Origin: a virus | Length of the DNA: 63,018 nucleotides | UHGV virus genome: UHGV-0170870 | Strand: one strand, 5' to 3' | Shown here: positions 1-63,018 of the stretch, one piece after another | How the letters are laid out: each line of letters begins with the position of its first letter | Numbering within the stretch: position 1 is the first letter of the stretch | Notes under the pieces: generated by a model | Database searches by the model: none | What the model saw: only the letters and a program-made list of their open reading frames with translations | What the model was told of the DNA's origin: nothing | Translations under genes and position numbers: made by a program

Positions 1-8812: not shown

Positions 8813-8886
8813 CGTCTATCGGCCGTCAGAGAACGGGGCGCTCTGACGGCTGCCATTCCCTCACGCCACCAAAAGGACGGACTACT

Positions 8887-9222
8887 ATGCTCGAAGCCAA
8901 TACCATTCTCGGAAACAACGCCATCATTCTGACCGCGCTGAAGAAGACGCTGTTGGCGGCTGGCGAGCCCCTCTGTGCCGCGCTCGTCGCAGTCGGGGCG
9001 CGGAGCGATACCGAGGTCAAACAGCTCAGTGACGCCAATGTCGAGAGCGACATCGTGAAAGCGATGCTCTTCGACCAGGCATTCATCATCGCCGCCCTGG
9101 CTATGTTCGCCGACAACGAGACCGACAGCACGTTGCTCAGGCTCATCGGGCAGTCGACCAAGGGCATCGCGAACGAGATCGGCAAGTCTGCCAAGACCAC
9201 CGACACCGCCGAAGCCGCGTAA
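8887..9222 (+). CDS. hypothetical protein
   Basis: 111-aa ORF; the overlapping 250-aa minus-strand ORF looks like antisense. Confidence 0.4.
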   Translation: MLEANTILGNNAIILTALKKTLLAAGEPLCAALVAVGARSDTEVKQLSDANVESDIVKAMLFDQAFIIAALAMFADNETDSTLLRLIGQSTKGIANEIGKSAKTTDTAEAA

Positions 9223-9223
9223 C

Positions 9224-9367
9224 ATGGGGATCATCGACTTCCTCGACGCCCACTTCATCGGCCTCAGCGTGGTCTTCTTGACCGCGTGGACGATCACCTG
9301 GGTCGGCCGAACTGTGGTGGCGAGCACCACGACCACGACGATCTCTCGCGTAATCAGCACCAACTGA
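9224..9367 (+). CDS. small hydrophobic protein (47 aa)
   Basis: ATG 2 nt after upstream stop; predicted peptide MGIIDFLDAHFIGLSVVFLTAWTITWVGRTVV...; below ORF-track size cutoff. Confidence 0.25.
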   Translation: MGIIDFLDAHFIGLSVVFLTAWTITWVGRTVVASTTTTTISRVISTN

Positions 9368-9455
9368 TTCAACAACTACCGCACGGGTGATCCCATCTCC
9401 CGTCACCCGTGCGCCCGCGCTGTAACCTCCGTCACCTTACAAGGATCGCATCACC

Positions 9456-9932
9456 ATGAAGAAGCAGAACGCCAAGAAGCAGAAGGTCGACCACGTCGGC
9501 AAGATGCTCAAGGACAAGGCCGACCAGAAGGCGCAGATCGCAGCGCGCGTCGCGCCCGAAGCGCCGAAGAAGAACGAGGTCAAGAAGGTCTATGCGCTCG
9601 GGTCTCCCGGCCATAACCGCAAGGTGCTCGGTGTGACGCTGACCGAAGTCAAGCGCCGCATCAATGAAGAGACGGCCATCGTCAAGGTCGCACTCGACGC
9701 GAACGGTGACCCGACCGGCGAAAGCTCGACCTTCAACTATCGCGACACCGCCGCCTGCACCAAGCGCCGCCGCGAATACACGCGCCGCAACCTGATCGGC
9801 CGCAGCTCGAAGACGGCGAAGCAGCGTCGCAAGAACAACCACGTCTCGGCGGTCGGCACCAGGGGCACCAAGCCGTCGAAGAAGAACAGCGCGAAGGGTG
9901 CCCCCTCCACGTCGGCGAAGAAGGCGGCCTGA
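9456..9932 (+). CDS. hypothetical highly basic Lys-rich protein (possible nucleic-acid binding)
   Basis: 158-aa ORF, K/R-rich N- and C-termini. Confidence 0.45.
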   Translation: MKKQNAKKQKVDHVGKMLKDKADQKAQIAARVAPEAPKKNEVKKVYALGSPGHNRKVLGVTLTEVKRRINEETAIVKVALDANGDPTGESSTFNYRDTAACTKRRREYTRRNLIGRSSKTAKQRRKNNHVSAVGTRGTKPSKKNSAKGAPSTSAKKAA

Positions 9933-9935
9933 TCC

Positions 9936-10202
9936 ATGCGCCAGTACACACGCGAAGTGAGCACCGATCTCGGTGCCAAGATCACCATCCGCATCGAAGC
10001 GGACAACAACCAGGCCGTCGTCCTGAAGGACGATGATCTCGGGTACTCGACCACGCTCGACCCGAAAGCCGCCAACCAGCTCGGGCAACACCTGATCCAA
10101 GCTGCGCGGATCGCCGCCATCAACGTCCTCGATCCTCCGGCACAGCGCACCGTCCGCGACGGCGCTGGCATGTTGGACGTGCGCCTGGGGACCGATCAAT
10201 GA
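9936..10202 (+). CDS. hypothetical protein
   Basis: 88-aa ORF, operon context. Confidence 0.4.
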   Translation: MRQYTREVSTDLGAKITIRIEADNNQAVVLKDDDLGYSTTLDPKAANQLGQHLIQAARIAAINVLDPPAQRTVRDGAGMLDVRLGTDQ

Positions 10203-10618
10203 TGATGATCGACCGCAAGACCTTCGACGCACTCGCGGCGCTGACGGCCCACCCCAAGGCGTTCTTCAGCCTCCAACAGTTGCTCGACCACCTGGCCGCG
10301 CATCCCGACGAGAACCCGCTGGTCTACGCGAACGCGGTCAAGCTGCAACTCGACGTTCAGGCCGCGCTCGAAACGTACCTCGAAGGGCGCAAGCAGCTCG
10401 GCCTGCGCAACGTCATGGAAGGTCTCGTCGTCGGAGCCGGTGCGCTCGCTATGGCGGTCGGCCGGACCACCCAGGACGTGCCCATGCCGGACCAAGACGT
10501 TGCCGCGTCGCTGGCCCACCACTGCGTCACCTGCTTCGGGCAGAACCTTCACGTTTCGTGGAAGGCCCCGCAGTGGTCGACGAGACCCACCCACGAACCT
10601 CCGCACTCCACCAACTGA
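10199..10618 (+). CDS. hypothetical protein
   Basis: 139-aa ORF overlapping upstream stop. Confidence 0.4.
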   Translation: MMMIDRKTFDALAALTAHPKAFFSLQQLLDHLAAHPDENPLVYANAVKLQLDVQAALETYLEGRKQLGLRNVMEGLVVGAGALAMAVGRTTQDVPMPDQDVAASLAHHCVTCFGQNLHVSWKAPQWSTRPTHEPPHSTN

Positions 10619-10627
10619 AAGCATCCC

Positions 10628-11254
10628 ATGTCTCTCCACCCTTCCGATCAATACACCCAAGACCTGAAGACGCGCCGCATGTTCGCCTCGATCACCGAGA
10701 ACATGCAGAACATGGAGAAGCAGGTCGGCGATCTGCTCGCTCTCGCGTCCGGCATGCGCAACACTCTCGGCACCGCCGCGCTGTTGCTCGCGCAGATCGA
10801 AGCGAACTACGTGAACGGTTGCGCCGAACGTCGCAGGGTCGACGCGTTGGCGATGGAGTTGCAGACGCGGCTCGCCGATCTCACCGGCAAGACGGCCGCC
10901 GCGCTCGTTACGGGTTACGCCGAACACAAGTCGTTCAGCGATAGGCTCTCAGGCGTTCAGACACAGGCGGACAGGATCGCGAACGACCGCTTCGTCAAAG
11001 ACGACGAGAAGGGCGGCCCGTTGCCCGGCGTCGAATATGTGGGCCTCGAATGGTTCATGACCAAGCTGTCGATGTCGCGCAAGGTCGTCGAGAACCGGAT
11101 CACCAACGGCGCGCTGCCGGAGCACGATGCGGTCGACGACACCGGCCAGGGCAGGCCGAAGTTCCTGTGGGCGAAGCACAACGCGCTCGCAGCGGTGGCA
11201 AGATATAGAGAGAAGCCGACCAACGAGAGGGGACGGGCGGCGGCTCACGTCTAA
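10628..11254 (+). CDS. hypothetical protein with C-terminal HTH-like segment
   Basis: 208-aa ORF; C-terminal EYVGLEWFMTKLSMSRKVVENRITNGALPE resembles an AlpA/excisionase-type HTH. Confidence 0.45.
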   Translation: MSLHPSDQYTQDLKTRRMFASITENMQNMEKQVGDLLALASGMRNTLGTAALLLAQIEANYVNGCAERRRVDALAMELQTRLADLTGKTAAALVTGYAEHKSFSDRLSGVQTQADRIANDRFVKDDEKGGPLPGVEYVGLEWFMTKLSMSRKVVENRITNGALPEHDAVDDTGQGRPKFLWAKHNALAAVARYREKPTNERGRAAAHV

Positions 11255-11261
11255 GCGGGGC

Positions 11262-11312
11262 TATTTAATTGACAGGCTTGTAAGGCGCGTGAGATGACAT
11301 GCACCTTACGAC
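11262..11312 (+). promoter_or_regulatory. promoter-like element, class 1, with flanking inverted half-sites
   Basis: ATTTAATTGACA-N17-AGATGA; half-sites CTTGTAAGG and CCTTACGA flank the -10 region. Confidence 0.5.
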
Positions 11313-11442
11313 CCCCAATCTAACTGATCGGCCGTATCTAGGAACCAACCCAGATACGGCCGATCTGCCGAAAGGGACCGCTGCCAACGCCAATCAGCAA
11401 TGCGGTCGGCGACTCAATAACATCCGCGTCACGGGAAGGCTA

Positions 11443-13758
11443 ATGGTAAATCAGGACGATGCGCGCCGCGTACAGAACAAGCACAACGCGATGTTGCTCG
11501 CGCGCAACGGCATCCCCGTGTTCCCGTCCAGTGGAAAGGTGCCGCTGGTCAAGCTCTACAATCGCAGAGACACCGAGATAAAACCCGAGGATCGCGAAGC
11601 CGCTATCGAGCAGGCACGCGAGGAAGGGAACAAGCAGCTCACAGTCTTCGTCGGCGCGACGACCGATCCCGACATCGTCAAGCGCATGTGGCGTCACCCG
11701 AACCAAGATGCGGTTCCGTCCGTAGCGTGCGGGCCTGCGCGCCTGGTCGTGATCGACGCCGACACCAAGTTCAACGGTCCCGAGCTGATCGGCAAGCTCT
11801 TCGACGAGCACGGCGGCGTGCCCGAAGGCACGCAGATCATCACGACACAATCGGGTGGCCGCCACTACATCTTCAGCGATCCCGACAACGCCTTCACGAA
11901 TAGCGCTGGCGCGCTCAAGAAGCAGTACGGCTGCGACGTGCGAGGGCGCGGCGGTCAGTTCGTTGCGCCTGGCTCGCTCCGTGAGGACGGCAAGCGCTAC
12001 GGAGACCAGGCCGCGCTCAAGGCGTTCATCGAAGCCTACACCAACGGCACGATCCCGCCGCTCCCTGATTACATCGTCGAGCTGATCGGCACGTCCTCGG
12101 CGGAAGTGGGGGAAGATATCCCCATCTCCAAAGAGCGCGAGATCATCAAGCAGATCGACGAGGCGGACATTCCCGAATGGGAAGAGCTGTGCGCGCCGCT
12201 CGGCGAGTATGACTTCGACAAGCTGCAAGCCGAGAACAGCGAGTTCAAGTCGCTCTACAACGAGCCCGGCGACGACTGCTCCGACAACCGCTTCAAGGCT
12301 GCGCGCCACGTCATGCGCGAGTGGCCGCAGATGCCGCCCGAACACCTGGCGTCGTTCTTCCTGGCCTTCGAGGGTGCTGGCGAGTTCGTCGACAGCAAGC
12401 CGCGCTCCGGCGAATACGACAACCGGCAGACCGCTCGCGAGTGGCTGAAGAACCAGGGTCTCAGCAAGGCGTCGACCGGCGAGGCGTTCGGCGCTGTCGT
12501 CGACGATGACGAAGACTCCGAGTACGAGCGCGAGGTCGCCGCAGAGAAGGAAGCCGAGAAGGCCGCCAAGCCGAAGGGCACGCTGCGCCGCATGTCTGGT
12601 GTCGCGATCTACGCCGATCCGAACTGGATGGTCGAGAATATCTGCACGCGCGGTATGGTCGGCATGCTTCATGCTCCGTCGAATGCCGGTAAGACGTTCA
12701 GTGCATTCCACATGGGCGGCAAGCTCTCCGAAGGGTGGGAGTGGTTCGGCCGCAACGTCGAACAGTGCGGCGTTCTCTACTGCGTCGGCGAAGGCCACGG
12801 CGGCATCAATCGCCGCGCGCTCGCCTGGTCGAACCGCTACAAGCCCAAGCACGATGCGCTCATCTTCCGCGACGGCGTTCCGAACTTCGCGCTCGATCCG
12901 AAGGGCGCGCGTAGGGCGTTGCGCAAGGCCGTCAAGGAAGCGAACGCGATGCTTGAAGGCGAGGGGCTTTCAGTCGGTCTGTTGTTCCTCGACACGTTCG
13001 CGAAGGCCGTAGCGGGTGCCGAGGAAAGCTCGGCGCGCGAGATGCAGCCGATCCTCGATATGCTCCGCGAGCTGGCCGTCGAGTTAGACATCTGCATCAT
13101 CATCGTTCACCACTCCGGCAAGGACACGTCGCTCGGTGCGCGCGGCAGCTCGGCGATCTTCGCCGATGTCGACTTCAACCTTGAGATCGTCAACGCCGAC
13201 CAGGCCAAGAAGAAGCACGGGCTCTCGCTCAAGCATAAGAGCCACTCGGCGATCATCATGCCGAAGATGCGCGACTCGGGGAAGTCAGGCCGCTTCGAGT
13301 TCAAGCTTGAAGAGGTCGAGCTAGGCAAGAACAAGTGGGGCAACCCCGTTACATCAATGGTCGTGGTCGAGGTCGAGGACAAGCCGTCCGAGGGCTCCGC
13401 GTTCGGCGTCGTCGACGAAGAGGCCCCCACAACCAAGGACGAGTTGACGCCCGAAGTGAATCGCTCCGACGACAACAGCCGCTTGAAGCTCTGCGCGAAG
13501 ATCATCAAGGCCGTGCAGAAGATCGGCAAGCTCGTCGGCAAAGAGGTCCACGCCGACGCCGAGATGGTGCGCCTCGAAGTGAAGGCGATGCAGGACATCT
13601 ACGACGAGGCCGGGCCGGACAACTACGCCAGGGCGTTCAAGCGCCGTGTGTTCGGCGGCGACGAGGTCAAGCGCTTCGTGCCCGAGGCGAACGGATCGCT
13701 GCATTACGTGACGCAACGAGGCAAGCCGAGCATGCTTGTGTTCAAACCCCGATCATAG
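11443..13758 (+). CDS. bifunctional primase-polymerase / P-loop replicative helicase (primase-helicase)
   Basis: N-terminal prim-pol features (GIPVFPSSGKVP, VVIDADTK); Walker A HAPSNAGKTFSA and VHHSGK in C-terminal half; start set at ATG 11443 with GGAAGG RBS because the ORF-track start 11299 lies inside the upstream promoter-like element. Confidence 0.8.
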   Translation: MVNQDDARRVQNKHNAMLLARNGIPVFPSSGKVPLVKLYNRRDTEIKPEDREAAIEQAREEGNKQLTVFVGATTDPDIVKRMWRHPNQDAVPSVACGPARLVVIDADTKFNGPELIGKLFDEHGGVPEGTQIITTQSGGRHYIFSDPDNAFTNSAGALKKQYGCDVRGRGGQFVAPGSLREDGKRYGDQAALKAFIEAYTNGTIPPLPDYIVELIGTSSAEVGEDIPISKEREIIKQIDEADIPEWEELCAPLGEYDFDKLQAENSEFKSLYNEPGDDCSDNRFKAARHVMREWPQMPPEHLASFFLAFEGAGEFVDSKPRSGEYDNRQTAREWLKNQGLSKASTGEAFGAVVDDDEDSEYEREVAAEKEAEKAAKPKGTLRRMSGVAIYADPNWMVENICTRGMVGMLHAPSNAGKTFSAFHMGGKLSEGWEWFGRNVEQCGVLYCVGEGHGGINRRALAWSNRYKPKHDALIFRDGVPNFALDPKGARRALRKAVKEANAMLEGEGLSVGLLFLDTFAKAVAGAEESSAREMQPILDMLRELAVELDICIIIVHHSGKDTSLGARGSSAIFADVDFNLEIVNADQAKKKHGLSLKHKSHSAIIMPKMRDSGKSGRFEFKLEEVELGKNKWGNPVTSMVVVEVEDKPSEGSAFGVVDEEAPTTKDELTPEVNRSDDNSRLKLCAKIIKAVQKIGKLVGKEVHADAEMVRLEVKAMQDIYDEAGPDNYARAFKRRVFGGDEVKRFVPEANGSLHYVTQRGKPSMLVFKPRS

Positions 13759-13767
13759 GAGACCACC

Positions 13768-14037
13768 GTGAACGAATATCAACGTCGACTGAAGCAGGAT
13801 ATCGTCAGCCTGCCGCGCAACTCGCTCAACGCCGCGCTCAACGATCCGGTCCTCCGGGTGTTCTGGATATTCTACGCGGTGATCGCGGTCATCGTTCTGA
13901 CTGCGGAGCCCTTGATAGCGTTCTGCACCAAGGACGACAAACGGCCGCCGCCTGAAGTGGTTTGTCCGCCGTATTGGAAGTGCAACGGGCCGCCTGGCAC
14001 TCGCGCGGCGAACTGTGAGTGTTGGGACAAATACTAA
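13768..14037 (+). CDS. hypothetical protein with hydrophobic segment and Cys-rich tail
   Basis: 89-aa ORF followed by intrinsic terminator. Confidence 0.4.
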   Translation: MNEYQRRLKQDIVSLPRNSLNAALNDPVLRVFWIFYAVIAVIVLTAEPLIAFCTKDDKRPPPEVVCPPYWKCNGPPGTRAANCECWDKY

Positions 14038-14043
14038 AACGAT

Positions 14044-14075
14044 AGCCGCCCTTCGGGGCGGCTTTTTCGTATGCG
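14044..14075 (+). terminator. intrinsic terminator
   Basis: AGCCGCCC-TTCG-GGGCGGCT hairpin followed by TTTTTCG. Confidence 0.6.
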
Positions 14076-14127
14076 TCTCGCGATGGTGATATTGAACCCG
14101 TGAGTTGCCCGACGTGTCAAGAGGCGT

Positions 14128-14170
14128 AACCCCTTGACGGGTGTGAGGCGGTAAGGTATGTCATCTGACA
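14128..14170 (+). promoter_or_regulatory. promoter-like element, class 2 (TTGACGG-TGTGAGG...TATGTC)
   Basis: TTGACG-N17-TATGTC; spacer begins GGTGTGAGG as in the 15848 copy. Confidence 0.45.
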
Positions 14171-14196
14171 TTGCCAACCCGAAAGGACAAACGCCA

Positions 14197-14457
14197 ATGA
14201 CGACATGCCGCTTCTGCGAAAAGTGGAAAGGCCCGATGGTTAAATACGGGACGCGCCACTACGCTCACCCCCGCTGCTATTTGGAGAACGGAAAGCGCCT
14301 CGCCGATCTTCACGCGTGGCAGATCGAAGAGTTTCCCGTAAAGGTGCTCTCCGACTTCGGTCATCTCGACATCAAAACCCTGAAGTTCACCGATCCGGAC
14401 ATTCAGGCCAAGATGGACGGCGTCGAAAGCCGCCCCTCCATGATAATCTTCGATTAA
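14197..14457 (+). CDS. hypothetical zinc-ribbon-like protein
   Basis: CRFC...HPRC motifs; start at internal ATG 14197 preceded by GAAAGGACAAACGCCA; ORF track extends to 14158. Confidence 0.4.
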   Translation: MTTCRFCEKWKGPMVKYGTRHYAHPRCYLENGKRLADLHAWQIEEFPVKVLSDFGHLDIKTLKFTDPDIQAKMDGVESRPSMIIFD

Positions 14458-14468
14458 GGGAGACACCA

Positions 14469-14981
14469 ATGAACGCCACCGTCACCGCGCTCCCGAAGCC
14501 CGCCAGACGGCCGAAGGCCGACAAGCCTGCGCCTTCCACCCCTCCCGTCCGCAGCGCCGCCTGGAAGCGCAAGCTCACCCGCCAGCGCTACACGTCCTAT
14601 GGCACCGCAGGCGTCGCCCTGGTGCTGATGGGACTCTCGCTCTCCCATCTTGCGGCCGGGATCGGCGCGCTCACCCACAGCGATCCTGCGCACGCCTGGG
14701 CTATGGCCGTCGGCATCGACCTCGGCTTCATCGCGCTCGAACTCGGCCAGCTCTGCACGACGACCGAATCGCTCCGCAAGGCGATCATGACGTGGGCAGG
14801 CCCCACTATCATCGGCACCCTCATCGTGTCCGCCTGCATGAACGCCTACGCGTTCGCCAGCGTCGCGACCGGCTGGCCGGTGATCGCCTCGGCCTGCATC
14901 TTGGGGCTCTCGATCCCCATGCTCATCTACGTGCTCACGCGGGTCTCCGTGGCCCTGTGGGTCGACGCCACGCGCTCTTGA
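14469..14981 (+). CDS. hypothetical integral membrane protein
   Basis: Start at ATG 14469 with AAGGGAG RBS; several hydrophobic helices; ORF track extends to 14316. Confidence 0.45.
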   Translation: MNATVTALPKPARRPKADKPAPSTPPVRSAAWKRKLTRQRYTSYGTAGVALVLMGLSLSHLAAGIGALTHSDPAHAWAMAVGIDLGFIALELGQLCTTTESLRKAIMTWAGPTIIGTLIVSACMNAYAFASVATGWPVIASACILGLSIPMLIYVLTRVSVALWVDATRS

Positions 14982-14992
14982 GGGAGGACAAC

Positions 14993-15199
14993 ATGGAGAC
15001 CACTGTCTACCTGCGCCGGGAGCCTGGCAGCGAAGGCAACAACGTCGTCGCGTACCGCGATGAGGCCTGCACAGACCGGATCGGTCATTGGATGTGGTGG
15101 CAGGTCCACAAGCCCACCGCCCGAACCACCCACGTCACGCTGAGCGGCAAGCGCCACAAGGTGGCTTGGGCCGAGCGCCTGACCGCCGACAAGGCCTGA
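14993..15199 (+). CDS. hypothetical protein
   Basis: ATG 14993 preceded by AGGGAGGA; 68 aa. Confidence 0.4.
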   Translation: METTVYLRREPGSEGNNVVAYRDEACTDRIGHWMWWQVHKPTARTTHVTLSGKRHKVAWAERLTADKA

Positions 15200-15289
15200 C
15201 CGATGGCGCTCCTGGCTCTCTTCGCCCTCGGCCTCGCCATCCCTGGCGCGCTCGCGATCTGGTGCTTCATCCAGCTCGCCAAGGCCTGA

Positions 15290-15640
15290 ACGACCTTCCG
15301 ATGACCTTCCATTAGACCCTCCAATCCGGAAGGTTTAGTGGAAGGTCGGAAGGTCGTCATTTCGTTTAACGTATTGATAAACAACAAAAAAAGCACTTTG
15401 ACCTTCCGGCCTTCCGGTGGAAGGTTTGGAAGGTTACCGATATCGGAAGGTCAAAATCGGCGCGAGCGGAAGGTTTACAATCGCGGCAACGTATTGATCT
15501 GAAAGCATAATCGGTCGATGACCTTCCGACTTTAAACCTTCCGTACCTTCCGATCTGAAACCTTCAAACCTTCCGACCTTCCGGCCCTTCCCCCTTTAGG
15601 GGGAGGGCGGAGGGTAGGTTTGATGGAGGGTCTGACCGTC
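15290..15640. repeat. Dense array of GGAAGG / CCTTCC hexamer repeats in alternating-orientation blocks; candidate replication origin (iterons) or partition centromere
   Basis: More than 20 copies of GGAAGG(T) or its complement (plus GGAGGG variants) in about 350 bp, separated by AT-rich spacers carrying two copies of AACGTATTGAT. Confidence 0.6.
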
Positions 15641-15840
15641 TGAGCGGCGGAGGGTCTCCCCGATCTGATCGTGCTCTCCGTTGCTGTGGGGCCGTGGAGC
15701 CCTGATGCCGAGGCCAGGCGTTGAGCCGGGGCGGCTGGTGGTCCTGGGAGGCCGGTCAGGCGGTCAGGCTCTCAGCGGGTGGCTGTGAGGCGGTCAGGCG
15801 TTCGGCCTCTCAGTCGGTCAGTCGTTCAGCCAGGGAGGGA

Positions 15841-15885
15841 GATTTAATTGACGGTGTGAGGAATGGGAGGTTACAGACCTACCGT
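15841..15885 (+). promoter_or_regulatory. promoter-like element, class 2, with ATTTAATTGAC upstream motif
   Basis: GATTTAATTGACGGTGTGAGGAATGGGAGGTTACAG. Confidence 0.4.
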
Positions 15886-15909
15886 ACCCCCAACATCGAG
15901 GCAATCCGT

Positions 15910-16245
15910 TTGTCCATCCAATTCACCACACCGAAAGGGAACCCGGTCGTGATCCGGCGACCCGAGCTGATCGTGTCTATGGTCGGCTACGAGCGGTCAG
16001 ATCGCGAGACCGGCGAGATGCGGCAGAACACCGCCATCACCTTCGAGAACCGTGAGGTCGTCTTCGTGAGCGGCAGCGCGGACGTGATCGAAGCGGCGCT
16101 CGAAGAGCACGCACGCGTTGCGCGCCTCAACTCGGAATACTGCGACCGCTGCCCCGCCCTGGCGAACGCGTCCGAAGAGCTGAAGCAGTACGAGGCGGTC
16201 GTGGACGCCGCCGAGCCCCCGGCAGACACGGACAATCGCCTCTGA
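15910..16245 (+). CDS. hypothetical protein (start uncertain, TTG proposed)
   Basis: ORF-track start 15721 lies upstream of the predicted promoter; first plausible start is TTG 15910 after GAGG. Confidence 0.3.
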   Translation: MSIQFTTPKGNPVVIRRPELIVSMVGYERSDRETGEMRQNTAITFENREVVFVSGSADVIEAALEEHARVARLNSEYCDRCPALANASEELKQYEAVVDAAEPPADTDNRL

Positions 16246-16889
16246 TGACCGATCCGATGCGCGCCGTGCTCGACGGCACCGATCCCGACTCCGTGCTGGT
16301 CCGCGTCCGCACCGCCGAGGGCGTCGCCCTGGCGACCCGCAAGGACTACGGCCGTCCCATCGACTATCTGCGCTATCGCGTGAAGGACAAGATCAGCGAC
16401 GCGCAGTTCATGGCGGCCGAATACTACGCTGGCGACTACTTCGCGATCTCGCCGGTCGGCTCGAACACGATGGCGACGATCAATCACCTGATGATGGCCG
16501 TGCCTCTCTCGCCGGAGGATCGCCGCATGCTCGACCAAGAGGGCATCAACGGCGGACGCATGCACTCGAAGGGCGATTGCGGCGGAGCGCCGAAGGACCC
16601 GAGCGACCGCATGCTGAACGCGGCGTTCGCGCTGAAGCGTGTCGACGATCAACTCGACCGCGTCCAACGCGAGCTGCTCCGCGATCTGCTCATCCGCGAA
16701 CACACGGTCGGCACCATTGCGCAGCGATGGCGATGGTCGCCCGAGCAGGCTGGCATCATGGTCCGCTACGCGCTGCATCGCCTGGTCGACGTGTACGAGA
16801 ACATCAACCCCGACTTCGCGCTGTATCTGCGGCAAGAGCGCGAACGCAAGAACGAAGGCCGCGCCAACCGCAAGGGACGCCGACGCTGA
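16245..16889 (+). CDS. hypothetical protein with C-terminal HTH-like region
   Basis: 214-aa ORF; TVGTIAQRWRWSPEQAGIMVRYALHRL resembles a sigma-region-4-like HTH. Confidence 0.45.
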   Translation: MTDPMRAVLDGTDPDSVLVRVRTAEGVALATRKDYGRPIDYLRYRVKDKISDAQFMAAEYYAGDYFAISPVGSNTMATINHLMMAVPLSPEDRRMLDQEGINGGRMHSKGDCGGAPKDPSDRMLNAAFALKRVDDQLDRVQRELLRDLLIREHTVGTIAQRWRWSPEQAGIMVRYALHRLVDVYENINPDFALYLRQERERKNEGRANRKGRRR

Positions 16890-17020
16890 TGCGCTGGTCT
16901 GGATACGCCCGCGATCTCGACGACATGGTCGCCACGCAGCGCTTTGTCAAAACGGTCGCGTTCGCCGCAGGACTGATCGTTCTTCAAGTCCTGCTCTTCG
17001 CCCTCTGCTTCATCCACTAA
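16889..17020 (+). CDS. small hydrophobic protein (43 aa)
   Basis: ATG overlaps upstream stop (TGATG); C-terminal hydrophobic stretch. Confidence 0.3.
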   Translation: MRWSGYARDLDDMVATQRFVKTVAFAAGLIVLQVLLFALCFIH

Positions 17021-17181
17021 CCCGGAGACCACCATTGAAGACACTCGACGAGCTGTTCTGCACGATCATGTCGATCCCCTTTGTCGACACGAACATCAAG
17101 ACTCGAGCAGGCTATCTGCGGACCCAGGTCTGCAAGCAGGGTCGCGGATACGACCTCTACCGCATGTTCGGATTCTGATCC

Positions 17182-17730
17182 ATGCTTTTCCCGTACCGCA
17201 TGATGGTGGTCGGTCATGGCCGACACGGCAAAGACACTGCCGCTGAAATTCTGCGCGATCACTATGGCGCGACGTTCGTCTCGTCGAGCTGGTTCATGGC
17301 AGAGCGTGTCGTGTTTCCGTACTTCTGCGAGAAGTACCCCGGCAAGTATGCCTCGGCGCAAGAGTGCTACGATGACCGCGCGAACGAGCGCTCGACGTGG
17401 TTCAATCTGATCGCCGAGAGCAATGCGGCCGATCTCACGAAGTTGGGTCGCGCGATCTTCGCGAAGTACGATCTCTACGTCGGCAACAGGAACGCCCGCG
17501 AGTTTCACGCCCTGCGGAACGCCAGCGTGTTCGACATCTCGATTTGGATCGACGCGTGCGAGCGCCTCGAATACCGCGAGCCCCGCACGTCCCTCACAAT
17601 CGAGCCCTGGATGTGCGATTACGTGGTCGACAACAACGGCACCCAGGCCGATCTCAAGCGGAACCTGGCCTCGCTGATGCACGGATTGCGGACCAAGTCC
17701 TTGATCCAAAAGGGATTGTCAGCAGCGTGA
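17182..17730 (+). CDS. P-loop kinase-like protein (possible deoxynucleoside monophosphate kinase)
   Basis: N-terminal VVGHGRHGKDTAAE resembles phage dNMP kinase N-termini. Confidence 0.4.
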   Translation: MLFPYRMMVVGHGRHGKDTAAEILRDHYGATFVSSSWFMAERVVFPYFCEKYPGKYASAQECYDDRANERSTWFNLIAESNAADLTKLGRAIFAKYDLYVGNRNAREFHALRNASVFDISIWIDACERLEYREPRTSLTIEPWMCDYVVDNNGTQADLKRNLASLMHGLRTKSLIQKGLSAA

Positions 17731-17760
17731 CCTGACAAGCCGGCCGAGGGAAGTTTGTGA

Positions 17761-17803
17761 GGGGAAAAAGTTGACGTTGGGATGTCAACTGCCTATTTTC
17801 CCC
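17761..17803. promoter_or_regulatory. 43-bp nested palindrome (candidate operator or centromere-like site)
   Basis: GGGGAAAA-AGTTGAC-GTTGGGAT-GTCAACT-GCCTA-TTTTCCCC. Confidence 0.4.
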
Positions 17804-17940
17804 ATACGGACAAATGGGCGAGGGGCCGGAACGAGAGTTACCCGGCATCGCCTAGTCTGAACCGACCCCGGCCTTGGCCGACATTCCGAACCCCGGCGCT
17901 TCAGTGCGTCGGGGTTTCGCGTTTCCACTAGGAGCCCGTC

Positions 17941-18126
17941 ATGGGATGCAACTGCGGAAAGCGCCGCGATCTCACGGCGCAGGCGATCAAGAACGTTCGC
18001 ACCGGCAACTTCGACGCCGCTCGTCAGAACGCGCAACGCTTCGTGAAGACGTTGCAGCTCGACGCGCGCAACATCGCGCGCAGCGTGGGGCGCTCGACGC
18101 TGATGAAGCGCCCGCCTTCAAGGTGA
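17941..18126 (+). CDS. hypothetical small protein
   Basis: 61-aa ORF preceded by GGAG. Confidence 0.3.
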   Translation: MGCNCGKRRDLTAQAIKNVRTGNFDAARQNAQRFVKTLQLDARNIARSVGRSTLMKRPPSR

Positions 18127-18127
18127 G

Positions 18128-18805
18128 ATGATGGCCGGTACGCAAACGAACTACACCGGCCCCACGAAGATATACCGCGCGTCACAGGGGCCGATGCCCG
18201 CGTCGGCATACACGCAGTCACATGGCGGCGTGATCTATGTCGACTTGACCGACGCGATGAAGCGCCTCACCGTGGCGTTCAACGTGTACGGCGACGAGGT
18301 CAAACACCGCGCGCTCTACAACGCGATCAACAAGCTCGGCGACAAGCTGCTCACGGCTGTTCGTCGCGACCTCGTCCAAACGACGGGTGCGAAGTACGGA
18401 CGCGTGATGAAAGCGGTTCACGCAGATCGCGCGCATCCCAATCGCCTGTTCTATCGCATCGTTGCGAGCGACAAGGCGATGAAGGTGAGCGACTTCGCGC
18501 GGTCGCTGACGCCAGGCAAGAAGAACCCGAGCGCCAAGCCTTGGAATCGCTCGCAGCGCTTCAAGGGTGCGTTCGTTATCCGCTTCAAGAACGGTGCCAC
18601 CGAGATCGTCAAGCGTATCGGGAAGCACAACAAGAGCGGCAAGATCAGAACATTGTGGGGTCCGATCATCCCGAAGGAAATGATCCGGCCCGGCAACCCG
18701 AGCACGTACCACATTGCTTCGGCGATCCCGACGCAGTTGGGGCCGGTGCTCATGCACGAACTCGAACAAGCCGTGATCCGCGCGAAAGCGGCGAGCGGCA
18801 CATAA
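18128..18805 (+). CDS. hypothetical protein
   Basis: 225-aa ORF upstream of ParA-like gene. Confidence 0.45.
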   Translation: MMAGTQTNYTGPTKIYRASQGPMPASAYTQSHGGVIYVDLTDAMKRLTVAFNVYGDEVKHRALYNAINKLGDKLLTAVRRDLVQTTGAKYGRVMKAVHADRAHPNRLFYRIVASDKAMKVSDFARSLTPGKKNPSAKPWNRSQRFKGAFVIRFKNGATEIVKRIGKHNKSGKIRTLWGPIIPKEMIRPGNPSTYHIASAIPTQLGPVLMHELEQAVIRAKAASGT

Positions 18806-18817
18806 CCGGAGACCCCC

Positions 18818-19465
18818 ATGAACATCCCGCATCTGGTATTCGTCGGCGCTGACAAAGGTGGCGTCGGCAAGACCATGCTGAGCCGCGCACTGCTCGGCTA
18901 CTACGGTGCCAACGGCATCGACTTCCGCGCGTTCGACACGCAATCCCCGAGCGGCGGCCTGCAACGTTTCTTTCCTGGCCGCGCGCAGATCGTGGACATC
19001 ACCAAGTCGACCGATCAGGTCAAGGTGTTCGACGACCTGGCATCGACCCAGGTGACCGTCGTCGACGTGTGCGCCGGTCTGTTGTCGCCCACGCTGAAGA
19101 CGCTCGACGTTGTCGGCTTCTTCGACGCGGCGAAGCAGAACAAGCTGCGCATCACTGTGCTGCATGTCGTCGGTCCTGCGACGCAATCGCTCGACGAGAT
19201 CAAGCCCGTGATGGCAGCGCTCGCAGGATCGAAGCACGTTGTGCTCGCGAACCATATCGACGACACCGCGTACGATGTACCGGCTGGCGCGCTCAACATT
19301 CCCCGGCTGGATGGGGAAGCGGCGAAGGCCGTCGACGCGGTCGCGCAACCGTTCCACGACTTCATCGGAAGCCAGGCGTCCTTCGTGCTGCGCGGCTACA
19401 CGCGAAGCTGGTTGAAGGACGTGTTCGCGCAGTTCGACGCTGCGCAGCTCAACAACCTGGCCTGA
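18818..19465 (+). CDS. ParA/MinD-family partition ATPase (small ParA)
   Basis: Deviant Walker A VGADKGGVGKT near N-terminus; 215 aa. Confidence 0.6.
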   Translation: MNIPHLVFVGADKGGVGKTMLSRALLGYYGANGIDFRAFDTQSPSGGLQRFFPGRAQIVDITKSTDQVKVFDDLASTQVTVVDVCAGLLSPTLKTLDVVGFFDAAKQNKLRITVLHVVGPATQSLDEIKPVMAALAGSKHVVLANHIDDTAYDVPAGALNIPRLDGEAAKAVDAVAQPFHDFIGSQASFVLRGYTRSWLKDVFAQFDAAQLNNLA

Positions 19466-20344
19466 TACACAGACAAGAGCCCCTCATGCCTCTGACCATA
19501 AAGGCGTTGCCGTAGACCACGGCCGCGTGCGTCACGTGTGTTCAGGGCCATCCACTATGCGCTAGGTCAGCGCCGTGTCGCGGATGGGCGCTATTCGGGG
19601 AATAGCAGGCAAGGTGAGGGCACCCGCCATATGAAGGTCGGTGCGGCCTCGCCATCCCCGTGCAATTCGATACCCCCTCTGAACGACTTTTCTCAGAACG
19701 AGAAAACGAAAATTCGCAGAACGAAAAACCAAAAATTCACGTTCTGCGAAACGAGCTGAGTGGCATGGATCAAGGGCGAGAGAACTGCGCTCACAGGGAT
19801 CATCAGCTCATACCCCAAACGAGCTGTGCATCACCGTTATGAACGATGCGCTTCACGATCCATGCCGCTCACCCAAACAGCACGCGTTGAGGCGCGTGGA
19901 GCCAAGCGATTGGCTCGCCAGGATACGAGCAGACGGGGGTCATGCTCTCCTGGCTCTGTGCGACCCGCGACGATGAGTAGATACGGCGCTGGCGGGAGCG
20001 ACGTGTCGAATACCCCGTCGCGGGTCGCAACCCGTCCGCTCGCGCGAGCACGCGCACGCACGCGCGGAAAAATTTTTTTTCGAGAGCATGTTGGTTTTGG
20101 AGATCGCCAAAATCGCAGTTGGGCGGATTGATGACAGTGCGATCTCGTCAGTGCTCAAAAGCCACAATCGCCGAGGTATGCGCGGCCACTCGGCCGAAAA
20201 CGCGGTGTGGCATTTCGATAAAAGTGCAACATGCCTCTAGGATCGCATTAGGCGCGCGCCCATGCGCTCAATCCGTCGCCCGGTATTTCGTACCATTGGG
20301 GCGGGTTGAGCGAATGAGCGGCGCGGAATTGGACGAAAAAAAAA

Positions 20345-20408
20345 CGCCGCTAAGGATCAACTCCCTAGCGGCGTTTTCGGCTTAAACCCTAGCGTCGCAA
20401 CGCTAGGG
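20345..20408. terminator. bidirectional terminator region (two hairpins)
   Basis: A9 then CGCCGCTA...TAGCGGCG stem then TTTT; second hairpin CCCTAGCG-TCGCAA-CGCTAGGG; sits between convergent transcription units. Confidence 0.55.
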
Positions 20409-20513
20409 CAAAGCTATGGCGGTTCGTCGCACGAATCGCCCGCGCCGTTATCGGCGCATGGCAAGCAAGCGAGGGCAAAGCACGTCATAGCAAAATCGCG
20501 GTTTGTCATCTCG

Positions 20514-20696
20514 TTAGGCCTTCTTCGCTTCTACCGCGCCAGTAATGCGCTTGTCAGAGTGATATCGCGACTCGCCATGCGTCATAACGTCAACCGGCTG
20601 TAGCGCGAGCGTTGAAACACGATTGGCAATCTCGCGCAAACCGATTGCGCCGATATGGTCGGCCAATCGGCCATCAATGTAAACAGTGGGATTCAT
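20514..20696 (-). CDS. hypothetical small protein
   Basis: 60-aa ORF directly downstream of hammerhead motif copy 1 and an AAAGG RBS. Confidence 0.35.
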   Translation of the reverse strand: MNPTVYIDGRLADHIGAIGLREIANRVSTLALQPVDVMTHGESRYHSDKRITGAVEAKKA

Positions 20697-20717
20697 GGCG
20701 TTAGTACCTTTCGACTT

Positions 20718-20775
20718 GGACTCATCAGTGGCCGCGTAACGGCCAGACCGCGCTACCTGGCGCGCGGTTTCGTCC
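20718..20775 (-). ncRNA. type II hammerhead ribozyme motif, copy 1
   Basis: RNA 5' GGAC-GAAA-[CCGCGC GCCAGGUA GCGCGG]-UC/UGGCCG UUACG CGGCCA-CUGAUGA-GUCC: all core nucleotides, GUC cleavage triplet, stems I and III as hairpins, stem II closed by the ends. Confidence 0.8.
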
Positions 20776-21047
20776 TAGTAGTAGCAATGGCGGAAAACGT
20801 AATTCCCGTTGTCGTCGCCCGTGAGATAGCCTCTAACGCGACAACCCGCGACGCTACAGACAGCCGGAATGGAAAAATACGTGTCGGGCTCCCCCGTGAC
20901 GTAAACAGTGCGGCGCATGTCGCCCGCCATGTTATCGAGTCGGCAGTTCTCGACCTTCGCCAATGTGGGGCCACCCATCCACACCGCAAACCACGCGGTT
21001 GATCCATCGGGCATATGTTCCGATTTGTCGGCGCGATACTTTTGCAT
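20775..21047 (-). CDS. hypothetical protein
   Basis: 90-aa ORF in small-gene cassette. Confidence 0.4.
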   Translation of the reverse strand: MQKYRADKSEHMPDGSTAWFAVWMGGPTLAKVENCRLDNMAGDMRRTVYVTGEPDTYFSIPAVCSVAGCRVRGYLTGDDNGNYVFRHCYY

Positions 21048-21050
21048 TGG

Positions 21051-21293
21051 TCAATCCCTCTCGATTAGCGCGGTATAGGTTCGGCAATCGCTCGCGAGAA
21101 CGCCGAACTGCGCCGCGTCATGCCAGCGCATGAATCCCGCGTCGTCGCAGCTAACGATTGAACCGCCTAACCACGCGGCGAACTTGTCCGCTTGTGCAAT
21201 TTCGGAATCTTCCATTCCGGAAGCGTCGCCATTGATGAAATACGACGCCCAATAGCTAGGCGCGGTCCCCGTGACAGTGTCGAAGGTTGCCAT
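21051..21293 (-). CDS. hypothetical protein
   Basis: Start at internal ATG 21293 preceded by GAAGGG; ORF track extends to 21326. Confidence 0.4.
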   Translation of the reverse strand: MATFDTVTGTAPSYWASYFINGDASGMEDSEIAQADKFAAWLGGSIVSCDDAGFMRWHDAAQFGVLASDCRTYTALIERD

Positions 21294-21297
21294 TGGC

Positions 21298-21690
21298 TCA
21301 ACCCTTCGCTTTCTTGACGCGCGCATAGTCGCCCGCGCTCTTAAAGTATGTGCCGTGATAGGTTGCGCCGTTGATCGCGCGAACGGTTACCGGGACACGC
21401 TTTCCGCCAAAGTTGTCGCGGTACTCTCGACCAAACGACGCGGAGCCAAGCCTTTCCCCGTTCCACGTTGTGGCGGTATTGGTCTTTGCGTTGATATAGA
21501 GGAAATACCGTTCCGGTATGTCCCGCATAAACTCGAATAGCTCGACCTGGCCGCGCTCGTCATTGGTCGGCGGGTTGATATGGGGCGGCAGTTCGGAGGG
21601 ATGATAGCTATTCGTTTTGCGTGCTTTCATCCACGCGTGCAAAGCCTCATCCCTGGCGCGGATGTCGGCGGCTTGTTCTGGCGTTAGCAT
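21298..21690 (-). CDS. hypothetical protein
   Basis: 130-aa ORF directly downstream of hammerhead motif copy 2. Confidence 0.45.
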   Translation of the reverse strand: MLTPEQAADIRARDEALHAWMKARKTNSYHPSELPPHINPPTNDERGQVELFEFMRDIPERYFLYINAKTNTATTWNGERLGSASFGREYRDNFGGKRVPVTVRAINGATYHGTYFKSAGDYARVKKAKG

Positions 21691-21710
21691 TGGCGTTAGT
21701 ACCTTTCGTT

Positions 21711-21763
21711 GGACTCATCAGTGGCCGCGTAACGGCCAGACCGCGCTAGGCGCGGTTTCGTCC
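21711..21763 (-). ncRNA. type II hammerhead ribozyme motif, copy 2
   Basis: Same core as copy 1; stem III loop is CUA instead of GCCAGGUA, a loop-size change that preserves pairing. Confidence 0.8.
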
Positions 21764-22023
21764 TAGCGTTGCGATTCCAAGAATTTCGCTATGGTGTACG
21801 GTTCAACCGTCACTTTGACGTGGAGGCTGTAATCGTCATCAGCCCAAACCGTTGCGCAGTATCCGTAGATTGAGAGATAGCCCGGAGCAGTCATGTTACT
21901 TTCAACGTGACGCTTGATTACCTCCACGCCTCTATCAACAGTGAAAGCGAAGCTAGGATTGAGACGAGTCAAGAGGTCTGCGACCTCGCGCACATTGCTG
22001 TGATTCCAATTGAGTGCAGGCAT
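21763..22023 (-). CDS. hypothetical protein
   Basis: 86-aa ORF preceded by GAAAGGAAAAC. Confidence 0.4.
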   Translation of the reverse strand: MPALNWNHSNVREVADLLTRLNPSFAFTVDRGVEVIKRHVESNMTAPGYLSIYGYCATVWADDDYSLHVKVTVEPYTIAKFLESQR

Positions 22024-22045
22024 TGGCGTGTTTTCCTTTCTAGGG

Positions 22046-22483
22046 TTAGCGGTGGTAAATCCAACCGCGATAGACTTCGCAGTAAGCTTCGCTGAACGTC
22101 TTAGCGGCCTTGTGGAGCGCGTCGCCCGCGTCGCCTAAACCACGGTCCCAATAGCCAACGCCGTGGCCTTGACGCGAAAACCAAAAGTCATGGCCCGCCT
22201 GCTCTTCGGAGTAGCCATGCGACTCGGCCAAGCGGTCGAGCCATTGCCGGACGAAACAGCCATCCGGCATGATGAAACCGAGAAACGAGTCGCAATCGCT
22301 CGCAATGTCGCGGATTGCTTCGCGCGTGAGTCTCTCGACTCCCAAATCATTCAACCGCGACTCGTTGTCGTCGCCCGTGTCGCCATTGGTGAAAAACACG
22401 GCTTCTACGTATGCCTTCGCGAACGTTGAAAGCTTGTCGTAAGCACGCGGCGCGGGGGTATCGTTCAAGACAAATTCAGGCAT
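22046..22483 (-). CDS. hypothetical protein
   Basis: Start at internal ATG 22483 (MPEFVLND) preceded by GGAAGG; ORF track extends to 22582. Confidence 0.45.
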   Translation of the reverse strand: MPEFVLNDTPAPRAYDKLSTFAKAYVEAVFFTNGDTGDDNESRLNDLGVERLTREAIRDIASDCDSFLGFIMPDGCFVRQWLDRLAESHGYSEEQAGHDFWFSRQGHGVGYWDRGLGDAGDALHKAAKTFSEAYCEVYRGWIYHR

Positions 22484-22487
22484 TGGC

Positions 22488-22898
22488 TCAACCTTCCAAC
22501 TTGGCGCGAAGGTCGGCCATTTCGTTTGCGTGGTTACGTTCTGCGCGCTCGATTGCCGCGCGAGTGATCGCCTTAGCATCAAGCGTGTTCAAGCAATCCC
22601 ACATATCTTTAGTGGCTTGCTCTGATGTGCGGCGCGCGTGTTCTAGATCGCAACGCGAAACCACAGTTCCGAACACGTCAAATATGACGTAGCGAAAGCC
22701 TCGCTTGCGATTCTCAAAGTCGAGTGCATCGCTTGTGACGATTGCGAAAAGCAAACCGTTGTCGACGACTCGCGCGGAGATGACGCGCGACTTGTGGAAT
22801 CGCAAATTATCGTCATCCACGTAATGTGTGCGACCGCAAAGGTTGCGTTGCGCGTTGGTCTTTGGATCATGCGATTCAGTGCGGAAAAGCGTAGTCAT
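22488..22898 (-). CDS. hypothetical protein
   Basis: Start at internal ATG 22898 (MTTLFRTE) directly downstream of hammerhead motif copy 3; ORF track extends to 22991 through the ribozyme. Confidence 0.45.
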   Translation of the reverse strand: MTTLFRTESHDPKTNAQRNLCGRTHYVDDDNLRFHKSRVISARVVDNGLLFAIVTSDALDFENRKRGFRYVIFDVFGTVVSRCDLEHARRTSEQATKDMWDCLNTLDAKAITRAAIERAERNHANEMADLRAKLEG

Positions 22899-22919
22899 GG
22901 CGTTGTTTCCTTTCGACTT

Positions 22920-22972
22920 GGACTCATCAGTGGCCGCGTGACGGCCAGACCGCGCTAGGCGCGGTTTCGTCC
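22920..22972 (-). ncRNA. type II hammerhead ribozyme motif, copy 3
   Basis: Same core; stem I loop UCACG instead of UUACG; followed by RBS and ATG 22898. Confidence 0.8.
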
Positions 22973-23251
22973 TATTTGTCAGGTGACACATACGACACGC
23001 TAGGCGTGCGAAAGCCTTTCACGTTGTGCGAAGTGTAGGAGTCGCGTCGGTTCATTTCACAACCGATAGCGGCAAAGGCGATAACGATACCGATTGAAAC
23101 TGCGACGCAAACCGCGTCGCGCAGTGCTGCAAGGTATGCGCGGACCATTAGCGTGCCCTCGCGATGCAGAACGAAAAGCAAAACCGGCCAATGCGGATAA
23201 ACCGCAAGCCGCCGACTCGTTTTGTGCTGAAATTGATTGCGTTCATGGTGT

Positions 23252-23509
23252 TCACGCTACCGGACGGGATTGGTCGGCGGAAACATTGCACGAAACGACG
23301 CGGTAGAAGTCTCGGCTGTAGCGCGGGCGATCATTTCCGCGCACCGAAGAAAAGGCGAGGCGACGATACATTGCGTCGAAAGCTTCGCTAGGGTCGCGTA
23401 GCCAAAGGCGGGCGATCCAATCGCACCCATTGAGCGTGCAACGAAAGCGAATGTCATAGGCCTTGCGACGCGGTGGCGTTGGCATTGGGCGAAAATTCAA
23501 TTCGGTCAT
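23252..23509 (-). CDS. hypothetical protein
   Basis: Start at internal ATG 23509 preceded by GAAAGGACAAACGCCA; first gene of leftward small-gene cassette. Confidence 0.4.
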   Translation of the reverse strand: MTELNFRPMPTPPRRKAYDIRFRCTLNGCDWIARLWLRDPSEAFDAMYRRLAFSSVRGNDRPRYSRDFYRVVSCNVSADQSRPVA

Positions 23510-24018
23510 TGGCGTTTGTCCTTTCGAGCGTGTCGCCCCCGCGTGTGCGGTGGCAGGTGTGTAAGGTAGCACACCTAACGCATACAGCAAGCGTCTAGTT
23601 CGCCCCTAATGCCTGTATTCGTTGGCTTTCTTGCGTGTTGCGCGCTCGCTTAGCGCGCTCCGACATGCCACGCGCGCCAGCGTCGCGCCTTACGAGGCAT
23701 GCAATGCGCGCATGCAAAGCAAGCCGCGTGCCACGCTCCGCGCTATCGCGCTGTAATAGAGCGTGATGAGCAAGAAACACCGCGATATCAGAGACTTGCT
23801 CGCGTTTGTAACAAACCGTGATCTCGGCCGCGCCGACCCACCCCCTGGGGTGTGGGTCCCTGTCGCCACACCCCCTCCCACCGGGGGCAGTCGCCGCCCC
23901 CGAAAGTCGGCAACGTTTTAGCGAATTTGCTCACTCTTGATCGCACGGGTCGCCCCCGCGAGCTATGCGCCTCACGCGTGAGAAACGTCACCTAACACCC
24001 CCTTTGGAGCCCCCGAAC

Positions 24019-24402
24019 ATGGCAAACACGTCGCATTCGCCTCGTCGCCGGGGCGGTGTTGACGCTTGCGTCAACGAACTACCGAAGACCATCAAGATCG
24101 GTGCCTACGATTGGACGATCTGCATCCGAGATGGAGCGGACGACAAGTACGGTCAAGCCGATTTCGAGTACAGCCAGATCAACATCTGGCCGAGAAACCT
24201 AACGAGCCCCGGTCACGGCGTCGGAATAGTGCTGCATGAATGCCTGCACGTCATATTCGACAACCACGGGCTCGGCAGACTGAAGCGGGATAAAGAGGAT
24301 CGTGAAGAGCAGATCGTTCTCGGCTTCGAGGCGGGCCTGGTCTCGCTGTTCCGCGACAATCCGAAGCTGCTCGTCTGGATGAGGCGGTGGCTTCATGGCT
24401 GA
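24019..24402 (+). CDS. hypothetical protein with HExxH zinc-metallopeptidase-like motif
   Basis: VLHECLHVIF motif; ATG 24019 with GGAG RBS; immediately upstream of terminase small subunit; ORF track starts at 23965. Confidence 0.45.
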   Translation: MANTSHSPRRRGGVDACVNELPKTIKIGAYDWTICIRDGADDKYGQADFEYSQINIWPRNLTSPGHGVGIVLHECLHVIFDNHGLGRLKRDKEDREEQIVLGFEAGLVSLFRDNPKLLVWMRRWLHG

Positions 24403-25036
24403 ACAGTACCCGCGAAAGCTCCCCGCAAAGCAGCTCGCGATACTGTTTGGTGTGAGTGAACAACGAATCTCGCAGCTCAAGCGCAAAGGGAAGCTAAACC
24501 CCGACAGCGCGAACCTCTACGACGTGCAAGAGGCCAAGCAGTTGCGCGGTTTCCAGATGAGCGAGCACGGCGTACGCGTCGTCGCACAAACATACGGCAA
24601 CGGCACCGGCAAGATCGCGCCGCCGAAGGTGACGCCGATGAATGCCGACGTGGTTCTCTCCCCCGAGGATCGCGAGGCACTCGGTATCGAGCCCAATGAG
24701 CAGATCGCGCCGTCGCCAAACAGTCACTTCGTGGCGGCAAGCCGCATCACGGAGCTGCGCGAGCAGAAGATCAAGGCCGAGATCGAGCGTATCGAGACGC
24801 GGGCCAAGAGAGAACGGGGCGAGCTGGTCGAAAGAGCGAAGGTGCAATCGTCGTTCATTGAGGCCGGAGCGCGGATCGCGGCGATCCTTCAGAACTTGCC
24901 TGCCGAGATCGCTTCGATCTTTGCGGACCCCGACAAGAAAGCCGAGGTCCGGCTGAAGGTGCAAACGCGCGTCGATCAGGCGCAGCACACGCTCTACACG
25001 TCAATGCGCGACTACGGAGAAGATGATGCTGGCTGA
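24395..25036 (+). CDS. terminase small subunit (DNA-binding)
   Basis: N-terminal HTH LAILFGVSEQRISQLKRKG; position directly upstream of terminase large subunit. Confidence 0.55.
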   Translation: MAEQYPRKLPAKQLAILFGVSEQRISQLKRKGKLNPDSANLYDVQEAKQLRGFQMSEHGVRVVAQTYGNGTGKIAPPKVTPMNADVVLSPEDREALGIEPNEQIAPSPNSHFVAASRITELREQKIKAEIERIETRAKRERGELVERAKVQSSFIEAGARIAAILQNLPAEIASIFADPDKKAEVRLKVQTRVDQAQHTLYTSMRDYGEDDAG

Positions 25037-26885
25037 CCCATTATTCGCAGGGCTGGCCGAAGGATTGAAGCCGAAGCCTCGGCTGAAGCTGTCTGAGTGG
25101 GCGGAAGCGAACCTAGTGCTGCCGCCTGAACGATCCGCGAGCCCCGGCCCATATCGCATCGGCGACGCGGTCTTCCAACGCGGCATGATGGACGCGATCA
25201 CCGATCCCGACAATGAGGACATCGTCTTCATCACGTCGTCCCAGGTCGGCAAGACGACCATCCTTGTCGCGGCGCAAGGCTACTACTGCGAGGCGGAGCC
25301 GTGCGCGCAGCTCTCGGCGTGGCCTACGCAAGACCTGGCCGACAAGTACCAAGAAGAGTCGTTCGATACCACGGTGAGAGATTCGCCGAAGTGGAGAGCG
25401 GCGATGACTGGCAGCACCGAATATAAGGGCGGCCAGATCAATTTCGTCGGCGCGAACACGCCGAACAAGCTCGCGATGCGGCCCATCCGTGTCGTTACGG
25501 GCGACGAGATCGACCGATGGCCCCTCAGCTCGTCGAAGGAAGGTTCGCCGGTCGAACTCGCCAAGAAGCGACGCACGACATACCACAACCGCAAAGGCCT
25601 GTGGGTGTCGACGCCGGTTCACGAAGACACCAGCGTCATCGTCCAGCTCTTCAAAGAGACGCGGCAACACTACTTCCTCGTTACCTGCCCCGATTGCTCC
25701 GCCAAGCAAGTGCTGAAGTGGGACAACATCGTCTACAAGAAGGGGCAGGAGGAAGACGCGCTCTATCACTGCGACGACTGCGGTGCGCTGTGGACCGAGA
25801 TGACAAAGCGCCGTCTCGTTCGCGAGGGCGAATGGCATCAAGTCGGCACCGTGATCGGCACGCAGAAGGATGGCACGCCGATCCGACTGGCGACCCCGTT
25901 CAAATGCTTCAAGGTAGACGCTGGCGTGACGCCTGCGCGCGAGAAGATCGGTTTCTGGATCAACGAGCTGTATTCGCCGTGGGTCTCGATGCGAGAGATC
26001 GCGAAGGCCTGGTCAGACTCGGAGGGCAACCCCGAGAAAGAACAGACCTTCTACAACACGCGTCTCGGTCTTCCGTATCGCGGCGACATTTCGAGCTTCG
26101 CGGACCCTGAGAACTTGAAGTCGAGGCGTGAGAAGTATGATCCTGAGATCGTGCCGAAGCGCGCGGCGCTGCTCACAGCGGCCGTCGACGTGCAGGACGA
26201 CCGCCTCGAAGTGCTGGTCGTGGCCTGGGGCAAGGGCGATGAGTGCTGGCTTCTGAAGCATCACGTCATCCAGCTCGGCCCGAACACGGACGAAGCGTGG
26301 GACGAACTCGCGAAGTTCCTCGAAAGCGGCTTCAAGCACGAAGGCGCGGCAGGGGAGACGCTCGGCATCTTCTCCGCCACTATCGACTCGGGCTCGGGCG
26401 CGCACACGCAGAAGGTCTACGACTTCAGCAACAAATGGCTGTTGGTCGGACGACGCTGGTACGCGCACAAGGGCGTGCCCGGCGACAAGAAGCCAGTCTG
26501 GATTAAGTCGGAGCAGCGCTTCAAGGACAAGACGAAGCTGTTTCTCGTCGGCACCTACGACGCGAAGGCGACCATCTACACGCGATACGCAAACGCGAAG
26601 GTGGGGCCTGGCTACGTGCATATCCATGAGGGCATCTCGGACGACAAGATCGACCAGATGACCGCTGAGCGCGCGGAGACGGACTACAAAGATGGTTTCC
26701 CCGTTCGAACGTGGACGAAGCCTCGGCATCGTCGAAACGAGATGCTCGATCTCATGGTCTACAACTACGCGGTTCGGTGTTCGGTGAACATCGACATGGA
26801 TCATTGGATCAAGCGGCTCAACACCCCCAAAGAACAACAGCCGAAGCAGCTCAACGCTGCCGACATCGGCAAGCTGTTCAAATAG
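25023..26885 (+). CDS. terminase large subunit (lambda GpA-like)
   Basis: 620 aa; P-loop FITSSQVGKTT; position and size match GpA-type terminases. Confidence 0.8.
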   Translation: MMLADPLFAGLAEGLKPKPRLKLSEWAEANLVLPPERSASPGPYRIGDAVFQRGMMDAITDPDNEDIVFITSSQVGKTTILVAAQGYYCEAEPCAQLSAWPTQDLADKYQEESFDTTVRDSPKWRAAMTGSTEYKGGQINFVGANTPNKLAMRPIRVVTGDEIDRWPLSSSKEGSPVELAKKRRTTYHNRKGLWVSTPVHEDTSVIVQLFKETRQHYFLVTCPDCSAKQVLKWDNIVYKKGQEEDALYHCDDCGALWTEMTKRRLVREGEWHQVGTVIGTQKDGTPIRLATPFKCFKVDAGVTPAREKIGFWINELYSPWVSMREIAKAWSDSEGNPEKEQTFYNTRLGLPYRGDISSFADPENLKSRREKYDPEIVPKRAALLTAAVDVQDDRLEVLVVAWGKGDECWLLKHHVIQLGPNTDEAWDELAKFLESGFKHEGAAGETLGIFSATIDSGSGAHTQKVYDFSNKWLLVGRRWYAHKGVPGDKKPVWIKSEQRFKDKTKLFLVGTYDAKATIYTRYANAKVGPGYVHIHEGISDDKIDQMTAERAETDYKDGFPVRTWTKPRHRRNEMLDLMVYNYAVRCSVNIDMDHWIKRLNTPKEQQPKQLNAADIGKLFK

Positions 26886-26903
26886 CTCCCTCGGAGGGCA
26901 GAC

Positions 26904-36667: not shown

Positions 36668-38965
36668 ATGCAGACTTTCCAGACCGCCGCCGTGGTCGGC
36701 CTGATCGACAATATGTCGGGGCCTCTGAAGCAGTTATCCAACCAGGCGAAGCAGGCCGCGAAGCAAATAGAGCTGATGAAGCTCGACGCTTCCGGCCTGA
36801 ACCAGTACAATCGCGGACTAGTCGACGCGAACTCCCAGGCGAGGCAGCACCTTTCGCATCTCCACTCCATCAAGGCGGCGTGGCGTGAGGTCGGCGGCAT
36901 CGTTGCGGGGGTCGCGTCGAGCTACGCGCTGCACAAGGCGGCGGACGCCGTCAAGAATTACATCCCGCTCGAACGCGAGAATCGCTACATGCGAGCGGTC
37001 GGCGTCCAGCGCGACGAGAACGGGAAGATCAGCGGCTACGGGTATAGCCAGTCTGAGATGGCTGGCCTGCTCGCGCAACAGCGGCGCGGCGCGTTCGATT
37101 ACGGCGAAAGCCCGATTGACGTAGCTCACGCGCAGATGGCGTTCGCGCAGCGGCAAATCTCGGCGCGTACCTCGCAGATCATGACCGACCAAGCGCTCAT
37201 CCTGTCGAAGGCGCTCGGCACGTCGGTCAAAGACGCGGCGGTGATCCTCGAAGGCTCGATCTTCGCGAAGGGTCACTCGCACGAATTAGAGGGCGATCCG
37301 TCGAAGGCCAAAGCCATCGCCAAGCGGTATGCCGACATCGCCGCCGTCATGTCTAAGTCCGGCGCGATGACTGCCGAGGACATCACGCAGTTCGGCAAGT
37401 ATGCCTACTCGGGCGCGAGCGCGGCAGGCATCTCGGACACCACGGTCGCCGCCATCGGTATGGCGTTGAAACGCGCGAACATGCCGGGCCAAGAGTCCGG
37501 TACGATGGTTCGGCAGTTGGCGTCGCGTGTTCTGTCGCCGACGCGAGAAGGCCGCCAGTCGGCTATCGCGAACGGTATCGACATCGACTCGTTCAGCACG
37601 CACGGCCATCTCGACGCCGAGGGCCTGAGCGGCCTGGTGCGCGAACGGTTCGGCAAGACCATCAAGGGTGCGACGCAGAAGGCGATCAACGATGAGCTGA
37701 CCAACGAGGACAGCGACATCGCGGGCAACAAGGGCAAGTTCGTCGAGTTCATCACGAACAAGCTCGAAAAAGAGATGGACATCACGAAGCCTCGCGACCG
37801 CGAACGTCTGGCGAAGGCTGCCGGTGACTACTGGCAGTACAAGCGCGAGGGCGTCAACGGCGACGCGTTGGTCGATGCGCTCATCAAGAAGAGTGGCTTG
37901 CTCGGTCTTCTGCAATATCTTGGCGTGAAGCAGGGCGCTCGCGGCATGGTGCTGACGGGCGACATCAACACGTACGAAGAGAACAAGAAGGCCGTCGAGC
38001 ACGGCGTCGAAGTCGGCCGCGCCGAAGAAGTCGCCAAACAGCGTATGGAAGGCCTGGCCTTCGCCGTCGACAAGCTGAAAGCATCGTTCGAGCAGACCTC
38101 CAACAGTTTCGTCAAGGCGAACGAAGGATGGCTGGCAGCCGCAGCAAACGGCGGCTCGAAGATACTTCAGTTCCTCGATAGCCTTGAAGAGGGCAAGAAG
38201 CAGCGCCTCACGCTGGAAGCGGGCTTCATCACGCTCGTCGGCGCGACCGCTGGCGTCGTGAGGGCGTTCCAGTTGGCGCAATCGACGCTCAACGCCATAG
38301 CGGCCAAGAACGGCGTGCAGGGCTTGCCCGGCGCACCGGGAGCACCGGGCGCACCGGGCGACAAGGCGTCGAAGGCGTTCAAGTTCCTGACCTACGCGCC
38401 CATCGTCGGCGAGGCGGCCTACAGCTATCTCCAATGGTTGACCGAGAACAACCAGAAGAACGTCGACGCGCAGACCAAGAACCCGTCGCCGAACATCGTG
38501 AATATGGGTCGGATCGGAAGTCGCCTCGGCGACCGAGGCCCGATCTCGATCACCGATGGATTCGGGGCCAGCGCGTACGGCGGCAACGAATACCTCGACG
38601 ACCTGGCGCTCTGGCGTCGCAAGGACGGCACAGAGGACTTCCTGCGCAGCGGCGGCAACCAGCCGAACCAGTACGGCGGCCGAGGTCGCGGTGATGGGGC
38701 CGGGTGGACGGATTCGATCCACGCCGTGCCGAAGTCTGATGGCTTCAAGGATGTCAACGTCCAGGGCACCGTGACCGGCGCGGCCGAGCTGCACAACATG
38801 ATGCAGATCGAAGTAAGGCCGTCGCAATACTTCGAGGGCCTCATCAAGCGAGCCGAGAGCGTAGCGACGATGTCGCTCAACGGATCGCTCGGTACCAGCA
38901 TGCAAGGCCCCGGCGACAACGGCACCAAACCCGCAGCGGCAAACGCTCTTACCGGGACGAAGTAA
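36668..38965 (+). CDS. tail tape measure protein
   Basis: 765 aa, alpha-helical repeats, GLPGAPGAPGAPGD collagen-like stretch. Confidence 0.7.
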   Translation: MQTFQTAAVVGLIDNMSGPLKQLSNQAKQAAKQIELMKLDASGLNQYNRGLVDANSQARQHLSHLHSIKAAWREVGGIVAGVASSYALHKAADAVKNYIPLERENRYMRAVGVQRDENGKISGYGYSQSEMAGLLAQQRRGAFDYGESPIDVAHAQMAFAQRQISARTSQIMTDQALILSKALGTSVKDAAVILEGSIFAKGHSHELEGDPSKAKAIAKRYADIAAVMSKSGAMTAEDITQFGKYAYSGASAAGISDTTVAAIGMALKRANMPGQESGTMVRQLASRVLSPTREGRQSAIANGIDIDSFSTHGHLDAEGLSGLVRERFGKTIKGATQKAINDELTNEDSDIAGNKGKFVEFITNKLEKEMDITKPRDRERLAKAAGDYWQYKREGVNGDALVDALIKKSGLLGLLQYLGVKQGARGMVLTGDINTYEENKKAVEHGVEVGRAEEVAKQRMEGLAFAVDKLKASFEQTSNSFVKANEGWLAAAANGGSKILQFLDSLEEGKKQRLTLEAGFITLVGATAGVVRAFQLAQSTLNAIAAKNGVQGLPGAPGAPGAPGDKASKAFKFLTYAPIVGEAAYSYLQWLTENNQKNVDAQTKNPSPNIVNMGRIGSRLGDRGPISITDGFGASAYGGNEYLDDLALWRRKDGTEDFLRSGGNQPNQYGGRGRGDGAGWTDSIHAVPKSDGFKDVNVQGTVTGAAELHNMMQIEVRPSQYFEGLIKRAESVATMSLNGSLGTSMQGPGDNGTKPAAANALTGTK

Positions 38966-40324
38966 ATGACCTGTCTCTGCATTGACGACCTGCGCCCCGC
39001 CTCGTTTCGGGGCGTAGGTTTCTTCGTGGCGTCCGACCAGGGCGAATACGGGCGGCGCGGCCCGGTCCATGAGTACCCGAACCGCGACAACCCGTACTTC
39101 GAAGACCTCGGGGAGAAGGCGCGCAAGTTCACCGTCAACGGCTACCTGTTCGGCGACGATTGGGTGTCGAAGAAGGACGCAATCGTTGCCGCCTGCACTG
39201 CGCGCGGCCCGGCGATCCTACAGCTCCCGACCGAGGGAGCCACGATGGTTGCGTGCCAAAACCTGTCGGTCTCGCGCACGAAAGACGAGTGCGGCTACTA
39301 CGCTCTGAAGTTCCAGTTCGTCGTCGCGAGCTTCTCCGCGCCTGGCGCTATAGCAGCCGAGTTCGAGAGCCTGATCGGCAGCATCTTCAGCGCTGCGATC
39401 CCGACGTTCACGACGTTCTTCGACAACACGTACGTTCCGCGCAACACGCTGAACTTCGTGTCCGAGAACATGACGGATCGCATCTCGCAGTACAGCTCCG
39501 ACGTGGTCTCGGCTATCGAGGGCATGCCGACGAACAACCCGACGCTGGCTACCGACGTGGTCCAGGCGGGTGTCAGCATCTTCCAGAACGCCGCGACCTA
39601 TGCGCAGCCCGGCACTGATAGTGGTGCTGTGCTCGCTCAACAGACGATACCTGCGCAGACCATCGCGGCCATAGCGAACGATACGGGCGTTACGAAGATC
39701 GGCGACAGCGGCGTCACGATCCAGACCGGCGCGGCTGCCATCGTTCCAATGATCGCCTACACGATCAACGGCATCGGGAACGCACTGACGAGCGACGTGG
39801 TCATTCCGACCTTGACGAGCTTCGCGACGTGGAGCGTCAACGAGGTCAGCCTGGCAGACTTGCAGGCGCAGGTCGACGCGTTAGATACGCCGACCGCCGC
39901 GCCGATCAGCGCGTCTGACACGGCCGACGCCGTCAATAGCACCGTGTTCTGTGGTGTGGTCCGGTCGTTCGCCTTGATGAAGCTCGCGCAGGCGATCTGC
40001 GCCAAGACGTTCTTGACGCGGAAGGAAGCCATCCAGGCACGCGCCACCGTCGTCGAGCTGTTCAACGCGCAGATCGAGCAGTTCGCGGAAGACGAGATCG
40101 TCAACATCATGCTCACCGCTCGCGACTACGCCGTGCGGTCGATTACGCAGAAGATGGCGACCATCGTGCCGGTCATCACGATCACGGCCCCGCAGTCCCG
40201 GCCGTCGCTCTATTGGGCGGCGCGTCTCTACGAAGATGTCTACCGAGCCGAAGAGCTGGCCGACCGTAACGAGGTCGCGTCACCAGCCTTCATGCCTGGC
40301 ACATTCGAGGCGCTCGCGCGGTAA
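38966..40324 (+). CDS. DNA circulation protein (Mu gp43-like)
   Basis: 452 aa immediately after tape measure as in Mu-like tail modules. Confidence 0.55.
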   Translation: MTCLCIDDLRPASFRGVGFFVASDQGEYGRRGPVHEYPNRDNPYFEDLGEKARKFTVNGYLFGDDWVSKKDAIVAACTARGPAILQLPTEGATMVACQNLSVSRTKDECGYYALKFQFVVASFSAPGAIAAEFESLIGSIFSAAIPTFTTFFDNTYVPRNTLNFVSENMTDRISQYSSDVVSAIEGMPTNNPTLATDVVQAGVSIFQNAATYAQPGTDSGAVLAQQTIPAQTIAAIANDTGVTKIGDSGVTIQTGAAAIVPMIAYTINGIGNALTSDVVIPTLTSFATWSVNEVSLADLQAQVDALDTPTAAPISASDTADAVNSTVFCGVVRSFALMKLAQAICAKTFLTRKEAIQARATVVELFNAQIEQFAEDEIVNIMLTARDYAVRSITQKMATIVPVITITAPQSRPSLYWAARLYEDVYRAEELADRNEVASPAFMPGTFEALAR

Positions 40325-40360
40325 CCGTGCGGGCGTCCTCGCCAGAGGATCAGCCCGTAC

Positions 40361-41443
40361 ATGTCCGACGAAAAAACGACAGTCACGCTCATTGCGGGCG
40401 GGGCGCGCTACTCCGCGTTCACGCGGGCAGCCGTGTCCTACTCCGCCAACCAGGCCGTGCGCGCCTTCGCCTTCACGGTGACCGACGCCACGGACGCGAT
40501 GGACGAGCAGTGGAATTTCATGCCGGGCACGCCCGTAACCGTGCTCGCCAACGGTCAGCTCCTAGTGACTGGCTACATCAACCGGATGGTGCCGAGCTTC
40601 GACGCGAACAACCACACCGTCGAGATTTCGGGCACGTCCAAGGGCCGCGACAGCGTCAAGAGCGCGGCCGAGCACGATAAAGGCGAGTGGCGCAACAAGA
40701 CGCCGCTTCAGATCGCGCAAGAGCTGGATAAGCAGGGAGTGGGGTTCACTTCCGATATCCAACAGAAGCCCTTCGAGTATGCGCGCTTGCACCCGAACGA
40801 AACGGTCTTCGAGGCCGTAGAGCGCATGACGCGCCGCCAGCCGATGCTTCTTCAAGGCATGCCGGACGGCTCGATCAAGATGACGAAGGGCGGCTCGGCC
40901 GGATCGAACTCTCCGCTGATGGAGGGCATCAACATCCTGGCTGGCAGCGCCGCATTCGACGATGGCGACCAGCACAGCGAATACAAGGTCAAGGGGCAGC
41001 GCGTCTACGGGACCGACAAGAAGTCGCTTCAGATCGTTGCCACGGAGAAGGACCCGTCTGTCAAGCGCCATCTCCCCAAGCACATTCACCAAGAGTCTGA
41101 CATCGACGAGCAGACCGCGAAGGATCGCGCCCGCCATCACAAGAACCGCCAGCAAGGCGAGAGCGTCACGGCGCAGATCAAGTCGCAGTCGTGGTTCGAT
41201 CTCGGCGGTCAACTCTGGAAGGCAAACGGCCTTGTCTACGTTCAGTCACGCGTCCTGAAGCTCAGCCAACAGATGCTCATCAAGAGCGTCTCGCTCACGC
41301 AAGATGAGAGCGGATCGTTCGCGACCCTCTCGCTCGTTCTGCCGCAGGCGTTCGACGGCGAGGGCACCGGCATGGGCGGAGGCGGCGCAGGCTCCGGCGC
41401 GCAATCCCCGTGGAAAGACTTCGCGCAACCTACGGACCTCTGA
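40361..41443 (+). CDS. tail/baseplate hub protein (Mu gp44 / P-like)
   Basis: 360 aa, position in Mu-like order. Confidence 0.55.
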   Translation: MSDEKTTVTLIAGGARYSAFTRAAVSYSANQAVRAFAFTVTDATDAMDEQWNFMPGTPVTVLANGQLLVTGYINRMVPSFDANNHTVEISGTSKGRDSVKSAAEHDKGEWRNKTPLQIAQELDKQGVGFTSDIQQKPFEYARLHPNETVFEAVERMTRRQPMLLQGMPDGSIKMTKGGSAGSNSPLMEGINILAGSAAFDDGDQHSEYKVKGQRVYGTDKKSLQIVATEKDPSVKRHLPKHIHQESDIDEQTAKDRARHHKNRQQGESVTAQIKSQSWFDLGGQLWKANGLVYVQSRVLKLSQQMLIKSVSLTQDESGSFATLSLVLPQAFDGEGTGMGGGGAGSGAQSPWKDFAQPTDL

Positions 41444-41444
41444 C

Positions 41445-41945
41445 ATGGAAGACTACTACACTCACCGCAACTCCGGTCATCGGTATCTGATCCGGAAGGT
41501 CGACGACGAGGGCGACATTCAGCTCATCGACGCGGATGGCCTGGCCGACGAACAGCACACCAAGATCATGCGGGTGTATCCACATGGCTTCAGCTCGAAC
41601 TCGCCTGAAGAATCTCACATGCTCGCTCTTGGCCTTGGTGGTCGGCGCGATCTTCTTGTTGCGTTGGGCGGCGAGCACCCGAAGTACCGGCCGCGCAAAC
41701 TGCCGACAGGCAACGCGGTCCTCTACGACGACAAGGGCAACGTAGTCTGGTCGAAGGGCAAGGACGGTCTGTCCGTCAATGCGAAGACCGGCACGGTGGA
41801 GATTCGCTCCCAGGACAACAAGATCACGGTCAAGCCTGGTGACGGCCAGAAGGTCTTCCTCGGCGGCGACGGCTCGGATGGCTCGTACGCAAAGGTCATG
41901 ACCGAGAGCGGCCCGTCGATCAACGTGTACGCCAAGATCGGATAG
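41445..41945 (+). CDS. baseplate assembly protein V-like (spike)
   Basis: Start at ATG 41445 overlapping upstream stop; ORF track starts at 41304. Confidence 0.55.
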   Translation: MEDYYTHRNSGHRYLIRKVDDEGDIQLIDADGLADEQHTKIMRVYPHGFSSNSPEESHMLALGLGGRRDLLVALGGEHPKYRPRKLPTGNAVLYDDKGNVVWSKGKDGLSVNAKTGTVEIRSQDNKITVKPGDGQKVFLGGDGSDGSYAKVMTESGPSINVYAKIG

Positions 41946-41952
41946 GCCACAC

Positions 41953-42492
41953 ATGGACATCCGCATGAGAGAAACAGAGGGCTACGGCGATCAGCCGTTC
42001 CTTCTGTGGGACACCTATTGGAACTCAGACGATCTCAGTACGTGGTACGCGGACTGGAAGCTGGCAGGGCCGAACGCCCCGCTCAATGCCTACGGGCTGG
42101 CTGCCGATCATGCGCTCAACACGGCGATCCTGATTTCCCTTTTCACCTGGCGTCGAGCCGAAGTCTACGACCAGCTCCCCTCGGGCACCGATCCGAAGGG
42201 CTGGTGGGGCGACAACATTGATCTCGACGAGAACGAAACGAAGCTCGGTTCGCGCCTCTGGTTGCTGTACCGCTCGCCGCTCAACACCGAAACGGCCAGG
42301 AAGGCAGAGGACTACGCTTACGAAGCGTTGCAACCGCTGATCGACCAAGGGGCTGTTGCGAAGTTCGTCTGTAGCGCGACTGTCGATGTCGTGCCCGGCC
42401 ATCTCGTCTTGGACGTGAAAGCCTACAGCCAAAGCGGCCAGCTCATCTACGACCAGAAGTTCGACCGCATCTGGCGGCAGGAGTTTCCGTAA
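41953..42492 (+). CDS. baseplate protein (Mu gp46-like)
   Basis: 179 aa, Mu-like order. Confidence 0.5.
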   Translation: MDIRMRETEGYGDQPFLLWDTYWNSDDLSTWYADWKLAGPNAPLNAYGLAADHALNTAILISLFTWRRAEVYDQLPSGTDPKGWWGDNIDLDENETKLGSRLWLLYRSPLNTETARKAEDYAYEALQPLIDQGAVAKFVCSATVDVVPGHLVLDVKAYSQSGQLIYDQKFDRIWRQEFP

Positions 42493-43586
42493 TGGCATTC
42501 TACATGCCCGACATCAAGGCGATGGTGGTGCGCGCTCGCAACGCGTTCAGGGCGGAGACGCCCGGCACTGACGCCTTCATCTGGCCGAACAACATCTACG
42601 TCAGCGCCAAGGTAATCGGCGGCGCGGTGTGGGAAGTGTTCGGCCGCCTCAAATGGATGGACCGGCAACGGTTCGCCATGACCGCCACGGGCGACGAGCT
42701 GGAACGTCATGGTGCCGATTATGGCATCTCACGCAAGCCCGCATCGTACTCGCAGGGCAATGTGGTCGTGGTGGCTGACACCTGGCCGCTGACAGTCGCA
42801 CAGGGGACAGTCTTCACGCGCAGCGATGGCGTTCAGTTCACGTCGACGCTCGCGAAAGACATCGGAAAATATTCGCTGAGCGCGACCATTCCAGTCGTGT
42901 GCAACGTGGCAGGTAAGTCAGGCAACACAACTTACGGCGCACCGCTCTCGACGAACATCGCGCATCTCACGGCCGTCAACGTTGACGATGTCGGTCTCGG
43001 CCAGGGCGCGGATCAGGAGACGGACGATCAGCTCCGCGAGCGCATCCTGGCGCGCAAGCGATACCCTCCGCATGGTGGGGCCGACTTCGATTACATCGCG
43101 TGGGCGAAGGAACTGCCAGGCGTTACGCGGGCGTTCGTGAAGGCCAATGCCTTCGGCCGTGGCACGGTCGGCATTTGGTTCTTGATGGACGACACGTACG
43201 TTGCTGGCATTCCGCAGGCGGCGGACGTTGCGGCCGTGCAGGCGCATATCGACGGGCTGAAGCCGACCACGGCGATCCCTATCGTTCAAGCGCCGGTCGC
43301 GGACTGCATCGACATCGTCATCCAAGACCTGAAGCCCGACACGCAGGCCGTTCGCGAAGCGGTGGCCGCCGAACTACAAACGATGTTCCGGCGCGAGACG
43401 GTGCCGAGCATCCCTGGCGATCTCTTCACGCTCTCGCGGTCGTGGATCGAACAGGCGGTCAGCAATGCGACCGGCGAGCGTAGCAACACGGTGTTCGCCC
43501 CGTCGACTGACATCACGTTCGGCCCCGGCATCATGCCGTGCCTGCGGAGCGTGACCTTCACCAAGAGCAGCAACACTAGCAGCTAG
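42492..43586 (+). CDS. baseplate J-like protein (Mu gp47-like)
   Basis: 364 aa, Mu-like order. Confidence 0.6.
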   Translation: MAFYMPDIKAMVVRARNAFRAETPGTDAFIWPNNIYVSAKVIGGAVWEVFGRLKWMDRQRFAMTATGDELERHGADYGISRKPASYSQGNVVVVADTWPLTVAQGTVFTRSDGVQFTSTLAKDIGKYSLSATIPVVCNVAGKSGNTTYGAPLSTNIAHLTAVNVDDVGLGQGADQETDDQLRERILARKRYPPHGGADFDYIAWAKELPGVTRAFVKANAFGRGTVGIWFLMDDTYVAGIPQAADVAAVQAHIDGLKPTTAIPIVQAPVADCIDIVIQDLKPDTQAVREAVAAELQTMFRRETVPSIPGDLFTLSRSWIEQAVSNATGERSNTVFAPSTDITFGPGIMPCLRSVTFTKSSNTSS

Positions 43587-43594
43587 GATACACC

Positions 43595-44695
43595 ATGCCT
43601 GTGCTTTCATGCCCGCAGGGGCCACAGGACCCGCATTGGTGTCCGCAGAACACCGACGACGCCTTGCCCGCCGTGCTTGGTCTCATGCCGCCTGGTCCGG
43701 CCTGGGATGGCGCGGCGGTTGAGGGTACGGTCCAGAACTCCTATTGGAGAGCATACGCTAACGTGCTCTCCTACACCTACCAACGGCTCTGCAAGTACGT
43801 CGACGAGTTCTTCTGCAAGACGGTCAACGAGTCGCTCGATCAGTGGATCGCAGAGTACGGGTTAGACGACGAGTGCGATCCGTACGGCCATAACCTGTGC
43901 ATCAAGGTCGCGGCGCAAGGCGGCGCTACGTGCGATTATTTCGTGCAGATGGCGCAGCTCTCGGGCTGGTCGATCACCTGCGAAGACACGACGGATATCC
44001 CCGAGCCCATCGCCGGATGCTTCGAGGTCGGATGCACGCCTCTCGGTCCCACGCCGACGTATGCCGGTTATGGCAGCATGATCGGATACGGTCAGCGGCA
44101 GCCCTGCGATTACGGCGAAGTCGTCCACCATCCCGATCCGGATAAGTGGGAGAACGGCTACACCAACGGGGCGTCGTGCCTGGTGCCTGGTAGCAATCTC
44201 GGCCAGGGGCCGGACACTGACGAGTCGTGTTGCTTCATCTGCGGCTACTACGATTTCAACCCGCCCGACAACGTCGCACCGTCCAGCACGTACTGCCAGG
44301 ACGAGGCGCTGCGCTTCGACTTCGAGTGCCCGCGCACCGACGTTCCGTCCGATGGCGTCATCACACCCAAGCTGCACACCGCTGGCGCGTATGACGACAA
44401 CGGAAACTACAGTGAGTGGGGGCACGCGTTCGTGTGGACGGTGACTGTCGACCTGGCGGCCTCGCAAGCGGCGCAAGCCGCGCAAGCAGCCGCAGCGCCG
44501 AACACCGATCCGGGCAGTCAGGCCGGTTGTCTGATGGCGGGCAACATCACCTTCCCGAATGCCGATGGTGAGATCGGCGGAACACCCATCTGCAACGATA
44601 ACACGGTCGGCGACACGCCGACGTTCGTGCTGTGCTTTCTCAACCGCATCAAGCCCGCACACACCGTGTTGAACGTGGAAATTCTTCAGCCATGA
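43595..44695 (+). CDS. tail protein (Mu gp48-like), unusually Cys-rich
   Basis: 366 aa with many Cys residues; precedes tail fiber. Confidence 0.45.
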   Translation: MPVLSCPQGPQDPHWCPQNTDDALPAVLGLMPPGPAWDGAAVEGTVQNSYWRAYANVLSYTYQRLCKYVDEFFCKTVNESLDQWIAEYGLDDECDPYGHNLCIKVAAQGGATCDYFVQMAQLSGWSITCEDTTDIPEPIAGCFEVGCTPLGPTPTYAGYGSMIGYGQRQPCDYGEVVHHPDPDKWENGYTNGASCLVPGSNLGQGPDTDESCCFICGYYDFNPPDNVAPSSTYCQDEALRFDFECPRTDVPSDGVITPKLHTAGAYDDNGNYSEWGHAFVWTVTVDLAASQAAQAAQAAAAPNTDPGSQAGCLMAGNITFPNADGEIGGTPICNDNTVGDTPTFVLCFLNRIKPAHTVLNVEILQP

Positions 44696-46170
44696 GTCTT
44701 TTCGGACCTCAGAACGCCAACGCTGCGACTGCATTGCCTGATGGCACGCAGCGCCAGCGCTACGGCGCGCAACAGACGTATGTGAAGGACGCGTCAGCGC
44801 CCGGTATGTCAGACGGTACGGTGCTCGATGCGGCTTTCTACAACCGCATCATCTCCAATCTTGAGTACGTCGTATCCCAGGGTGGCGCAGCGGGCTTGCC
44901 TCCTGGCAGCGTGAACGCCCTGCACCAAGGCATTCTCGGCGTAATCGGGGAGGGTGCGCCAGGAAACCTTCAGACGGTCGCGCAGCTCGCGGCTGCCATC
45001 AACGACGATCCCCAGGTGTGGACGACGCTTACCGGCCAGATCAATGCTTGCGTCCGGTTCGACAAGAATCAGACGTTGTCTCCCTCGCAGGTTTTGCAGT
45101 TCCAGCAGAACGTAAAGCTGATGAACGTGGCGTTCACTGGCAACTATGCCGACCTGAACGGCAAGCCAGCGTTGGGTTCGGCCGCGTTCCTGAATGTCGG
45201 TACTGGTGCCAACCAGATCGTGCAGCTTGGCTCGGATAGCAAACTCCCTGCTATCGACGGGTCTAAGCTGACTGGCATCGCATCGACGCAAGTCTCGGGG
45301 CTCGGAACGGCTGCGACGAAGAACGTAGGCGTGGCGGCTGGCAACGTCGTTCAGCTCGACGCCACGACTGGTAAGCTGCCCGCTGTCGACGGTTCGCAGC
45401 TCACCAACATCAGCGTGGCGGGAGTCGTGCAGCCGGTGCTCGGGCAGTGCCGTCTCTCGCTCAACGGCGGCAATCTCTCGCTCAACCGTTTTCGAGGCAA
45501 GTATCTGACGGTAGCGGGCACACCCTGCATCATTCCGTCAGCGGGTGTCACGCTCGCGGCGACCGGGCTGACCGCTGGAACGCTTTACTACATCTACGCC
45601 ACGCAAAGCGGCGGCACAGTCAACGCTCTCGTAGCGTCGACGAACGGACACTCTACCGACACCACAGCCGGTAACGAGGGCGTTGAGATCATGACCGGCG
45701 ACAACACGAAGACCCTTGTCGGCATGGCCCGCCCCATCGCTGGTCCTGCGTGGACGGACACTAGCTCCCAACGTTTTGTTCGGTCGTGGTTCAATCGACC
45801 GCCGCTGCGGATGACGGGGGCGCAGACAGGCAGCAGTGTGGGGCTCAACGCTACGCCGCAAGAGCTGGCTGGGCCGTCGCGCTGTGAGTTTTTGGCGTGG
45901 GCAGATGAGGGCGGAGATTTCAGCGTATCGGGGGGCTACTACTCGTCGACCGCTGGTTTGATCGCTTCGCTGCTTGTGTTTCTCGACAACTCGCAGACCG
46001 GCTACGCGTCAACGGCTAACACAGACGGCAGCGGCCGTGTGCTGCCTCTTTCGACGCGCGTAGCGCTGAGTCCGTTCACGGAAGGATACCACTACGTCAC
46101 GCCAGCGGGTTCGGTCAGCTCGGGCTCGGCGTTCGCCTACAACGTTTGGGTAGCGGGCTCGGTTCATTAA
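44692..46170 (+). CDS. tail fiber protein
   Basis: Start at ATG 44692 (ATGA overlap); Gly/Ala/Thr/Ser-rich repetitive sequence; N-terminal FGPQ motif; ORF track starts at 44632. Confidence 0.55.
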   Translation: MSLFGPQNANAATALPDGTQRQRYGAQQTYVKDASAPGMSDGTVLDAAFYNRIISNLEYVVSQGGAAGLPPGSVNALHQGILGVIGEGAPGNLQTVAQLAAAINDDPQVWTTLTGQINACVRFDKNQTLSPSQVLQFQQNVKLMNVAFTGNYADLNGKPALGSAAFLNVGTGANQIVQLGSDSKLPAIDGSKLTGIASTQVSGLGTAATKNVGVAAGNVVQLDATTGKLPAVDGSQLTNISVAGVVQPVLGQCRLSLNGGNLSLNRFRGKYLTVAGTPCIIPSAGVTLAATGLTAGTLYYIYATQSGGTVNALVASTNGHSTDTTAGNEGVEIMTGDNTKTLVGMARPIAGPAWTDTSSQRFVRSWFNRPPLRMTGAQTGSSVGLNATPQELAGPSRCEFLAWADEGGDFSVSGGYYSSTAGLIASLLVFLDNSQTGYASTANTDGSGRVLPLSTRVALSPFTEGYHYVTPAGSVSSGSAFAYNVWVAGSVH

Positions 46171-46212
46171 GACCGCGCCTCCCCAAAACAATTCCCCAGG
46201 AGACACCATCAC

Positions 46213-47289
46213 ATGACTGGTACAGCGTTTGGGCCGCAAGGCCCGAACTATTCGACCGCGCGCCCGCCTGCCGACCCGAAGGCCAGTGCGGGCACTGATA
46301 CGTGGTTCAAGAACTGTTCGGCCGCTGGCGCGAAGGACGGCACGTTCGCGACGGCCGACTTCTTCAACGTCTTCATCGGCAACCTCCGCTACCTTGTGCG
46401 CCAAGCAGGCGTCACGCTCGACGACGCCACGGACACGATGGTCTATCAGGCCGTGCTGTCCATGATCCAAGCGAACATGGGCGGCGGTGGAGGCGGCACG
46501 CCGACTGTTGGCACGGTGCCGTATGGCAACCCGACGCTTTACGTTCGGACGGACGGCAACGACGCAACGGCTGACGGCTCCGCGAATACGTCCGCCAAGG
46601 CGTTCGCTACGATCCAGGCCGCGCTCAATTACGCGCAGAACATCTGGTCGCTCGGCGGCAAAATCCTGAATATTCAGCTCGGCAACCCCGGAACGTATGT
46701 CGGGTTTGTCACCGTCGTCGCCCCGATGACCGGCGTCAACATCGTTGGTGATCCGGCGAACCAGTCGGCCTACGTCATCCAGGCCCCGCCGACGCTCACC
46801 GGCTACTCCGCGCTCGTTTACGCGGGTGGTGCTGCTCTGAACTTGCGTGGTCTCACCGTCTATACCACGCGCACCGACATGCAGTTGATCCAGGCTGCGT
46901 ACACCGGCACGATCTCGATGAGCAACGTGACGGCGCAGTTCGGTGCTACCTCGCCGAACTATCATATCAACGGCGTCAGCGGCGGCTCGGTCAATATCAA
47001 AGGCAACGTCAACATTCAGGGCAACAGTGCCTCGGCGCTCTCGGCGCAGGTTGGCGGAAGCGTTTCGGTGCAGACAAGTTGCACGGTGACGTTGGTCGGC
47101 ACCCCGGCGTTCTCGGTCGGCACCATATACGCCGGAGCGGTTGGCTCGGTCTATCTGGTCGGCGGCTTCAGCGGAACGGCGACCGGCCCTGCCTACTACG
47201 GTTATCAGAGCGGTGCGTTCCTCACGGGCGGCAAGACAATCCCCGGCAGCACCGCTGGCGTTCTCGCTTCAGGAGCTACCTTCTCATGA
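46213..47289 (+). CDS. second tail fiber / receptor-binding protein (beta-helix-like)
   Basis: N-terminal FGPQGPNYS motif shared with first fiber; Gly/Thr/Ser/Val-rich repeats. Confidence 0.45.
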   Translation: MTGTAFGPQGPNYSTARPPADPKASAGTDTWFKNCSAAGAKDGTFATADFFNVFIGNLRYLVRQAGVTLDDATDTMVYQAVLSMIQANMGGGGGGTPTVGTVPYGNPTLYVRTDGNDATADGSANTSAKAFATIQAALNYAQNIWSLGGKILNIQLGNPGTYVGFVTVVAPMTGVNIVGDPANQSAYVIQAPPTLTGYSALVYAGGAALNLRGLTVYTTRTDMQLIQAAYTGTISMSNVTAQFGATSPNYHINGVSGGSVNIKGNVNIQGNSASALSAQVGGSVSVQTSCTVTLVGTPAFSVGTIYAGAVGSVYLVGGFSGTATGPAYYGYQSGAFLTGGKTIPGSTAGVLASGATFS

Positions 47290-47795
47290 CCTTGTTTTCT
47301 ACCCCTTTCAACCCGATGAACTGGTACTTCCTGTCGGAAGACGGTCGCATCTACAGCACCGCTACGATGTCACTCGTCGCGGCGAGCGACGCCGCCTTCC
47401 AGGCGTGGCAGTCGATGGGGCTGGTGCCGTCGCCCTGGCCGGGTAACGGCGCGGCCAACCAGACGGAGGACACGATCCGCGCGCAGCTCGTCCCGTACGG
47501 CTGGCCCTGCGGCGACATCTCGCTCCGTCAGTTCTTCCAACAGCTCGCCATCGCGGGGATCATCACGCAGGACGAAGCGCTCGCGGTCTATGACAACCGG
47601 CGCACGCTGCCCGCGAAGATCGAGACGGTGGTTGCGGCGATGTCGGCGAACGACGCGTTCGATGCCCGCATGCACCTGCTCGGCGGACAGACCGTGGAGC
47701 GCAATCATCCGATGGTGAAGATTTTCTGCACGTCACAGAACATGACGCCGCTGGATATCGACGCGTTCTTCCGGGCCGCAGGGGCGCTGCACTAA
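47286..47795 (+). CDS. putative tail fiber assembly protein
   Basis: Start at ATG 47286 overlapping fiber stop; position-based; ORF track starts at 47079. Confidence 0.35.
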   Translation: MTLFSTPFNPMNWYFLSEDGRIYSTATMSLVAASDAAFQAWQSMGLVPSPWPGNGAANQTEDTIRAQLVPYGWPCGDISLRQFFQQLAIAGIITQDEALAVYDNRRTLPAKIETVVAAMSANDAFDARMHLLGGQTVERNHPMVKIFCTSQNMTPLDIDAFFRAAGALH

Positions 47796-47826
47796 CAGCC
47801 TCTCAGCTCTATCAGTCGCAGAAACG

Positions 47827-47861
47827 GCCGTCCCTCGGGGCGGCCGTTCTGCATTCAAGGA
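47827..47861 (+). other. GC-rich hairpin after tail-fiber assembly gene (no U-tract)
   Basis: GCAGAAACGGCCG-TCCCTCGGGG-CGGCCGTTCTGC; same loop as the 30632 and 35791 hairpins. Confidence 0.4.
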
Positions 47862-47867
47862 TCACCC

Positions 47868-48092
47868 ATGTTCAAGCAAATAGAAGCTCGGCTCGTCGCC
47901 GACTGGCGATGGGTGGTGAAGCGCTCTTGGTCTGTGCGCTTCCTCGGCCTGTCGTGTCTGTTCGAAGGCGCGAACGCAGTGCTGCCGAGATACGAGACCT
48001 TCTTCAACTACAACCTTTTCTCGGTGCTCACGCTCGTCTGCACGGTGGGCGCACTCGCATCGAGATTCATCGCCCAAGAAAAGGAAGACTGA
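47868..48092 (+). CDS. putative holin
   Basis: 74-aa protein with hydrophobic helices directly upstream of lysozyme. Confidence 0.4.
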   Translation: MFKQIEARLVADWRWVVKRSWSVRFLGLSCLFEGANAVLPRYETFFNYNLFSVLTLVCTVGALASRFIAQEKED

Positions 48093-48093
48093 C

Positions 48094-48618
48094 ATGGCAC
48101 CCACAAAGCGCCAACTCGTCGGGGGCATGTCGGTCGCCGCACTGATCGCCGCCGCTATCCCCATCGCCATCCCGAGCGTGCAGAAGCACGAAGGCGTCTG
48201 GTACACCGCGAAGATCGACCAGATCGGAACGGGCAAGCCGGTCACCTGGTGCTACGGCGAGACTGAAGGCCCCGTGAAAGTGGGGCAGCGTTTCACTCCG
48301 CGAGAGTGTACGCAGATGCTCTCGAAGAAGCTCGTCCGCTATGCCAATAGCGCCGTGTCGTGCATCTACGTGCCGATCTCGGCCAAGATGCTCGCCTCGT
48401 TCATCGACTTCAACTACAACGTCGGCGAATATCGGTTCTGCCATTCGAGCACCGTCGAGCTTCTGAACAAGCGCGAGTACGAGGCTGCCTGCGAAGGCAT
48501 GCGTAAGTACACCCTCTCTGGGGGCCGCTTCCGTCAAGGCCTGCTCAACCGGCGCATCGACGAGATCGCGCTGTGCAGTGACGGCATTCCCGCAGCGAAG
48601 GCCGGGAGGATCGAATGA
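48094..48618 (+). CDS. lysozyme-like endolysin with N-terminal signal-anchor (SAR-type)
   Basis: Hydrophobic N-terminus VAALIAAAIPIAIP followed by E-x8-D catalytic-type spacing (HEGVWYTAKID). Confidence 0.55.
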   Translation: MAPTKRQLVGGMSVAALIAAAIPIAIPSVQKHEGVWYTAKIDQIGTGKPVTWCYGETEGPVKVGQRFTPRECTQMLSKKLVRYANSAVSCIYVPISAKMLASFIDFNYNVGEYRFCHSSTVELLNKREYEAACEGMRKYTLSGGRFRQGLLNRRIDEIALCSDGIPAAKAGRIE

Positions 48619-49121
48619 TCCCGGCCTGGCTGACCTGGCAAGCCATCAGCCTGATCGGCGGTAAGCTCTGGAAGGGCTTCTGCGACTTCATCTCCACGCC
48701 AGTAGGCGCGGCGCTCGTCGCCGGGTTCTGCCTGTTCTGGATCGGCGTCTGGCATGAACACGGCAATCTCGTCGAGGCCGTGAAGGCGAAGGACGCCGCG
48801 TGGCAAAGGAAGTGGGACGACGCCGAGAAGCAAGCTGAGCTGGATCGCCAGAAGCGCGACGCGCTCATCCAAGCTGACATGCAGGCGAAAGCCGACAAGA
48901 GCTTGTCCGAGGTCAGCTCCCGCAAAGATCAACTCGAACAGATGGTCAAGGACTATGAGGACCAACAGCTTCTACAGGCCGCGACGGGCAAGCCTGCCTG
49001 TCCTCCTGAGTACACTGACGACTCTGACGCTCGGTGGCTGCGTGACATCGAGCGACACAAGGACGCTAAGTCCAAAGCAGGCAGTCGACCTGCCCTCCGA
49101 ATGCGAACGATTGATCGTTGA
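48615..49121 (+). CDS. i-spanin (Rz-like)
   Basis: N-terminal TM helix then charged coiled-coil-like periplasmic domain. Confidence 0.45.
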   Translation: MIPAWLTWQAISLIGGKLWKGFCDFISTPVGAALVAGFCLFWIGVWHEHGNLVEAVKAKDAAWQRKWDDAEKQAELDRQKRDALIQADMQAKADKSLSEVSSRKDQLEQMVKDYEDQQLLQAATGKPACPPEYTDDSDARWLRDIERHKDAKSKAGSRPALRMRTIDR

Positions 49122-49278
49122 CGTTCCGATCCCTGGTGTCGTCGACGCACACGGCAAGCCGATCATGAGGCGCGTCGTTCTGAGGCGAACTCAAGCCGCG
49201 ATGGTCGAGCAGCACGAATACAACGCTGCGGCCCGTGAGTGCTTCGCCGATCAGCGTAACGCCTATCAGTCGAAGTGA
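48955..49278 (+). CDS. o-spanin (Rz1-like lipoprotein) in +1 frame overlapping i-spanin
   Basis: Signal peptide with lipobox LTLGGC; embedded in the 3' end of the Rz-like gene in another frame. Confidence 0.45.
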   Translation: MRTNSFYRPRRASLPVLLSTLTTLTLGGCVTSSDTRTLSPKQAVDLPSECERLIVDVPIPGVVDAHGKPIMRRVVLRRTQAAMVEQHEYNAAARECFADQRNAYQSK

Positions 49279-49316
49279 TCCGGCGCAGACGGGATACCTG
49301 CCGGAGACCCCGAGGC

Positions 49317-49350
49317 GGCCCGCAGTCCTGACCGGCTGCGGGCCTCTTTT
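49317..49350 (+). terminator. intrinsic terminator after spanin genes
   Basis: GGCCCGCAG...CTGCGGGCC stem followed by TCTTTT. Confidence 0.5.
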
Positions 49351-49361
49351 CGTGTGGACTG

Positions 49362-49412
49362 CCATTTAATTGACGGAACCGATAGGTCTGTGAGATAGCA
49401 GACCTTACAGTC
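49362..49412 (+). promoter_or_regulatory. promoter-like element, class 1
   Basis: ATTTAATTGACG-N17-AGATAG followed by GCAGACCTTACAG; upstream of phosphoesterase gene. Confidence 0.5.
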
Positions 49413-49436
49413 CCGAACCCATGAGGACCACCCCCT

Positions 49437-50762
49437 TTGACCGTTAACCTGAAACGGCGGAACGAGATTTTCGCCAAGTACGTCGAGCTGAAGGACTTGC
49501 AGGCAACAGCCGACGCGATGGGTCTGACGCGCGATCACGTCCGCAAGATGCTCAAGGCCGCAGGCGTCGTCACCAAGGCCGTGTCAGCCGCCGAGGCTGT
49601 CCCTGTCGACTCCTTGCTGCCGCTCACGCCCCCGCCTGCGCCCGAGCCCGTCCGGCTCGACCTGGCGGAGAAGCACCGTTTCGAGCAGAACGAGAAGGCC
49701 CTGAAGCGCCAGCTCAAAGACCTGACTGCCCGTCTGGTCGCCGCTGAGGATCACCGCGCCTCGATCCTCGGCTTATCGTTCGAGCCGGTCGAGCCGATAT
49801 GCAAGCCCTGGGTCTTCCAGCAAGGCGAGCGTGGCCGACAGGCTGCCATCCTGCATCTGTCCGACACCCATGACGGCGAGGTCGTGAACCTCGAAGAGAT
49901 GATGGGCGTCAACATGTTCGACCGTGACATCGCGCGGAAGCGCTTCGGCCGGTTGTTCGAGACGGCCTCGATCCTGACGACCTCATCCTGGCCGCGCTCA
50001 GACGGAGCGCCTTTCAGAATCTATCTGTTGCTCGGCGGCGATCTCATCAGCGGCCACGGTCTGCATCCCGAGCTGGCGGAGACCGACTACGGCACCGCGT
50101 ACGAACAGTGCAAAGCGGCCTCGCAGAACATCGCGAGCGGCGCGCTCCGTTGGTCGCTCGAACTGAAAGAGCATTGGGGCCACGATGTCGAGATCATCGT
50201 CATCGGCGTGCCCGGCAATCACGGCCGCTCGACGCCTGGCAAGCCGCGCGCAAAGCTCGCAGCCCTTCAGTCGTATGACACGCTCGTCTTCGACTTCGTC
50301 GAGATGTCGCTGAAGAACTATCCGAACTTCAAGTTCTATTCGACCAGGGCGTTCGACGCGTACTTCGACATCGTCGGGTGGCCGACGCTGCTCACGCACG
50401 GCGACCGCATGAGCGCAGGCGGGGGCACCGGCTTCATCGGCCCCGCAGCGAACATCGTGAAGGGCCACAAGAAGGTGATGCTGACCGAGGCGCAACAGCG
50501 CAGGCCGGTCAAGTTCATCTTCAGCGGACACTTCCACACGCGGCTCGTTACGCCGTGGGGCTTTGCGAACGGATCGCTGATCGGCTTCAGCGAGTTCGCC
50601 AAGAGCATTCGCGCCGACGCGGAGCCCGCGTCTCAGAACTTCGTCGTTCTGCATGAGCGCCTCGGGCTGCTCCGTGAACAGCCCATCATCGTGGGTCGGC
50701 CCGAAGAGGGCTCGATCTACTCACCCACAGGCGGCCTGATCCTTCCGTCGCCTGATCTCTGA
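49437..50762 (+). CDS. calcineurin-like metallophosphoesterase with N-terminal HTH-like/coiled-coil region
   Basis: MPP motifs LHLSDTHDGE, GGDLISG, GNHGRS, SGHFH; TTG start with GAGGA RBS. Confidence 0.65.
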   Translation: MTVNLKRRNEIFAKYVELKDLQATADAMGLTRDHVRKMLKAAGVVTKAVSAAEAVPVDSLLPLTPPPAPEPVRLDLAEKHRFEQNEKALKRQLKDLTARLVAAEDHRASILGLSFEPVEPICKPWVFQQGERGRQAAILHLSDTHDGEVVNLEEMMGVNMFDRDIARKRFGRLFETASILTTSSWPRSDGAPFRIYLLLGGDLISGHGLHPELAETDYGTAYEQCKAASQNIASGALRWSLELKEHWGHDVEIIVIGVPGNHGRSTPGKPRAKLAALQSYDTLVFDFVEMSLKNYPNFKFYSTRAFDAYFDIVGWPTLLTHGDRMSAGGGTGFIGPAANIVKGHKKVMLTEAQQRRPVKFIFSGHFHTRLVTPWGFANGSLIGFSEFAKSIRADAEPASQNFVVLHERLGLLREQPIIVGRPEEGSIYSPTGGLILPSPDL

Positions 50763-50775
50763 CCCAGGAGACGTT

Positions 50776-51291
50776 ATGCGCAAGCTGATCGGCGCGGCGC
50801 TTGCCGCGCTGTGCCTCTTCGCGACTTCCGCCGAAGCGCGACCCCATCACAGGAGCCATCATGCTCGACATCATACCGTTGCTCGCCACGACGTACGTGT
50901 CGCCCGTTCAACCGATTCCATTTTCAGTCTATTTGGTCACGGCGGCAGTTCGCTCGTTGCTGAAGCTCGCAGCCAGGTAGGCAACGGCGCGATCTACGGC
51001 CGGGCCAATCTCTGGTGCGCTCGCTTCGTCAACTACGTGCTGAGGGCCACCGGCCACACCGGCACGAACTCCGACCTGGCGTTCTCGTTCGCACGCTACG
51101 GCCGCCGCGTATCTGGGCCGCAACCCGGCGCAATCGCCGTGATGGCCCGTAGGGGTGGCGGCCACGTTGGGATCGTCTCGGGCGTAGACCAGGCAGGCAA
51201 CCCGATCCTCGTCTCTGGGAACAACCAGGGCAGGGTCCGCGAGACGGTCTACCCGGCAAGACGCATCGCAATGTACGTGGTTCCAGACTGA
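50776..51291 (+). CDS. secreted CHAP/NlpC-P60-like peptidoglycan hydrolase
   Basis: Signal peptide, His-rich stretch, Cys (LWCARFV) and His (GGHVGIVSG) in CHAP-like arrangement. Confidence 0.5.
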   Translation: MRKLIGAALAALCLFATSAEARPHHRSHHARHHTVARHDVRVARSTDSIFSLFGHGGSSLVAEARSQVGNGAIYGRANLWCARFVNYVLRATGHTGTNSDLAFSFARYGRRVSGPQPGAIAVMARRGGGHVGIVSGVDQAGNPILVSGNNQGRVRETVYPARRIAMYVVPD

Positions 51292-51333
51292 CAGCCTCAA
51301 CGGCTCCCAGGCGGTAACCCAAAAGTCTATTAG

Positions 51334-51366
51334 GCCCTCCCGAGCAGTCGGGAGGGCCTTTTTCCG
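51334..51366 (+). terminator. intrinsic terminator after CHAP gene
   Basis: GGCCCTCCCGA-GCAG-TCGGGAGGGCC followed by TTTTTCC. Confidence 0.6.
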
Positions 51367-51532
51367 TATTTGTTCTACTCCCGCCTAGCTCGGAAACCGT
51401 GTTAGGTTTCGGTCGTGTTTGACACCTAACAGGCCTCCGTAGTATTACGGCCCCTGTGAGAACTTGCATTTCGAGAATAAACAAAGCGCCGCATTTAGGC
51501 GAAGAGACAGGAGACGTATTGTGCGTAGAGGT

Positions 51533-51946
51533 ATGACGGCCGCAGACAAAGAGCGGATAGCGCAGTTCGGCAAGAAGGTCGAACGGCTGATGTTGGGCAA
51601 GGGGTGGAGCGGCGCTGACCTGGCGCGCGAGATGGAGCGGCATGCCCCGAAGGGCGTGACCATCGGCAGGCATATTCCCACGGCCTATATCCGTGGTGAG
51701 AACGAGCCGACCCAACGCAACCTGATGCTGATCGCCAAGGCGCTCGGCGTGAAGCCTGAAGAGCTGATCGCCCCTGCGCCTGGTGAGGGCGGATCGGTCC
51801 CGCAGTTCGCGCAGGCTACCAGCACGCTCGACGGGAAGACGCGCATCGTTGTCGACGCCGAGGTCGACGCCGAGACGGGGTTGCAAATCCTTCAGCTCGT
51901 ACGCAAAGCGCAACAACAGTCGTCGACGAAGCGCTCTGCGTCGTGA
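51533..51946 (+). CDS. XRE-family HTH transcriptional regulator
   Basis: HTH GWSGADLAREMERH...QRNLMLIAKALGV; start at ATG 51533; ORF track starts at 51464. Confidence 0.55.
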   Translation: MTAADKERIAQFGKKVERLMLGKGWSGADLAREMERHAPKGVTIGRHIPTAYIRGENEPTQRNLMLIAKALGVKPEELIAPAPGEGGSVPQFAQATSTLDGKTRIVVDAEVDAETGLQILQLVRKAQQQSSTKRSAS

Positions 51947-52079
51947 AGGGTATTCTAATATTGATGGGGGTTGTGCTGCTCACGGCGTTCGTGGGGATGA
52001 ACGTTGTTGCGGCTGCGGGATGGCTTAGCGGGTGGTTGTTTGGATCGTAGCGCCCATTGATTGATGCACGACGGCAACA

Positions 52080-52110
52080 CGCGGCGGCTTTGAGCCGCCG
52101 TTTCTTTTTC
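52080..52110 (+). terminator. intrinsic terminator after XRE regulator gene
   Basis: CGGCGGC-TTTGA-GCCGCCG followed by TTTCTTTTTCC. Confidence 0.6.
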
Positions 52111-52228
52111 CTGTTAACTACCCGTAATTGTTCTGTGTTGCGAAACATCCGACAAGCTGATTTACATTTCGTCACTTTAGGAGGCGCGCAAATGCACCGA
52201 CCGGAGTTCCAAAAACAAGAATCCTAGT

Positions 52229-52627
52229 GTGGAAAACAGAGTGATGGCCGAAGTAGTTCTTTTCCCTCTCAACGCCAATGATCCCAACGTCGATCCTTCG
52301 CTGATCGACCCACCCTCTTTGCTCGCGGAATCTTCCAAAGCACGCGAGATCATCCTTGAATTAGAACATGAACTGAACGACGCGAAGTGCGTAATTGCGG
52401 ATCAGGCCATCGCACTCACCAAGAACAGCTCCCGACGAAGAGGCGCGAAGCTTCTTCTGGCAGCCATCGCCGCGTTCTTGATCGGGTGGGTTATCGACCC
52501 GCCCGCGCCGATCCACAGGCTGATATATGGCGACAAAGCCATAGCGACGGAACTAAGCTATCGGTTCCCGCACGCCTGCACCTTTACCTGCTCCATCCCT
52601 CCCAAGACCGACGCCCGAGACATCTAA
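52229..52627 (+). CDS. hypothetical membrane-anchored protein
   Basis: GTG start 1 nt after an 11-codon upstream ORF with strong RBS; lower-GC region. Confidence 0.35.
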   Translation: MENRVMAEVVLFPLNANDPNVDPSLIDPPSLLAESSKAREIILELEHELNDAKCVIADQAIALTKNSSRRRGAKLLLAAIAAFLIGWVIDPPAPIHRLIYGDKAIATELSYRFPHACTFTCSIPPKTDARDI

Positions 52628-52821
52628 AAGAACGCGCTGTCGTCGTAGCTGTGGGTAACCACGGCTTGATGCTCATCGCCTTCAGCGAATACGACCGTGT
52701 CGCCCGGCATGACCTCCGCGACGGCACGGTGATCCCAGAACCGATGGACGAAGTCCGGTCGGCCGAACGTCTTAACGGCGTTCAGATATCGGTCGTCCTT
52801 GAAGCGCACGAAGTGCAGCAT
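52624..52821 (-). CDS. hypothetical protein
   Basis: 65-aa ORF, last gene of a short leftward operon. Confidence 0.3.
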   Translation of the reverse strand: MLHFVRFKDDRYLNAVKTFGRPDFVHRFWDHRAVAEVMPGDTVVFAEGDEHQAVVTHSYDDSAFF

Positions 52822-53141
52822 CGGCTTCTTCCCTGCAAGATGACCCGCGTGCGTGCCCCAGGCTGATCCAGCCGCCGCAGTGCTGGCATCTGTCCCTAGA
52901 GCTGCCAGGGCAAGGCCAGCGAGGCTCGCTCGAAGGCGACAGGATGGCCTGCGTGATGTTCTCGACCATTTTCATCGTCCACCCCCGTAGCGCTCCAACC
53001 ATTCCTCGTAGGACATCTCGCGTATGTCCATGATCTGCCGCAGCGCCAGCTCGGCGAACGCCTCGTAGATGCGCTGCTTGGCTTCACGCCCGGCGCGCTC
53101 GTAGGCTTCCAGCTCTTCGAGCTTCCGGATCACGGGGTTGG

Positions 53142-53618
53142 TCACTTCCACTCCGGCCCCTCCGGCCTCGGCATATCCTCGATCTCGTATAGGGCCGCCA
53201 GCTCGCGCTCAGTGAAGCGGTGCTTGGCGCTCGGCCGCGCAACGTACGTCACGCTCTCTTCGACCCCTACGTGGTTCAGGTACTTCCACAGGAGCGTCTT
53301 GTAGTCGACGGCACCCAGGGCCGCCTCGATCTTCCCGGCGAGCGACAGGCAGGCGTTGGCCGACAGGTAGGGCATACCGCGCTCTTGCTTCCAACGCTCG
53401 ACGATCTCGACCGCAACGGCGCGCAGCGCGGGGTCTGAGCTACGTTCCGCCTCAGTCTTGCCGTCGCCGGGCCAACGGTATGCGGCGGCGTGCAGGACAC
53501 GCTTGCGCAAGGTCTCATCGGTCTCGCCGGGCCTGCGCGGCATCGTGCCGACGTGCAAGGCCCACTGGTCGAGGTCCAGCCCGGTAGCAATATTCGCATC
53601 TACTTTCGGTCGTTCCAT
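53142..53618 (-). CDS. hypothetical protein
   Basis: 158-aa ORF; first gene of short leftward operon next to att-like sequence. Confidence 0.45.
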   Translation of the reverse strand: MERPKVDANIATGLDLDQWALHVGTMPRRPGETDETLRKRVLHAAAYRWPGDGKTEAERSSDPALRAVAVEIVERWKQERGMPYLSANACLSLAGKIEAALGAVDYKTLLWKYLNHVGVEESVTYVARPSAKHRFTERELAALYEIEDMPRPEGPEWK

Positions 53619-53798
53619 CTGTCATTCCCCTCGACTCAGCTATATGCCGCTCAGCGGCCGGTAGACGCTCGTCACCTATCATACCTTACAGGCCGAGCAA
53701 AGCGTTTTCTTTGATTTCCGATCCTAAGCCATTGGTGGAATTGTGGTGGGGTCCTCGGGGTCTTTGAGACCAACCCCATTGAAAACATTGAATAAGCT

Positions 53799-53848
53799 TC
53801 GGACTCTTAATCAGCGGGTCCCAGGTTCGAGCCCTGGTGCGCCCACCA
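53799..53848 (+). other. tRNA 3'-portion-like sequence (anticodon-loop-like, T-arm, acceptor 3' strand, CCA); candidate phage attachment core
   Basis: Perfect T-arm CCAGG-TTCGAGC-CCTGG followed by TGCGCCC-A-CCA; no matching 5' acceptor strand or D-arm upstream, so not an intact tRNA gene; lies 40 bp from integrase stop. Confidence 0.45.
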
Positions 53849-53887
53849 ATCAAATCAATAGGTTGGCAGCCCTTCGCGAGATCAAAA

Positions 53888-55018
53888 CTAGAACCTGTCA
53901 GCGGGTCTTTGAACAGTCTTTGACGTAAACGAGCCCGGTTCGTTCCCCTCGACCTTACAAGCTCCTGACGCAAACATGCCAGCGAGCTTCGCCATCGCGC
54001 TCTCCGCCAGGCGCAGATCGCGCCCGAGGTAGTGCCGGTCCAGAATGTGCTCCACGTCCTTCAGGCTGTGGCCGGTGAACGTGGCGATCTCCGGCACTGT
54101 GCATTCGGCGAGCGCCAGGCGCACCACCGCTGAGCCGCGCAGATCGTGGAACGTCAAGTCCTCGTTGATCCCCACGTCGATCAGGGCGTCGCCCCAGGAC
54201 GACCGGAAGCCGTCCTCTGTCCACGGCTTGGCCCGAGAGTTGGTCAGCACCAGCGGCCCGACCCGCTTCATGGAGTCGAGGTAGGTCTTGAGCACGGGGC
54301 TGACAGGGATGGTGACCCGCTTGGCCTTGGCGACCTTGCCGTGGCGTATGGTCTTGCGCTGCGTGAGCCTGATGTAGGTTCCGTCGTAATCCGACCAGCG
54401 CAGGCGGATCAGATCGCCCTCCCGCTGGCCGGTCCAGATCGCGAGCATGAGCGCGTCGACGATCCGCTCCGGGGCTTTCTCGATCATGAGCCCGAGCTGC
54501 GCTTCGGACCATATCTTGTCGAGGCGATCCCCGCCCTCGTAGAGACGGCCGCCGCGCTCGCAGGGATTGACGCTGATGCGTCCGCGATCCTTGGCGACGG
54601 AGAAGATGCGGGCGAGCACGGTCCACGCATAGTCGGCCTTGCGAGGCTTGTCTGCGAACCCATCGCGCCAGGTCTTGAAGACGCCACGCGCGCCCTTCTG
54701 TTCGACGGCCGCAATCGGCATCGTGCCGAACTCTTGCTCGATGAGGGCGATGTAACGGAGGTAGTCTTTCTTCGTCTTGTCGCTGAGCACTCGGTACTCG
54801 GACGACGCTTTGAACTCGACGATGAGCGCGAAGACCGTGGCGTCTGACACGGTCTTCTTGCTCGCTATGTGCTCGTTGAACTCGGTGATGAATGCGGGCG
54901 TGCCGTACTTCGCCTTGATGCGGGGGCCGCCCTTCCACGCGTAGTAGTACCGACGCTTCTTGCCGCCGCCGATCTTGGCGTCGGACCAGAACAGGCCGAA
55001 CAGGTCTACGCGCATCAC
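53888..55018 (-). CDS. int: tyrosine-type site-specific integrase
   Basis: 376 aa; C-terminal catalytic region with HDLRGS and HYLGRD (Tyr); adjacent to tRNA-like att sequence. Confidence 0.85.
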   Translation of the reverse strand: MMRVDLFGLFWSDAKIGGGKKRRYYYAWKGGPRIKAKYGTPAFITEFNEHIASKKTVSDATVFALIVEFKASSEYRVLSDKTKKDYLRYIALIEQEFGTMPIAAVEQKGARGVFKTWRDGFADKPRKADYAWTVLARIFSVAKDRGRISVNPCERGGRLYEGGDRLDKIWSEAQLGLMIEKAPERIVDALMLAIWTGQREGDLIRLRWSDYDGTYIRLTQRKTIRHGKVAKAKRVTIPVSPVLKTYLDSMKRVGPLVLTNSRAKPWTEDGFRSSWGDALIDVGINEDLTFHDLRGSAVVRLALAECTVPEIATFTGHSLKDVEHILDRHYLGRDLRLAESAMAKLAGMFASGACKVEGNEPGSFTSKTVQRPADRF

Positions 55019-55024
55019 GCTCTC

Positions 55025-55285
55025 CTAGCTGACAGCCCTCCGCCTGGAAGCCTGCCAGTCTGCGAGGGGATCGCCCGAGACGGTCTTTTCGGTAGGCAGA
55101 CCGGAAGCCCGGTCCAGATACCAATCAATCGCCTTGCGGTCCCACCGCTGCGTGCCGGGGATCGCCCCCGGCACAATACCCCTCTTGACCCAGGTGTCGA
55201 AGGCGTCGGTGCTGCACCCGCAATAGGCTGCCGCGTGTTCCTTCGTCAGGCCGCGAGGGGCGATCTGGTCGGCGGGTAATATCAC
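55025..55285 (-). CDS. excisionase / AlpA-like HTH DNA-binding protein
   Basis: LTKEHAAAYCGCSTDAFDTWVKRGIVPGAIP...W HTH pattern; likely GTG start at 55285; ORF track extends to 55363. Confidence 0.5.
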   Translation of the reverse strand: MILPADQIAPRGLTKEHAAAYCGCSTDAFDTWVKRGIVPGAIPGTQRWDRKAIDWYLDRASGLPTEKTVSGDPLADWQASRRRAVS

Positions 55286-55290
55286 AGACC

Positions 55291-55596
55291 TTACAGTCTG
55301 TCCACAGGGATCGACGCCACGAACGACTTGGCCCGGCCGTAGAAGTATGCCCGTTGCTTGCACCGTTCGATATGCGAGTCCCGAGAGGGCGACGGCGGTT
55401 CGTTCAGCATATTGTCGACCGCCCTGCCTGCGATGTCCTCGGCGCTCGCCAGCGCGTCGTAGGCGTCGTCGAGAGCCTTCCGGCGCACCGCCACCAGGCG
55501 CAGGCGGCGCTTGGCGTGAAGGTCCCAGGCCACGATGCAGAGCAGGGCGGCCACGCTACCGTAGGTCAGGATGAGAGCCTGATCGTAGAAGTTCAT
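55291..55596 (-). CDS. hypothetical membrane protein
   Basis: Start at ATG 55596 with GGAAAGG RBS; TM helix ALILTYGSVAALLCIVAW; ORF track extends to 55866. Confidence 0.4.
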   Translation of the reverse strand: MNFYDQALILTYGSVAALLCIVAWDLHAKRRLRLVAVRRKALDDAYDALASAEDIAGRAVDNMLNEPPSPSRDSHIERCKQRAYFYGRAKSFVASIPVDRL

Positions 55597-55853
55597 GCCG
55601 CCAGCCTTTCCTGCTCGACCGTACCGGCCCCGCTGCGCGGATTGTTGTCGGGGGTGGGGTAGGCCTTCGCCAGGACGTTGACGCCTCGCACCCATGCGGC
55701 GTTGAGCTGCTTCATGGTCTCGGTGCTCGGGCACTTCACCAGCTCGACGATCAGGCCGCCGATCTCGTCGGCGATGTCCTTCAACATCTTGCGGATCAGG
55801 ATGTCGGGACAGGCCTTCGAGGCTTCCCGCAGTTCGAAGAGAAACGACTTCAT
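55593..55853 (-). CDS. hypothetical protein
   Basis: 86-aa ORF, ATGA overlaps with both neighbours. Confidence 0.4.
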   Translation of the reverse strand: MKSFLFELREASKACPDILIRKMLKDIADEIGGLIVELVKCPSTETMKQLNAAWVRGVNVLAKAYPTPDNNPRSGAGTVEQERLAA

Positions 55854-55993
55854 TGACCAAACCCAATAAGGTTAGCGACGACGATGAGAATCTTGACCGC
55901 GATCATCAGGCCGCATCCGAGGGAGACACCGCCTACGATGCCAATGGCGGTCCCCTTCAGGATCGCCACGGCGCATTGCTTGAAGCTCCGCAT
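55850..55993 (-). CDS. small hydrophobic membrane protein (47 aa)
   Basis: ATG 55993 overlaps upstream stop (TGATG); MRSFKQCAVAILKGTAIGIVGGVSLGCGLMIAVKILIVVANLIGFGQ. Confidence 0.3.
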   Translation of the reverse strand: MRSFKQCAVAILKGTAIGIVGGVSLGCGLMIAVKILIVVANLIGFGQ

Positions 55994-57837
55994 CAGTCTG
56001 TCTCCACGCGTTTGAAGTAGACGCGGTAGACCGAGAAGCGGGTCTTGACGATCACGTCGCCGTGTTGGTCGAAGAACATCTCTTCGATGCGGCTTGTGGT
56101 GATCGGCTCGCCGTCGATGAAGCGACCCTTGGTGTCGCCGTAGACAGGGCCTTTGACGCAAGGCGCATGCGTCGGATCGCTGGCCGTATCGTTGTAGAAG
56201 ACCGCTTCCTTGATAGTGCCGTGGACCTGCATAGGTTCCTTTCCGAGAGGCTTGCGATTCTCCGCCCACACGAACTTGTTCTCCGTGGGGCTGAGCGACT
56301 TCGAGTTCTGATCGCCAAGCGTCTCGGCGACGAGAGCCCACATGGGGTGATGGTGGGAGCCCGCGCCGAGCCTCCACTGCGTCGTGTTCTGATTGACGAA
56401 CTCGCGGAAGAGGCGCAGCGCGGTTGTCGGGTCGATGGCGGCCATCAGAACTTCTTCCCGTTGGCAGCCAGGCGCGCTTCCGGCTTGTGGTCCGCGCGAT
56501 GCTTGTTGTACTCGCGCTTCCGGCTTGTGGTCCGCGCGATGCTTGTTGTACTCGCGCTTCTCGGCGACAGCGGTCCACAGGTCGTAGCCGTGCTGCTTCG
56601 CGTACCCTTCGATCAACGCGATGGCGTGGATCAGCCGCAACGCGCGATCGCGATTCGACATTGCCCGGTTGACGTTCGTCACCATGCGGCTGATGCGGAG
56701 CAACGCCTGACCCTTGTTGGCCGGGAGATCGTCGACAGGGGTCTTGAAGTTGAACGACGACGAGAGCGGAATGCTACCGAGGATGTCCCCGATGCGAATG
56801 ACAGCGTCGGCCAACTCGACTTCCGCCATCTTCCGCTTCGGCAGATGGTCGTCCATCAAGTTCTTGCGCTCACCTTCCATACACTCCGCCAGCTCGGACA
56901 CGACGAGCATGAGCATCTCGCCCATGTTGCGGTTGAGCTTTTCGCCGGTCGCCGGATCGTGCCACCAGTGCGCGTTGGCCGCATGGACTTCCTGCGCCCA
57001 TGCGTTCAGGCTTGCAGGACGGCCCTGCTCGAAGCGACGAAAGTCCCATCCCCCGCTCTCGCCCTTGTTGTAGTCGTCGTTTTCGAGAACAGCGTATCCG
57101 TTGTGGAAGCCGACGATGTTGTACGTCTTGCCGACCGTTAGACGACGGTTACCCTCGATGCAGCGAGCGGGGCCAAGCTTCAGCGCGCCCTTCTTCCGAT
57201 TCCACACGTCAAGCGCCTTCTCGGCCTGTGCGCGCGTCACGAACATCGACGCCGAGGGCGGAACGTCGCCAGCCGTGAACAGGTCATCGTCCTCGTTGAC
57301 ACGCGGGTCGATGTACGGCGTGCCGATCCACGGACGCTGCTCCTGCATGCGGGGCAGGGCGCGCGACGACGGACGCATCTGTTCGCCGTACAGTTCGCGC
57401 GGCGCGAGCGGCTTGGCGTCTGCGGGCAGAACGTCCTCGTTGAAGGACGCCTCGCGGTCGCGCAGCGCGTTCGCGACCTCGGACGGTTCGAGGCGTTGCG
57501 GCAACTCGGCCAGTTTCTTGCGGGCGAACTCCGCGACGGCCGGGAGGTCTTCCGGCTTCACGTCGGTCAGCCGGTTGGCCTTTCCGTGGACCCTGACGGC
57601 CGTGACAACGTGGAGCCTGTCGGGGTACGCGTCGCGCAGCTTCACCAAGAGCGCCTTGACCTCAGAGTGCGTCAAGGTGGGAGGCGCAGGCGGAGCGCCG
57701 GTCTTCGCAAAGGCGATCAGATCGGCACGGAGCTGCGCCGCCATCGCAGTTTCGATAGCCTCGCGCGTCGCACGATAGCTGCCGCCGAAGTCCTTCGGGA
57801 TGAGAAACAGAACAGTGGGGGTCATGGTAGGTGACAA
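55993..57837 (-). CDS. fusion ORF: unknown N-terminal domain + MazG-like NTP pyrophosphohydrolase-like domain, fused in frame to a downstream 150-aa ORF by a 40-bp tandem duplication
   Basis: MazG-like segment EMLMLVVSELAECMEGER...AEVELADAVIRIGDILG; removing one 40-bp repeat unit restores a stop (…HKPEARLAANGKKF*) overlapping ATG of the MAAIDPTT ORF. Confidence 0.5.
   Translation of the reverse strand: MSPTMTPTVLFLIPKDFGGSYRATREAIETAMAAQLRADLIAFAKTGAPPAPPTLTHSEVKALLVKLRDAYPDRLHVVTAVRVHGKANRLTDVKPEDLPAVAEFARKKLAELPQRLEPSEVANALRDREASFNEDVLPADAKPLAPRELYGEQMRPSSRALPRMQEQRPWIGTPYIDPRVNEDDDLFTAGDVPPSASMFVTRAQAEKALDVWNRKKGALKLGPARCIEGNRRLTVGKTYNIVGFHNGYAVLENDDYNKGESGGWDFRRFEQGRPASLNAWAQEVHAANAHWWHDPATGEKLNRNMGEMLMLVVSELAECMEGERKNLMDDHLPKRKMAEVELADAVIRIGDILGSIPLSSSFNFKTPVDDLPANKGQALLRISRMVTNVNRAMSNRDRALRLIHAIALIEGYAKQHGYDLWTAVAEKREYNKHRADHKPEARVQQASRGPQAGSAPGCQREEVLMAAIDPTTALRLFREFVNQNTTQWRLGAGSHHHPMWALVAETLGDQNSKSLSPTENKFVWAENRKPLGKEPMQVHGTIKEAVFYNDTASDPTHAPCVKGPVYGDTKGRFIDGEPITTSRIEEMFFDQHGDVIVKTRFSVYRVYFKRVETD
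56481..56560. repeat. Perfect 40-bp tandem duplication (2 units) inside coding sequence
   Basis: Units 56481-56520 and 56521-56560 are identical: CGGCTTGTGGTCCGCGCGATGCTTGTTGTACTCGCGCTTC; 40 is not a multiple of 3. Confidence 0.9.
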
Positions 57838-57840
57838 TCC

Positions 57841-58026
57841 TTACAGGCCAGACGCAGAAAGATAGGACCGGAGGGCGATGGTCCCGTGTGATGACGTTCC
57901 GAGGTAGGCGTCGAAGAACCAACCGCGCTCGCGCGCTATCGACACCCACGCCTCTCGAAAGATGTAGTTGAAGCGCATGCGAGCGATTTGCATGGCCCGC
58001 CCTTTGGCCTTGTCTTCAGGTGACAT
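57841..58026 (-). CDS. hypothetical small protein
   Basis: 61-aa ORF with GGAG RBS. Confidence 0.3.
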   Translation of the reverse strand: MSPEDKAKGRAMQIARMRFNYIFREAWVSIARERGWFFDAYLGTSSHGTIALRSYLSASGL

Positions 58027-58207
58027 CGTAGGCTCCCTTGTACGGATAGAGGATCGCGAGTTCGGAGACGGTGAGCTTCCCGATCTTCTCGGTCAGCTCA
58101 TGTTCTTGCAGCGGCACAGGCGGCCTGCCTGCGGCGCTGAACGGCTTTTCGTGCCAGACCTGGGGCTCCGGTCCTTTCAGGCCTTGCACATAGACGAACG
58201 TAGACAT
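58016..58207 (-). CDS. hypothetical small protein downstream of sigma factor
   Basis: AGGAGG RBS 5 nt upstream of ATG 58207. Confidence 0.35.
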   Translation of the reverse strand: MSTFVYVQGLKGPEPQVWHEKPFSAAGRPPVPLQEHELTEKIGKLTVSELAILYPYKGAYDVT

Positions 58208-58228
58208 GGGGGTCCTCCTGTTTGAAGT

Positions 58229-58726
58229 TCACAACGCTCCGGCGAGCGCTTCACGGGCGCGATGGACGCGAGACTTGACCGTCCCCATCGCGACGCCGGT
58301 TATCTCCTGCATCTCCTGATACGTGCAGCCGATCCCTGCGAGCACAACGGCATCCGCCTGCGCGTCGGGGAGATCGAGCAAAGCATCCCACGCCTCGGCC
58401 AGGATCATCGCGCGCTCCGGGTTCTCCGGCGCAACGATATGGTCCGCGTAATCCAGCTCGCCCGTATAGGTCAGCCGTTGCAGGCGCGGGCCACCGCCCT
58501 TCTGCTTGCGGTAGCCCTTGTTGAACCGATCACGGATCAGGTTCTTCAGGATCGTCATCAACCAGCCTTCCAGATTGCGGCCGTCGAAGCGCTTCCGGTT
58601 GGCGAGCGCGTTGACCATCGTCTGCGAGACCAGATCGTCCGCGTCGTCGGCATGGCCGATGTTTTTGAGCGCGTAGTTCTTGAGCAAGCGCCGCGATGCC
58701 CACACGCCCTGTTCGAATTGATCCAT
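58229..58726 (-). CDS. ECF-type sigma-70 family RNA polymerase sigma factor
   Basis: Region 2-like (VSQTMVNALANRKRFDG...WLMTILKNLIRDRF) and region 4 HTH (YQEMQEITGVAMGTVKSRVHRAREAL); start at internal ATG 58726; ORF track extends to 58879. Confidence 0.7.
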   Translation of the reverse strand: MDQFEQGVWASRRLLKNYALKNIGHADDADDLVSQTMVNALANRKRFDGRNLEGWLMTILKNLIRDRFNKGYRKQKGGGPRLQRLTYTGELDYADHIVAPENPERAMILAEAWDALLDLPDAQADAVVLAGIGCTYQEMQEITGVAMGTVKSRVHRAREALAGAL

Positions 58727-58730
58727 GCCG

Positions 58731-61019
58731 TCATTCCTTCTTGTAGCGATCATCGGACCAACCGCTGGCCGCGATGGGGAGCCCGAGCCGGTTGCCTTTC
58801 GGCAGAGCCCACACAGGCGGGGTGGTGAAGATTTCGTGGAACTCGTCCTCGCTGCCGAAGTCCTCGTCGGTCTCGGCAACGCCTTCGTCGTGGACGCTCA
58901 GCACGTTCTCGTAGCCTGCGGCTTCGGTGTTCATGATCGCGTTCGCCATCACGTCGCGAGCTGCGGCCTGCGTGACGTTCTCCGCGCCGAGCCCGCCGTA
59001 GTAGTGCTGGTCGGACCACTTGCGGGTGAAGCTGTCGTTCGCCTTGAAGATCAGCGTGCGCTTCGACTTGCCCCACGGGGTCGGCTTCCACTCGACACGC
59101 GGATACGGATAGAAGATCGAACGGCCACTCGGCAGCTTGCAGCGGAGGAACGAGCCGGTCATGTTGAACGTGATGAACTCGCCCGCCTTGAACTTCTGGC
59201 CGGGGTTCTCCACCGCGTTGATCGCCGCCTCTTCGAGGTCGTACCAGAACTGCACGATCTCCGGATTGTTCTCGCGCCAGGTGAGCTTGACCATCTCGGC
59301 CGCGAGCCAGGCCTTCTTCTTGATGCCCGACTTCCGGCCGCGATCCTTCCAGCCTTCGAGCGCGCGATCCCGGTTGTCCGGCGACGTGACGGCCCACACC
59401 GTGTCGAAGATGAGCGCCAGGTCGACGCGGTAGACCTTCGCCATGTTGGCGAACGCCGACGCGCCACCGCCGAAGCCGAGCGCGAGCACGGCGACCTTGC
59501 CGACCTGGCGCTGATCCTTGCTGACCTCTGCGACCGGGATGTTGTAAATCTGCGAGGCCGCGACCTTGTAGTTGTCGGGGCCGTTACCCTTATCGAACTC
59601 GAAGAACGCCGCGATAGCTTCGTGCGCGCCAGCCAGCCAGGGCAGGGTGCGGGCCTCGATGCCGGTCAAGTCACGCGAGCGCAGCACCCGGCCCTCGGGG
59701 GCCATGAGCATGCCGCGCAGACAGTCGGCGACCACCGAGATCGGCGGCCCGAAGATCGCAGCAATGTCCTGCCGGGACCAACCGGCCTTGATGCACTTGA
59801 TGGCGAACGGAACGTCGGTCTTCAGCGCGGGGTCGGGACGCGGCAAGTTCTGCAACTGCACGCCACGCGCGGCCCATCGGCCGGTCTGTGTCGCGCCGTG
59901 GTATTGCAGCGAGCCCTTGATCTTGCCGTCCTTGCAGACGCGCTCCGTGAAGGCCTTCAGCTTGGCGATGGACGCCTTACCGGCTTCTAGCCTGATCTCG
60001 ACCGCACGGCGCGCATCGTCCGGCAGGTCGTCCCGGCCGAGCAGCTTTTCGAGCGTTTCCTTCGAGCAGTTCTCAATCTGATGGTCTGACAGCTCATCGG
60101 CCAGACGGGCGTTGACGAACTCTTTGAGCTGCTTGACCGCGCCGAGCGTCGAGACGCGCAGTTCGGTGACCTGGCGCAGCTCGAACTCAAGGGCTTCCTT
60201 TTCCTCGTTGCAGATTTTCTCGGCCTTGGCGACCAAGTCCATGTCGACCATGATGCCACGGTCGTTGATGATCTGATCGAGGAACCAAAGCTCCTGCTCG
60301 CGCGAGATGAGCTTGGTGACGCGATGCCCGATGCCCTGCTCGACGCGAACGTCTTGCAGACAGTAGTCGTAGATGATCTTGAACTTGTCCGGCGCGTTCT
60401 CCGGGGTGAAGCGCGTTTCCGGGTTCTTCTTCGACGGCTTACGCGGCTTGCAGAGCTGCTTGATGACGCGCGAGCCGACATCGTCCTTGCGGATCGGCAG
60501 GCCGAAAGCCGGAGCGGCGTGCTCCAACTTCGCGGGCATGTTCATCGCCATCGCGCGGACCATGATGCAACGGTACTGGCGCAGGTCAGGGACCGGCCAG
60601 CCGTACTTCGGGCCTGCGACGTACAGCCAGATCAGCCGTTCGAAGTTGGCGTTCCAGGCGTGGACTTCGCCGCCAGCCTTGACGTGGTCGACGATGTCCT
60701 GGGGGCAGGGCTCGTCAGGAAACCAGAGCTGCGGTTCATCGTCGCCGAACGCATAGGCGGCGCAAAGAATCTCCGTGCTCTTGTGCTCGGCGTACTTGTG
60801 CGCGCCGACATCGGGCAGGTCGATCTCGCTGTACGTTTCCCAATCGAGATGCAGTTCGGCAGGCTTGTGGATCGCCGTGCGACGAGTGACGGGGCCATAG
60901 CCGAAGCGCTCGCGCAGAGAGGGGGGAACGTCGATCCCCATCTCGCGCATCATATCGGCGGCGCTGTCGTAGCCGAGCACTTCCCAATCGGCGAATTTGT
61001 CTAGGGCTTCATGCCGCAT
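58731..61019 (-). CDS. family A DNA polymerase with N-terminal 3'-5' exonuclease domain
   Basis: Exo motif DWETYSEID; polymerase motifs RQVGKVAVLALGFGGG and SVHDEGVAE; start proposed at ATG 61019 overlapping upstream stop; ORF track extends to 61067. Confidence 0.85.
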   Translation of the reverse strand: MRHEALDKFADWEVLGYDSAADMMREMGIDVPPSLRERFGYGPVTRRTAIHKPAELHLDWETYSEIDLPDVGAHKYAEHKSTEILCAAYAFGDDEPQLWFPDEPCPQDIVDHVKAGGEVHAWNANFERLIWLYVAGPKYGWPVPDLRQYRCIMVRAMAMNMPAKLEHAAPAFGLPIRKDDVGSRVIKQLCKPRKPSKKNPETRFTPENAPDKFKIIYDYCLQDVRVEQGIGHRVTKLISREQELWFLDQIINDRGIMVDMDLVAKAEKICNEEKEALEFELRQVTELRVSTLGAVKQLKEFVNARLADELSDHQIENCSKETLEKLLGRDDLPDDARRAVEIRLEAGKASIAKLKAFTERVCKDGKIKGSLQYHGATQTGRWAARGVQLQNLPRPDPALKTDVPFAIKCIKAGWSRQDIAAIFGPPISVVADCLRGMLMAPEGRVLRSRDLTGIEARTLPWLAGAHEAIAAFFEFDKGNGPDNYKVAASQIYNIPVAEVSKDQRQVGKVAVLALGFGGGASAFANMAKVYRVDLALIFDTVWAVTSPDNRDRALEGWKDRGRKSGIKKKAWLAAEMVKLTWRENNPEIVQFWYDLEEAAINAVENPGQKFKAGEFITFNMTGSFLRCKLPSGRSIFYPYPRVEWKPTPWGKSKRTLIFKANDSFTRKWSDQHYYGGLGAENVTQAAARDVMANAIMNTEAAGYENVLSVHDEGVAETDEDFGSEDEFHEIFTTPPVWALPKGNRLGLPIAASGWSDDRYKKE

Positions 61020-61596
61020 CGTAGCGCCCCGGATGTTTCTCGGTGCTGGTGAGCGGTTGGAAGCCACGGATCGGCGGCAGAAGCGTCGTCCAGATGTACC
61101 AGCTACAGTTCATGGTCGGACGGCCTTCGCCGGTCACGTCGAGCCGCCAGGTGAGCGGCAGGATCAACGAGGGCTTGTGCATCGCGAACAGCTCGACGCG
61201 GTTCTTGGCGTGGTACAGGCCGCTCGGCAGGAGCATCGCAATGTGGTCGATCCCCAGGATGGTCTGCGCGTGAACGAGGAACTCGTCCGACAGCGAGAAG
61301 GGAGGGTTGGTGATGATCGACGGAGCGAGCGGGCGATCCTGCGACAGGAAGTTCACGCCGATCCGGCCGTAGCCACGATCCGTCAGGTTAGACGAGAAGA
61401 CGTTGAAGCCCGCAGCCAAGAGCTGCTTCGAGATATGACCGGCTCCGCAGGCGTTCTCCCACACGTCGTTCGGCCAGCCGATCTCGCGCAGGGTGGGGAT
61501 CAAGGCGCGCGTCGTCCCCTCCGCAGTCGGAAAGAACTCATCGCCCTTCTCGCGCTTGCCGTTGCCGCCGTTCATAGCTGCGCCGATATTCTTCAC
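61009..61596 (-). CDS. DNA methyltransferase (amino-MTase, NPPF motif; probably N6-adenine)
   Basis: ENACGAGHIS (motif I-like) and IITNPPF (motif IV); 195 aa, no adjacent restriction enzyme seen. Confidence 0.55.
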   Translation of the reverse strand: MKNIGAAMNGGNGKREKGDEFFPTAEGTTRALIPTLREIGWPNDVWENACGAGHISKQLLAAGFNVFSSNLTDRGYGRIGVNFLSQDRPLAPSIITNPPFSLSDEFLVHAQTILGIDHIAMLLPSGLYHAKNRVELFAMHKPSLILPLTWRLDVTGEGRPTMNCSWYIWTTLLPPIRGFQPLTSTEKHPGRYDAA

Positions 61597-61715
61597 TGTG
61601 TCTCCATTGTCGGTGATGCGAAAACGGGCGTGGTACTATCCCCCGCCCGCTGCGCTTCTTAGGCGCTTCGCATGCGACCCTCCTGCGTTGGTGGAACATC
61701 GCTGTCCATTAGTGC

Positions 61716-61760
61716 AGTGGTCGAAATGTAAGCTGACGCACCTTACACGTCAACTAAATT
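61716..61760 (-). promoter_or_regulatory. promoter-like element (TTGACG-N17-TACATT)
   Basis: Minus strand TTTAGTTGACGTGTAAGGTGCGTCAGCTTACATT upstream of methyltransferase-polymerase operon. Confidence 0.4.
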
Positions 61761-61762
61761 CC

Positions 61763-62047
61763 CTAGCCGAGGGGGTCGTCCTCAGCCAGCTCCGAAGTCG
61801 CGGTGTTGAAGCCAAACAGTTGCTCATAGAGCGACATGTTGGTGTCGTGCGCCGCCTGCTCGTCGAGAGCTGCCGCTTCGTTCATGCGGATTTTCACCAG
61901 GGCGGCGACCTGCTTGAAGTCGACGCCGGTCTCGTCCGAACGACCCTTGATCTCGGTCTTCAGGTCGGCCTTCGAGTCGGTGTATTCCGCCTTCACGTCA
62001 GCGAAGCCCTGCTCGATGTTGAAGAGCCGCTCGACGTAGCTCTTCAT
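61763..62047 (-). CDS. DUF2312-like (UPF0335) small protein
   Basis: TGVDFKQVAALVKIRMNEAAALDEQAAHDTNMSLYEQLFG pattern; start at internal ATG 62047; ORF track extends to 62206. Confidence 0.4.
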   Translation of the reverse strand: MKSYVERLFNIEQGFADVKAEYTDSKADLKTEIKGRSDETGVDFKQVAALVKIRMNEAAALDEQAAHDTNMSLYEQLFGFNTATSELAEDDPLG

Positions 62048-62084
62048 GACATCGGTGTCGACGTTGTCGGCGTTGTTGGGTTCG

Positions 62085-62315
62085 TCACTCACGGTGTGTA
62101 GCCTCGCGCATGATGGCGATTGCGAAGTCGACCGCCTCGTCCCGATCCATGCCGATAACGTCCCCGTCGTTGACGCTGAACGTGAGCCAGTAGTGCTCAC
62201 GCGCATTCACTGCGGGGTCCACCGAAGCGATGAGGGTGTCGCCACCCCCATCCTTGAACTTCAGCGTGCGCAGATCGGGGATGCCCCGGTCGTTCTTGAA
62301 CTTGATCTTCGCCAT
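62085..62315 (-). CDS. hypothetical protein
   Basis: Start at ATG 62315 overlapping upstream stop (TGATG); ORF track extends to 62498. Confidence 0.35.
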   Translation of the reverse strand: MAKIKFKNDRGIPDLRTLKFKDGGGDTLIASVDPAVNAREHYWLTFSVNDGDVIGMDRDEAVDFAIAIMREATHRE

Positions 62316-62974
62316 CAGTCCAGCGCGTCCTCGTCTTCGTCCTCGTCGTCGACCGCGCTGAAGGCTTCGCCCTTCGAACCGCCGCCCTTCGAGATCGAGT
62401 CGTCGTTGCCGAGCAACTGAACGGCGTCGACGTAGAACTTGACGCCCTTGTTGTCGTCGCGGTTGTACGCCTTCGGCTGAAGCATCAGGCGACCCCAACG
62501 GCCGCTGTACGCCTCGGTCTGGATGTCGTCGAGATCGAGAACCTCACCGGCGCTGTTGCGCACGACCGGACGCTTCGAATAGGCGTTCGGGCGAATGAGC
62601 TTCCAGCCTTCCAGATCGACCGGCTCACCCTTCGACGTGATGTCGGCCAGGTTGATGTCGGCGTCGAGGAACGGGAAGTTCAGCTTGTGGTCGGACCACT
62701 TGGTGAAGTCGGACAGGACCGACGACTCGATGATCTTGCCCTTCTTGTTCTTGAACTTCTCGGCCACCGCCAGGTCGAGGATGACCTTCTCGATGGGCGC
62801 GTGGTTCACATGGGGCGCGAAGATCATCGACGCGGCGAACTGGCCTTCGTCATCCGGCTTGGCATCGCGGGCACGGAATTTCTTCGCGAGCGCCACGAAC
62901 ACCAGGCGTCCCTTCGGAGACATCCAGCGGTCTTCGCTCTCGATGTAGTGCCACTTCTTCAGGTCGGTAGTCAT
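62315..62974 (-). CDS. putative ssDNA-binding protein with acidic C-terminal tail
   Basis: 219 aa; C-terminal KGEAFSAVDDEDEDEDALD tail; first gene of the replication operon; family assignment tentative. Confidence 0.35.
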   Translation of the reverse strand: MTTDLKKWHYIESEDRWMSPKGRLVFVALAKKFRARDAKPDDEGQFAASMIFAPHVNHAPIEKVILDLAVAEKFKNKKGKIIESSVLSDFTKWSDHKLNFPFLDADINLADITSKGEPVDLEGWKLIRPNAYSKRPVVRNSAGEVLDLDDIQTEAYSGRWGRLMLQPKAYNRDDNKGVKFYVDAVQLLGNDDSISKGGGSKGEAFSAVDDEDEDEDALD

Positions 62975-63018
62975 AGAAAGGTTACCCTCCTAGGTCTCAG
63001 GTCGTCAGGTGACAGACC

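Follow-up and report, generated by a model that had tools for sequence, protein, structure and literature searches.

A dispersed 21-bp dyad in a temperate phage genome, read as the candidate operator of a phage-encoded HTH repressor

The repressor of the Streptomyces phage phiC31 reportedly binds conserved inverted repeat (CIR) operators, as Ingham and colleagues are said to have described in 1994, and the first CIR was reportedly seen at the repressor gene's own promoter. Lambdoid phages concentrate their operators at two or three divergent control regions beside the repressor gene, and C proteins bind as dimers to dyads at their own promoter, where adjacent dyads are read cooperatively. In Cluster A mycobacteriophages, the repressors of L5 (gp71) and Bxb1 (gp69) recognise stoperators, a set of 20-30 genome-wide repressor sites in short intergenic gaps (PMC6550527, PMC9283540). 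Stoperators are asymmetric, 13-14 bp long, bound by a monomeric two-domain repressor and oriented with transcription; most are not promoter-associated and block elongation, and the drift of their consensus accompanies immunity specificity (PMC6550527, PMC9283540).

We analysed a stretch of 63,018 bp of viral DNA, hereafter the window, in which the octamer ACCTWACA recurs. This octamer is one half-site of a 21-bp dyad, TGTAAGGT-N5-ACCTTACA, of which there are about 15-22 sites in the 63-kb genome, and the window also encodes a protein of the XRE/HTH_3 type (referred to here as XRE). By analogy, the closest functional parallel would be the multi-operator repressor regulons of temperate actinophages, with the phiC31 CIRs nearest and the stoperators more loosely related. 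Like the CIRs, the dyads present a palindromic putative operator in many intergenic copies across a temperate phage genome, near predicted early promoters; they differ from them in sequence, host group and repressor family, in being known from sequence alone, and in that the XRE promoter has its half-sites at another spacing than the N5 of the dyads elsewhere. They resemble stoperators in their dispersal, in lying in predicted promoters at some sites and not at others, and in a consensus that drifts between related phages. Unlike stoperators, however, they are symmetric 21-bp dyads without orientation preference (6:5), most of which apparently overlap promoters. Since asymmetry and orientation with transcription, two defining features of stoperators, are both lacking, we do not regard the dyads as members of the stoperator family.

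The lambdoid repressors CI and Cro (lambda, 434, P22 c2) and TP901-1 CI offer a second comparison: they share with our system an XRE-type HTH, the XRE HTH domain being structurally close to lambdoid repressors and TP901-1 CI, and dyads placed over the -35 to -10 region, a placement that is predicted here. Unlike in lambdoid phages, the sites are dispersed over at least 15 transcription units, the putative repressor gene stands alone, and the dyad is longer, at 21 bp with half-site cores 16 bp apart. The C proteins C.AhdI and C.Esp1396I are the closest structural matches to the XRE HTH (rmsd 1.0-1.2 A), but XRE has an extra C-terminal module, and C proteins regulate a single restriction-modification (R-M) operon, a context that is not present in the window.

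The window is the complete, circularly permuted genome of a temperate tailed phage. Another assembly (L005) carries this sequence differently permuted and runs without a break over the window ends, and the contig of a related phage, L001, is colinear across them. A minus-strand replication module spans the ends, encoding a DUF2800 nuclease, an SNF2 helicase, Pol A and an Enc34-type SSB, together with a methyltransferase-like gene, an ECF sigma factor and a tyrosine integrase. Plus-strand genes run from ~7.1 to 52 kb, with prim-pol/helicase, terminase, structural and lysis genes followed by XRE, which forms a stand-alone unit between two terminators and is convergent with the neighbouring operon. 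Relatives likewise encode integrases and are apparently integrated next to tRNA genes; in one case a tRNA gene adjoins the XRE homolog, at an apparent prophage end. An ORF overlapping the window's integrase gene (53955-55124) gave no domain match, and the same is true of many small ORFs in the window. Megablast of two large window segments against INPHARED returned no close relative and only a 260-bp match, to Bradyrhizobium phage BDU-MI-1; the terminase of the nearest characterised phages is only about 35% identical, and the host is probably Bradyrhizobium-like. A literature search with the motif strings and for repressors of Bradyrhizobium temperate phages found no earlier description.

Exact ACCTWACA matches number 11 in the 63,018-bp window as compared to 0.73 expected (sd 0.91, maximum 4, 100 dinucleotide shuffles), and the enrichment proposed by an earlier sequence-only reading of this DNA is therefore real. 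The exact copies lie at 4128, 9434, 23990, 49402, 51424, 53683, 53952, 55288 and 61740 on the plus strand and at 23560 and 51400 on the minus strand. All but two of them, 53683 and 51400, had been listed by that reading, which had also counted three copies that carry one mismatch: 11303 (ACCTTACG), 23573 (ACCTAACG) and 57838 (TCCTTACA). A further near-exact copy, ACCTTACT, is interrupted by the window ends.

The sequence-only reading had also described a strand bias and suggested from it a function tied to the DNA strand. Exact copies do split 9:2 in favour of the plus strand, but this bias is not significant (two-sided binomial p ~0.065) and is lost once one mismatch is allowed, with 24 plus-strand and 25 minus-strand copies over the whole window, or ~16 versus 14-16 by strand when only non-coding DNA is considered. 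Nor is it conserved in related phages: both exact octamers of L132 lie on the opposite strand, those of L136 split 1:1, and in relatives the counterpart of window 53670 has its strong half on the opposite side of the dyad. The GC skew of the window is flat. On the minus-strand arm, the plus-strand octamers at 4128, 53683, 55288 and 61740 are upstream halves co-oriented with genes, and the variants at 3553 and 57838 are likewise upstream halves of gene-co-oriented elements; on the plus-strand arm, plus-strand octamers are downstream halves or third half-sites. Set against the direction of the adjacent gene, the 11 exact octamers divide 6:5, and the two halves of the dyad are equally conserved; we therefore attribute the bias to sampling, either half being the perfect one by chance. 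The frequency of the motif is thus upheld and its strandedness is not, and a strand-tied function is not supported.

What the octamer usually has is a partner: an inverted copy, more degenerate, whose start precedes that of the octamer by exactly 13 bp. When TGTWAGGT-Nx-ACCTWACA was scanned with up to 4 mismatches, 21 sites were found at x = 5, whereas a first-order Markov control gave 1.2 and most other spacings 0-3; a secondary peak, at N14, arises from the third half-site present at some promoters. A PWM dyad scan (threshold of at least 12 bits) likewise gave 22 sites at N5, versus 0-3 at N3, N4, N6, N7 and N8 and 0.9 in Markov controls, although the half-site PWM was trained on 13 of those dyads, so that the comparison between spacings, and not the raw count, constitutes independent evidence. 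Non-coding DNA makes up ~21% of the genome and holds 19 of the 22 PWM dyads. Three were scored as coding: 23977 and 55275, where ORFs are over-extended in our crude gene map, and 15855, which truly lies inside an ORF (15721-15245).

As a consensus, the half-site reads T-G-T-a-A-G-g-T, in which G2 and A5 never vary. When 19 sites are aligned in gene orientation, all 19 keep G2/C20 and A5/T17, the two halves show equal conservation (82% and 80%), and the central GT of the dyad is conserved. The symmetry of the invariant bases, combined with the fixed spacing, suggests that the dyad is bound by a dimeric DNA-binding protein that is itself symmetric. Neither the CtrA box (TTAA-N7-TTAA) nor LexA boxes fit the motif. 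Between the centres of the half-site cores, TGTAA and TTACA, the distance is 16 bp, which is unusual for 434- or P22-type dimers.

The individual sites, with the XRE and integrase genes, are given below in window order; relatives are denoted by contig name and position.

3540-3560, minus strand: dyad TGTAAGGC-gcgtc-ACCTATCA (gene direction), upstream of gene 3000-3515 (minus); begins 4 nt past TTGACC (3565-3570)
4115-4135, minus strand: dyad TGTAAGGT-ctgtg-AGATTACA, upstream of gene 3567-4091 (minus); begins 4 nt past TATTTAATTGACG (-35 at 4140-4145); orthologs in L001 (3753) and L134 (2439)
9421-9441, plus strand: dyad TGTAACCT-ccgtc-ACCTTACA, 22.7 bits, just before the RBS and ATG of gene 9456-9932
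11269-11274, plus strand: TTGACA, a sigma-70-type -35 after the A/T-rich TATTTAA, in the predicted prim-pol/helicase promoter; its context ATTTAATTGAC recurs at 4145 (minus), 49370 (plus) and 61753 (minus)
11279-11299, plus strand: dyad TGTAAGGC-gcgtg-AGATGACA, 19.0 bits, spanning the spacer and a -10-like region
11303-11310, plus strand: third half-site ACCTTACG at the expected transcription start; an equivalent is kept at 49402, L136 5092 and L132 7763
14150-14170, plus strand: dyad GGTAAGGT-atgtc-ATCTGACA, 20.7 bits, upstream of a gene with its ATG at 14197
17717-17737, plus strand: weaker dyad TGTCAGCA-gcgtg-ACCTGACA, 19.2 bits
23560-23580, minus strand: dyad TGTAAGGT-agcac-ACCTAACG, 22.6 bits, the best palindrome of the window, upstream of the leftward gene 23252-23509
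23977-23997, plus strand: half-site ACCTAACA (23990-23997) with a poor partner, 23 nt ahead of the ATG (24030) of the gene that opens the packaging/structural block
35754-35774, plus strand: weaker dyad GGTCAGGT-ctgta-AGCTCACA, 18.0 bits, between structural genes
49370-49409, plus strand: predicted promoter of a gene for a 441-aa metallophosphatase-like protein, with TTGACG, 4 nt, dyad and third half-site
49380-49400, plus strand: dyad CGATAGGT-ctgtg-AGATAGCA; orthologs in L136 (5069/5092), L132 (7763) and L140 (2764)
49402-49409, plus strand: third half-site ACCTTACA, downstream of the 49380 dyad and over the expected start
51400-51431, plus strand: half-sites TGTTAGGT and ACCTAACA in inverted orientation at a distance of 24 bp, which flank or overlap TTGACA (51419-51424) in the promoter-like region of XRE
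51521-51946, plus strand: gene for XRE, an XRE/HTH_3 protein of 141 aa and candidate repressor
53670-53690, minus strand: half-site TGTAAGGT (gene direction) with a poor partner, upstream of the leftward operon 53618-52624; orthologous to full dyads in L132 (12356) and L136 (9287)
53888-55018: tyrosine integrase gene, which supports a temperate lifestyle
53952-53959, plus strand: isolated exact octamer without a partner half, within the 3' end of the integrase gene, possibly non-functional
55275-55295, minus strand: dyad TGTAAGGT-ctgtg-ATATTACC, 3 nt past TGGACA, upstream of the integrase region; in L001 a dyad (14908) lies directly upstream of the integrase
57825-57845, minus strand: dyad TGTAAGGA-ttgtc-ACCTACCA, which fills the 3-nt gap separating two genes, with the stop codon of the upstream gene in its first half and the downstream ATG overlapping the last base of its second half (ACCTACCA|TG)
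61727-61747, minus strand: dyad TGTAAGGT-gcgtc-AGCTTACA, 26.6 bits, upstream of the methyltransferase-PolA-sigma operon; abuts AATTTAGTTGACG (-35 at 61748-61753); orthologs in L001 (8733) and L134 (6873)
63003-63018, minus strand: first 16 nt of dyad CGTCAGGT-gacag-ACC|TTACT, which is split by the window ends, continues at 1-5 and is upstream of the SSB gene; continuous across the ends in L005

Most dyads adjoin the start of a transcription unit, where they overlap predicted promoters. Read in gene direction, these share a layout consisting of an optional A/T-rich tract, TTGACN, ~4 nt, TGTAAGGY-sYGTs-AnnTWACA, a leader, and an RBS with ATG, the leader between dyad and RBS measuring 8-50 nt. 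TTGACN lies exactly 4 nt upstream of the dyads at 3540, 4115, 11279 and 49380, and the same distance is found in relatives (L001 3753, L134 2439, L136 5069 and L140 2764); at 55275 the -35-like element is separated from the dyad by 3 nt, and at 61727 the two are adjacent. Four A/T-flanked TTGAC elements precede a dyad, and all of them appear promoter-like. A dyad that starts 4 bp past TTGACN would cover the promoter spacer and the -10 region. At 11275-11312, inverted half-sites around a -10-like hexamer had been noticed before; this description was essentially right, and it is completed by TTGACA at 11269-11274, followed after 4 nt by the entire dyad at 11279-11299 and then by the third half-site at 11303-11310.

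A strict sigma-70 scan recognised only one of the dyad sites (61753-61725), and none when run over 1-15000, which suggests either that the -10 elements are weak or that the promoter model is wrong. No recognisable -35 element was found at the dyads 9421, 23977 and 57825, and promoter features are absent at 57825, 9421 and 35754, three dyads that could serve as elongation roadblocks. A MerR-type activator binding the spacer was rejected, the implied -35 to -10 spacing being 16-18 bp and not over-long.

The dyads recur in related phages. In L001, whose Pol A is 82% identical at the protein level and whose coding DNA is 72-80% identical to that of the window, they occupy orthologous intergenic positions whilst their flanks have diverged: window 4115 corresponds to L001 3753, 3540 to 4317, 61727 to 8733, 57825 to 12690, and the end-split dyad to 7705. 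L001 comes from the same metagenome as L140, a contig colinear with window 46.2-51.9 kb, and in both the half-site is shifted on both halves, to TGTAAyGT / ACrTTACA; L001 8733 is a perfect palindrome, TGTAACGT-N5-ACGTTACA. Such a shift within one lineage is expected of a phage-specific factor, not of a host factor. The more distant relatives L132, L134 and L136, found via their XRE homologs (54-63% identity), keep TGTAAGGT at equivalent promoters. L136 5069 reproduces the 49380 promoter, third half-site included, L134 2439 reads TTTAATTGACC-N4-TGTAAGGTctgtgATCTACCA, and L132 12356 and L136 9287 both have TGTAAGGTttgtaACCTGACA. The contigs L141 and L142, which carry further XRE variants, show no clear sites. 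Scanning viral contigs with the 14-mer TGTAAGGTCTGTGA returned at least 120 loci, essentially all of them chance matches in AT-rich contigs, and no new relative; a PolA search in metagenome contigs and a sigma search in viral contigs gave no match.

We consider it probable that the dyad is the operator of some phage-encoded transcription factor. On balance, we favour the more specific reading that the dyads are operators for a phage-encoded dimeric HTH repressor, probably XRE (51521-51946), which would silence many promoters; the identity of the binder, its repressive effect and the transcription start positions are what we infer here. No other classical HTH regulator was recognised in the window, and XRE matches both HTH_3 and PHROG 'transcriptional repressor' families. 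Its recognition region, GRHxxxAYxRG, is conserved in homologs 50-82% identical. In its AlphaFold (AF2) model (pLDDT 82), a five-helix HTH is joined by a linker to a C-terminal module made of a beta-hairpin plus helix. Foldseek neighbours of the HTH, on which it superimposes, include the dimeric dyad binders C.AhdI, C.BclI, C.Esp1396I, ImmR, TP901-1 CI, P22 c2, 434 repressor and SinR. All relatives examined have XRE together with the motif, and in most of them there are half-sites by the XRE gene. In the window, L134, L138 and L139, inverted half-sites lie upstream of the XRE gene at variable spacing, 24 bp in the window and ~40 bp in L138 and L139, and do not form the N5 dyad; in the window they are arranged as TGTTAGGT-N16-ACCTAACA around a promoter-like TTGACA-N18-TATTAC. 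At the XRE gene of L136 and L137 no clear half-sites were found.

The L140 lineage allows protein and motif to be compared. Its XRE differs by an insertion of 9 residues ahead of the recognition helix and by ISNY in place of PTAY in the HTH, and its divergence, at 53%, is no greater than that of its neighbours (54-59%). With this single variant lineage, the correlation between XRE variant and motif is suggestive.

The findings fit a CI-type system in several respects, namely a dyad-symmetric site of fixed geometry, an HTH repressor fold that matches dimeric dyad binders, and the temperate lifestyle indicated by the integrase; the bipartite boxes of an ECF promoter and co-variation with the sigma factor, the polarity of Chi or KOPS, and the pairing of a terminator or hairpin were not found. 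In the mechanism that we propose, a CI-like XRE dimer would bind the dyads and, once bound, would occlude RNA polymerase at the promoter, and this occlusion would silence replication, integration and accessory operons in the lysogen. XRE would probably also regulate its own gene through the half-sites at the XRE promoter. The octamer had been considered a possible regulator half-site, and this view has gained from the fixed-spacing dyads at promoter-like regions and from their conservation at orthologous positions; among the regulators then named as candidates, the XRE protein is now the best candidate binder, and the ECF sigma factor is unlikely to recognise the motif.

A different phage regulator, for example an unannotated Cro-like protein, or an activating or dual role, for instance at weak -10 elements that need it, is an alternative that we regard as unlikely yet worth weighing. 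The many small ORFs without a domain match leave room for another protein, and the half-sites at the XRE promoter are atypically spaced. Activation would suit -10 regions that are poor relative to consensus, and the structural neighbours of XRE include C proteins, which both activate and repress. However, XRE is the sole recognised classical HTH regulator and accompanies the motif in all relatives examined, and a dyad centred near -15 occupies a classical repression position.

We find it improbable that the motif is part of the promoters read by the phage ECF sigma factor (58229-58732, minus strand). That an ECF-type sigma is encoded in the window speaks for this, as does the resemblance of TGTAAG and TGTAAC to the AAC-type -35 boxes of some ECF sigmas; moreover, the window sigma differs strongly from that of L001 (19% identity), and between these phages the motif differs slightly as well. 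Yet those two syntenic sigmas belong to different ECF subfamilies, whereas the 21-bp geometry is nearly identical in both phages. A palindrome of fixed spacing with symmetric invariant bases is not the bipartite -35/-10 pair, 16-17 bp apart, that such a sigma would read, and by inspection there is no conserved -10-like box 16-17 nt downstream of TGTAAG. Transcription would also have to begin within the RBS or gene at 57825 and 3540, and sigma-70-type TTGACN elements stand at a fixed 4-nt distance upstream of many sites. Lastly, L134 has the motif and no sigma in the 20 kb seen, with an XRE homolog after Pol A, where the window has the sigma gene. Most likely, the ECF sigma drives another promoter class. 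When TGTAAG was tried as an ECF -35 with a box 16-17 nt downstream, or CGTC as a -10, neither had a consistent partner.

There is also a slim chance that the sites are simply a family of similar promoters for host RNA polymerase, alike through duplication or a shared consensus and without any dedicated regulator. At 4115, 11279, 49380 and 55275, the -35, spacer motif and -10-like segment together form a conserved 40-bp block, and the central GT could represent an extended -10 TG. Spacers are, however, normally free of sequence constraint, and good palindromes occur without a -35 at 23560, 9421, 57825, L001 8733 and L132 12356. Furthermore, both halves changed alike in the L001/L140 lineage, and RNA polymerase contacts leave the symmetric invariant bases unexplained.

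A role as hairpins in RNA or DNA, for instance as terminators, processing sites or structured leaders, seems to us very improbable for the dyads. They are inverted repeats in 5' leaders or between genes, and a compensatory-looking change turns a window G...G into C-G in L001 8733, but on average only 5.6 of the 8 positions in their stems form Watson-Crick pairs, the mean MFE is -2.25 kcal/mol, and at least 7 pairs are possible at only 7 of 27 sites; it is the sequence and not the pairing that is conserved, and no T-tracts follow the dyads. A strand-polar replication, recombination or packaging signal of the Chi or KOPS kind, to which the 9:2 split irrespective of gene orientation might have pointed, is the least probable reading, given the statistics of that split, a palindromic element kept largely to non-coding DNA whereas polar signals spread through coding DNA, the flat GC skew, and relatives that lack the bias and flip the strong half.

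Returning to the repressor reading, it can be extended to a genome-wide silencing network, a speculative picture that as a whole we hold to be doubtful. Here one dimeric XRE would act at ~20 symmetric sites, some being promoter operators and others elongation roadblocks (e.g. 57825); immunity would evolve by a change of half-site position 6 from G to Y together with recognition-helix changes; and non-orthologous ECF sigma cassettes would replace one another at a single locus to serve a separate expression class, all in an alphaproteobacterial-type phage. If true, such a network would be a symmetric-site counterpart of the mycobacteriophage stoperators outside Actinobacteria.

At the level of method, these results illustrate that a palindromic operator can come to notice through its better-conserved half, as an over-represented octamer with a seeming strand bias; a dyad scan of such words should therefore come before any interpretation of their strandedness. 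The window's TGTAAGGT and the TGTAAyGT of L001 and L140 may represent a natural diverged operator/repressor pair, useful for the study of heteroimmunity evolution. Taken together, the dyads would, if confirmed as operators, provide a regulatory map of an uncharacterised temperate phage lineage, comprising its promoters, its repressor regulon and its likely immunity determinant.

Alongside the dyad, the 21-bp palindromic putative operator of many promoters in this phage, the window carries several other repeated elements, and one copy of the dyad is itself divided between the window ends.

Sequence elements of the window
63003-63018 plus 1-5: dyad cut by the window ends, CGTCAGGT-gacag-ACC/TTACT (slash, end of the window), upstream of the SSB gene
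8338-8391: separate repeat cluster, TTGTGAGTCGA then three GACTCACA(A/G), in the gap separating the DUF932 gene from its neighbour
11325-11364: perfect 14-bp inverted repeat, GATCGGCCGTATCT-N12-AGATACGGCCGATC, in the ~130-nt leader of the prim-pol/helicase gene
14181-14199 (+) and 23507-23525 (-): identical 19-nt RBS-plus-start string GAAAGGACAAACGCCAATG, before two small genes
15397-15475: closely packed GGAAGGT / ACCTTCC units forming a palindromic cluster, intergenic, between divergent genes
23524-23579 and 23941-23996: bipartite direct repeat, TCGnnCGnGTCGCCCCCGCG then CACCTAAC 28 nt on

Both small genes sharing the RBS-plus-start string, on opposite strands, have an upstream dyad. Folding of the prim-pol/helicase leader falls far below shuffled controls (z = -3.76), and no T-tract follows its 14-bp inverted repeat. 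In the cluster beside the DUF932 gene, the three GACTCACA(A/G) copies are direct, spaced 9-11 bp apart and inverted relative to TTGTGAGTCGA, an arrangement suggestive of a protein-binding array of a second kind, an iteron or a further operator. The cluster between divergent genes is built from 12-nt arms, TTTGACCTTCCG and CGGAAGGTCAAA, with tandem pairs of TGGAAGGTT and of CCTTCCGG. The two copies of the bipartite repeat share a single 417-bp offset and flank non-coding, structured DNA that lies shortly before the packaging genes; the repeat could be an element related to packaging or a late promoter.

Across the window ends, the sequence is uninterrupted in L005, the same phage in an assembly labelled Streptomyces iakyrus, and the window genome is therefore circular or circularly permuted. 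At window ~56514-56524, inside the MazG-like gene (55993-57837), this contig carries ~41 nt more than the window, which fits a short tandem repeat that varies in copy number, and the alignments of the related phage L001 overlap at the same point.

The 63-kb phage recurs at 99.9-100% identity in assemblies (L005-L009) that bear the labels S. iakyrus, Streptomyces xylophagus and Phycicoccus jejuensis, in each case an NRRL strain. The XRE protein, the candidate dyad-reading repressor, is found at 99-100% identity in ~50 ENA sequences and one record labelled 'Escherichia coli'. Given a GC content of 62%, an XRE homolog in Bradyrhizobium and a short DNA match to a Bradyrhizobium phage, the window appears to come from a phage that infects a Bradyrhizobium-like contaminant, not an actinomycete.

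Regulatory genes differ between relatives at one position, downstream of Pol A, where the window (58229-58732, minus strand) and the closely related L001 (11795-12334) carry non-orthologous ECF-type sigma genes, with 19% identity and different NCBIfam subfamilies, and where another related phage, L134, has an XRE homolog in place of the sigma gene. Regulatory cassettes appear to be exchanged at this locus. Tiny prophage remnants with XRE homologs were also observed directly adjoining tRNA genes or tRNA fragments (contig L130, ~1930-2010; contig L142, both flanks), which look like att sites. Since XRE homologs occur in such remnants, the XRE gene seems to be located at one end of the prophage and to outlast its decay.

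Follow-up and report, generated by a model that had tools for sequence, protein, structure and literature searches.

An acidic peptide that recurs in three different replication proteins of a 63-kb temperate phage is very probably a shared docking motif, by means of which all three would bind one common receptor. In the window, by which we mean the whole stretch of 63,018 nucleotides that was analysed, the motif G-[DE]-A-F-[GS]-A-V followed by an acidic run is found only in the C-terminal tail of a DUF2800 nuclease, at two positions in a primase-helicase, and in the C-terminal tail of a single-strand-DNA-binding protein (SSB) of the gp2.5 type. This reading is based on sequence comparison: the peptide is conserved in many phages and its copies vary in parallel, for which the most likely explanation is a docking handle held in common, comparable to the acidic tails of T7.

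The sequences of the carriers were taken from the ORF translations. That of the nuclease ends in KLSTGDAFGAVEDDDE and that of the SSB in SKGEAFSAVDDEDEDEDALD, whereas the two copies in the primase-helicase are internal, the first lying in the context KASTGEAFGAVVDDDEDSE and the second in SEGSAFGVVDEE (aa 698-709). The original prediction that three different replication proteins share the motif is thus borne out by the translations, as it is by the scans described below, and the coordinates it gave are correct within a few bases (Table 1). Its protein identities were likewise upheld by Pfam, which assigns the carriers to DUF2800/PDDEXK_1, Prim-Pol plus AAA_25, and Enc34_ssDNA-bd (DUF2815), respectively. 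The adjacent genes for the nuclease, the SSB, and a family A DNA polymerase (PolA) make up, in this order, a duf2800-gp2.5-polA module on the minus strand that runs across the window ends; it is contiguous when the window is read as a circle, and contig L001 bridges the junction. No E. coli-type ssb or other SSB was noticed among the annotated window proteins.

Table 1. Positions of the carrier genes, motif copies, and neighbouring genes in the window.
Feature	Position	Strand	Details
DUF2800 / Cas4-like PD-(D/E)XK exonuclease gene	298..1593	-	431 aa; PF10926, PF12705, PHROG 69 'exonuclease'
Nuclease motif copy	301..342	-	Last 14 residues, STGDAFGAVEDDDE; past Pfam domain end (aa 412)
SNF2-family helicase	4142..5428	-	PF00176, PF00271, PHROG 62; without motif
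Prim-Pol (AEP) + AAA_25 (RepA/DnaB-like) primase-helicase gene	11299..13758	+	819-aa ORF; PF09250, PF13481
Primase-helicase motif copy 1	12472..12522	+	STGEAFGAVVDDDEDSE, aa 392-408; primase/helicase inter-domain linker
Primase-helicase motif copy 2 (weaker)	13390..13422	+	EGSAFGVVDEE, aa 698-708; linker between helicase and C-terminal domain
Family A DNA polymerase (PolA)	58731..61067	-	PF00476, PHROG 17; candidate receptor
Small ORF just downstream of SSB	61763..62206	-	147 aa; ends SELAEDDPLG
T7 gp2.5-type (DUF2815) single-strand-DNA-binding protein gene	62315..62974	-	219 aa; PF10991, PHROG 112, AlphaFold2/Foldseek
SSB C-terminal tail	62318..62374	-	KGEAFSAVDDEDEDEDALD; motif 1 (GEAFSAV + acidic run), then acidic-A-L-D-COOH

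The nuclease matches PF10926 at 2.9e-67 and PF12705 at 7.3e-11, and its translation contains the cysteine pattern C..CxxCxxxxxC (C23 together with CKFCPAAHGC). The primase-helicase matches PF09250 (1.7e-23) and PF13481 (1.7e-28), and all of 79 homologues share the Walker A residues G464 and K465. Its true start is probably Met49, at position 11443; residues 1-49 are modelled with pLDDT below 50, and homologues begin near aa 50. The SSB is predicted to be an ssDNA-binding protein of the T7 gp2.5/DUF2815 type, with a match to PF10991 at 5e-11 (43 bits, the cutoff being 26) and to the PHROG 112 family 'Gp2.5-like ssDNA binding protein' at 7e-18. Its model, with a core pLDDT of around 90, has the OB fold and long capping helix known from Enc34 ORF6 and T7 gp2.5, and the best Foldseek matches in the PDB are 5odk/5odj (Enc34 SSB), 5odl, 4klk, 4jg2, and 1je5 (T7 gp2.5), each with a probability of 1.00.

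In AlphaFold2 models, the two copies in the primase-helicase are predicted to fall in the only two disordered linkers between its domains, and the tail that holds the SSB copy is likewise predicted to be disordered. The primase-helicase model has a mean pLDDT of 86.9, with folded blocks at 50-390, 440-695, and 717-819; the internal segments of low confidence are 394-405 and 697-716, which hold the two motif copies at pLDDT below 50, and the three residues 271-273. The tail of the SSB has a pLDDT of around 50, and its last 20 residues carry a net charge of -9; the motif residues 201-216 reach 50-70, slightly above the Gly linker at 196-200 (below 50). Neither the full SSB nor the full primase-helicase monomer gave a confident placement of the motif against its own protein, which supports disorder and has no bearing on the receptor.

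The resemblance between the copies stands out from the background of the proteome. A six-frame scan of the window with [GS][DE]AF[GS][AV]V matches in three places only, and AF[GS][AV]V adds a single further match, the second primase-helicase copy. The amino-acid composition of 71 proteins selected by GC3 gives an expectation for the regular expression, which is a post hoc figure, of 0.002 matches in the proteome and ~0.015 in six frames. The same 71 proteins were compared in an all-against-all ungapped 12-mer scan scored with BLOSUM62, with 20 shuffled proteomes as control. The three best inter-protein matches all fall on this one peptide, scoring 53 for nuclease and primase-helicase, 47 for nuclease and SSB, and 45 for primase-helicase and SSB; the maxima of the shuffled proteomes ranged from 39 to 46, so that the first two exceed every shuffle and the third lies within their range. 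The nuclease and primase-helicase copies are identical at 12 of 14 residues, only 4 of which share a codon, and the differing codon usage originally noted therefore does place conservation at the peptide level. When the window and 16 related loci were scanned with regular expressions, no carrier beyond these three proteins came to light, and the acidic tail is absent from the window's SNF2 helicase, RuvC-like resolvase, PolA, and methyltransferase.

A search of related phages, which had been proposed as a check, found the motif retained in ~100 primase-helicase homologues, 45 SSB homologues, and the nuclease tails of ~50 loci, so that the condition originally named for refutation, its absence from homologues, does not hold. 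At identities as low as 30%, the primase-helicases still have [ST]G[DE]A[FML][GE][AP]V.D[DE][DE]; S392, G394, and A396 are conserved in at least 90% of 79 homologues, and copy 1 forms an island of conservation that precedes a gap-rich, variable linker. Copy 2 is positionally conserved as [AG][AS][FML][GS]AV.D[DE]E in most homologues. In the SSB, F205 is among the 10 columns that are invariant in 39 homologues. The conserved part is the non-acidic core, G-x-A-F-G-A-V. Across the ~50 module loci, an 'acidic-acidic-aromatic' motif is borne by nuclease, SSB, and primase/helicase: [DE][DE]F is present on the nuclease C terminus and the SSB tail alike, the nuclease tails bearing locus-specific variants, and a non-homologous primase-helicase of the VapE/D5 type has A.[DE][DE]F in the linker between its domains. 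Cultured carriers include Chi-, Jersey-, phi12-, and PaMx-like phages. In Chivirus, where primase and helicase are separate proteins, the tails end in PFDDEDEV (primase), AWDDEDDDEV (exonuclease), AWDEDEDWEDEV (SSB), and VWDDEE (helicase); the copies in phi12 are a terminal AEDDFDKL and an AEDDFDEL that is followed by further residues, and the motif was also found in Pamexvirus. No close cultured relative was found in the phage collection, the best primase-helicase match being at most 31% identical over one third of the length.

Copies within one genome change in concert, as a shared receptor predicts. Every copy in L046 and L048 has an acidic residue at +1 (DAFDAV / EAFEAV / DAFEPV or DAFEAV), those of L047 read FGVA / FGAI / FGVI, those of L005 SEFEAV / ADFEPV / ADFEPV / SEFEDD, and those of L007 FAGLEDE / FAGLEEE, while in Jerseyvirus the anchor is Leu in the nuclease, the SSB, and the helicase-primase. 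When nuclease and SSB flanks from the same genome were compared with shuffled pairs in a permutation test, using motif alignments anchored by hand, p was ~1e-4 for all 28 loci and likewise for the 13 high-GC loci; in low-GC loci the co-variation is weak (p = 0.02-0.15). The proposal of a shared interaction motif for a common hub gains from this co-variation within genomes, although a hub encoded by the phage module is not the sole possibility, as the loci L055 and L056 discussed below make clear.

We envisage a short linear peptide that serves for docking in the manner of the T7 'acidic tail' and is carried in an intrinsically disordered segment of each protein. Its invariant hydrophobic anchor (Phe, replaced by Met, Leu, or Trp in certain lineages) would enter a pocket together with the small or hydrophobic residues that follow (G-A-V), with the flanking run of Asp and Glu steering the peptide electrostatically onto a basic surface. 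Because all present the same peptide, the nuclease, primase-helicase, and SSB would occupy a single receptor site in a mutually exclusive and rapidly exchanging fashion. Such competitive exchange might serve to tether, and to hand over, the enzymes that generate ssDNA (helicase and exonuclease) and the SSB that covers it.

The likeliest candidate for the receptor, which we put forward tentatively, is the phage's own PolA. It is favoured because it is a core member of the module that never bears the motif, and because the gp4 and gp2.5 tails of T7 compete for basic patches on gp5. PolA was recovered in nearly all loci that have the nuclease and the SSB, with absences mostly at contig ends, and the motif is missing from every PolA tail checked, in the window and in related loci. 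The T7 front-basic-patch residues K587, K589, R590, and R591 have no alignable counterpart in 26 module PolAs aligned with gp5 by MAFFT, an alignment that is poor in this region. PolA also fails to account for the motif-bearing primase-helicases of L055, L056, L040, and L042, where a near-identical motif occurs although the 10-kb flanks that were read encode none of PolA, the nuclease, and a gp2.5-type SSB. Another possible candidate is the SNF2 helicase, a conserved non-carrier in the window clade, whose place in this operon is maintained throughout the related loci and which is present in L046-L051.

A different receptor, which we consider possible but doubtful, is the ssDNA-binding groove of the gp2.5-type SSB, with the acidic-aromatic peptide acting as a mimic of ssDNA. 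The SSB's own tail would fill the groove of the free protein, the nuclease tail and primase-helicase linkers would hold SSB where ssDNA arises, and emerging ssDNA would displace the peptide, so that SSB is loaded directly. Crystals of Enc34 ORF6, the DUF2815 proteins 4JG2 and 4KLK, and T7 gp2.5 have the C terminus in the concave β-sheet of a neighbour, burying 842 Å2 in the case of Enc34 (PMC5686142), but these contacts are possibly artefacts of packing. The chain of 4JG2 ends in NAADDFTTIEDDD, which is motif 1, and removal of the Enc34 tail alters DNA-binding specificity. The T7 tail and ssDNA are reported to compete for one surface (Marintcheva 2008), and AlphaFold puts the T7 tail in the gp2.5 groove (PMC12339929). 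Every carrier makes or binds ssDNA, and the slight rise in pLDDT over the window SSB motif relative to the Gly linker is consistent with some contact of this kind. Against this, the tail of the window SSB is not confidently docked in cis in its AlphaFold2 model, and a groove filled with ssDNA would be unable to recruit partners to coated DNA. In elements whose motif-bearing primase-helicase is unaccompanied by a gp2.5-type SSB, this same specific peptide would need to dock on a host SSB from another family.

Somewhat less probable still is a 'tail code' in which every ssDNA-producing enzyme of the module, and sometimes a second helicase, bears the co-evolving tail peptide of the SSB, which would plug into the groove of free SSB for direct loading, while a second C-terminal motif, present in the SSB and a GapR-like protein, would address another receptor. 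The protein in question is encoded by the small ORF just downstream of the SSB gene, and all that it has in common with the SSB is the extreme C-terminal element (motif 2); its homologue in L048 matches GapR_DNA-bd (PF10073) above the cutoff. If true, this would constitute a mechanism of SSB loading, and a two-address tail, of a sort as yet undescribed for any replisome.

That the receptor lies outside the nuclease-SSB-PolA module altogether seems unlikely. It would then be a conserved protein of the host replisome, or else the primase-helicase would provide the site, perhaps where hexamer subunits meet, and the nuclease and SSB would have copied the primase-helicase's peptide. Such a receptor comes into consideration through the primase-helicases that bear the motif where nuclease, SSB, and PolA are missing. 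The Bradyrhizobium chromosomal island L055 (a recombinase and the primase-helicase) and the prophage L056 retain SSGEAFGAVVDEDE and SKGDAFGFVSDDD; L056 comprises an integrase, small ORFs, the primase-helicase, a terminase, and a portal, the primase-helicase being its only visible replication gene, and L040 and L042 resemble these two. A blastx comparison of the four loci with the window proteome revealed no conserved partner beside the primase-helicase, and the phage-like loci also match terminase, portal, and structural genes further along. The two copies flank the helicase domain, as might be expected of an element intrinsic to the helicase, and the T7 gp2.5 tail also contacts gp4. However, the same logic recurs with the non-homologous VapE and D5 types and with the separate primase and helicase of Chivirus, so a single site on one helicase fold cannot explain all carriers, and the primase-helicase monomer gave no docking in cis. 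As for the host, the motif is unlike both the β-clamp motif QL[SD]LF and the SSB-Ct sequence DDDIPF-COOH, and flanks that co-vary among close relatives fit less easily with a slowly evolving host protein.

It is improbable that there is no common partner and that each acidic segment is instead an autoinhibitory electrostatic shield over its own protein's DNA-binding site, a role that has been suggested for the tails of gp2.5 and gp32, the similarity having arisen three times from one physical requirement. All three proteins do bind DNA, T7 gp2.5 and T4 gp32 are well-documented cases of an acidic tail in competition with DNA, and the motif persists in stand-alone primase-helicases. Three independent self-interactions would not, however, shift flanks and anchor in concert from genome to genome, nor would they keep so specific a string as S/T-G-[DE]-A-F-G-A-V, with its 12 identities in 14 between nuclease and primase-helicase, and AlphaFold2 docks the segment in cis in neither the SSB nor the primase-helicase. 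Chance likeness of low-complexity acidic tails, or recent gene conversion among the three genes, can be set aside: acidic runs are common in replication proteins and one of the three 12-mer scores is within the shuffled range, but the other two beat all shuffles, the expected count is only 0.002, the non-acidic core is the conserved part, homologues retain the motif down to ~30% identity, and the co-variation permutation together with these effectively refutes coincidence, while the codon differences rule out conversion.

The preferred reading, of a docking peptide shared by several proteins, has its closest precedent in the gp2.5 and gp4 tails of T7 acting on gp5/thioredoxin, and not in the E. 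coli SSB-Ct hub. On gp5, the front basic patch and the TBD patch each receive both T7 tails, which compete with one another there (PMC12339929; bioRxiv 10.64898/2026.05.20.726333), and both are acidic and aromatic, ending in EDGDF (gp2.5) and NDTDF (gp4). As in T7, a gp2.5-family SSB and a primase-helicase bear an acidic, disordered, aromatic-anchored peptide; in T7, the DNA groove of the SSB is a further site in which the tail lies. There are differences. The Phe of T7 is C-terminal, whereas here it is 8 residues from the end in the nuclease and 14 in the SSB, and in the primase-helicase the motif is internal, in two copies in inter-domain linkers. The third carrier here is a Cas4-like exonuclease, whereas the gp6 exonuclease of T7 has no such tail, and the primase-helicase combines an AEP Prim-Pol with AAA_25 in place of the DnaG-like and SF4 domains of T7. 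Binding of the tails to gp5 is established, whereas docking in the present case is predicted from sequence.

The original likening to SSB acidic tails holds in part, the motif lying in disordered acidic segments, but the nearest precedent is T7 and not a hub of one tail and many partners. As with bacterial SSB-Ct, genome-maintenance proteins would be organised by a disordered, acidic tail whose anchor is hydrophobic or aromatic; there, one tail serves many partners, whereas here many proteins carry one tail. The acidic run follows the Phe where that of SSB-Ct precedes it, Pro-Phe-COOH is lacking, and the SSB belongs to a different fold family, so that SSB-Ct itself was rejected: the tail ends in EDEDALD instead of [DE][DE][DE][IL]PF-COOH, on a gp2.5-type fold. 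The β-clamp motif, also a short linear motif by which several replication and repair proteins compete for one pocket, was rejected too, since no copy has the Gln or the L-x-L-F spacing of QL[SD]LF / QxxLxF and the context is strongly acidic.

The window carries the duf2800-gp2.5-polA module, whose gene context is treated by Steczkiewicz et al. 2021 (PMC8093625), and its SSB ends in an unstructured acidic tail like that which Cernooka et al. 2017 (PMC5686142) reported for Enc34 ORF6/DUF2815. The searched text of neither paper mentions a motif shared by nuclease, SSB, and primase-helicase or its co-variation, and the literature searched contains no earlier description of a shared motif in this module.

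The module is among the commonest replication/recombination cassettes of phages, being found in Chi-, Jersey-, phi12-, and PaMx-like phages and many prophages, and DUF2800 occurs in 1,502 of 50,697 phage records. If several of its proteins do share a docking peptide that co-evolves, this would provide a testable wiring diagram of which proteins compete for one site, and would extend the tail-exchange principle of T7 to a nuclease and to internal linkers. Lineages in which the anchor has switched from Phe to Leu or Trp in all copies offer natural experiments on the receptor pocket, motif peptides could be used as probes or inhibitors, and the motif is a simple sequence signature with which to find replisome members in unannotated phages.

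One minor observation concerns annotation: a gp2.5-like SSB in one Jerseyvirus is wrongly recorded as a 'DNA polymerase', an error that the motif signature exposed.

The four copies of the acidic peptide G-[DE]-A-F-[GS]-A-V that had been predicted at the C terminus of the DUF2800 nuclease, in the linkers of the primase-helicase (two copies) and in the tail of the gp2.5-type SSB are all present in the translations. Across all six frames, the core [GS][DE]AF[GS][AV]V is matched three times, in exactly these three proteins, and relaxing it to AF[GS][AV]V brings in just one more match, the second copy of the primase-helicase. Composition predicts 0.002 matches in the proteome for this pattern, which was set post hoc; an unbiased scan was therefore added, in which all pairs of 71 GC3-selected proteins were compared for their best ungapped 12-mer. 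The match between nuclease and primase-helicase (TGDAFGAVEDDD and TGEAFGAVVDDD) scores 53, the best of the proteome, and with nuclease versus SSB (47) and primase-helicase versus SSB (45) completes the top three of the entire proteome; 20 shuffled proteomes peaked at 39-46. Codon usage differs between the copies, as was also proposed: nuclease and primase-helicase share 12 residues but only four identical codons. Conservation is therefore at the peptide level. Recent gene conversion between copies is excluded by the same difference.

Every copy is a conserved peptide within a disordered acidic segment, as is typical of short linear interaction motifs. The primase-helicase, a Prim-Pol + AAA_25 protein, was modeled by AlphaFold2 with a 79-sequence alignment (mean pLDDT 86.9) as three folded blocks: Prim-Pol (~50-390), helicase (~440-695), and a C-terminal domain (717-819). 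Internally, pLDDT falls below 50 only at the two motif copies (residues 394-405 and 697-716) and at the three residues 271-273. Copy 1 is a conserved island (S 0.9, G 0.9, A 0.9, F/G/A 0.7, V 0.8, D 0.8); in the gap-rich linker after it, conservation drops to 0.1-0.3. The SSB, found to belong to the T7/DUF2815 family, has a confident OB core and a tail (191-219) at pLDDT ~50; its model matches the Enc34 SSB, 4KLK, 4JG2, and T7 gp2.5. In the nuclease, a DUF2800/Cas4-like protein, the copy forms the final 14 residues, outside the Pfam domain. Codons 1-48 of the primase-helicase ORF (11299..11442) also have pLDDT <50 and are not kept in homologues; the true start is probably Met49 (ATG at 11443).

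The window (63,018 bp, 61.9% G+C) is the full genome of a temperate phage, contiguous as a circle, and encodes integrase, terminase, portal, and tail genes. The IMG/VR contig L001 (UViG_2751185733_000001) runs from window position 59784 through 63018 into 1..9400, and because it crosses this junction, the nuclease gene at one end of the window is a neighbor of the SSB gene at the other. Their operon is the "duf2800-gp2.5-polA module" of the literature (PMC8093625). Three NRRL actinomycetes that are unrelated to one another (L043, L044, and L045) have the primase-helicase gene at 100% identity in their draft assemblies: Streptomyces iakyrus ISP-5482, where a contig of 63,072 bp corresponds to approximately the entire window, Phycicoccus jejuensis B-24460, and Streptomyces xylophagus B-12029. 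The G+C content of the phage and the Bradyrhizobium origin of the gene's nearest relatives suggest a contaminant common to libraries rather than a resident of these strains; its true host is probably an alphaproteobacterium.

Replication genes and other features of the window
Feature	Coordinates	Strand	Position or remark
RuvC-like resolvase		-	First in operon
SNF2 helicase	4142..5428	-	After RuvC-like resolvase
Cysteine-dioxygenase-like protein	3567..4091	-	Replication operon; unusual accessory gene (PHROG 4786, 4e-36)
DUF2800/Cas4-like exonuclease	298..1593	-	After SNF2 helicase
gp2.5-type SSB	62315..62974	-	After DUF2800 exonuclease
Extreme end of SSB	62318..62338	-
147-aa ORF		-	Directly after SSB
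Extreme end of 147-aa ORF	61766..61786	-
Methyltransferase-like ORF		-	Between 147-aa ORF and PolA
Family A polymerase (PolA)	58731..61067	-	After methyltransferase-like ORF
MazG-like pyrophosphatase, then integrase		-	End of operon, after PolA
614-aa protein	55993..57837	-	Replication operon; central MazG-like pyrophosphatase region; unusual accessory gene (PHROG 5658, 2e-53)
65-aa ORF	52624..52821	-	Acidic-aromatic tail, HSYDDSAFF
Prim-Pol + AAA_25 primase-helicase	11299..13758	+	Divergent operon

The search of homologues put forward as a check in the original prediction found the motif kept in relatives of all three carriers. It is retained as G[DE]AF[GSAE][AP][VI][DE]DED in 45 SSB homologues of 100% to 28% identity, with F205 among ten invariant alignment columns, and as [ST]G[DE]A[FML][GE][AP]V.D[DE][DE], at the same position, in ~100 primase-helicase homologues down to ~30% identity. 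Many of the latter are from Bradyrhizobium, some have a different domain as the helicase part, and most also keep the second copy. Nuclease tails of the window's clade read DAFDAV, DAFGVA, DSFGAV, AVFGAV, and AAFGVV. Nearly all of 39 viral contigs found via the nuclease (29% to 66% G+C) carry [DE][DE]F on both the nuclease C terminus and the SSB tail. Where the primase-helicase is of a non-homologous family, with a VapE-like or D5-like SF3 helicase and, as judged by eye, AEP-like DxD and SxH motifs in the N-terminal region, the linker between its domains has A.[DE][DE]F at about residue 350. Similar peptides occur in the cultured phages Staphylococcus aureus phi12 (AEDDFDKL and AEDDFDELDTDDEDFL) and Pseudomonas phiH1 (nuclease, ESDFDAVDDGEQSY; primase/helicase, EDDFEVWEDPDE), and DUF2800 nucleases are found in 1,502 of 50,697 phage records. 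The motif belongs to the module and is not peculiar to this phage; the pattern is clean and widespread, and it lends itself to immediate testing.

Five replication-region proteins (1002..10816) end in like tails in the Salmonella Chivirus 118970_sal1 (L053, NC_031930), an Enc34 relative: primase (PFDDEDEV), exonuclease (AWDDEDDDEV), SSB (AWDEDEDWEDEV), helicase (VWDDEE), and orf4 (GEEDDV). This phage is cultivable, and the proposed tail code could be tested there.

Copies within a genome are more alike than copies across genomes. The residue after the anchor is acidic in all copies of L046 and L048, and all three proteins of Jerseyvirus S532 have Leu as the anchor; in L015 the anchor is Leu in the nuclease and primase-helicase copies and Trp in the SSB copy. 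The flanks of the nuclease and SSB motifs (five positions, without the anchor; motifs anchored by hand) were compared between same-genome and shuffled pairings in a permutation test, giving p ~5e-5 for 28 loci. Composition could contribute to this co-variation, a point addressed within the high-GC stratum: p = 2e-4 to 5e-5 for 13 loci and 1e-4 to 2.5e-4 for the ten that are non-redundant. The signal is weak in 15 low-GC loci (p = 0.02-0.15). Independent drift predicts equal likeness within and across genomes, and the result thus favors concerted evolution, a sequence pattern that argues for one shared receptor.

Motif copies and extreme ends in the window and related loci (L-numbers, loci or contigs; P-numbers, homologous proteins, placed on the contig by its matching length alone)
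Locus	Nuclease	SSB	Primase-helicase	SSB extreme end	Downstream ORF end
Window	FGAV	FSAV	FGAV	EDEDALD	AEDDPLG
L046 (+P0051, putative same genome)	DAFDAV	EAFEAV	DAFEPV, DALDAV	DGALD	EDDPLS
L048	DAFDAV	EAFEAV	DAFEAV
L047 (+P0081, putative same genome)	FGVA	FGAI	FGVI	DDSLS	DEDVLS
L005	SEFEAV	ADFEPV	ADFEPV, SEFEDD
L007	AWFAGLEDE	EAFAGLEEE
L011	SDFNDGF	DDFNDDF
Jerseyvirus S532	VTEDDLEA	VDDLEDDEEDE	DEEDLDDEE
L050				DVDPLG	DVDPLA
L003				DGALD	DDDALG

The closest characterized system is that of phage T7, where gp2.5 (EESWDEDDEESEEADEDGDF) and gp4 (SESTDWSNDTDF) have a common acidic aromatic tail. These tails bind and compete for a front basic patch and a thioredoxin-binding-domain patch of gp5, a family A polymerase (PMC12339929; bioRxiv 10.64898/2026.05.20.726333), and that of gp2.5 also fills its own ssDNA cleft. 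A defining feature in T7 is that the aromatic residue is C-terminal and has a free carboxylate, which the window motif does not have; the window in turn adds a nuclease as carrier and, within linkers, copies that are internal and duplicated. The motif differs from both the bacterial SSB-Ct and the clamp-binding motif. By analogy, we propose that it works like the T7 tails, as a docking peptide: nuclease, primase-helicase, and SSB would use it to compete for a single site, both basic and hydrophobic. The docking-tail principle is already known, and the module and its acidic SSB tail are described; no description of the shared, co-varying motif was found in the searchable literature, and this would be the new part.

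PolA is tentatively the first candidate for that site, since it never carries the motif and is present in nearly all loci with the module that were recovered. No alignable counterpart of the gp5 basic patch was found in 26 module PolAs, in a region where the alignment is poor. A close second, itself doubtful, is the ssDNA groove of the SSB: in crystals of Enc34 ORF6, 4JG2, and 4KLK, the C terminus occupies the concave sheet of an adjacent molecule (PMC5686142), and the 4JG2 chain end, DDFTTIEDDD, is motif 1. Monomer models of SSB and primase-helicase gave no docking of the motif in cis. A host protein, or the primase-helicase itself, is a less probable receptor. The motif is intact in primase-helicases with no nuclease, gp2.5-type SSB, or PolA in their 10-kb flanks. 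One is in L055, a small and possibly satellite-like island of the Bradyrhizobium sp. 170 chromosome (CP064703.1 7657860-7679971), next to a serine recombinase; another is in L056, a prophage on a metagenome scaffold, where it follows an integrase and three small ORFs and precedes a terminase and a portal; L040 and L042 are probably similar. Such loci complicate the case for any receptor encoded by the module and imply either several receptors or this host or self receptor.

The SSB tail is in two parts, and its extreme end is distinct from motif 1. This end resembles that of the 147-aa ORF directly downstream, defining a second shared motif, acidic-[AP]-L-[DGSA]-COOH, which is not common to nuclease or primase-helicase. 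Because the two ends share this motif and co-vary among relatives, the SSB tail may carry two separate addresses. The L048 homologue of the 147-aa ORF matches GapR_DNA-bd (PF10073), a GapR-like DNA-binding domain. In Salmonella phage vB_SenS_S532 (L057, OK108609.1), the 209-aa protein annotated as "DNA polymerase" (6129..6758) is a gp2.5-like SSB, identified with E = 2e-15 by an HMM built from the loci; beyond the acidic motif it continues into a basic extension (ETPRRERRRNR), and the adjoining PolA has an intein.

Follow-up and report, generated by a model that had tools for sequence, protein, structure and literature searches.

A nested palindrome in a phage of alphaproteobacterial type is very probably the core of a conserved promoter and may be part of an antitermination switch

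The window analyzed here, the whole 63,018 nt stretch of UHGV virus genome UHGV-0170870, is a tailed-phage genome (approximately 63 kb) of alphaproteobacterial type with a G+C content of 62%. Its DNA shows patchy similarity (67-83%) to phages of Bradyrhizobium, Rhodobacter and Roseobacter, and no close relative was found among 50,697 phage records. Three genome-collection matches are 100% identical copies of the same phage and are uninformative for comparison. The 100% identical phage was found in NRRL assemblies labelled Streptomyces iakyrus (63,072 bp), Phycicoccus jejuensis and Streptomyces xylophagus, and in public assemblies 70 blocks carry it, among them a 392-kb contig. Because the phage is alphaproteobacterial in character, the actinomycete records probably carry a contaminant, and a Bradyrhizobium-like host is more likely.

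The genes of the locus are encoded on the + strand. The first of interest (bp 16245-16889) encodes a 214-aa DUF6456-like protein. A gene at bp 17182-17730 encodes a dNMP-kinase-like protein; the preliminary description had placed a kinase-like gene here, upstream of a palindrome, and relatives have Pfam DNMK at this position. The palindrome (bp 17761-17803) is followed by three genes. The first, with its AGGAG ribosome-binding site, occupies bp 17930-18126 (ORF at bp 17941-18126) and encodes a 61-aa protein (MGCNCG...), for which the AF2 model is a low-confidence helical hairpin with no ribbon-helix-helix or helix-turn-helix fold. The second (bp 18128-18805) encodes a tail-completion (gpZ/Neck1)-like protein with a late structural function (phrog_27, E-value: 6e-17; weak match to Pfam Minor_tail_Z), and the third (bp 18818-19465) encodes a small ParA/MinD-type P-loop ATPase with the deviant Walker A box GADKGGVGKT and a weak match to Pfam CbiA. 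The synteny of this ParA-like gene is retained in relatives. Past it are a gene-free stretch of 1 kb (no gene was called at bp 19466-20513 in four independent annotations), a bidirectional terminator with a 17-bp stem (bp 20340-20378) and a convergent block of minus-strand genes. As the unit contains only three genes and is ended by a terminator that faces convergent genes, it is not the main structural cluster.

Several other features were observed elsewhere in the window. Three 63-nt direct repeats on the minus strand (bp 20709-20775, 21703-21763 and 22911-22972) precede minus-strand genes and match the type II hammerhead ribozyme over its full length, though below threshold (RF02276; 28.8, 30.1 and 27.5 bits versus a gathering score of 37, E-values: 0.003-0.016). 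Judged by these matches, all three are candidates for self-cleaving ribozymes, located between the genes of a single phage operon. A perfect 40-nt tandem duplication lies inside a minus-strand coding region (bp 56473-56552). In the structural region, one terminator-like hairpin occurs twice on the + strand (bp 30626-30667 and 47818-47859; 88% identical), and the structural cluster contains several more + strand terminators.

Direct reading of bp 17761-17803 shows that the preliminary description of this site, a nested palindrome with two inverted copies of TTGAC inside an 8-bp outer repeat, is exact. The + strand sequence is GGGGAAAA-AGTTGAC-GTTGGGAT-GTCAACT-GCCTA-TTTTCCCC. The inner arms, AGTTGAC (bp 17769-17775) and GTCAACT (bp 17784-17790), form a perfect 7-bp repeat around an 8-nt loop, while the outer arms, GGGGAAAA (bp 17761-17768) and TTTTCCCC (bp 17796-17803), are perfect over 8 bp. 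A perfect 7+8 nested inverted repeat is found once in the window, at this position, versus 0.063 expected per 63-kb first-order Markov sequence; when the outer arm may be as short as 6 bp, approximately 0.8 nested repeats are expected by chance per 63 kb. The single strand folds with -19.3 kcal/mol on the + strand (z = -4.05, equalled by 0 of 200 dinucleotide shuffles) and with -17.9 kcal/mol on the minus strand (z over both strands approximately -4 to -4.6), and by absolute folding energy the site ranks only within the best 3% when all 43-nt windows of the genome (62% G+C) are compared. No further copy of the 43-bp palindrome was found in the window at up to 3 mismatches, and a search for other copies of the motif gave near matches at chance level only. 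Rfam analysis returned no matches at the gathering score across the window and, for bp 17600-18100 at E ≤ 10, only noise; no tRNA was found. The palindrome is real and moderately beyond chance, and its significance comes mainly from its position and conservation.

Two additional inverted repeats were noted. One with the same half-sites, GTTGACGC-TT-GCGTCAAC (bp 24058-24075), sits 40 nt into the first gene of the structural cluster, where it encodes GVDACVNE; it is not conserved in the relative L029 and is probably due to chance. The other, TTGTCAG-N9-CTGACAA (bp 17716-17738), is perfect and spans the stop codon of the dNMP-kinase-like gene approximately 45 nt 5' of the -35 box described below. 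Copies of its right half, CT[G/A]ACAA, are found at differing distances in L001, L007, L018, L021, L022, L025 and L027.

A consensus scan of the + strand identified a sigma-70-type promoter at the palindrome, with TTGACG (bp 17771-17776) and TATTTT (bp 17794-17799) separated by a 17-nt spacer and matching 9 of 12 consensus positions. Because this match coincides with the palindrome, the -35 box falls in the left inner arm and the -10 box shares bases with the right outer arm. The left outer arm includes an A-tract immediately 5' of the -35 box, and the right inner arm carries, within the spacer, an inverted -35-like hexamer of the form (C/G)TCAA(C/G), a putative regulator-binding element that is referred to here as the spacer element. 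The match is the only intergenic one of its type and the only one at 15-21 kb; none was found at 1-15 kb, and the four others, at 21-61 kb, also reach 9 of 12 positions, are not above shuffles and lie within long ORFs. It is located between the stop codon at bp 17730 and the ATG at bp 17941, on the strand of the downstream genes, and its elements are conserved in position across 12 lineages, with a spacer of 17-18 nt. Very probably, a conserved promoter has this palindrome as its core, and the annotation that fits the site is a regulated promoter, neither centromere nor terminator. From the position of the -10 box, transcription is predicted to start at approximately bp 17804-17807.

A different class of promoter-like element is present elsewhere in the window. 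Approximately 40 nt long and of the form CTATTTAATTGAC-N5-CTTGTAAGG-N3-TGTGAGAT, it fronts three operons (bp 4115-4155 on the minus strand, bp 11259-11299 and 49357-49396 on the + strand) and combines a TTGAC -35 box with a -10 box of extended type. The conserved spacer of the three copies suggests a shared regulator. In several relatives, the region corresponding to the bp 17716-17738 repeat resembles this element.

To follow the promoter across related phages, homologues of the 61-aa and gpZ-like proteins were collected, and upstream DNA could be used from 12 distinct lineages (the window, L001, L002/L003, L004, L007, L018, L019/L020, L021, L022/L023, L024, L025 and L027). All 12 share one order of elements: an AT-rich stretch (often GTGTTTAA), a -35 box, a G+C-rich stretch that separates it from the spacer element, the -10 box, an early motif, a leader, a terminator, a ribosome-binding site and the same small gene. 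The -35 box is TTGAC, at the same place, in eight lineages and TTGAG, TAGAC (twice) or TTGCA in the rest. The -10 box follows the pattern [T/C]A[T/G][A/T][A/T]N (TATATC, CATAAG, TATAAG, TAGAAC and similar in relatives), with a total spacer of 17-18 nt, and the early motif, of ACAAA/CAGAA type, is found 7-13 nt 3' of it in all lineages. A conserved non-sigma element is present between the two boxes in 10 of 12 lineages, in which (C/G)TCAA(C/G) is found 3-5 nt 5' of the -10 box; L004 and L027 lack TCAAC. As the adjoining spacer bases vary freely, the spacer element is constrained in its own right. Upstream of the promoter lies a dNMP kinase gene in most lineages, a gene of MazG/dGTP-diphosphohydrolase type (by the L024 annotation) in L002/L003 and L024, and unrelated genes in L027. 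Since the upstream gene differs between lineages, the promoter module belongs to the downstream genes. The lineages are related to one another, so this conservation is partly inherited.

The symmetry of the site is less constant than its promoter elements. In L021 (TTGCAT) and L018 (TAGACA) the left half has drifted but the right half persists, and the spacing between TTGA and TCAA ranges from 9 to 11 nt. Both half-sites of L007 have changed symmetrically (AGTTGAGG/CCTCAACT). In L001 the outer arms are GGGAGA/TCTCCC, altered on both sides at two positions; they are weakly recognizable in L004 and L024 and unrecognizable in most other lineages, and are thus lineage-specific. The hairpin of the promoter region has z-scores of -4.7 in the window, -3.3 in L001, -2.8 in L007 and -2.2 in L018, and is not significant in the other eight lineages (z > -1.5). 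The unconserved stability, the drifting left half, the variable distance and the behavior of the outer arms together argue that duplex sequence, not folded structure, is selected. Selection keeps a -35 box together with an inverted -35-like hexamer located in the spacer, both as duplex sequence, and among the forms that this arrangement takes, the window's perfect nested palindrome has the highest symmetry.

These data make it very improbable that the palindrome acts through folding, either as a cruciform or as a terminator, processing or stability hairpin of the upstream dNMP-kinase transcript. The stem-loop is stable on either strand, as the folding energies given above indicate, and our scan flagged the inner hairpin as weakly terminator-like. 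However, that stem has 3 G-C pairs, its stability is not conserved, relatives have no T-run after it, a genuine terminator lies approximately 100 nt downstream, and the module travels with the downstream genes even where a different gene lies upstream. We rejected the palindrome as an intrinsic terminator for want of a conserved G+C-rich stem with a U-tract, which agrees with the preliminary view that it was unlikely to be a simple one. The accompanying statement that there is no U-tract was nearly right: in the window TATTTT begins 4 nt past the inner stem, and the relatives have no T-run at that position.

The genuine terminator lies 90-120 nt downstream of the palindrome, at bp 17888-17925 (GAACCCCGGCGC-TTCAGT-GCGTCGGGGTTT followed by CGCGTTTCC). 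It folds with -22.8 kcal/mol (z = -4.6), and none of 200 shuffles was as good. Its U-tract is interrupted in the window (TTTCGCGTTT), and it was overlooked by the consensus scan. All relatives have a G+C-rich stem of 10-14 bp and a T-run at the same place, directly 5' of the ribosome-binding site. In the window, the terminator begins approximately 85 nt past the promoter and ends approximately 15 nt 5' of the first start codon, with AGGAG 5 nt after it. A terminator is thus found between the promoter and the genes in all lineages, the position expected if an antiterminator is loaded at the promoter. A tRNA-Trp(CCA) gene lies between the leader terminator and the small gene of L003 (bp 3717-3791), and its position implies that transcription passes the terminator in that phage.

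The predicted leader between promoter and terminator (bp 17806-17887) contains the early motif ACAAAT (bp 17810-17815) and a local stem-loop. Across lineages, leaders are approximately 40 to 270 nt in length and very variable in sequence, and L024 is almost leaderless. A conserved leader RNA fold of the put or nut type was rejected: RNAalifold gave -1.2 kcal/mol with one compensatory pair in six sequences, and no family-wide fold was found. The length range, the absence of a family-wide fold and the absence of an Rfam match also make the leader too variable for a riboswitch-like attenuator. A promoter-proximal, -10-like pause element of the kind used by lambdoid Q proteins (A at position 2, T at position 6) was rejected as a general feature as well. 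TAGAAT, CAGAAT or GAGAAT is present in some lineages, whereas the window (ACAAAT), L001 and L022 do not have this pattern. We know of no requirement for a sigma-dependent pause element in the case of GafZ.

One alternative is that this is an ordinary strong constitutive promoter with a functionless palindrome. In this case promoter strength or common ancestry would account for the retention of TCAAC, the outer arms would be an A-tract, a T-rich -10 box and four chance G:C pairs, and the leader would be a small RNA or part of a simple attenuator. The outer arms are unconserved beyond L001, the chance expectation of 0.06 for the palindrome is low yet not negligible, the relatedness of the lineages accounts for part of the conservation, and leader plus terminator would give a discrete RNA of approximately 115 nt. 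However, the leader has neither the family-wide fold nor the Rfam match, nor the constant length, of a conserved small RNA. TCAA is also kept in 10 of 12 lineages while its flanks are free, and sigma-70 promoters normally put no constraint on that part of the spacer. We regard this alternative as improbable.

A second alternative is that the palindrome is the operator of a repressor or autoregulator. A dimeric protein bound to the dyad AGTTGAC-N8-GTCAACT would occlude RNA polymerase, and the terminator would either act as an attenuator in its own right or close the upstream operon. The protein could be a lysogeny-type repressor or one encoded by the operon itself, for example the 61-aa protein, possibly with the ParA-like ATPase as a co-repressor, as in type Ib partition operons. 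The dyad is perfect, overlaps the -35 box and spacer and is centered near -27, the classic position of a repressor operator. Both half-sites are kept in most lineages, the changes in L007 are symmetric, the outer arms co-vary between the window and L001, and a ParA-type ATPase is encoded within the operon. However, the right half persists in L021 and L018 where the left has diverged, and half-site spacing varies. No homologue of a repressor, Q, N or AlpA was found among 30 neighboring proteins, the 61-aa protein is predicted, at low confidence, to be a plain helical hairpin, and the constant terminator between promoter and gene is left unexplained. An operator is unlikely, though less so than a functionless palindrome, and is the main rival reading. 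The preliminary description had proposed a possible operator; the protein-binding role that this implies is plausible, but the -35 box, the -10 box and the downstream terminator had been overlooked.

The same description had offered a centromere-like site for the ParA-like operon as another possibility. A ParA-type Walker box protein is indeed encoded 1 kb downstream and the site is palindromic. We find a parS/parC function extremely improbable for three reasons. First, the palindrome is a single copy inside a promoter with no arrays, whereas a partition centromere has repeated sites, a cognate binding protein and adjacent par genes. Second, its conserved letters are those of promoter elements. 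Third, no ParB-like protein was recognized among the neighboring proteins. Repeats past the ParA-like gene, at bp 19690-19738, are better suited: these are 23-bp repeats, TTCGCAGAACGAAAAAACAAAAA (2.1 copies), and the 1-kb gene-free stretch around them also holds further copies of CAGAACGA and an inverted TTCTG. These repeats are a better centromere or origin candidate than the palindrome. Just 3' of the ParA-like gene, bp 20333-20414 on the minus strand show a full-length, near-threshold match to the plasmid antisense RNA family ctRNA_pGA1 (RF00236; 41.4 bits versus 45, E-value: 6e-6) that overlaps the bidirectional terminator at bp 20340-20378. The repeats, the ParA-like gene and the ctRNA-like match hint at a plasmid-like maintenance module.

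A candidate regulator for the promoter is the 214-aa protein, which we propose to be an antiterminator or activator. Its gene is approximately 0.9 kb 5' of the palindrome, and lies 0.7-1.3 kb 5' of the promoter in all loci with enough flanking sequence. It is the best-conserved protein of the neighborhood (65-83% identity). In L027, which lacks TCAAC and is represented by a short contig, the two upstream proteins are unrelated to this family. The window protein matches Pfam DUF6456 with 22.6 bits, below the gathering threshold of 26.3; matches with E ≤ 0.01 were obtained for 23 of 24 family members (best E-value: 4e-7). The AlphaFold model is confident at residues 119-187, in a C-terminal domain with a helix-turn-helix resembling sigma region 4, and DUF6456 proteins are the nearest structural neighbors among predicted structures. 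The best match among predicted viral structures is a DUF6456 protein (full-length alignment, E-value: 5.7e-4), and the fold matches listed also include the DUF6456 protein from roseophage RDJL Phi 1. A tblastn search of 50,697 phage records gave no match. An exhaustive profile search for a link to GafZ or GafA returned 38 clusters, all from the same phage family, and a word-indexed search added none.

A possible sequence of events can be proposed from this arrangement. Host RNA polymerase would use a rightward sigma-70-type promoter in which the left inner arm serves as -35 box, the right inner arm as spacer element and the right outer arm as part of the -10 box. Transcripts would begin a few bases past bp 17803 and reach the terminator at bp 17888-17925 before the first gene. 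Because the terminator follows both the promoter and any read-through from the upstream operon, expression of the unit (the 61-aa protein, the tail-completion-like protein and the ParA-like ATPase) would need terminator read-through. The spacer element, alone or as a dyad with its -35 copy, would be the loading site for the DUF6456-like protein, which would board RNA polymerase at the promoter and render it terminator-resistant. We give a probability of roughly 45% to this reading, the one that we prefer, in which the conserved spacer half is the binding site of the DUF6456-like protein in an antitermination switch. Its weaker points are the sub-threshold family match, the interrupted U-tract, the shortness of the unit, the lack of a general pause element and the two lineages without TCAAC.

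A broader proposal, possible but with the odds somewhat against it, is that true (non-domesticated) alphaproteobacterial phages run a late unit by a GafZ/GafA-type antiterminator acting at an inverted copy of the -35 box, with host sigma region 4 and the phage protein each reading one half of the palindrome. If true, this would be a phage-borne form of the gene transfer agent switch, combining a lambda-like architecture with a GafZ-like protein, and would offer a view onto the phage ancestry of gene transfer agent regulation. It would also provide a compact natural system, made up of one promoter, a 6-bp element, a terminator and a 214-aa protein, with about a dozen variants for the study of site recognition. 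In alphaproteobacteria, gene transfer agents have GafA and GafZ as their master switches.

Caulobacter GafZ is a homologue of the GafA C-terminal domain with a sigma-like helix-turn-helix; it binds a near-perfect palindrome between the -35 and -10 boxes of its single target promoter and associates with RNA polymerase and NusA/G/E, and the polymerase bypasses terminators (PMC11150451). The locus described here resembles this system, as far as sequence can tell, in having an inverted repeat in the -35/-10 region, a single site and downstream terminators to bypass, and the two share an alphaproteobacterial host range and phage-derived genes. They differ in several respects. The GafZ site (ZBE), GCGCCCG-CTGGCGC, has adjacent 7-bp arms wholly in the spacer, whereas AGTTGAC and GTCAACT are separated by 8 nt, with the -35 box itself serving as one arm. 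The Caulobacter promoter PgtaT has a degenerate -35 box and requires GafY and IHF, while the promoter here has a consensus -35 box, as in lambda PR', and no GafY-like partner was recognized. The Caulobacter terminator comes after the first gene and the one here before it. The DUF6456 match of the 214-aa protein is below threshold.

GafA, which activates the gene transfer agent of Rhodobacter, has homologues annotated as DUF6456; its C-terminal domain is sigma-like and dimeric and binds a promoter fragment with the -35 box, -10 box and start site (PMC9638019). GafA, at 382 aa, has a DnaA-like domain at its N terminus and a middle region that binds omega; the protein described here has 214 aa. 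Roseophages carry GafA homologues (PMC6363796), and the occurrence of DUF6456 proteins in true phages, including that of RDJL Phi 1 among the fold matches listed, is a point of likeness. A preprint links the sigma-region-4-like fold of GafA and GafZ to Q21 (10.1101/2024.11.20.624540).

The location of the GafZ site was likened by its authors to lambda QBE and to ABE, the binding element of AlpA (PMC11150451). Pseudomonas aeruginosa AlpA likewise has its binding element between -35 and -10 (PMC11150451), a comparison of location only; AlpA belongs to an unrelated protein family and acts in the setting of chromosomal lysis genes. Lambda Q controls the whole late region, whereas the unit described here has three genes; no sequence similarity to any Q family was found, and the pause element is inconsistent among the lineages. 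By analogy with lambda PR', QBE, the 6S leader and tR', and with phage 21 Q, the promoter-terminator layout is that of promoter-loaded processive antitermination, and the proposed switch would be the counterpart of lambda Q acting at QBE, PR' and tR'.

Follow-up and report, generated by a model that had tools for sequence, protein, structure and literature searches.

A candidate large structured RNA downstream of an orphan ParA-like gene in a temperate Bradyrhizobium-type phage

Results

The locus and its phage

The window, which is the whole stretch of 63,018 nucleotides analysed here (UHGV virus genome UHGV-0170870), is a temperate tailed phage, a Bradyrhizobium-type prophage, and encodes a large terminase, an integrase, a family A DNA polymerase, a Prim-Pol/helicase (Prim-Pol + AAA_25) and exonucleases. 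The last protein gene of its rightward operon is an ORF at 18818–19465 (+ strand) for a ParA/MinD-like P-loop ATPase of 215 aa, which gave a weak CbiA/ParA match in Pfam; the gene upstream of it matches a tail completion/Neck1 family (Pfam and PHROGs). An earlier note on this DNA had found no recognisable ParB partner for the ATPase, and this is borne out by a scan of the ten surrounding proteins against Pfam and PHROGs, in which no ParB, RHH or HTH partition protein was matched. Downstream of the ParA-like gene lies a gap without genes that ends later than the earlier note had placed it, at a small, conserved minus-strand ORF (20414–20509). All other features of the gap are described on the + strand unless another is given. 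The integrase gene is located at 53888–55018 and the terminase genes start from ~24395; from this gene order, attP, cos and immunity-region readings of the gap were set aside, and the immunity switch is expected at the divergently oriented ORFs near position 7000.

Homologues of the ParA-like protein numbered 361. An identical protein is present in Bradyrhizobium viridifuturi and is indexed in 760 blocks of an assembly collection. The contigs that carry it include stand-alone ones of ~63.07 kb and larger ones (252 kb, 393 kb and 7.5 Mb); the phage thus also occurs integrated, as a prophage in Bradyrhizobium chromosomal contigs. A separate contig with the same sequence is found in assemblies of NRRL Streptomyces and Phycicoccus, possibly as a contaminant.

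The gap is non-coding. The earlier note had seen no convincing ORF in it, and several results agree. In an alignment of relatives, column variability does not depend on codon phase in the gap (0.264/0.271/0.262) and is periodic, with a third-position excess, in ParA (0.171/0.126/0.286). The lengths of the alignment gap runs leave a remainder of 1, 2 or 0 after division by three in 156, 104 and 36 cases, respectively, in the conserved part of the stretch, and all 16 gap runs of ParA are multiples of three. When the six frames were compared by tblastn, the matches were equally weak in all of them, with no frame-specific conservation, and the longest open frame differs from homologue to homologue. 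Gene callers left a gap of 1049 nt without genes in four near-identical public copies.

A conserved block before the terminators

Relatives were fetched through ParA homologues of 59–68% identity and through DNA patterns, and 12 distinct locus versions were obtained (the window, L004, L005, L007, L009, L011, L027 and L107–L111). A block of ~700 nt (19673–20380) is conserved in all 12 contigs (nhmmer, E 1e-63 to 1e-226). Its place is constant: it comes last in the rightward operon and precedes terminators facing small genes that form a leftward operon. Compared with the window, the block is 55–64% identical overall and 67–79% in its central part, which is similar to or higher than that of the ParA coding DNA (65–74%). 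Every sequence feature listed in the earlier note was found where it had been placed. The AACGA cluster, the alternating CG/CA tract, the A/T run and the terminator recur in the 12 related contigs, and this conservation indicates that the listed features are more than chance.

The interval of 19466–20345 given in the earlier note is indeed gene-free; the conserved element starts only at ~19673, and 19466–19672 is a variable spacer. This spacer is 0–230 nt long in the relatives and is partly common to L007, L107 and L108, with a small hairpin (GCTAT..ATAGC, ~19590–19607) within the common part. A tRNA-Pro gene fills the spacer in L110 and ends exactly at the first conserved base of the block. 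In L027, L109 and L111 the block adjoins ParA, the stop codon of which falls within the first conserved motif, CTGAACGA. Two relatives have a gene between ParA and the block: a trypsin-like gene in L005 and a small ORF in L009.

The distribution of the block is narrow. Exact-pattern scans of IMG/VR and JGI metagenomes with three central-domain patterns recovered only L011 and L027 as real relatives; L012–L024 and L112–L114 were rejected as chance matches, being ~36–44% identical and negative with both nhmmer and a covariance model. Among 80 IMG/VR loci retrieved by ParA protein alignment, the block was present in L027 only. Near and distant DNA searches of GenBank phages and plasmids revealed nothing resembling the block. 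A covariance model of 19911–20038 (R1) scored 128 bits on the window with matches restricted to homologues, and no comparable match was found over 689 kb of other phage loci.

The AACGA repeats at the 5' edge

The block begins with an A-rich region (19673–19756) that carries direct AACGA units, equivalent to the CAGAACGA repeats of the earlier note. CAGAACGA occurs at 19694–19701 and 19717–19724, 23 nt apart, and an inverted partial copy, CGTTCTGCG, is found at 19740–19748; 10 copies of CAGAACGA are present in the whole window vs 3.05 expected. The related pattern AACGARAA appears three times in 31 nt, with 9 copies in the whole window vs 2.96 expected. At the 5' edge, the AACGA units share one orientation and reach a density of 5 per 100 nt in the window and 4–7 in the relatives, compared with at most 2 per 100 nt in the rest of the window and at most 2–3 in other loci (4 in one chance locus). 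Their spacings form a lattice of 7–8, 15–17 and 29–31 nt. The invariant columns of this region are CTGAACGA, AACGAAAA and AACGAGCTGAG.

Some of the AACGA units sit in the stem or loop of hairpin P1 (19713–19723 with 19740–19750), an 11-bp perfect inverted repeat with an A-rich loop. Single-sequence folding predicted an equivalent hairpin, with a different stem sequence, in 12 of 12 homologues. The array could function as a multivalent binding site, either on RNA or on DNA. A DNA-level role for this 80-nt part is conceivable because its period of ~8 nt resembles that of some type Ib centromeres.

Covarying helices

The long-range helix P2 pairs 19757–19771 with 19857–19871 and encloses a variable insert. 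In the alignment, 97.2% of its cells pair, vs 91.1% in shuffles and 26–37% in slid controls, and 5 of its 12 pairs are compensatory vs 0.9 expected in shuffles. It is followed by a central domain (19877–20038) of six helices: P3 (19877–19880 with 19956–19959), P4 (19881–19887 with 19892–19898), P5 (19899–19905 with 19910–19916), P6 (19917–19923 with 19948–19954, and 19927–19931 with 19943–19947), P7 (19960–19972 with 20016–20028) and P8 (19986–19990 with 19997–20001). P6 is capped by the invariant loop GACGGGGGUCA (19932–19942) and P8 by the invariant loop GGCGGG (19991–19996), and an invariant CCCGUC (20033–20038), a possible pseudoknot partner, closes the domain.

Statistics for the central domain were computed over 38 pairs in the six helices, with 500 partner shuffles and with one strand slid by 1–3 columns. 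In total, 98.1% of the cells pair vs 87.6% in shuffles, and 19 of the 38 pairs are changed on both sides vs 7.5 in shuffles; none of the 500 shuffles reached the observed values. In the slid registers, pairing was 29–51% and compensatory pairs numbered 0–4. Helix P6 is the clearest example, with 10 of 12 pairs compensatory and none broken. Several of the compensatory changes may be single inherited events, since the comparison covers 12 fairly close sequences. The + strand of the whole block also folds more stably than shuffled sequence (z = −6.9). Compensatory substitutions of the kind that mark a structured non-coding RNA were found for 19673–20040 only, and not for 20081–20340. Either of the G-rich loops, GACGGGGGUCA or GGCGGG, may pair with CCCGUC; this pseudoknot is put forward as a proposal because neither the loops nor CCCGUC show any variation.

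Two deletions affect the block. L110 is without the central domain, which is the most conserved one, and keeps the remainder of the block. L002, an otherwise identical copy, has lost 20033–20122, including the palindrome, A5T8 and the next 42 nt, and also carries a base change in the P6 loop. Each deletion has one end at the invariant CCCGUC, and the other end of the L110 deletion is within the GACGGGGG loop. These deletions suggest that parts of the block may be dispensable, or that the two contigs may be defective.

The GC/AT tract and the 3' half

The palindrome GCTCGCGCGAGC (20038–20049), the alternating ACGCGCACGCACGCGCGG tract (20050–20067), A5 (20068–20072) and T8 (20073–20080) follow one another as described in the earlier note and together form a segment at 20038–20080. 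An alternating CG/CA tract followed by an A/T run (A3–6, T4–8) is present in 12 of 12 homologues, with varying sequence and length. The tract was considered as an alternative partner of P4 and rejected, as it shows no covariation with P4; the tract plus the T run was also rejected as a terminator, as A5 lies between the stem and the T run.

The 3' half (20081–20340) contains conserved motifs and a long irregular hairpin. The motifs are GGATTG (20125–20130), GTCAGTGCTCAAAAGCCAC (20147–20165) and GCAACATGCCTCTAGGAT (20226–20243), the last of which is conserved as GCAACATGSCNCTAGGAT; the spacing from GTCAGTGCTCAAAAGCCAC to GCAACATGSCNCTAGGAT is 92–93 nt in 10 of 12 sequences. The hairpin (20257–20275 with 20302–20320) is located before the terminator. 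For a consensus fold of the 3' half, MAFFT alignments yielded no more than 4 predicted pairs with RNAalifold, and a helix scan found no consistent stacks; a 92-nt segment was no more stable than shuffled sequence. Individual sequences have hairpins at similar places of the 3' half, with differing registers. A stem of GCGGUGUG with CAUGSCGC, together with variable hairpins, is visible by eye; these have no common register and are not claimed. The 3' half may be part of the same RNA, its stems having escaped placement by the aligner, or may instead be read as DNA.

Strand and ends

In the supported helices, G·U occurs at 12 pair positions vs A·C at 1. On the minus strand these G·U pairs would be mismatches, indicating that the + strand is the folded strand. 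Folding of the minus strand is no less stable (z = −12.2); thermodynamics was therefore uninformative for the choice of strand, which was made from the G·U counts and the context. As to context, ParA and the neighbouring tRNA genes (tRNA-Pro and tRNA-Phe in L110, tRNA-Trp in L011) lie on the same strand as the block. The folded + strand may also be single-stranded DNA, which likewise tolerates G·T wobble pairs.

No terminator was detected between the ParA stop codon and 20341, and a promoter scan returned 0 sites and no convincing promoter. A promoter-like TTGATA-N17-TAGGAT at ~20214–20244 was rejected because its "spacer" is conserved better than its hexamers. The bidirectional terminator that the earlier note had seen at the end of the region is present at 20341–20380 (both strands), with a hairpin at 20341–20377 and a stem of 16–17 bp. 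The hairpin is preceded by A9 and followed by TTTT, so that T9 follows it on the minus strand and T4 on the plus strand. It is conserved in the relatives and duplicated in six of them. The RNA presumably has its 3' end at this terminator, which also closes the leftward operon.

Search for known RNA families

No Rfam family matches the block, which is the outcome of the structure-based family search that the earlier note had proposed. The search was performed by cmscan with all 4227 Rfam 15 models, at E<=10 on 18500–21500 and 19460–20390 and at E<=1 on five relatives; neither GOLLD nor ROOL was listed at E<=10 in the window or at E<=1 in the five relatives. A scan of the whole window at gathering thresholds returned nothing, and permissive scans, which also included 20380–24000, returned only terminator-type noise over the block. 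The match of ctRNA_pGA1 (RF00236), with 41.4 bits vs a threshold of 45, covers 20333–20414 on the minus strand; it was set aside as a pair of terminator-like hairpins that close the leftward operon and lie beyond the conserved RNA core. A weak CsrC match fell on the minus strand of L108, where the terminator region stands at the cut end of the contig.

Discussion

Judged from its sequence, the block downstream of the ParA-like gene is probably a new phage-encoded, highly structured non-coding RNA of the + strand, and not a partition site. Such an RNA would certainly include 19673–20040 (~370 nt) and probably extends to the terminator at ~20380, giving ~700 nt in total. The earlier note had raised two options, a centromere and a regulatory RNA. 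The RNA option is supported by the covariation, the G·U bias, the co-orientation with the operon and the terminator; the centromere option is not supported, ParA genes elsewhere being among the evidence in that they lack the block. The analysis establishes the non-coding character of the stretch, its conservation, the covariation of its helices and the + strand as the folded one; from these we infer transcription, the ends of the RNA, the pseudoknot, the inclusion of the 3' half in the same RNA and a function in trans.

In the proposed scheme, rightward transcription of the operon ending with ParA would read on into the block. The 5' end of the RNA may be set by processing, as suggested by the tRNA-Pro end at the first base of the block in one relative, and the 3' end would be set by the bidirectional terminator. 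The RNA is predicted to fold into an A-rich AACGA leader with P1, the long-range helix P2 and a multi-helix central domain (P3–P8), in which the invariant loops GACGGGGGUCA and GGCGGG could each pair with the invariant CCCGUC. Our best guess is that the RNA would act in trans as a scaffold or a sponge, the AACGA array offering a platform for multivalent binding; alternatively, it may form a self-assembling particle like ROOL and GOLLD. By analogy with these two, we tentatively suggest, as one possibility among several, that the block represents an undescribed class of ~700-nt free RNA in temperate phages of Bradyrhizobium-like soil bacteria, the AACGA leader of which would bind many copies of a factor from the host or the phage, and the pseudoknotted central domain of which, with its invariant G-rich loops, would serve higher-order assembly or specific molecular recognition.

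The foremost of the alternatives, although an unlikely one, is that the block is a passive structured 3' UTR that shields the operon mRNA from 3' exonucleases and insulates the convergent operons. The position of the block agrees with this: it follows the operon's last gene immediately and without an intervening terminator, it adjoins the ParA stop codon in L027, L109 and L111, and it is closed by bidirectional, often duplicated terminators. However, protection requires just one or two hairpins, whereas 370 nt of the block keep a multi-helix architecture and invariant loops at an identity similar to or above that of coding DNA. Moreover, in L110 a tRNA stands between ParA and the block, and its processing would split the block from the mRNA.

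Next in order, and rather improbable, is a replication origin that works at the DNA level, with iteron-like AACGA units, unwinding at the GC tract and A5T8, and hairpins that initiate replication by the PrimPol-helicase; an origin similar to ColE1 RNA II would be a variant of the same idea. In IncQ oriV, iterons are combined with a GC-rich and then an AT-rich tract and with ssi hairpins, and origins of the ColE1 type use RNA II. The block resembles such origins in the order of repeats, GC-rich tract, A/T run and hairpins, and the phage encodes both a primase-helicase, in the form of its Prim-Pol + AAA_25 protein, and a Pol I-type (family A) DNA polymerase. No other part of the window has such a cluster of direct AACGA repeats (at most 2 per 100 nt vs 5 here), the GC-rich tract followed by an A/T run is retained by 12 of 12 homologues, even by L110 without its central domain, and both strands give very stable folds. 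However, typical iterons are ~17–22 bp long and phased with the DNA helix, unlike the AACGA units, which are much shorter (5 nt) and lie on a 7–8-nt lattice. Between the repeats and the GC/AT tract the block has a 290-nt multi-helix domain, and its long-range helices, multi-helix junction and invariant loops that could pair with a distant motif speak for an RNA fold rather than for simple initiation hairpins. Also against an origin, the block lies at a junction of convergent transcription directly before terminators, L002 is without the GC/AT segment although otherwise identical, and plasmid and phage records contain no sequence similar to the block.

A centromere for the orphan ParA, formed by the AACGA array or by the whole block and bound through a small adaptor as in type Ib systems, appears very improbable. 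It would account for the presence of the block downstream of the 215-aa ParA/MinD-like ATPase in 12 of 12 homologues and for the short direct repeats with a period of ~8 nt; some type Ib centromeres are arrays of boxes with an 8-bp period, likewise beside a small ParA-like ATPase. The linkage to ParA is lost outside the clade, however. Both the block and the AACGA cluster are absent from ~80 IMG/VR loci whose ParA homologues are 37–55% identical, and from the Bradyrhizobium phages ppBeUSDA76-1 and BDU-MI-1 (GenBank), which also have ParA homologues. The loci with distant ParA genes have other gene contexts, and the block was found only where ParA identity is at least ~59%. In addition, another gene stands between ParA and the block in L005 and L009, and, unlike in type Ib systems, no adaptor gene was found among the proteins scanned. 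The phage is integrative, since it encodes an integrase and was found inside contigs of 0.25–7.5 Mb, so it does not fit a plasmid. Finally, the array is embedded in covarying helices of the RNA type, and an array bound as double-stranded DNA would not be expected to have covarying stems. A protein-coding gene that was missed or has decayed is scarcely credible as an explanation of the block, because the ORFs called inside it (213 aa on the + strand in L107, 117 aa on the minus strand in L111) disagree in strand and position, codon periodicity is absent, the majority of indels shift the frame and the longest frame is inconsistent.

If the block is a structured RNA, it would join a small group. 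Large, intricately folded RNAs of bacteria and phages with unknown function, such as OLE, GOLLD, ROOL and raiA, are rare, and each of them opened new biology or a new RNA architecture. To our knowledge, alphaproteobacterial phages are not represented among these four, and the candidate would add a large RNA from such phages. Its central domain is compact (~160 nt) and strongly covarying, which makes it suited to structural work. The phage is also easy to obtain, being a Bradyrhizobium prophage that is common in public assemblies, where it is possibly a contaminant. With regard to annotation, the combination of an orphan ParA and repeats should not be labelled a partition locus here.

The repeated motif of the leader invites comparison with sponge RNAs. 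RsmZ/CsrB, with GGA motifs, and CrcZ, with A-rich motifs, repeat a short motif in a structured non-coding RNA. By analogy, the block may be similar in repeating a short motif at single-stranded or loop positions; unlike the motifs of these RNAs, its AACGA corresponds to no known binding site or partner protein.

GOLLD and ROOL, ornate RNAs of large size whose function is unknown, are encoded by phages and prophages, in many cases close to tRNA genes, and were recently shown to form RNA-only cages (PMC12286853). The block is not a member of either family, as neither Rfam model matches it. It also differs from them in its likely hosts, which are alphaproteobacteria, in the very narrow clade (12 contigs) and in its periodic AACGA leader, and its demonstrable fold is confined to the 5' 370 nt. 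A tRNA setting like theirs is seen in two relatives: in L110 tRNA-Pro adjoins the block, and in L011 tRNA-Trp precedes it by 1.3 kb; the other 10 of the 12 homologue loci, the window included, have no tRNA nearby. Like GOLLD and ROOL, the block is encoded by a phage or prophage and has no associated protein gene. With their 500–800+ nt, many covarying helices and possible pseudoknots, these RNAs are comparable to the block in scale and setting, and by analogy they may be its nearest relatives in kind.

The ParA-like gene (18818-19465, plus strand) lies directly downstream of a gene for a tail completion/Neck1 family protein (18128-18805, plus strand; PHROG 27, E = 6e-17), which is located inside the replication-gene operon, distant from the structural module. 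This adjacency is kept in relatives, and in phage BDU-MI-1 a terminase gene directly follows the ParA homologue. Given these two neighbours, the ParA-like protein may therefore function in morphogenesis or packaging instead of partition. In relatives L110 and L011, tRNA genes flank the ParA-like gene on the same strand (L110 955-1029 and 1859-1934; L011 7836-7910) and comprise the Phe, Pro, and Trp types; the window itself lacks tRNA genes.

Two deletion variants of the conserved non-coding block 3' of the ParA-like gene were found, either natural or derived from assembly. In L002, a copy of the window phage, the deletion corresponds to window positions 20033-20122, so that both the GC palindrome and the A5T8 run are missing; in L110 it corresponds to about 19935-20040 and removes the central domain. 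The invariant CCCGTC motif is one deletion endpoint in both variants, and the second endpoint in L110 falls within the GACGGGGG loop.

The final gene of the converging leftward operon is an ORF of 31 aa (MTNRDFAMTCFALACLPCADNGAGDSCDEPP; 20414-20509, minus strand), which was overlooked in most gene calls. Its product is conserved at the protein level in 11 relatives, with the pattern MTN...PPCA...EPP and a length of 29-38 aa. Because this ORF occupies these positions, the true gene-free gap is shorter. The operon is closed by two hairpins and a U run (20333-20414, minus strand), which gave a sub-threshold match to ctRNA_pGA1 (E = 4e-6; 41.4 bits, with the threshold at 45). Relatives retain the second of these hairpins, CCCTAGCG/CGCTAGGG. 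The pair probably represents a double terminator, or possibly a 3'-end-derived small RNA. The A run 5' of the terminator (20336-20344) differs in homopolymer length between copies: the window has A9, and several copies with no other difference (L001, L003, and L117) have A8.

Copies of the window phage (L001-L003 and L115-L118) were 99.8-100% identical over the compared region. Unrelated assemblies (NRRL Streptomyces, Phycicoccus, and a marine metagenome) contain the phage as a contig of its own, about 63.07 kb long, and it was also found integrated in Bradyrhizobium contigs. In the index of the assembly collection, its ParA-like protein is present in 760 blocks. The phage is possibly a contaminant with a wide distribution.

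Three type II hammerhead-like ribozymes were located in the intergenic gaps of the small leftward genes (20709-20775, 21703-21763, and 22911-22972, all on the minus strand). The CUGAUGA...GAAA core is complete in all three, and their scores (27.5-30.1 bits) do not reach the Rfam threshold, which is 37. The ribozymes are found again in relatives (L111 1873-1933 and L027 3591-3660). Clusters of hammerheads flanking genes are already known in prophages (PMC3088659), and the arrangement predicted in the window fits these clusters.

Follow-up and report, generated by a model that had tools for sequence, protein, structure and literature searches.

Why do neighboring small genes of a phage begin with almost the same translation-initiation region? 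The question arises at positions 20514–23509 of the 63,018-nucleotide virus genome UHGV-0170870 (the whole stretch is called the window here), where an earlier note had described an AT-richer cassette of eight leftward open reading frames (ORFs) sharing a start context, three of them preceded by a hammerhead motif, and had suggested anti-defense or host take-over genes. In this study, we find that the look-alike start regions arise from a hammerhead and ribosome-binding-site unit that is repeated between the genes. The cassette is probably a horizontally assembled accessory operon of a temperate Bradyrhizobium phage, with its RNA cut by three hammerheads.

Extent and composition of the cassette

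Nine or ten small phage genes do form an operon of lower GC here (Table 1). Sliding-window GC confirmed the impression of an AT-richer block, as the cassette (minus strand) has a GC content of 0.559 vs. 0.619 for the window and is the lowest-GC 3-kb stretch of the whole window (over all 3-kb windows, the mean is 0.619 and the sd 0.017; the minimum of 0.558 begins at 20101). Its GC3 ranges from 0.57–0.69, compared with 0.80–0.83 in the PrimPol, TerL and portal genes. All eight leftward ORFs of 60–145 aa are present on the minus strand, and two more, g2 with a transmembrane segment and the doubtful g1b, bring the total of small minus-strand ORFs to 9–10. The flanks are also as described, with a 17-pair hairpin and T-run at 20340–20378 on the terminator side and packaging genes from 23965 on the other (TerL gpA at 25023–26885 and a lambda-type portal at 27122–28822).

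On the cassette strand, the sole convincing site in a terminator scan lies at the cassette end, and this terminator resembles ctRNA_pGA1 with 41.4 bits, below the family cut-off of 45. An 8-pair hairpin inside g7 (21245–21263) was also listed; the scan yielded no more sites than its shuffles. The divergent intergenic region at the opposite end contains no convincing ORF. Because a scan of this region with a sigma-70 consensus, which may not suit the host, found no promoter, the single transcript used in the model below is one that we infer.

Table 1. Features of the cassette and copies of its leader elsewhere in the window.
Feature	Position	Strand	Description
Leader copy CAACCGAAAGGACTAAACGCCATG	7090..7108	+	Ahead of 405-aa DUF932 gene, start 7106
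Leader copy CAACCCGAAAGGACAAACGCCAATG	14181..14199	+	Ahead of 86-aa gene, start 14197
Terminator	20333..20414	-	Double-hairpin intrinsic terminator closing the operon; 17-pair stem and T-run; inverted repeat I9
g9	20514..20696	-	60 aa; last cistron
Hammerhead unit 3	20697..20775	-	Hammerhead 20718–20775 and tail AAGUCGAAAGGUACUAACGCC; predicted cleavage after C20746
g8	20775..21047	-	90 aa; coupled start GGATTGACCAATG; terminal UAG overlaps hammerhead 3
g7	21051..21293	-	80 aa; DUF6926-like; coupled start GGTTGAGCCAATG
g6	21298..21690	-	130 aa
Hammerhead unit 2	21691..21763	-	Hammerhead 21711–21763 and tail AACGAAAGGUACUAACGCCA; predicted cleavage after C21739
g5	21763..22023	-	86 aa; leader GAAAGGAAAACACGCCAATG without hammerhead; terminal UAG overlaps hammerhead 2
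g4	22046..22483	-	145 aa; phrog_1915 match; coupled start GGTTGAGCCAATG
g3	22488..22898	-	136 aa; strongly conserved family
Hammerhead unit 1	22899..22972	-	Hammerhead 22920–22972 and tail AAGUCGAAAGGAAACAACGCC; predicted cleavage after C22948
g2	22972..23148	-	58 aa; predicted small membrane protein; terminal UAG overlaps hammerhead 1
g1b	23148..23246	-	32 aa; doubtful ORF; stop overlaps g2 start (TAATG)
g1	23252..23509	-	85 aa; first cistron; leader GAAAGGACAAACGCCAATG
Intergenic region	23591..23964	.	Divergent (g1 leftward, packaging genes rightward); presumed cassette promoter site, from layout only

Three predicted hammerheads between the genes

The hammerhead motif noticed ahead of three ORFs was recovered at all three sites by an Rfam RF02276 match, by a descriptor (stems of 4/7/7 pairs in unit 1) and by R1, a model built from 26 non-window sequences; the R1 test is not fully independent because 19 of the 26 had been retrieved by a pattern from the window's own tail. 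With R1, units 1 to 3 score 74.9 (E 1e-20), 66.5 and 69.9 bits, and the next-best match in the window scores 9.2 bits. The Rfam type II model is the top family match at each site, with 27.5, 30.1 and 28.8 bits, all below the curated cut-off of 37, and a gathering-threshold Rfam scan of the window returned no hammerhead match.

The core is complete in all three (C3 U4 G5 A6 N7 G8 A9, G12 A13 A14, an A15.1-U16.1 pair, and H17 not G) and reads GGAC-GAA-A...U-C/...CUGAUGA-GUCC, where the slash marks predicted cleavage. The order is that of type II, with stems I and III loop-closed and stem II open (4, 7 and 7 pairs, stem II having only 4). At minimum energy, unit 1 folds as the hammerhead three-way junction and unit 3 as the hammerhead junction; unit 2, in a 100-nt context, adopts an alternative structure, which counts against a hammerhead there. 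The three copies are 90–95% identical over about 85 nt while the flanking genes are unrelated, and their differences are confined to loops and linkers, leaving core and stems unchanged; no covariation was seen among them. There was no sign of a pseudoknot between loop I, which has 3 nt, and the tail: the longest loop-tail helix averages 3.82 pairs, as does the permuted control (3.82), and 1116 of 2000 permutations reach the observed value. Another kind of contact may take its place. On these features, the three near-identical units are predicted to be type II hammerhead ribozymes.

Each unit fills the entire gap from the upstream UAG stop to the next AUG. The first G of the ribozyme is the G of the UAG, and its 3′ tail bears the ribosome-binding site GAAAGG, with the AUG 10–11 nt further on. 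The units are spaced 1209 and 993 nt apart and flank g3-g5 and g6-g8.

The shared leader

A start context common to all eight listed ORFs had been claimed. It held for five of them, which carry GAAAGG-N4-6-ACGCC(A)ATG in full (g1, g3, g5, g6 and g9, starts 23509, 22898, 22023, 21690 and 20696). The other three, g4, g7 and g8, have a different, short coupled junction, GGNTGA(N)CCAATG, that contains the upstream stop codon and has only CCAATG in common with the leader group. The window holds seven leader matches vs. 0.16 expected, a number reached in 0 of 100 shuffles. The leader is not exclusive to the cassette, since the two outside copies head genes downstream of intergenic regions. A GC-rich hairpin and T-run, read by eye at about 14045–14070, precede the second of these genes.

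The start regions are thus not eight independent look-alike sites. The near-identical starts comprise three tails of hammerhead units and four copies, free of ribozymes, of what would be the standard first-cistron leader of this phage.

Relatives of the hammerhead units

The layout of stop codon, GGAC-GAAA hammerhead, GUCC-(C)AAC(C)GAAAGG and AUG recurs in many metagenomic phage contigs, with 33 distinct hammerheads, 26 of them from a metagenome scan. A purine-rich, ribosome-binding-site-like motif follows 33 of 33, with a candidate ATG/GTG/TTG start 4–17 nt beyond, although in three units the ORF from this start had 2–7 codons or extended past the contig end. Most relatives keep the unit within a few bases after the stop codon and ahead of the start codon. 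The descriptor gave 13 real matches vs. 0.15 per 503 kb of shuffled sequence, all 13 on the coding strand in intergenic gaps. Some contigs hold arrays of up to four units in 1.2–1.6 kb (L057, L063, L065), the copies of which have diverged with compensatory stem changes. When seven hammerheads from five sources were compared, 100% of cells paired, a figure inflated because the descriptor itself requires pairing; both sides had changed in 10 of the 17 pairs, and shifted controls were only 24–43% paired.

Across one genome each of 185,579 species, every match to the window's unit in a pattern scan lay in a copy of this phage. In 17 related contigs, Rfam placed only two hammerheads at or above its cut-off, compared with 24 distinct ones by descriptor. 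Since RF02276 scores fall below the cut-off and loop I is short, default Rfam annotation misses these units, and most members of the subfamily escape its default thresholds.

Genes of the cassette and their relatives

Profile searches of the cassette proteins gave no match to any family of known function. The g3 family is conserved at 60–82% in >500 clusters without annotation, and is a conserved phage protein worth characterizing. In T7-like contigs, its members lie in the early region among small genes upstream of the integrase and single-subunit RNA polymerase. g4 has a significant full-length match to PHROG 1915 (E 9.4e-27, residues 15–133 on positions 6–128 of 141), a family without assigned function; its homologues occur in phages of Rhodobacter, Pectobacterium, Cronobacter and others, and adjoin g3 homologues in three contigs (L008, L009, L028). 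g7 reaches 26.9 bits against Pfam DUF6926 (PF21977, cut-off 27) and is 73–77% identical to the DUF6926 domains of longer proteins that have a precomputed PF21977 match; a 77% identical homologue lies directly 3′ of a g3 homologue in L012. Homologues of g8 (61–73% identity) lie near g3 homologues in L010, L020 and L023. In g1, residues 15–84 share 75% identity with the C-terminal portion of two metagenomic proteins of 214–236 aa. No homologue was found for g1b, nor for g2, g5 and g9 in a search that favored long proteins.

Homologues of g3, g4, g6, g7 and g8 are present in Bradyrhizobium prophages and other phages, with varying mixes of the last four downstream of g3 homologues; the gene content is mosaic. 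Two Bradyrhizobium prophages also keep the position of the block, divergent from Nu1, the gpA terminase and the portal. The window's phage is a Bradyrhizobium phage and a contaminant of many unrelated public assemblies. Assemblies with identical proteins include that of the cultivable species Bradyrhizobium viridifuturi. The presence of this phage in public assemblies labeled as unrelated organisms is a practical concern.

Proposed expression of the cassette

Transcription of the probable operon would yield one leftward RNA that starts in the divergent region beside the packaging genes and stops at the terminator near 20340. While being made, this RNA would be cut by the three type II hammerheads at the sites in Table 1, giving four messages: g1-g2, g3-g5 (1209 nt), g6-g8 (993 nt) and g9. 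From hammerhead chemistry, released messages should begin with a 5′-hydroxyl, the 7-bp stem I hairpin and the common unstructured leader, and upstream messages should carry the GC-rich stem III hairpin and a 2′,3′-cyclic phosphate at their 3′ ends. Such fixed ends would separate the stability and translation start of each block from those of its neighbors. Within a block, the short GGNTGA(N)CCAATG junctions would couple the translation of adjacent genes. What counts against this model is g5, whose leader has neither a ribozyme nor a known 5′ end.

A broader proposal, which we hold only tentatively and think rather less likely than its negation, is that a widespread, pseudoknot-less type II subfamily with the tail GUCC-(C)AAC(C)-GAAAGG forms a self-contained "stop, cleave, start" unit. 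If so, stem II would include the upstream stop and the conserved tail would include the ribosome-binding site, and RNA cleavage, termination on the upstream ORF and initiation on the downstream ORF would be physically linked. Phage arrays would then be natural insulators, through which every accessory gene or block has a stability of its own behind a standard leader. With the leader also at promoter-proximal genes of this Bradyrhizobium phage, all its messages would begin alike, by transcription start or by cleavage.

Hammerhead-punctuated prophage arrangements were already described in 2011 (PMC3088659). This locus is a compact and well-defined case, with three near-identical units and exact predicted cleavage sites, and the leader, present both with a ribozyme and in its absence, provides a natural internal control. 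It could be used for testing whether ribozyme cleavage sets the stability and translation of accessory phage mRNA.

Alternative explanations

A role of the cassette proteins in host interaction or counter-defense is our best guess as to their function. The stronger reading, in which the block is an anti-defense or host take-over cassette and the ribozymes merely serve its expression, is compatible with the ribozyme-divided operon and is a possibility of some weight, if short of an even chance. The support is circumstantial. Directly behind sister hammerhead units of other contigs lie a gene with an ArdC-N domain (28 bits, above the Pfam cut-off of 22.6) and a gene with weak likeness to ArdA that falls short of its cut-off (19.7 vs. 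27 bits), and ardA itself is hammerhead-flanked in Agrobacterium and hammerhead-preceded in Legionella (PMC3088659). The low GC, mosaic content and small proteins of the block, and the location of g3 homologues among small early genes in T7-like contigs, point the same way. However, the cassette proteins match no known anti-defense, defense or toxin family, no likeness to characterized anti-defense proteins (Ard, Ocr, Acr and similar) was found, and g3 is unusually conserved, unlike typical fast-evolving anti-defense genes. Since no cassette protein has a match of known function, the anti-defense reading is plausible only.

The units could instead act mainly as DNA, as short homologous linkers for swapping gene blocks between related phages, in the manner of the promoter/stem-loop cassettes known from T4-type phages. 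Near-identity of the copies between unrelated genes would fit, as would the variation from phage to phage of the genes behind g3. In contig L007, a hybrid unit with a loop III like that of hammerhead 2 and a tail like that of hammerhead 3 joins g9 to the 3′ end of g5, a junction that would delete g6-g8, but the contig stops 50 nt beyond the repeat, as expected of an assembly break at a repeat. The compensatory stem changes in L057, L063 and L065 argue for selection on RNA structure rather than DNA identity, and restriction of the window's unit to copies of one phage, in the scan of one genome per species, also speaks against this explanation, which we regard as unlikely.

Very improbable is a reading in which the hammerheads have decayed to inactive relics or form a selfish repeat, with the similar starts left by recent intergenic duplication and no role in expression. 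Scores below the Rfam cut-off, the missing tertiary pseudoknot and the lack of covariation among the three copies would agree with this, yet the differences spare core and stems, compensatory changes have kept the core and every stem intact in diverged relatives, and most of these keep the unit tightly between stop and start codons. Least credible of all is circularization of g3-g5 and g6-g8 (e.g., by RtcB) into circular mRNAs resembling retrozyme or viroid-like RNAs: the 5′-OH and 2′,3′-cyclic phosphate ends are RtcB substrates by established chemistry and a hammerhead re-formed from the identical units could bring the two ends close to each other, but the ends would be held by the 4-bp stem II only, and Perreault et al. 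found no spliced or circular products from such arrays (PMC3088659).

Comparison with known systems

The ribozyme-divided operon preferred here shares features with several known systems. Morons of the lambda type come with a promoter and terminator of their own and deviate in base composition. Like morons and accessory islands, the block is low in GC, mosaic, placed between functional modules, opposed to its neighbors' transcription and closed by a strong terminator. Unlike a moron, it is multi-gene and ribozyme-divided, and shows no promoter of its own by a sigma-70 consensus that may not suit the host.

The closest precedent is the clustered hammerheads that flank prophage genes, such as the triple arrangement around ardA in Agrobacterium tumefaciens; cleavage in vitro was observed for three clustered arrangements, and for that of Agrobacterium in vivo as well (PMC3088659; Perreault et al., 2011). 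Three Desulfovibrio type II hammerheads are active in cells (PMC8782182), and a 2019 review still counted the biological function of hammerheads in bacteria and phages among the open questions (PMC6765202). In both the 2011 arrays and the window, several same-strand hammerheads lie within a few kb of a prophage between small genes that vary by phage, and the proposed role is to cut polycistronic RNA into gene- or block-length messages. Cleavage is an observation in three of those arrangements and a prediction for the window's units. Most type II examples have a loop I-tail pseudoknot, necessary for fast cleavage at low Mg2+ (PMC3088659), in contrast to the 3-nt loop and absent pseudoknot signal here. 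A further difference is that the window's units run exactly from stop to start codon and that their conserved tail contains the ribosome-binding site. Neither point is raised in the text of PMC3088659, which lacks the terms Shine-Dalgarno, ribosome binding, stop codon and translation. Relative to Rfam Hammerhead_II (RF02276), the units share the core CUGAUGA, GAAA and the GUC cleavage triplet, the stem order and, following stem II, a tail that is A-rich (AAAG), with a loop I much shorter than the model's.

RiboJ is a synthetic insulator in which a hammerhead between promoter and ribosome-binding site fixes the 5′ end. The window's units are natural, type II, located between cistrons and without the extra hairpin that exposes the binding site. 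As in RiboJ, a self-cleaving hammerhead, here a predicted one, lies directly upstream of the ribosome-binding site, so that the 5′ leader of the downstream gene would be constant whatever lies upstream.

Cassette Layout and Composition

All eight small ORFs that an earlier note had listed are present on the minus strand of 20514-23509, and two further ORFs that it did not list, g2 and the doubtful g1b, lie between g1 and g3 (genes are numbered g1 to g9 in leftward order). The cassette is bounded on the left by a hairpin of 17 pairs followed by a T-run and on the right by an ORF-free region of 370 nt, beyond which the rightward packaging genes begin. Outside the cassette, the window is temperate phage sequence with genes for a PrimPol/helicase, a family A DNA polymerase, an SNF2 helicase, a DUF2800 nuclease, an integrase and a ParA-like protein.

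The cassette had also been described as visibly AT-rich, and calculation bears this out: its GC content is 0.559 versus 0.619 for the window, and no other 3-kb stretch of the sequence is lower (mean 0.619, sd 0.017). At third codon positions the cassette genes have a GC of 0.57-0.69, versus 0.80-0.83 in the PrimPol, large terminase (TerL), portal and long tail genes. The low GC is compatible with acquisition of the genes from elsewhere.

Features of the cassette and its surroundings
Feature	Position	Strand	Product length	Remark
Leader copy	7090-7108	plus	405 aa	heads DUF932 gene, start 7106; no hammerhead
Leader copy	14181-14199	plus	86 aa	heads gene with start 14197; no hammerhead
Terminator	20333-20414	minus		double hairpin
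Boundary hairpin	20340-20378			left boundary of cassette
g9		minus	60 aa	leader
Unit 3	after C20746	minus		predicted cleavage site, ahead of g9
g8		minus	90 aa	second kind of start
g7		minus	80 aa	second kind of start
g6		minus	130 aa	leader
Unit 2	after C21739	minus		predicted cleavage site, ahead of g6
g5		minus	86 aa	leader
g4		minus	145 aa	second kind of start
g3		minus	136 aa	leader
Unit 1	after C22948	minus		predicted cleavage site, ahead of g3
g2	22972-23148	minus	58 aa	hydrophobic segment
g1b			32 aa	doubtful
g1		minus	85 aa	leader
HExxH ORF	23965-24402	plus	145 aa	LHECLHV
Large terminase	25023-26885	plus		gpA-type
Portal	27122-28822	plus		lambda-type

Just upstream of the small-terminase-like gene, an ORF of 145 aa carries an HExxH motif, which suggests a small zinc-metalloprotease-like protein; it had no match in Pfam. 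At the other end of the cassette, the double hairpin of the terminator matches ctRNA_pGA1, a plasmid antisense RNA, at 41.4 bits against a cut-off of 45 (E 5e-6 in a 3.8-kb search). A common origin was rejected given the score below the family cut-off, and the likeness is probably just structural. The ParA-like gene lies 900 nt from the terminator, and the ~830 nt between them (19500-20330) hold no convincing ORF. Direct repeats of GCAGAACGAAAAAC occur at 19693 and 19716, with a third copy at 23166, and the stretch also holds a number of inverted repeats that are perfect or nearly so, including 19757/19857 and 19959/20016. A partition site or an origin may lie here.

Start Regions and the Shared Leader

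Near-identical start regions had been claimed for all eight ORFs. This holds for g1, g3, g5, g6 and g9, which are preceded by GAAAGG, 4-6 bases and ACGCC(A)ATG (the leader), and fails for g4, g7 and g8, whose starts are of a second kind, with GGTTGAGCCAATG in two and GGATTGACCAATG in one. At these three junctions the purine-rich run and TGA stop are the end of the upstream gene, and the starts are translationally coupled.

Seven copies of the leader are present in the window, where chance would give 0.16. The two copies beyond the cassette each head a gene that is the first after an intergenic region, and upstream of the 14197 gene the sequence, inspected by eye, shows a GC-rich hairpin and T-run. 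Both of these outside leaders include CAACC(C) before GAAAGG, as do many hammerhead tails. Most bacteria have CCUUUC near the 3′ end of 16S rRNA, to which GAAAGG is complementary (the host's own 16S may differ), and the spacing from GAAAGG to AUG suits a ribosome-binding site.

Three Hammerhead Units in the Cassette

The earlier proposal of a hammerhead motif ahead of three ORFs proved correct: an 80-nt repeat occurs three times, ahead of g3, g6 and g9 (units 1, 2 and 3, respectively), and in each case its 3′ tail forms the leader of the gene. Judged by its sequence, each copy is a complete type II hammerhead. The units read UAG-GAC GAA A-(stem III)-U C / cut / (stem I) CUGAUGA GUCC AA(GU)C GAAAGG ... 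AUG, with every core nucleotide present, GUC as the cleavage triplet, an open stem II of 4 pairs, and stems III and I of 7 pairs each. Differences between the copies are confined to loops and linkers. In all three units the first base of stem II is the G of the upstream stop codon, and UAG stops occur within the cassette only at these three junctions.

Rfam scans at gathering thresholds reported no ribozyme in the window or in 43 related loci, and hammerheads were seen only at relaxed thresholds. The default scan is silent on the window because the best family at the three sites, Hammerhead_II, scores 27.5-30.1 bits, under its cut-off of 37. R1, a covariance model trained on 26 hammerheads, all from other contigs, scores 66.5-74.9 bits at the three sites and at most 9.2 bits in the rest of the window. 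The minimum-energy fold is the hammerhead junction for units 1 and 3, and an alternative structure for unit 2 in a 100-nt context. A degenerate fourth hammerhead, before g1, before g5 or at the two outside leaders, was considered and rejected, the best non-hammerhead match to R1 being 9.2 bits.

One contig labelled Streptomyces xylophagus (L007) carries at 1993-2120 a hybrid unit, with loop III like that of unit 2 and a tail like that of unit 3, which connects g9 straight to the g5 3′ end (compare window 20693-20778 and 21691-21815). This contig also lacks 90 bp present in the window (20033-20122) and stops 50 nt beyond the hybrid. Either recombination between the units has truly removed g6-g8, or the assembly broke at the repeat.

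Conservation of the Unit in Metagenomes

A pattern scan and a structural descriptor together recovered 26 more distinct hammerheads of the same layout in metagenome contigs. In most of them, with few exceptions, the stop codon overlaps or lies a few bases from the first hammerhead base. Stem II is GGAC/GUCC or GGGC/GCCC, stem I is of 7 pairs, or of 6 in a few cases, with a 3-nt loop usually closed by a U-G pair, and the tail is (C)AAC(C)GAAAGG. A candidate start (ATG, GTG or TTG) follows 4-17 nt past the motif resembling a binding site; in three units the ORF from that start is too short or runs past the contig end. The 3′ half of the hammerhead, scanned as an exact pattern, had no match in IMG/VR.

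Several contigs carry arrays, which span 1.2-1.6 kb: four units in 1.2 kb in L057 (a contig of 1195 nt), four units each in about 1.5 kb in L063 and L065, and three units in L095. L083 and L075 are also among the array-bearing contigs (up to four units). Most array units lie between a stop codon and GAAAGG plus start, and bracket genes of 58-163 aa singly. The stems of the L057, L063, L065 and L095 arrays differ from one another by compensatory changes. Of the 12 hammerheads in these contigs that were free of search-pattern constraint, 7 keep the GAAAGG tail. Across seven hammerheads from five sources, all cells of 17 pairs are standard and 10 pairs have changed on both sides, versus pairing of just 24-43% in shifted controls; the full-pairing figure is partly by construction, as the descriptor demands some pairing.

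False positives of the descriptor on shuffled sequence amounted to 0.15 per 503 kb versus 13 real matches. In 17 of these contigs scanned with Rfam, just 2 hammerheads reached the cut-off, compared with 24 distinct descriptor matches. Descriptor matches in L058, L062, L067, L076, L078, L084, L085 and L089 were discarded for a very large "loop" inside coding sequence, and the genome scan gave three chance matches within coding sequences (L001, L003 and L005).

Homologues and Mosaic Gene Content

The g3 family is unannotated and spans more than 500 clusters (60-82% identity), in which 21 residues are invariant. In two Bradyrhizobium prophages the g3 homologue occupies the same position as in the window, where it opens a series of small genes that point away from Nu1, gpA terminase and portal, and the layout in one metagenomic phage is similar. 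In two other contigs the homologue is one of several small genes that precede an integrase, followed in one by a T7-type RNA polymerase. What comes after g3 homologues varies: homologues of g4 in L008, L009 and L028, of g6 and g8 in L010, of g7 in L012, and of g8 in L020 and L023.

Hammerheads on the coding strand near g3 homologues were found in six further lineages of ~38. They are type II in L009, L030, L031, L041 and L049, and type I directly upstream of the g3 homologue in L038/L039. The type I form was observed 26 nt before the homologue's start in L038, L039, L043 and L044 (e.g., L039 5875-5924); since these are type I rather than type II, two ribozyme permutations occur at one position relative to the g3 family. 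Rfam gathering-threshold scans found no other ribozyme class near g3 homologues.

Among the remaining genes, g4 is phrog_1915, found in Rhodobacter, Pectobacterium, Cronobacter and other phages, and g7 is DUF6926-like. Each of g1, g6, g7 and g8 matches a single region of longer proteins elsewhere. For g2, g5 and g9, concatenated protein queries gave no homologue, which is weak evidence of absence because these queries returned only long proteins. Searched as nucleotides against 50,697 phage records, the cassette matched only in short stretches within g4, and TerL has no relative above 37% identity. Hammerhead-bearing contigs also contain g4-like and g8-like genes. The genes directly behind sister units, that is, units of the cassette type in other contigs, include one for an ArdC-N domain protein and one for a protein with weak likeness to ArdA, most others being without assignment. 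The earlier suggestion that the cassette holds anti-defence or host-takeover genes is neither established nor contradicted by these results.

We rejected g4 and g7 as paralogues, their only common feature being a short N-terminal motif (E 0.059). A DNA repeat at 21225-21243 and 22379-22397, inside the g7 and g4 coding regions, encodes F-x-NGD, and another of 17 identical bases, in g8 and g4 (20807-20823 and 22363-22379), encodes TGDDN.

Origin of the Phage

Proteins identical to those of the window occur in Bradyrhizobium viridifuturi (a 7.5-Mb contig), a Bradyrhizobium MAG and Burkholderia MAGs, and on short partial contigs of assemblies labelled E. coli, Klebsiella, Lacticaseibacillus, Haemophilus, Acinetobacter, Stenotrophomonas, Pseudomonas, Mycobacterium and Aspergillus fumigatus. 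The phage itself is present at 99.8-100% identity in five assemblies (L002, L004, L006, L007 and L092), labelled Streptomyces iakyrus (a 63,072-bp contig), S. xylophagus, Phycicoccus jejuensis, an Eggerthellaceae MAG and a JGI metagenome. Because identical proteins and contigs recur across assemblies with unrelated labels, the window is a real Bradyrhizobium phage that spreads as a sequencing contaminant, and the records under those unrelated labels are mislabelled.

Proposed Working of the Operon

The anatomy of the cassette, the conservation of its units, the mosaic gene content and the terminator are matters of observation; how the operon works can be proposed from them. A single leftward transcript would be cut into four RNAs, carrying g1-g2, g3-g5 (1209 nt), g6-g8 (993 nt) and g9. 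The 3′ products would start with a 5′-OH, followed by stem I as a hairpin and by the standard leader, and the 5′ products would finish in the stem III hairpin bearing a cyclic phosphate. Such cutting would uncouple stability and translation between blocks, while within each block the genes would be coupled through short junctions. The messages made by the ribozymes would then share their leader with the promoter-proximal genes (7106, 14197 and g1). Polycistronic RNA of clustered prophage hammerheads is cleaved in vitro and, in Agrobacterium, also in vivo (PMC3088659), and Desulfovibrio cells contain active type II hammerheads (PMC8782182). A 2019 review still treats the role of such processing as unsettled (PMC6765202).

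Comparison With Described Hammerhead Clusters

The arrangement belongs to the clustered prophage hammerheads described in 2011 (PMC3088659). Most type II hammerheads have been described with a pseudoknot that joins loop I to the tail, and fast cleavage at 0.5 mM Mg2+ was shown to require it (PMC3088659). In contrast to those hammerheads, the cassette-type subfamily gave no support for this pseudoknot when it was tested, and we rejected it. Three features of the cassette units are absent from the text of that paper: the exact span of the unit from stop to start, the ribosome-binding site within the conserved tail, and units without the pseudoknot. Nor did we find in it a description of a leader reused without a ribozyme, as in this phage. 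The stop-to-start span, the binding site in the tail, the missing pseudoknot and the reuse of the leader are refinements of that known arrangement rather than a new type of system.

What the first reader, a model, noticed from the sequence alone, without database searches (positions are those of the whole stretch)
20718..22972. Three type II hammerhead ribozyme motifs between genes of a small-gene cassette
On the minus strand, three about 55-nt elements (20718-20775, 21711-21763, 22920-22972) contain every conserved hammerhead core element in the correct order for a type II topology: GGAC (stem II 3' strand), GAAA, stem III hairpin (CCGCGC/GCGCGG), the GUC cleavage triplet, stem I hairpin (UGGCCG/CGGCCA), CUGAUGA, and GUCC (stem II 5' strand). 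The copies differ only in loops (stem III loop CUA versus GCCAGGUA; stem I loop UUACG versus UCACG), which preserves pairing and argues for selection on structure. Each lies 20-25 nt upstream of an RBS and ATG, so self-cleavage would cut a polycistronic transcript into units with hairpin-protected ends. Hammerhead ribozymes are known in phage genomes, but this regular ribozyme-RBS-gene arrangement looks like a deliberate mRNA-processing system.
Basis: partly seen in the sequence, partly recalled or inferred. Interest (0 to 1): 0.9.

Follow-up and report, generated by a model that had tools for sequence, protein, structure and literature searches.

The report
Three hammerhead ribozymes in a prophage operon
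Three small self-cutting RNA motifs (type II hammerhead ribozymes) sit between blocks of tiny genes of unknown function in a Bradyrhizobium phage, where they most likely chop one long message into shorter, hairpin-capped messages; the motifs look genuine, but this arrangement was described in prophages in 2011, so it is a new example of a known thing.

Summary
Three minus-strand elements (22972-22920, 21763-21711, 20775-20718) carry a complete hammerhead core in type II order. Rfam's Hammerhead_II model matches all three end to end but below its gathering score (27.5-30.1 vs 37 bits). That shortfall is typical of the subfamily: Rfam's cut-off recovers only 2 of 54 relatives in 17 viral loci. 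A model built only from viral relatives scores the window copies 66-74 bits (next hit 14). Across 132 distinct relatives all three helices covary (98.6% paired; 15 of 17 pairs change on both sides). Only the two canonical invariant pairs never vary. The copies lie in one antisense operon of about 11 small orphan genes in a lambda-like Bradyrhizobium prophage. Each starts at the G of the upstream TAG stop and ends 20-21 nt before the next ATG. Predicted self-cleavage gives 1209-, 993- and about 406-nt RNAs with terminal hairpins of about -11 kcal/mol. Clustered hammerheads flanking small non-conserved prophage genes, and the mRNA-processing idea, were published by Perreault et al. 2011, with cleavage shown at three other loci. 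Verdict: new member of a known kind. Cleavage here and its biological role are untested.

The parts
22920..22972 (-). Hammerhead ribozyme copy 1 (type II). Predicted cleavage 3' of C22948; loop I UCACG; stem III loop CUA.
   Evidence: Sequence; Rfam RF02276 27.5 bits, full length; viral-only model R1 73.0 bits; hammerhead fold is the MFE.
21711..21763 (-). Hammerhead ribozyme copy 2 (type II). Predicted cleavage 3' of C21739; loop I UUACG.
   Evidence: Rfam 30.1 bits; R1 73.7 bits; hammerhead fold is the MFE with 10-nt flanks.
20718..20775 (-). Hammerhead ribozyme copy 3 (type II). Predicted cleavage 3' of C20746; stem III loop enlarged to GCCAGGUA.
   Evidence: Rfam 28.8 bits; R1 66.1 bits; hammerhead fold is the MFE.
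22899..22919 (-). Leader 1 with RBS (AAGUCGAAAGGAAACAACGCC) between ribozyme 1 and the ATG of g4. It is part of the repeated module.
   Evidence: no significant structure in the predicted 3' product beyond stem I.
21691..21710 (-). Leader 2 with RBS between ribozyme 2 and the ATG of g7.
20697..20717 (-). Leader 3 with RBS between ribozyme 3 and the ATG of g10.
22972..23509 (-). Block 1 of the operon: g1 (23509-23252, 85 aa), g2 (23246-23148, 32 aa, doubtful) and g3 (23148-22972, 58 aa). The TAG stop of g3 overlaps the first G of ribozyme 1.
   Evidence: ORF and RBS analysis; the 85-aa and 58-aa genes are called in identical public contigs; no family hits.
21763..22898 (-). Block 2: g4 (22898-22488, 136 aa), g5 (22483-22046, 145 aa; phrog_1915) and g6 (22023-21763, 86 aa).
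   Evidence: g5 has 178 homologues, all unnamed. Its confident model (pLDDT 92.6) has no solved-structure neighbour and resembles only uncharacterised phage proteins.
20775..21690 (-). Block 3: g7 (21690-21298, 130 aa), g8 (21293-21051, 80 aa; borderline DUF6926) and g9 (21047-20775, 90 aa).
   Evidence: not paralogous to block 2.
20414..20696 (-). Block 4: g10 (20696-20514, 60 aa) and a possible g11 (20509-20414, 31 aa).
20340..20378 (-). Intrinsic terminator that ends the operon: a 17-pair stem followed by a T-run.
   Evidence: sequence.
23510..24019 (-). About 500 nt of non-coding leader and divergent control region upstream of g1, with several inverted repeats. The promoter was not located.

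Best explanation
The three elements are genuine type II hammerhead ribozymes. They belong to a large phage-borne subfamily with a 4-bp open stem II (GGAC/GUCC) flanked by A residues, a 6-bp stem I closed by a U-N-A-N-G pentaloop, and a stem III hairpin of variable length. They lie in one transcript, an antisense operon of about 11 small orphan genes in a Bradyrhizobium lambda-like prophage, running from a leader near 23,510-24,000 to the terminator at 20378-20340. As the RNA is made, stem III and then stem I fold locally, and stem II closes once GUCC emerges. The core then cleaves 3' of C17 (positions 22948, 21739, 20746), leaving a 2',3'-cyclic phosphate and a 5'-OH. In the type II topology the two products are held together only by the 4-bp stem II, so they should separate and make the cut effectively irreversible. 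Each upstream product ends 24-29 nt past its stop codon in the stem III hairpin (-11 to -13 kcal/mol) plus one unpaired C. That should allow normal translation termination and hinder 3' exonucleases. Each downstream product begins, with no 5' overhang, in the stem I hairpin (-10.6 kcal/mol), carries a 5'-OH, and is followed by a leader with no significant predicted structure, an RBS and the ATG. That should resist attack that depends on the 5' end and give each block a standard translation start, whatever lies upstream. The net effect would be to turn the operon RNA into a promoter-proximal piece plus pieces of 1209, 993 and about 406 nt, whose stability and translation are uncoupled. Shown here: sequence, fold, family membership, covariation, operon anatomy. 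Inferred: cleavage at this locus, product fates and the biological benefit.
For: All conserved positions of the core are perfect in all three copies. Rfam Hammerhead_II aligns end to end. The viral-only model R1 gives 66-74 bits against 14 for the next hit. In 33 MAFFT-aligned relatives 98.2% of cells pair against 68% in shuffles, and slid-register controls collapse. In 132 distinct relatives 15 of 17 pairs show changes on both sides, and only C11.1-G10.1 and A15.1-U16.1 are invariant. The hammerhead junction is the MFE fold for each copy. The window's loops keep the family-conserved U, A and G of loop I. Family context matches the window: a stop codon within 12 nt upstream in 118 of 128, an SD and start codon downstream in 104 of 128 at a median of 23 nt, and 28 of 28 multi-copy loci co-oriented with median spacing 570 nt. 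Operon anatomy and terminator. Product ends and hairpin energies. No significant structure in the leader. Sister prophages and phages that share g5 carry hammerheads in the equivalent operons; one reaches Rfam's gathering score and one shows stem II covariation. Published precedent: triple arrangements in three other bacteria cleave in vitro and one cleaves in vivo (PMC3088659).
Against: There is no cleavage assay or RNA data for this locus. Rfam scores are below the gathering score. The Watson-Crick pseudoknot that usually gives type II hammerheads fast cleavage at physiological Mg2+ is absent, so the rate in vivo depends on an uncharacterised loop I contact. The upstream stop codon overlaps the ribozyme, so terminating ribosomes would transiently unfold stems II and III. 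The promoter was not found, so co-transcription of all blocks is inferred from spacing, the shared strand and the single terminator. Whether cleavage stabilises or destabilises the products is unknown. Reviews still call the role of such ribozymes an open question (PMC6155905, PMC6765202). Some sister phages (L139, L141) have no detected ribozyme, so the element is dispensable for this kind of operon.
Confidence: 0.75

Rival explanations
1. Cleavage acts as a regulated or destabilising switch, not as a constitutive maturation step. Ribosome traffic at the overlapping stop codon, Mg2+ or a host factor would set the fraction cleaved, and the 5'-OH or cyclic-phosphate ends would mark some blocks for faster decay. 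The ribozymes would then tune relative expression of the blocks, much as glmS cleavage triggers decay.
For: The TAG stop overlaps the first ribozyme base in all three copies, and a stop codon lies within 12 nt upstream in 118 of 128 relatives. This places a terminating ribosome on stems II and III. About a fifth of relatives carry a 3' tail (AUCAG) that can sequester the core, which shows that conformational control exists in the family. Reviews suggest different stabilities or translation efficiencies of the products (PMC6765202).
Against: The window's copies lack the AUCAG tail, and their hammerhead fold is the MFE. Both new ends are capped by stable hairpins with little or no overhang, which argues for protection and against decay. 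No ligand-binding or switch element was detected (Rfam).
Confidence: 0.12
2. The elements are repeated hairpin modules that no longer self-cleave, or cleave too slowly to matter. They would act only as RNA hairpins or translation-start modules, or as DNA repeats that promote recombination and exchange of gene blocks.
For: No activity data exist. Rfam scores are below gathering and there is no pseudoknot. The about 80-nt module is near-identical in three places between unrelated genes. One public contig (L008) joins the copy 3 region directly to the end of g6, as recombination between copies, or an assembly collapse, would produce.
Against: Every catalytic-core position is intact in all three copies and in hundreds of relatives, while the stems change freely with compensation. 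That pattern is expected for selection on catalysis, not for a mere hairpin or DNA repeat. The two pairs that never vary are exactly the catalytically required ones. Analogous clusters cleave efficiently (PMC3088659).
Confidence: 0.07
3. Successive cleavages release the 1209- and 993-nt inter-ribozyme RNAs. Their 5' half-ribozyme (stem I + CUGAUGAGUCC) and 3' half-ribozyme (GGACGAAA + stem III + GUC>p) re-pair through stem II and are ligated, by the ribozyme itself or by a host RtcB-type ligase, into circular or spliced RNAs.
For: Co-oriented tandem type II copies with identical stem II make such reassembly geometrically possible. The cleavage chemistry yields the ends that RtcB-type ligases join (established knowledge). 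Perreault et al. raised this possibility.
Against: Perreault et al. looked for circular or spliced products at comparable loci and found none (PMC3088659). Four base pairs is a weak clamp. No RNA ligase was seen among the 20 large phage ORFs scanned, though that scan was not exhaustive. The RBS-ATG placement after each ribozyme is explained more simply by linear mRNAs.
Confidence: 0.04

Closest known systems
Type II hammerhead ribozymes of bacteria and phages (Perreault et al. 2011, PMC3088659; Rfam RF02276, clan CL00010)
   Same: Identical catalytic core. [quoted passage not shown] Phage or prophage location. Full-length alignment to the Rfam model.
   Different: Stem II is 4 bp, against 2 bp in the Rfam consensus. 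Loop I is a 5-nt U-N-A-N-G loop, against about 10 nt. The loop I to 3'-tail pseudoknot described as typical for type II is absent. As a result, scores fall below Rfam's gathering score, as they do for 52 of 54 relatives tested.
Clustered (triple) hammerhead arrangements in the prophages of Agrobacterium tumefaciens, Azorhizobium caulinodans and Clostridium scindens (PMC3088659, Fig. 3, S1-S3)
   Same: Several co-oriented hammerheads within a few kb flank single genes or short blocks of small, non-conserved genes in a prophage. The proposed role is processing a long phage transcript into shorter mRNAs. Two of the three hosts, like Bradyrhizobium, are alphaproteobacteria of the order Hyphomicrobiales (my own knowledge of the taxonomy).
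   Different: Those loci have experimental cleavage data and this one has none. The cargo genes differ: ardA is found there, but no recognisable anti-restriction gene is found here. I could not compare the ribozyme sequences directly, because the strings were not found in the held supplement text.
Synthetic ribozyme insulators such as RiboJ (Lou et al. 2012; cited from my own knowledge, not checked here)
   Same: It works alike. A self-cleaving hammerhead placed just upstream of an RBS removes upstream RNA context and leaves a hairpin-capped, standardised 5' leader.
   Different: RiboJ is engineered, derives from a satellite-RNA hammerhead of a different topology, and sits at promoter-gene junctions. 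The elements here are natural, type II, and sit between genes inside an operon.
Twister and other small self-cleaving ribozymes found near phage genes and near hammerheads (reviewed in PMC6765202)
   Same: The same genomic niche and the same unresolved question about function. The same suggestion that they process polycistronic mRNAs.
   Different: The fold and catalytic core are different. No such ribozyme was detected in the window.

Membership tests
Hammerhead ribozyme class | Conserved catalytic core: C3 U4 G5 A6 N7 G8 A9; G12 A13 A14; A15.1-U16.1 pair; G10.1-C11.1 pair; cleavage-site H17 (not G) | tested here: met
   All positions are canonical in all three copies: CUGAUGA, GAAA, and GUC with C17.
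Hammerhead ribozyme class | Three helices radiating from the core, supported by compensatory base changes in relatives | tested here: met
   The hammerhead junction is the MFE fold. Relatives: 98.6% of cells paired, 15 of 17 pairs with changes on both sides, shuffled and slid-register controls far lower. Caveat: relatives were retrieved with a pattern that fixed the core, and in the first scans also stem II.
Hammerhead ribozyme class | Site-specific self-cleavage giving 2',3'-cyclic phosphate and 5'-OH ends | not testable with these tools
   Needs in vitro transcription or end-specific RNA-seq. Predicted sites are 22948/22947, 21739/21738 and 20746/20745.
Type II topology | Order 5'-stem II strand, GAAA, stem III hairpin, UH cleavage site, stem I hairpin, CUGANGA, stem II strand-3', with stem II open | tested here: met
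   Read directly from the sequence; Rfam and R1 alignments.
Type II topology | Loop I to 3'-tail pseudoknot as the tertiary contact (described as typical for type II, not obligatory; about 40% of all hammerheads use a pseudoknot) | tested here: not met
   The best loop-tail helix is 2-4 bp in the window copies, and the distribution in 90 relatives equals the shuffled one. A conserved U-N-A-N-G loop and flanking A residues suggest a different, non-Watson-Crick contact.
Rfam RF02276 automatic annotation | Bit score at or above the curated gathering score (37) | tested here: not met
   27.5, 28.8 and 30.1 bits. This is an operational cut-off, not a property of the RNA. It recovers only 2 of the 54 subfamily copies that R1 found in 17 loci, and a sister-phage copy reaches 37.4.
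Clustered prophage hammerheads (Perreault et al. 2011) | Several co-oriented ribozymes flanking single genes or short gene blocks within a phage or prophage | tested here: met
   Three copies on one strand, 1209 and 993 nt apart, separating blocks of about three genes. Phage identity: terminase, portal, capsid, sheath and integrase.
Clustered prophage hammerheads (Perreault et al. 2011) | Cargo consists of small, non-conserved ORFs of unknown function | tested here: met
   No informative Pfam, PHROG or NCBIfam hit. No homologue in 124 other ribozyme-bearing viral loci.
Clustered prophage hammerheads (Perreault et al. 2011) | The native polycistronic RNA is cut into the predicted pieces | not testable with these tools
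   Predicted pieces are 1209, 993 and about 406 nt plus the promoter-proximal piece.

The most novel reading that the evidence does not exclude
The inter-ribozyme RNAs (1209 and 993 nt) reassemble a complete hammerhead from the half left at each end, through the shared stem II, and are ligated into circular or permuted protein-coding RNAs in the infected cell. Tandem type II hammerhead arrays in phages would then be circular-mRNA generators and not simple processing sites.
Probability: 0.04. Interest if true: 0.8.

Novelty: new member of a known kind. Interest (0 to 1): 0.3.

Why it matters
The role of hammerhead clusters in phages has been open since 2011 (PMC6155905, PMC6765202). This locus is a clean example: three near-identical ribozymes, one operon, one terminator, and exactly predictable product ends. 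It lies in a prophage of a named bacterium, Bradyrhizobium viridifuturi according to the source names. The phage also appears in very many public datasets, so existing RNA-seq data might already contain the cleavage signature. The survey done here also has practical value. This subfamily (4-bp stem II, U-N-A-N-G loop I, no pseudoknot) is abundant in viral contigs yet almost invisible to Rfam's gathering cut-off. Routine annotation therefore misses most of these ribozymes and, with them, the true transcript structure of many phage accessory-gene operons.

Tried and rejected
- Rfam at gathering score on the whole window gave nothing. The sensitive scan was needed.
- Megablast of the cassette against phage records found no match.
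- blastn of one ribozyme against phages and plasmids found no match, because the query is short and the stems vary.
- A type I/III-like core string at 6982-7035 (minus strand) matched neither Rfam nor R1 and was dismissed.
- A pseudoknot between loop I and the 3' tail was rejected.
- Tandem duplication of whole [ribozyme + 3 genes] blocks was rejected. g4/g7 and g6/g9 are unrelated, and g5/g8 share only a marginal motif at E = 0.06.
- Cargo function: nothing informative from Pfam, PHROGs, NCBIfam or PDB sequence search. The g5 structure model is confident but has no solved-structure neighbour.
- No tRNA genes.
- The consensus scan found no promoter for the operon.
- No phage-encoded RNA ligase among 20 large ORFs; this scan was not exhaustive.
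- A search of the 2011 paper's held supplement text for these sequence strings found nothing.
- A literature search for later functional studies of phage hammerhead clusters found nothing specific.
- The actinomycete labels of the matching genome contigs were rejected as the true host.
Full report
**1. Observation**

On the minus strand the window holds three elements at 22972-22920, 21763-21711 and 20775-20718. Each reads GGAC GAAA CCGCGC-loop-GCGCGG UC UGGCCG-loop-CGGCCA CUGAUGA GUCC.

This is a complete hammerhead core in the type II order: stem II 3' strand, GAAA, stem III hairpin, GUC cleavage triplet, stem I hairpin, CUGAUGA, stem II 5' strand. Every conserved core position is canonical: C3-A9, G12-A14, the A15.1-U16.1 and G10.1-C11.1 pairs, and C17.

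A script scan for hammerhead cores in all three topologies found no other candidate in the 63 kb. CTGATGAGTCC occurs exactly three times, at these sites. With 10-nt flanks the hammerhead three-way junction is the minimum-free-energy fold of each copy.

**2. Covariance-model evidence**

Rfam reports nothing at gathering score. The sensitive scan aligns all three copies end to end with Hammerhead_II (RF02276), at 27.5, 28.8 and 30.1 bits against a gathering score of 37.

- Of the 154 raw matches, 147 had both hairpin stems, and 128 were unique.
- I built a covariance model (R1) from 33 of these viral sequences, with no window sequence in it.
- R1 scores the window copies at 73.7, 73.0 and 66.1 bits (E about 1e-17 to 1e-19). 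The next hit in the window is 14.4 bits (filters off).
- In 17 viral loci R1 finds 54 copies, but Rfam's gathering cut-off recovers only 2.

The Rfam model expects a 2-bp stem II, a loop I of about 10 nt, and a conserved 3' tail that forms a pseudoknot (alignment). This subfamily has none of these, so low Rfam scores are the norm for it and not evidence against the window copies.

**3. Covariation**

- On the plain MAFFT alignment of the 33 seeds, 98.2% of cells pair, against 68% in shuffles. Eleven of the 13 pairs in stems I and III change on both sides, and every slid-register control collapses.
- On 150 model-aligned hits from 100 loci (132 distinct sequences), where stem II was free to vary, 98.6% of cells pair and 15 of 17 pairs show changes on both sides. 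Stem II changes include GGUC/GACC, GACC/GGUC and GAAC/GUUC.
- The only two pairs that never vary are C11.1-G10.1 and A15.1-U16.1, the two pairs fixed in the canonical hammerhead.

Caveats: the relatives were found with core-anchored patterns, the seeds were chosen to pair, and alignment A3 was fitted to the model. Even so, the raw figure of 147 of 154, and the sheer variety of stems, leave no doubt that structure is conserved.

The three window copies show no compensatory change among themselves. They differ at one variable loop I position, in stem III loop length, and at a few leader bases. The cross-genome evidence does.

**4. Subfamily features that the window copies share**

| Feature | Count |
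|---|---|
| A immediately 5' of stem II | 125 of 128 |
| A immediately 3' of stem II | 103 of 128 |
| 17-nt stem I hairpin (6 bp plus pentaloop) | 90 of 128 |
| Loop I position 1 is U | 89 of 90 |
| Loop I position 3 is A | 66 of 90 |
| Loop I position 5 is G | 61 of 90 |

The window's loops, UCACG and UUACG, fit this signature.

Pairing between loop I and the 3' tail is no better than in shuffled partners. The pseudoknot described as the usual type II tertiary contact (PMC3088659; PMC6155905) is therefore absent. I infer a non-Watson-Crick contact between loop I and the A-flanked end of stem II. This is untested.

**5. Local anatomy**

The copies lie in one minus-strand unit:

- A non-coding region of about 500 nt (about 23,510-24,019) with several inverted repeats.
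- g1-g3, then ribozyme 1, then g4-g6, then ribozyme 2, then g7-g9, then ribozyme 3, then g10 and possibly g11.
- A strong intrinsic terminator at 20378-20340, with 17 pairs and a T-run.

Identical public contigs carry the same gene calls. Each ribozyme begins at the G of the upstream gene's TAG and ends 20-21 nt before the next ATG, with GAAAGG as the RBS in between.

The repeated DNA module is TAG + ribozyme + leader + ATG, about 77-85 nt. The genes around it are unrelated: g4/g7 and g6/g9 show no similarity, and g5/g8 share only a marginal motif. A similar leader without a ribozyme precedes g1 and g6.

The cassette has lower G+C (0.57) than its surroundings (0.61-0.63). It runs antisense to the neighbouring replication and packaging modules.

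**6. Genome and host**

The window encodes the following:

- gpA-type terminase
- lambda-family portal
- S49 protease
- major capsid protein E
- tail sheath
- tape measure
- Prim-Pol primase
- family A polymerase
- an integrase

It is therefore a temperate tailed phage. It is only distantly related to sequenced phages (terminase identity 37% or less; no DNA match).

The same DNA, at 99.8-99.99% identity, is filed under Phycicoccus, two Streptomyces species and an Eggerthellaceae MAG. The exact g4 protein occurs in 249 collection blocks, often on contigs of about 63 kb with different start points. The exact proteins also sit on a 7.54-Mb contig and a 393-kb contig. Source names include Bradyrhizobium viridifuturi and Bradyrhizobium sp. 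PARBB1. Fragments are filed under Klebsiella, E. coli, Mycobacterium, Aspergillus and others.

The likely host is therefore Bradyrhizobium, and the phage is a widespread contaminant of sequencing datasets.

**7. Sister loci**

g5 (phrog_1915) has 178 homologues, all unnamed. Contigs carrying 53-70% identical homologues show the same kind of small-gene operon next to a terminase or Prim-Pol gene.

- **L137/L138:** two type II hammerheads at 71 and 69 bits with R1. Rfam gives 37.4 and 36.6 bits, so one reaches the gathering score.
- **L143, the Bradyrhizobium retamae prophage:** one copy with stem II changed to GGGC/GCCC and the permitted N7 change (CUGAAGA).
- **L135/L136:** a weaker variant.
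- **L139-L141:** none detected.

Only g5, plus g7 in L143, is shared with the window, and the ribozymes sit at different places relative to g5. The ribozyme is therefore a mobile, dispensable feature of this class of operon and is independent of its cargo. In line with this, none of the window's cassette proteins has a homologue in 124 other ribozyme-bearing viral loci.

**8. How common the arrangement is**

R1 finds 192 copies in 100 viral loci, with up to 10 in one locus. Among the 150 best hits, all 28 multi-copy loci have their copies on one strand, with a median spacing of 570 nt and a range of 240-2234 nt. A stop codon lies within 12 nt upstream in 118 of 128 copies. An SD and start codon lie downstream in 104 of 128, at a median of 23 nt.

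The window's three copies, spaced 1209 and 993 nt apart, are an ordinary instance.

**9. Mechanism (inferred)**

- **Folding and cleavage.** Co-transcriptional folding should form stem III, then stem I, then stem II. Cleavage 3' of C17 gives a 2',3'-cyclic phosphate and a 5'-OH, which is established hammerhead chemistry.
- **Product release.** Only the 4-bp stem II holds the two products together, so they should dissociate.
- **Upstream products.** These end 24-29 nt after the stop codon in the stem III hairpin (-11.2 to -13.4 kcal/mol) plus one C.
- **Downstream products.** These start directly with the stem I hairpin (-10.6 kcal/mol), followed by a leader with no significant structure.
- **Predicted pieces.** A promoter-proximal piece, then 1209, 993 and about 406 nt.

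The operation resembles that of synthetic ribozyme insulators. Whether the outcome is stabilisation, insulation of translation, or tuned decay cannot be decided here.

**10. Comparison with the literature**

Perreault et al. 2011 (PMC3088659) report the following:

- the first natural type II hammerheads, common in bacteria and often near prophage integrases;
- 'on many occasions' several hammerheads flanking individual genes or short gene blocks in prophages, with non-constant genes;
- cleavage of about 2-kb native polycistronic RNAs from three triple arrangements in vitro, and of the Agrobacterium one in vivo in E. coli;
- no detectable circular or spliced products.

Two reviews (PMC6155905, PMC6765202) repeat this picture and state that the biological role remains open. 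I found no later functional study. The finding is therefore a new member of a known kind.

**11. Cargo**

No informative family hit was found for any cassette protein. The only hits are g5 to phrog_1915, which has no assigned function, and a borderline g8 match to DUF6926. The g5 model is confident (pLDDT 92.6). It has no neighbour among solved structures and resembles only uncharacterised phage proteins. What the operon does is unknown.

**12. Verdict**

My overall confidence that they self-cleave and process this operon's transcript is 0.75. The specific benefit is less certain, at roughly even odds for protective maturation or insulation.

Interest is modest (0.3). A ribozyme specialist would not be surprised, though the locus is a tidy test case for an open question. 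The survey also exposes a blind spot in routine Rfam annotation.

Noticed in passing
whole window; loci L005-L008, L129-L134: The same roughly 63-kb phage genome, at 99.8-99.99% identity, appears in assemblies labelled Phycicoccus, Streptomyces (two species), Eggerthellaceae, Klebsiella, E. coli, Mycobacterium, Aspergillus fumigatus, Lacticaseibacillus and others, and in 249 collection blocks. The exact proteins also lie on a 7.54-Mb contig and a 393-kb contig, with source names including Bradyrhizobium viridifuturi and Bradyrhizobium sp. PARBB1. It looks like a Bradyrhizobium prophage that is a widespread sequencing contaminant, so the taxon labels of many of these contigs are probably wrong.
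   Followed up: partly
viral loci L009-L128 (for example L064:5236-5300, L023:8264-8325): In 28 of 128 unique family members (about 0.7 expected by chance) the 3' tail right after stem II reads AUCAG, which is complementary to the core's CUGAU. About 21 more carry G[AG]CU, complementary to AGUC of GAGUCC. In all 28, the predicted 3' cleavage product folds this tail onto the core, and in the nearest-neighbour model it also out-competes stem II before cleavage. This may be a post-cleavage lock or a kinetic off-switch. The window's copies do not have it.
   Followed up: partly
17 viral loci (L009, L014, L016-L021, L032, L033, L042, L044, L058, L064, L076, L085, L087): Rfam's Hammerhead_II gathering cut-off detects only 2 of the 54 type II hammerheads that a subfamily model finds. 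This abundant phage subfamily (4-bp stem II, U-N-A-N-G loop I, no pseudoknot) is almost invisible to standard annotation.
   Followed up: yes
L008 (NZ_JNWO01000085.1) versus window 20033-20122 and 20718-21815: This 2.1-kb contig lacks window 20033-20122. It also passes from the ribozyme 3 region straight into the end of g6 and ribozyme 2, skipping g7-g9. This is either recombination between ribozyme modules or an assembly collapse at the repeat near the contig end.
   Followed up: no
window 22481-22493 and 21291-21303; 23507-23530 and 22021-22045 (minus strand): Gene junctions in the cassette are stereotyped. GGTTGAGCCAATG joins both g4 to g5 and g7 to g8. The leader GAAAGG-N-ACGCCAATG also precedes g1 and g6, which have no ribozyme. 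The operon seems to be built from a small set of reused junction modules around unrelated genes.
   Followed up: partly
window 20000-24000: The cassette has lower G+C (0.57) than the rest of the phage (0.61-0.63) and runs antisense between the replication and packaging modules, like an acquired accessory ('moron'-type) unit. The roughly 500-nt region upstream of g1 (23,510-24,019) holds four inverted repeats (for example 23835-23858 and 23684-23728) that may be operators or RNA structures.
   Followed up: no
window 22046-22483 (-), g5: g5 belongs to a widespread phage family with no assigned function (phrog_1915; 178 homologues). Invariant residues include F-T-N-x-D and Q-G-H-G motifs. The confident, mostly helical model (pLDDT 92.6) has no neighbour among solved structures.
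   Followed up: partly
L139/L140:1495-1743 (-): In a sister phage, the small-gene cluster on the opposite strand, upstream of the g5-homologue operon, includes a gene with an Acb2/Tad1 hairpin domain (anti-CBASS/anti-Thoeris sponge family). This hints that these small-gene regions hold anti-defence genes.
   Followed up: no
L098:5453-11442 (-), L092:7233-11138 (+), L009:7260-11602 (-): Some viral contigs carry much denser arrays than the window: 10 co-oriented hammerheads in about 6 kb (L098), 8 in about 4 kb (L092) and 6 in about 4.3 kb (L009). Copies within one genome often share a stem, which suggests local duplication or gene conversion.
   Followed up: no
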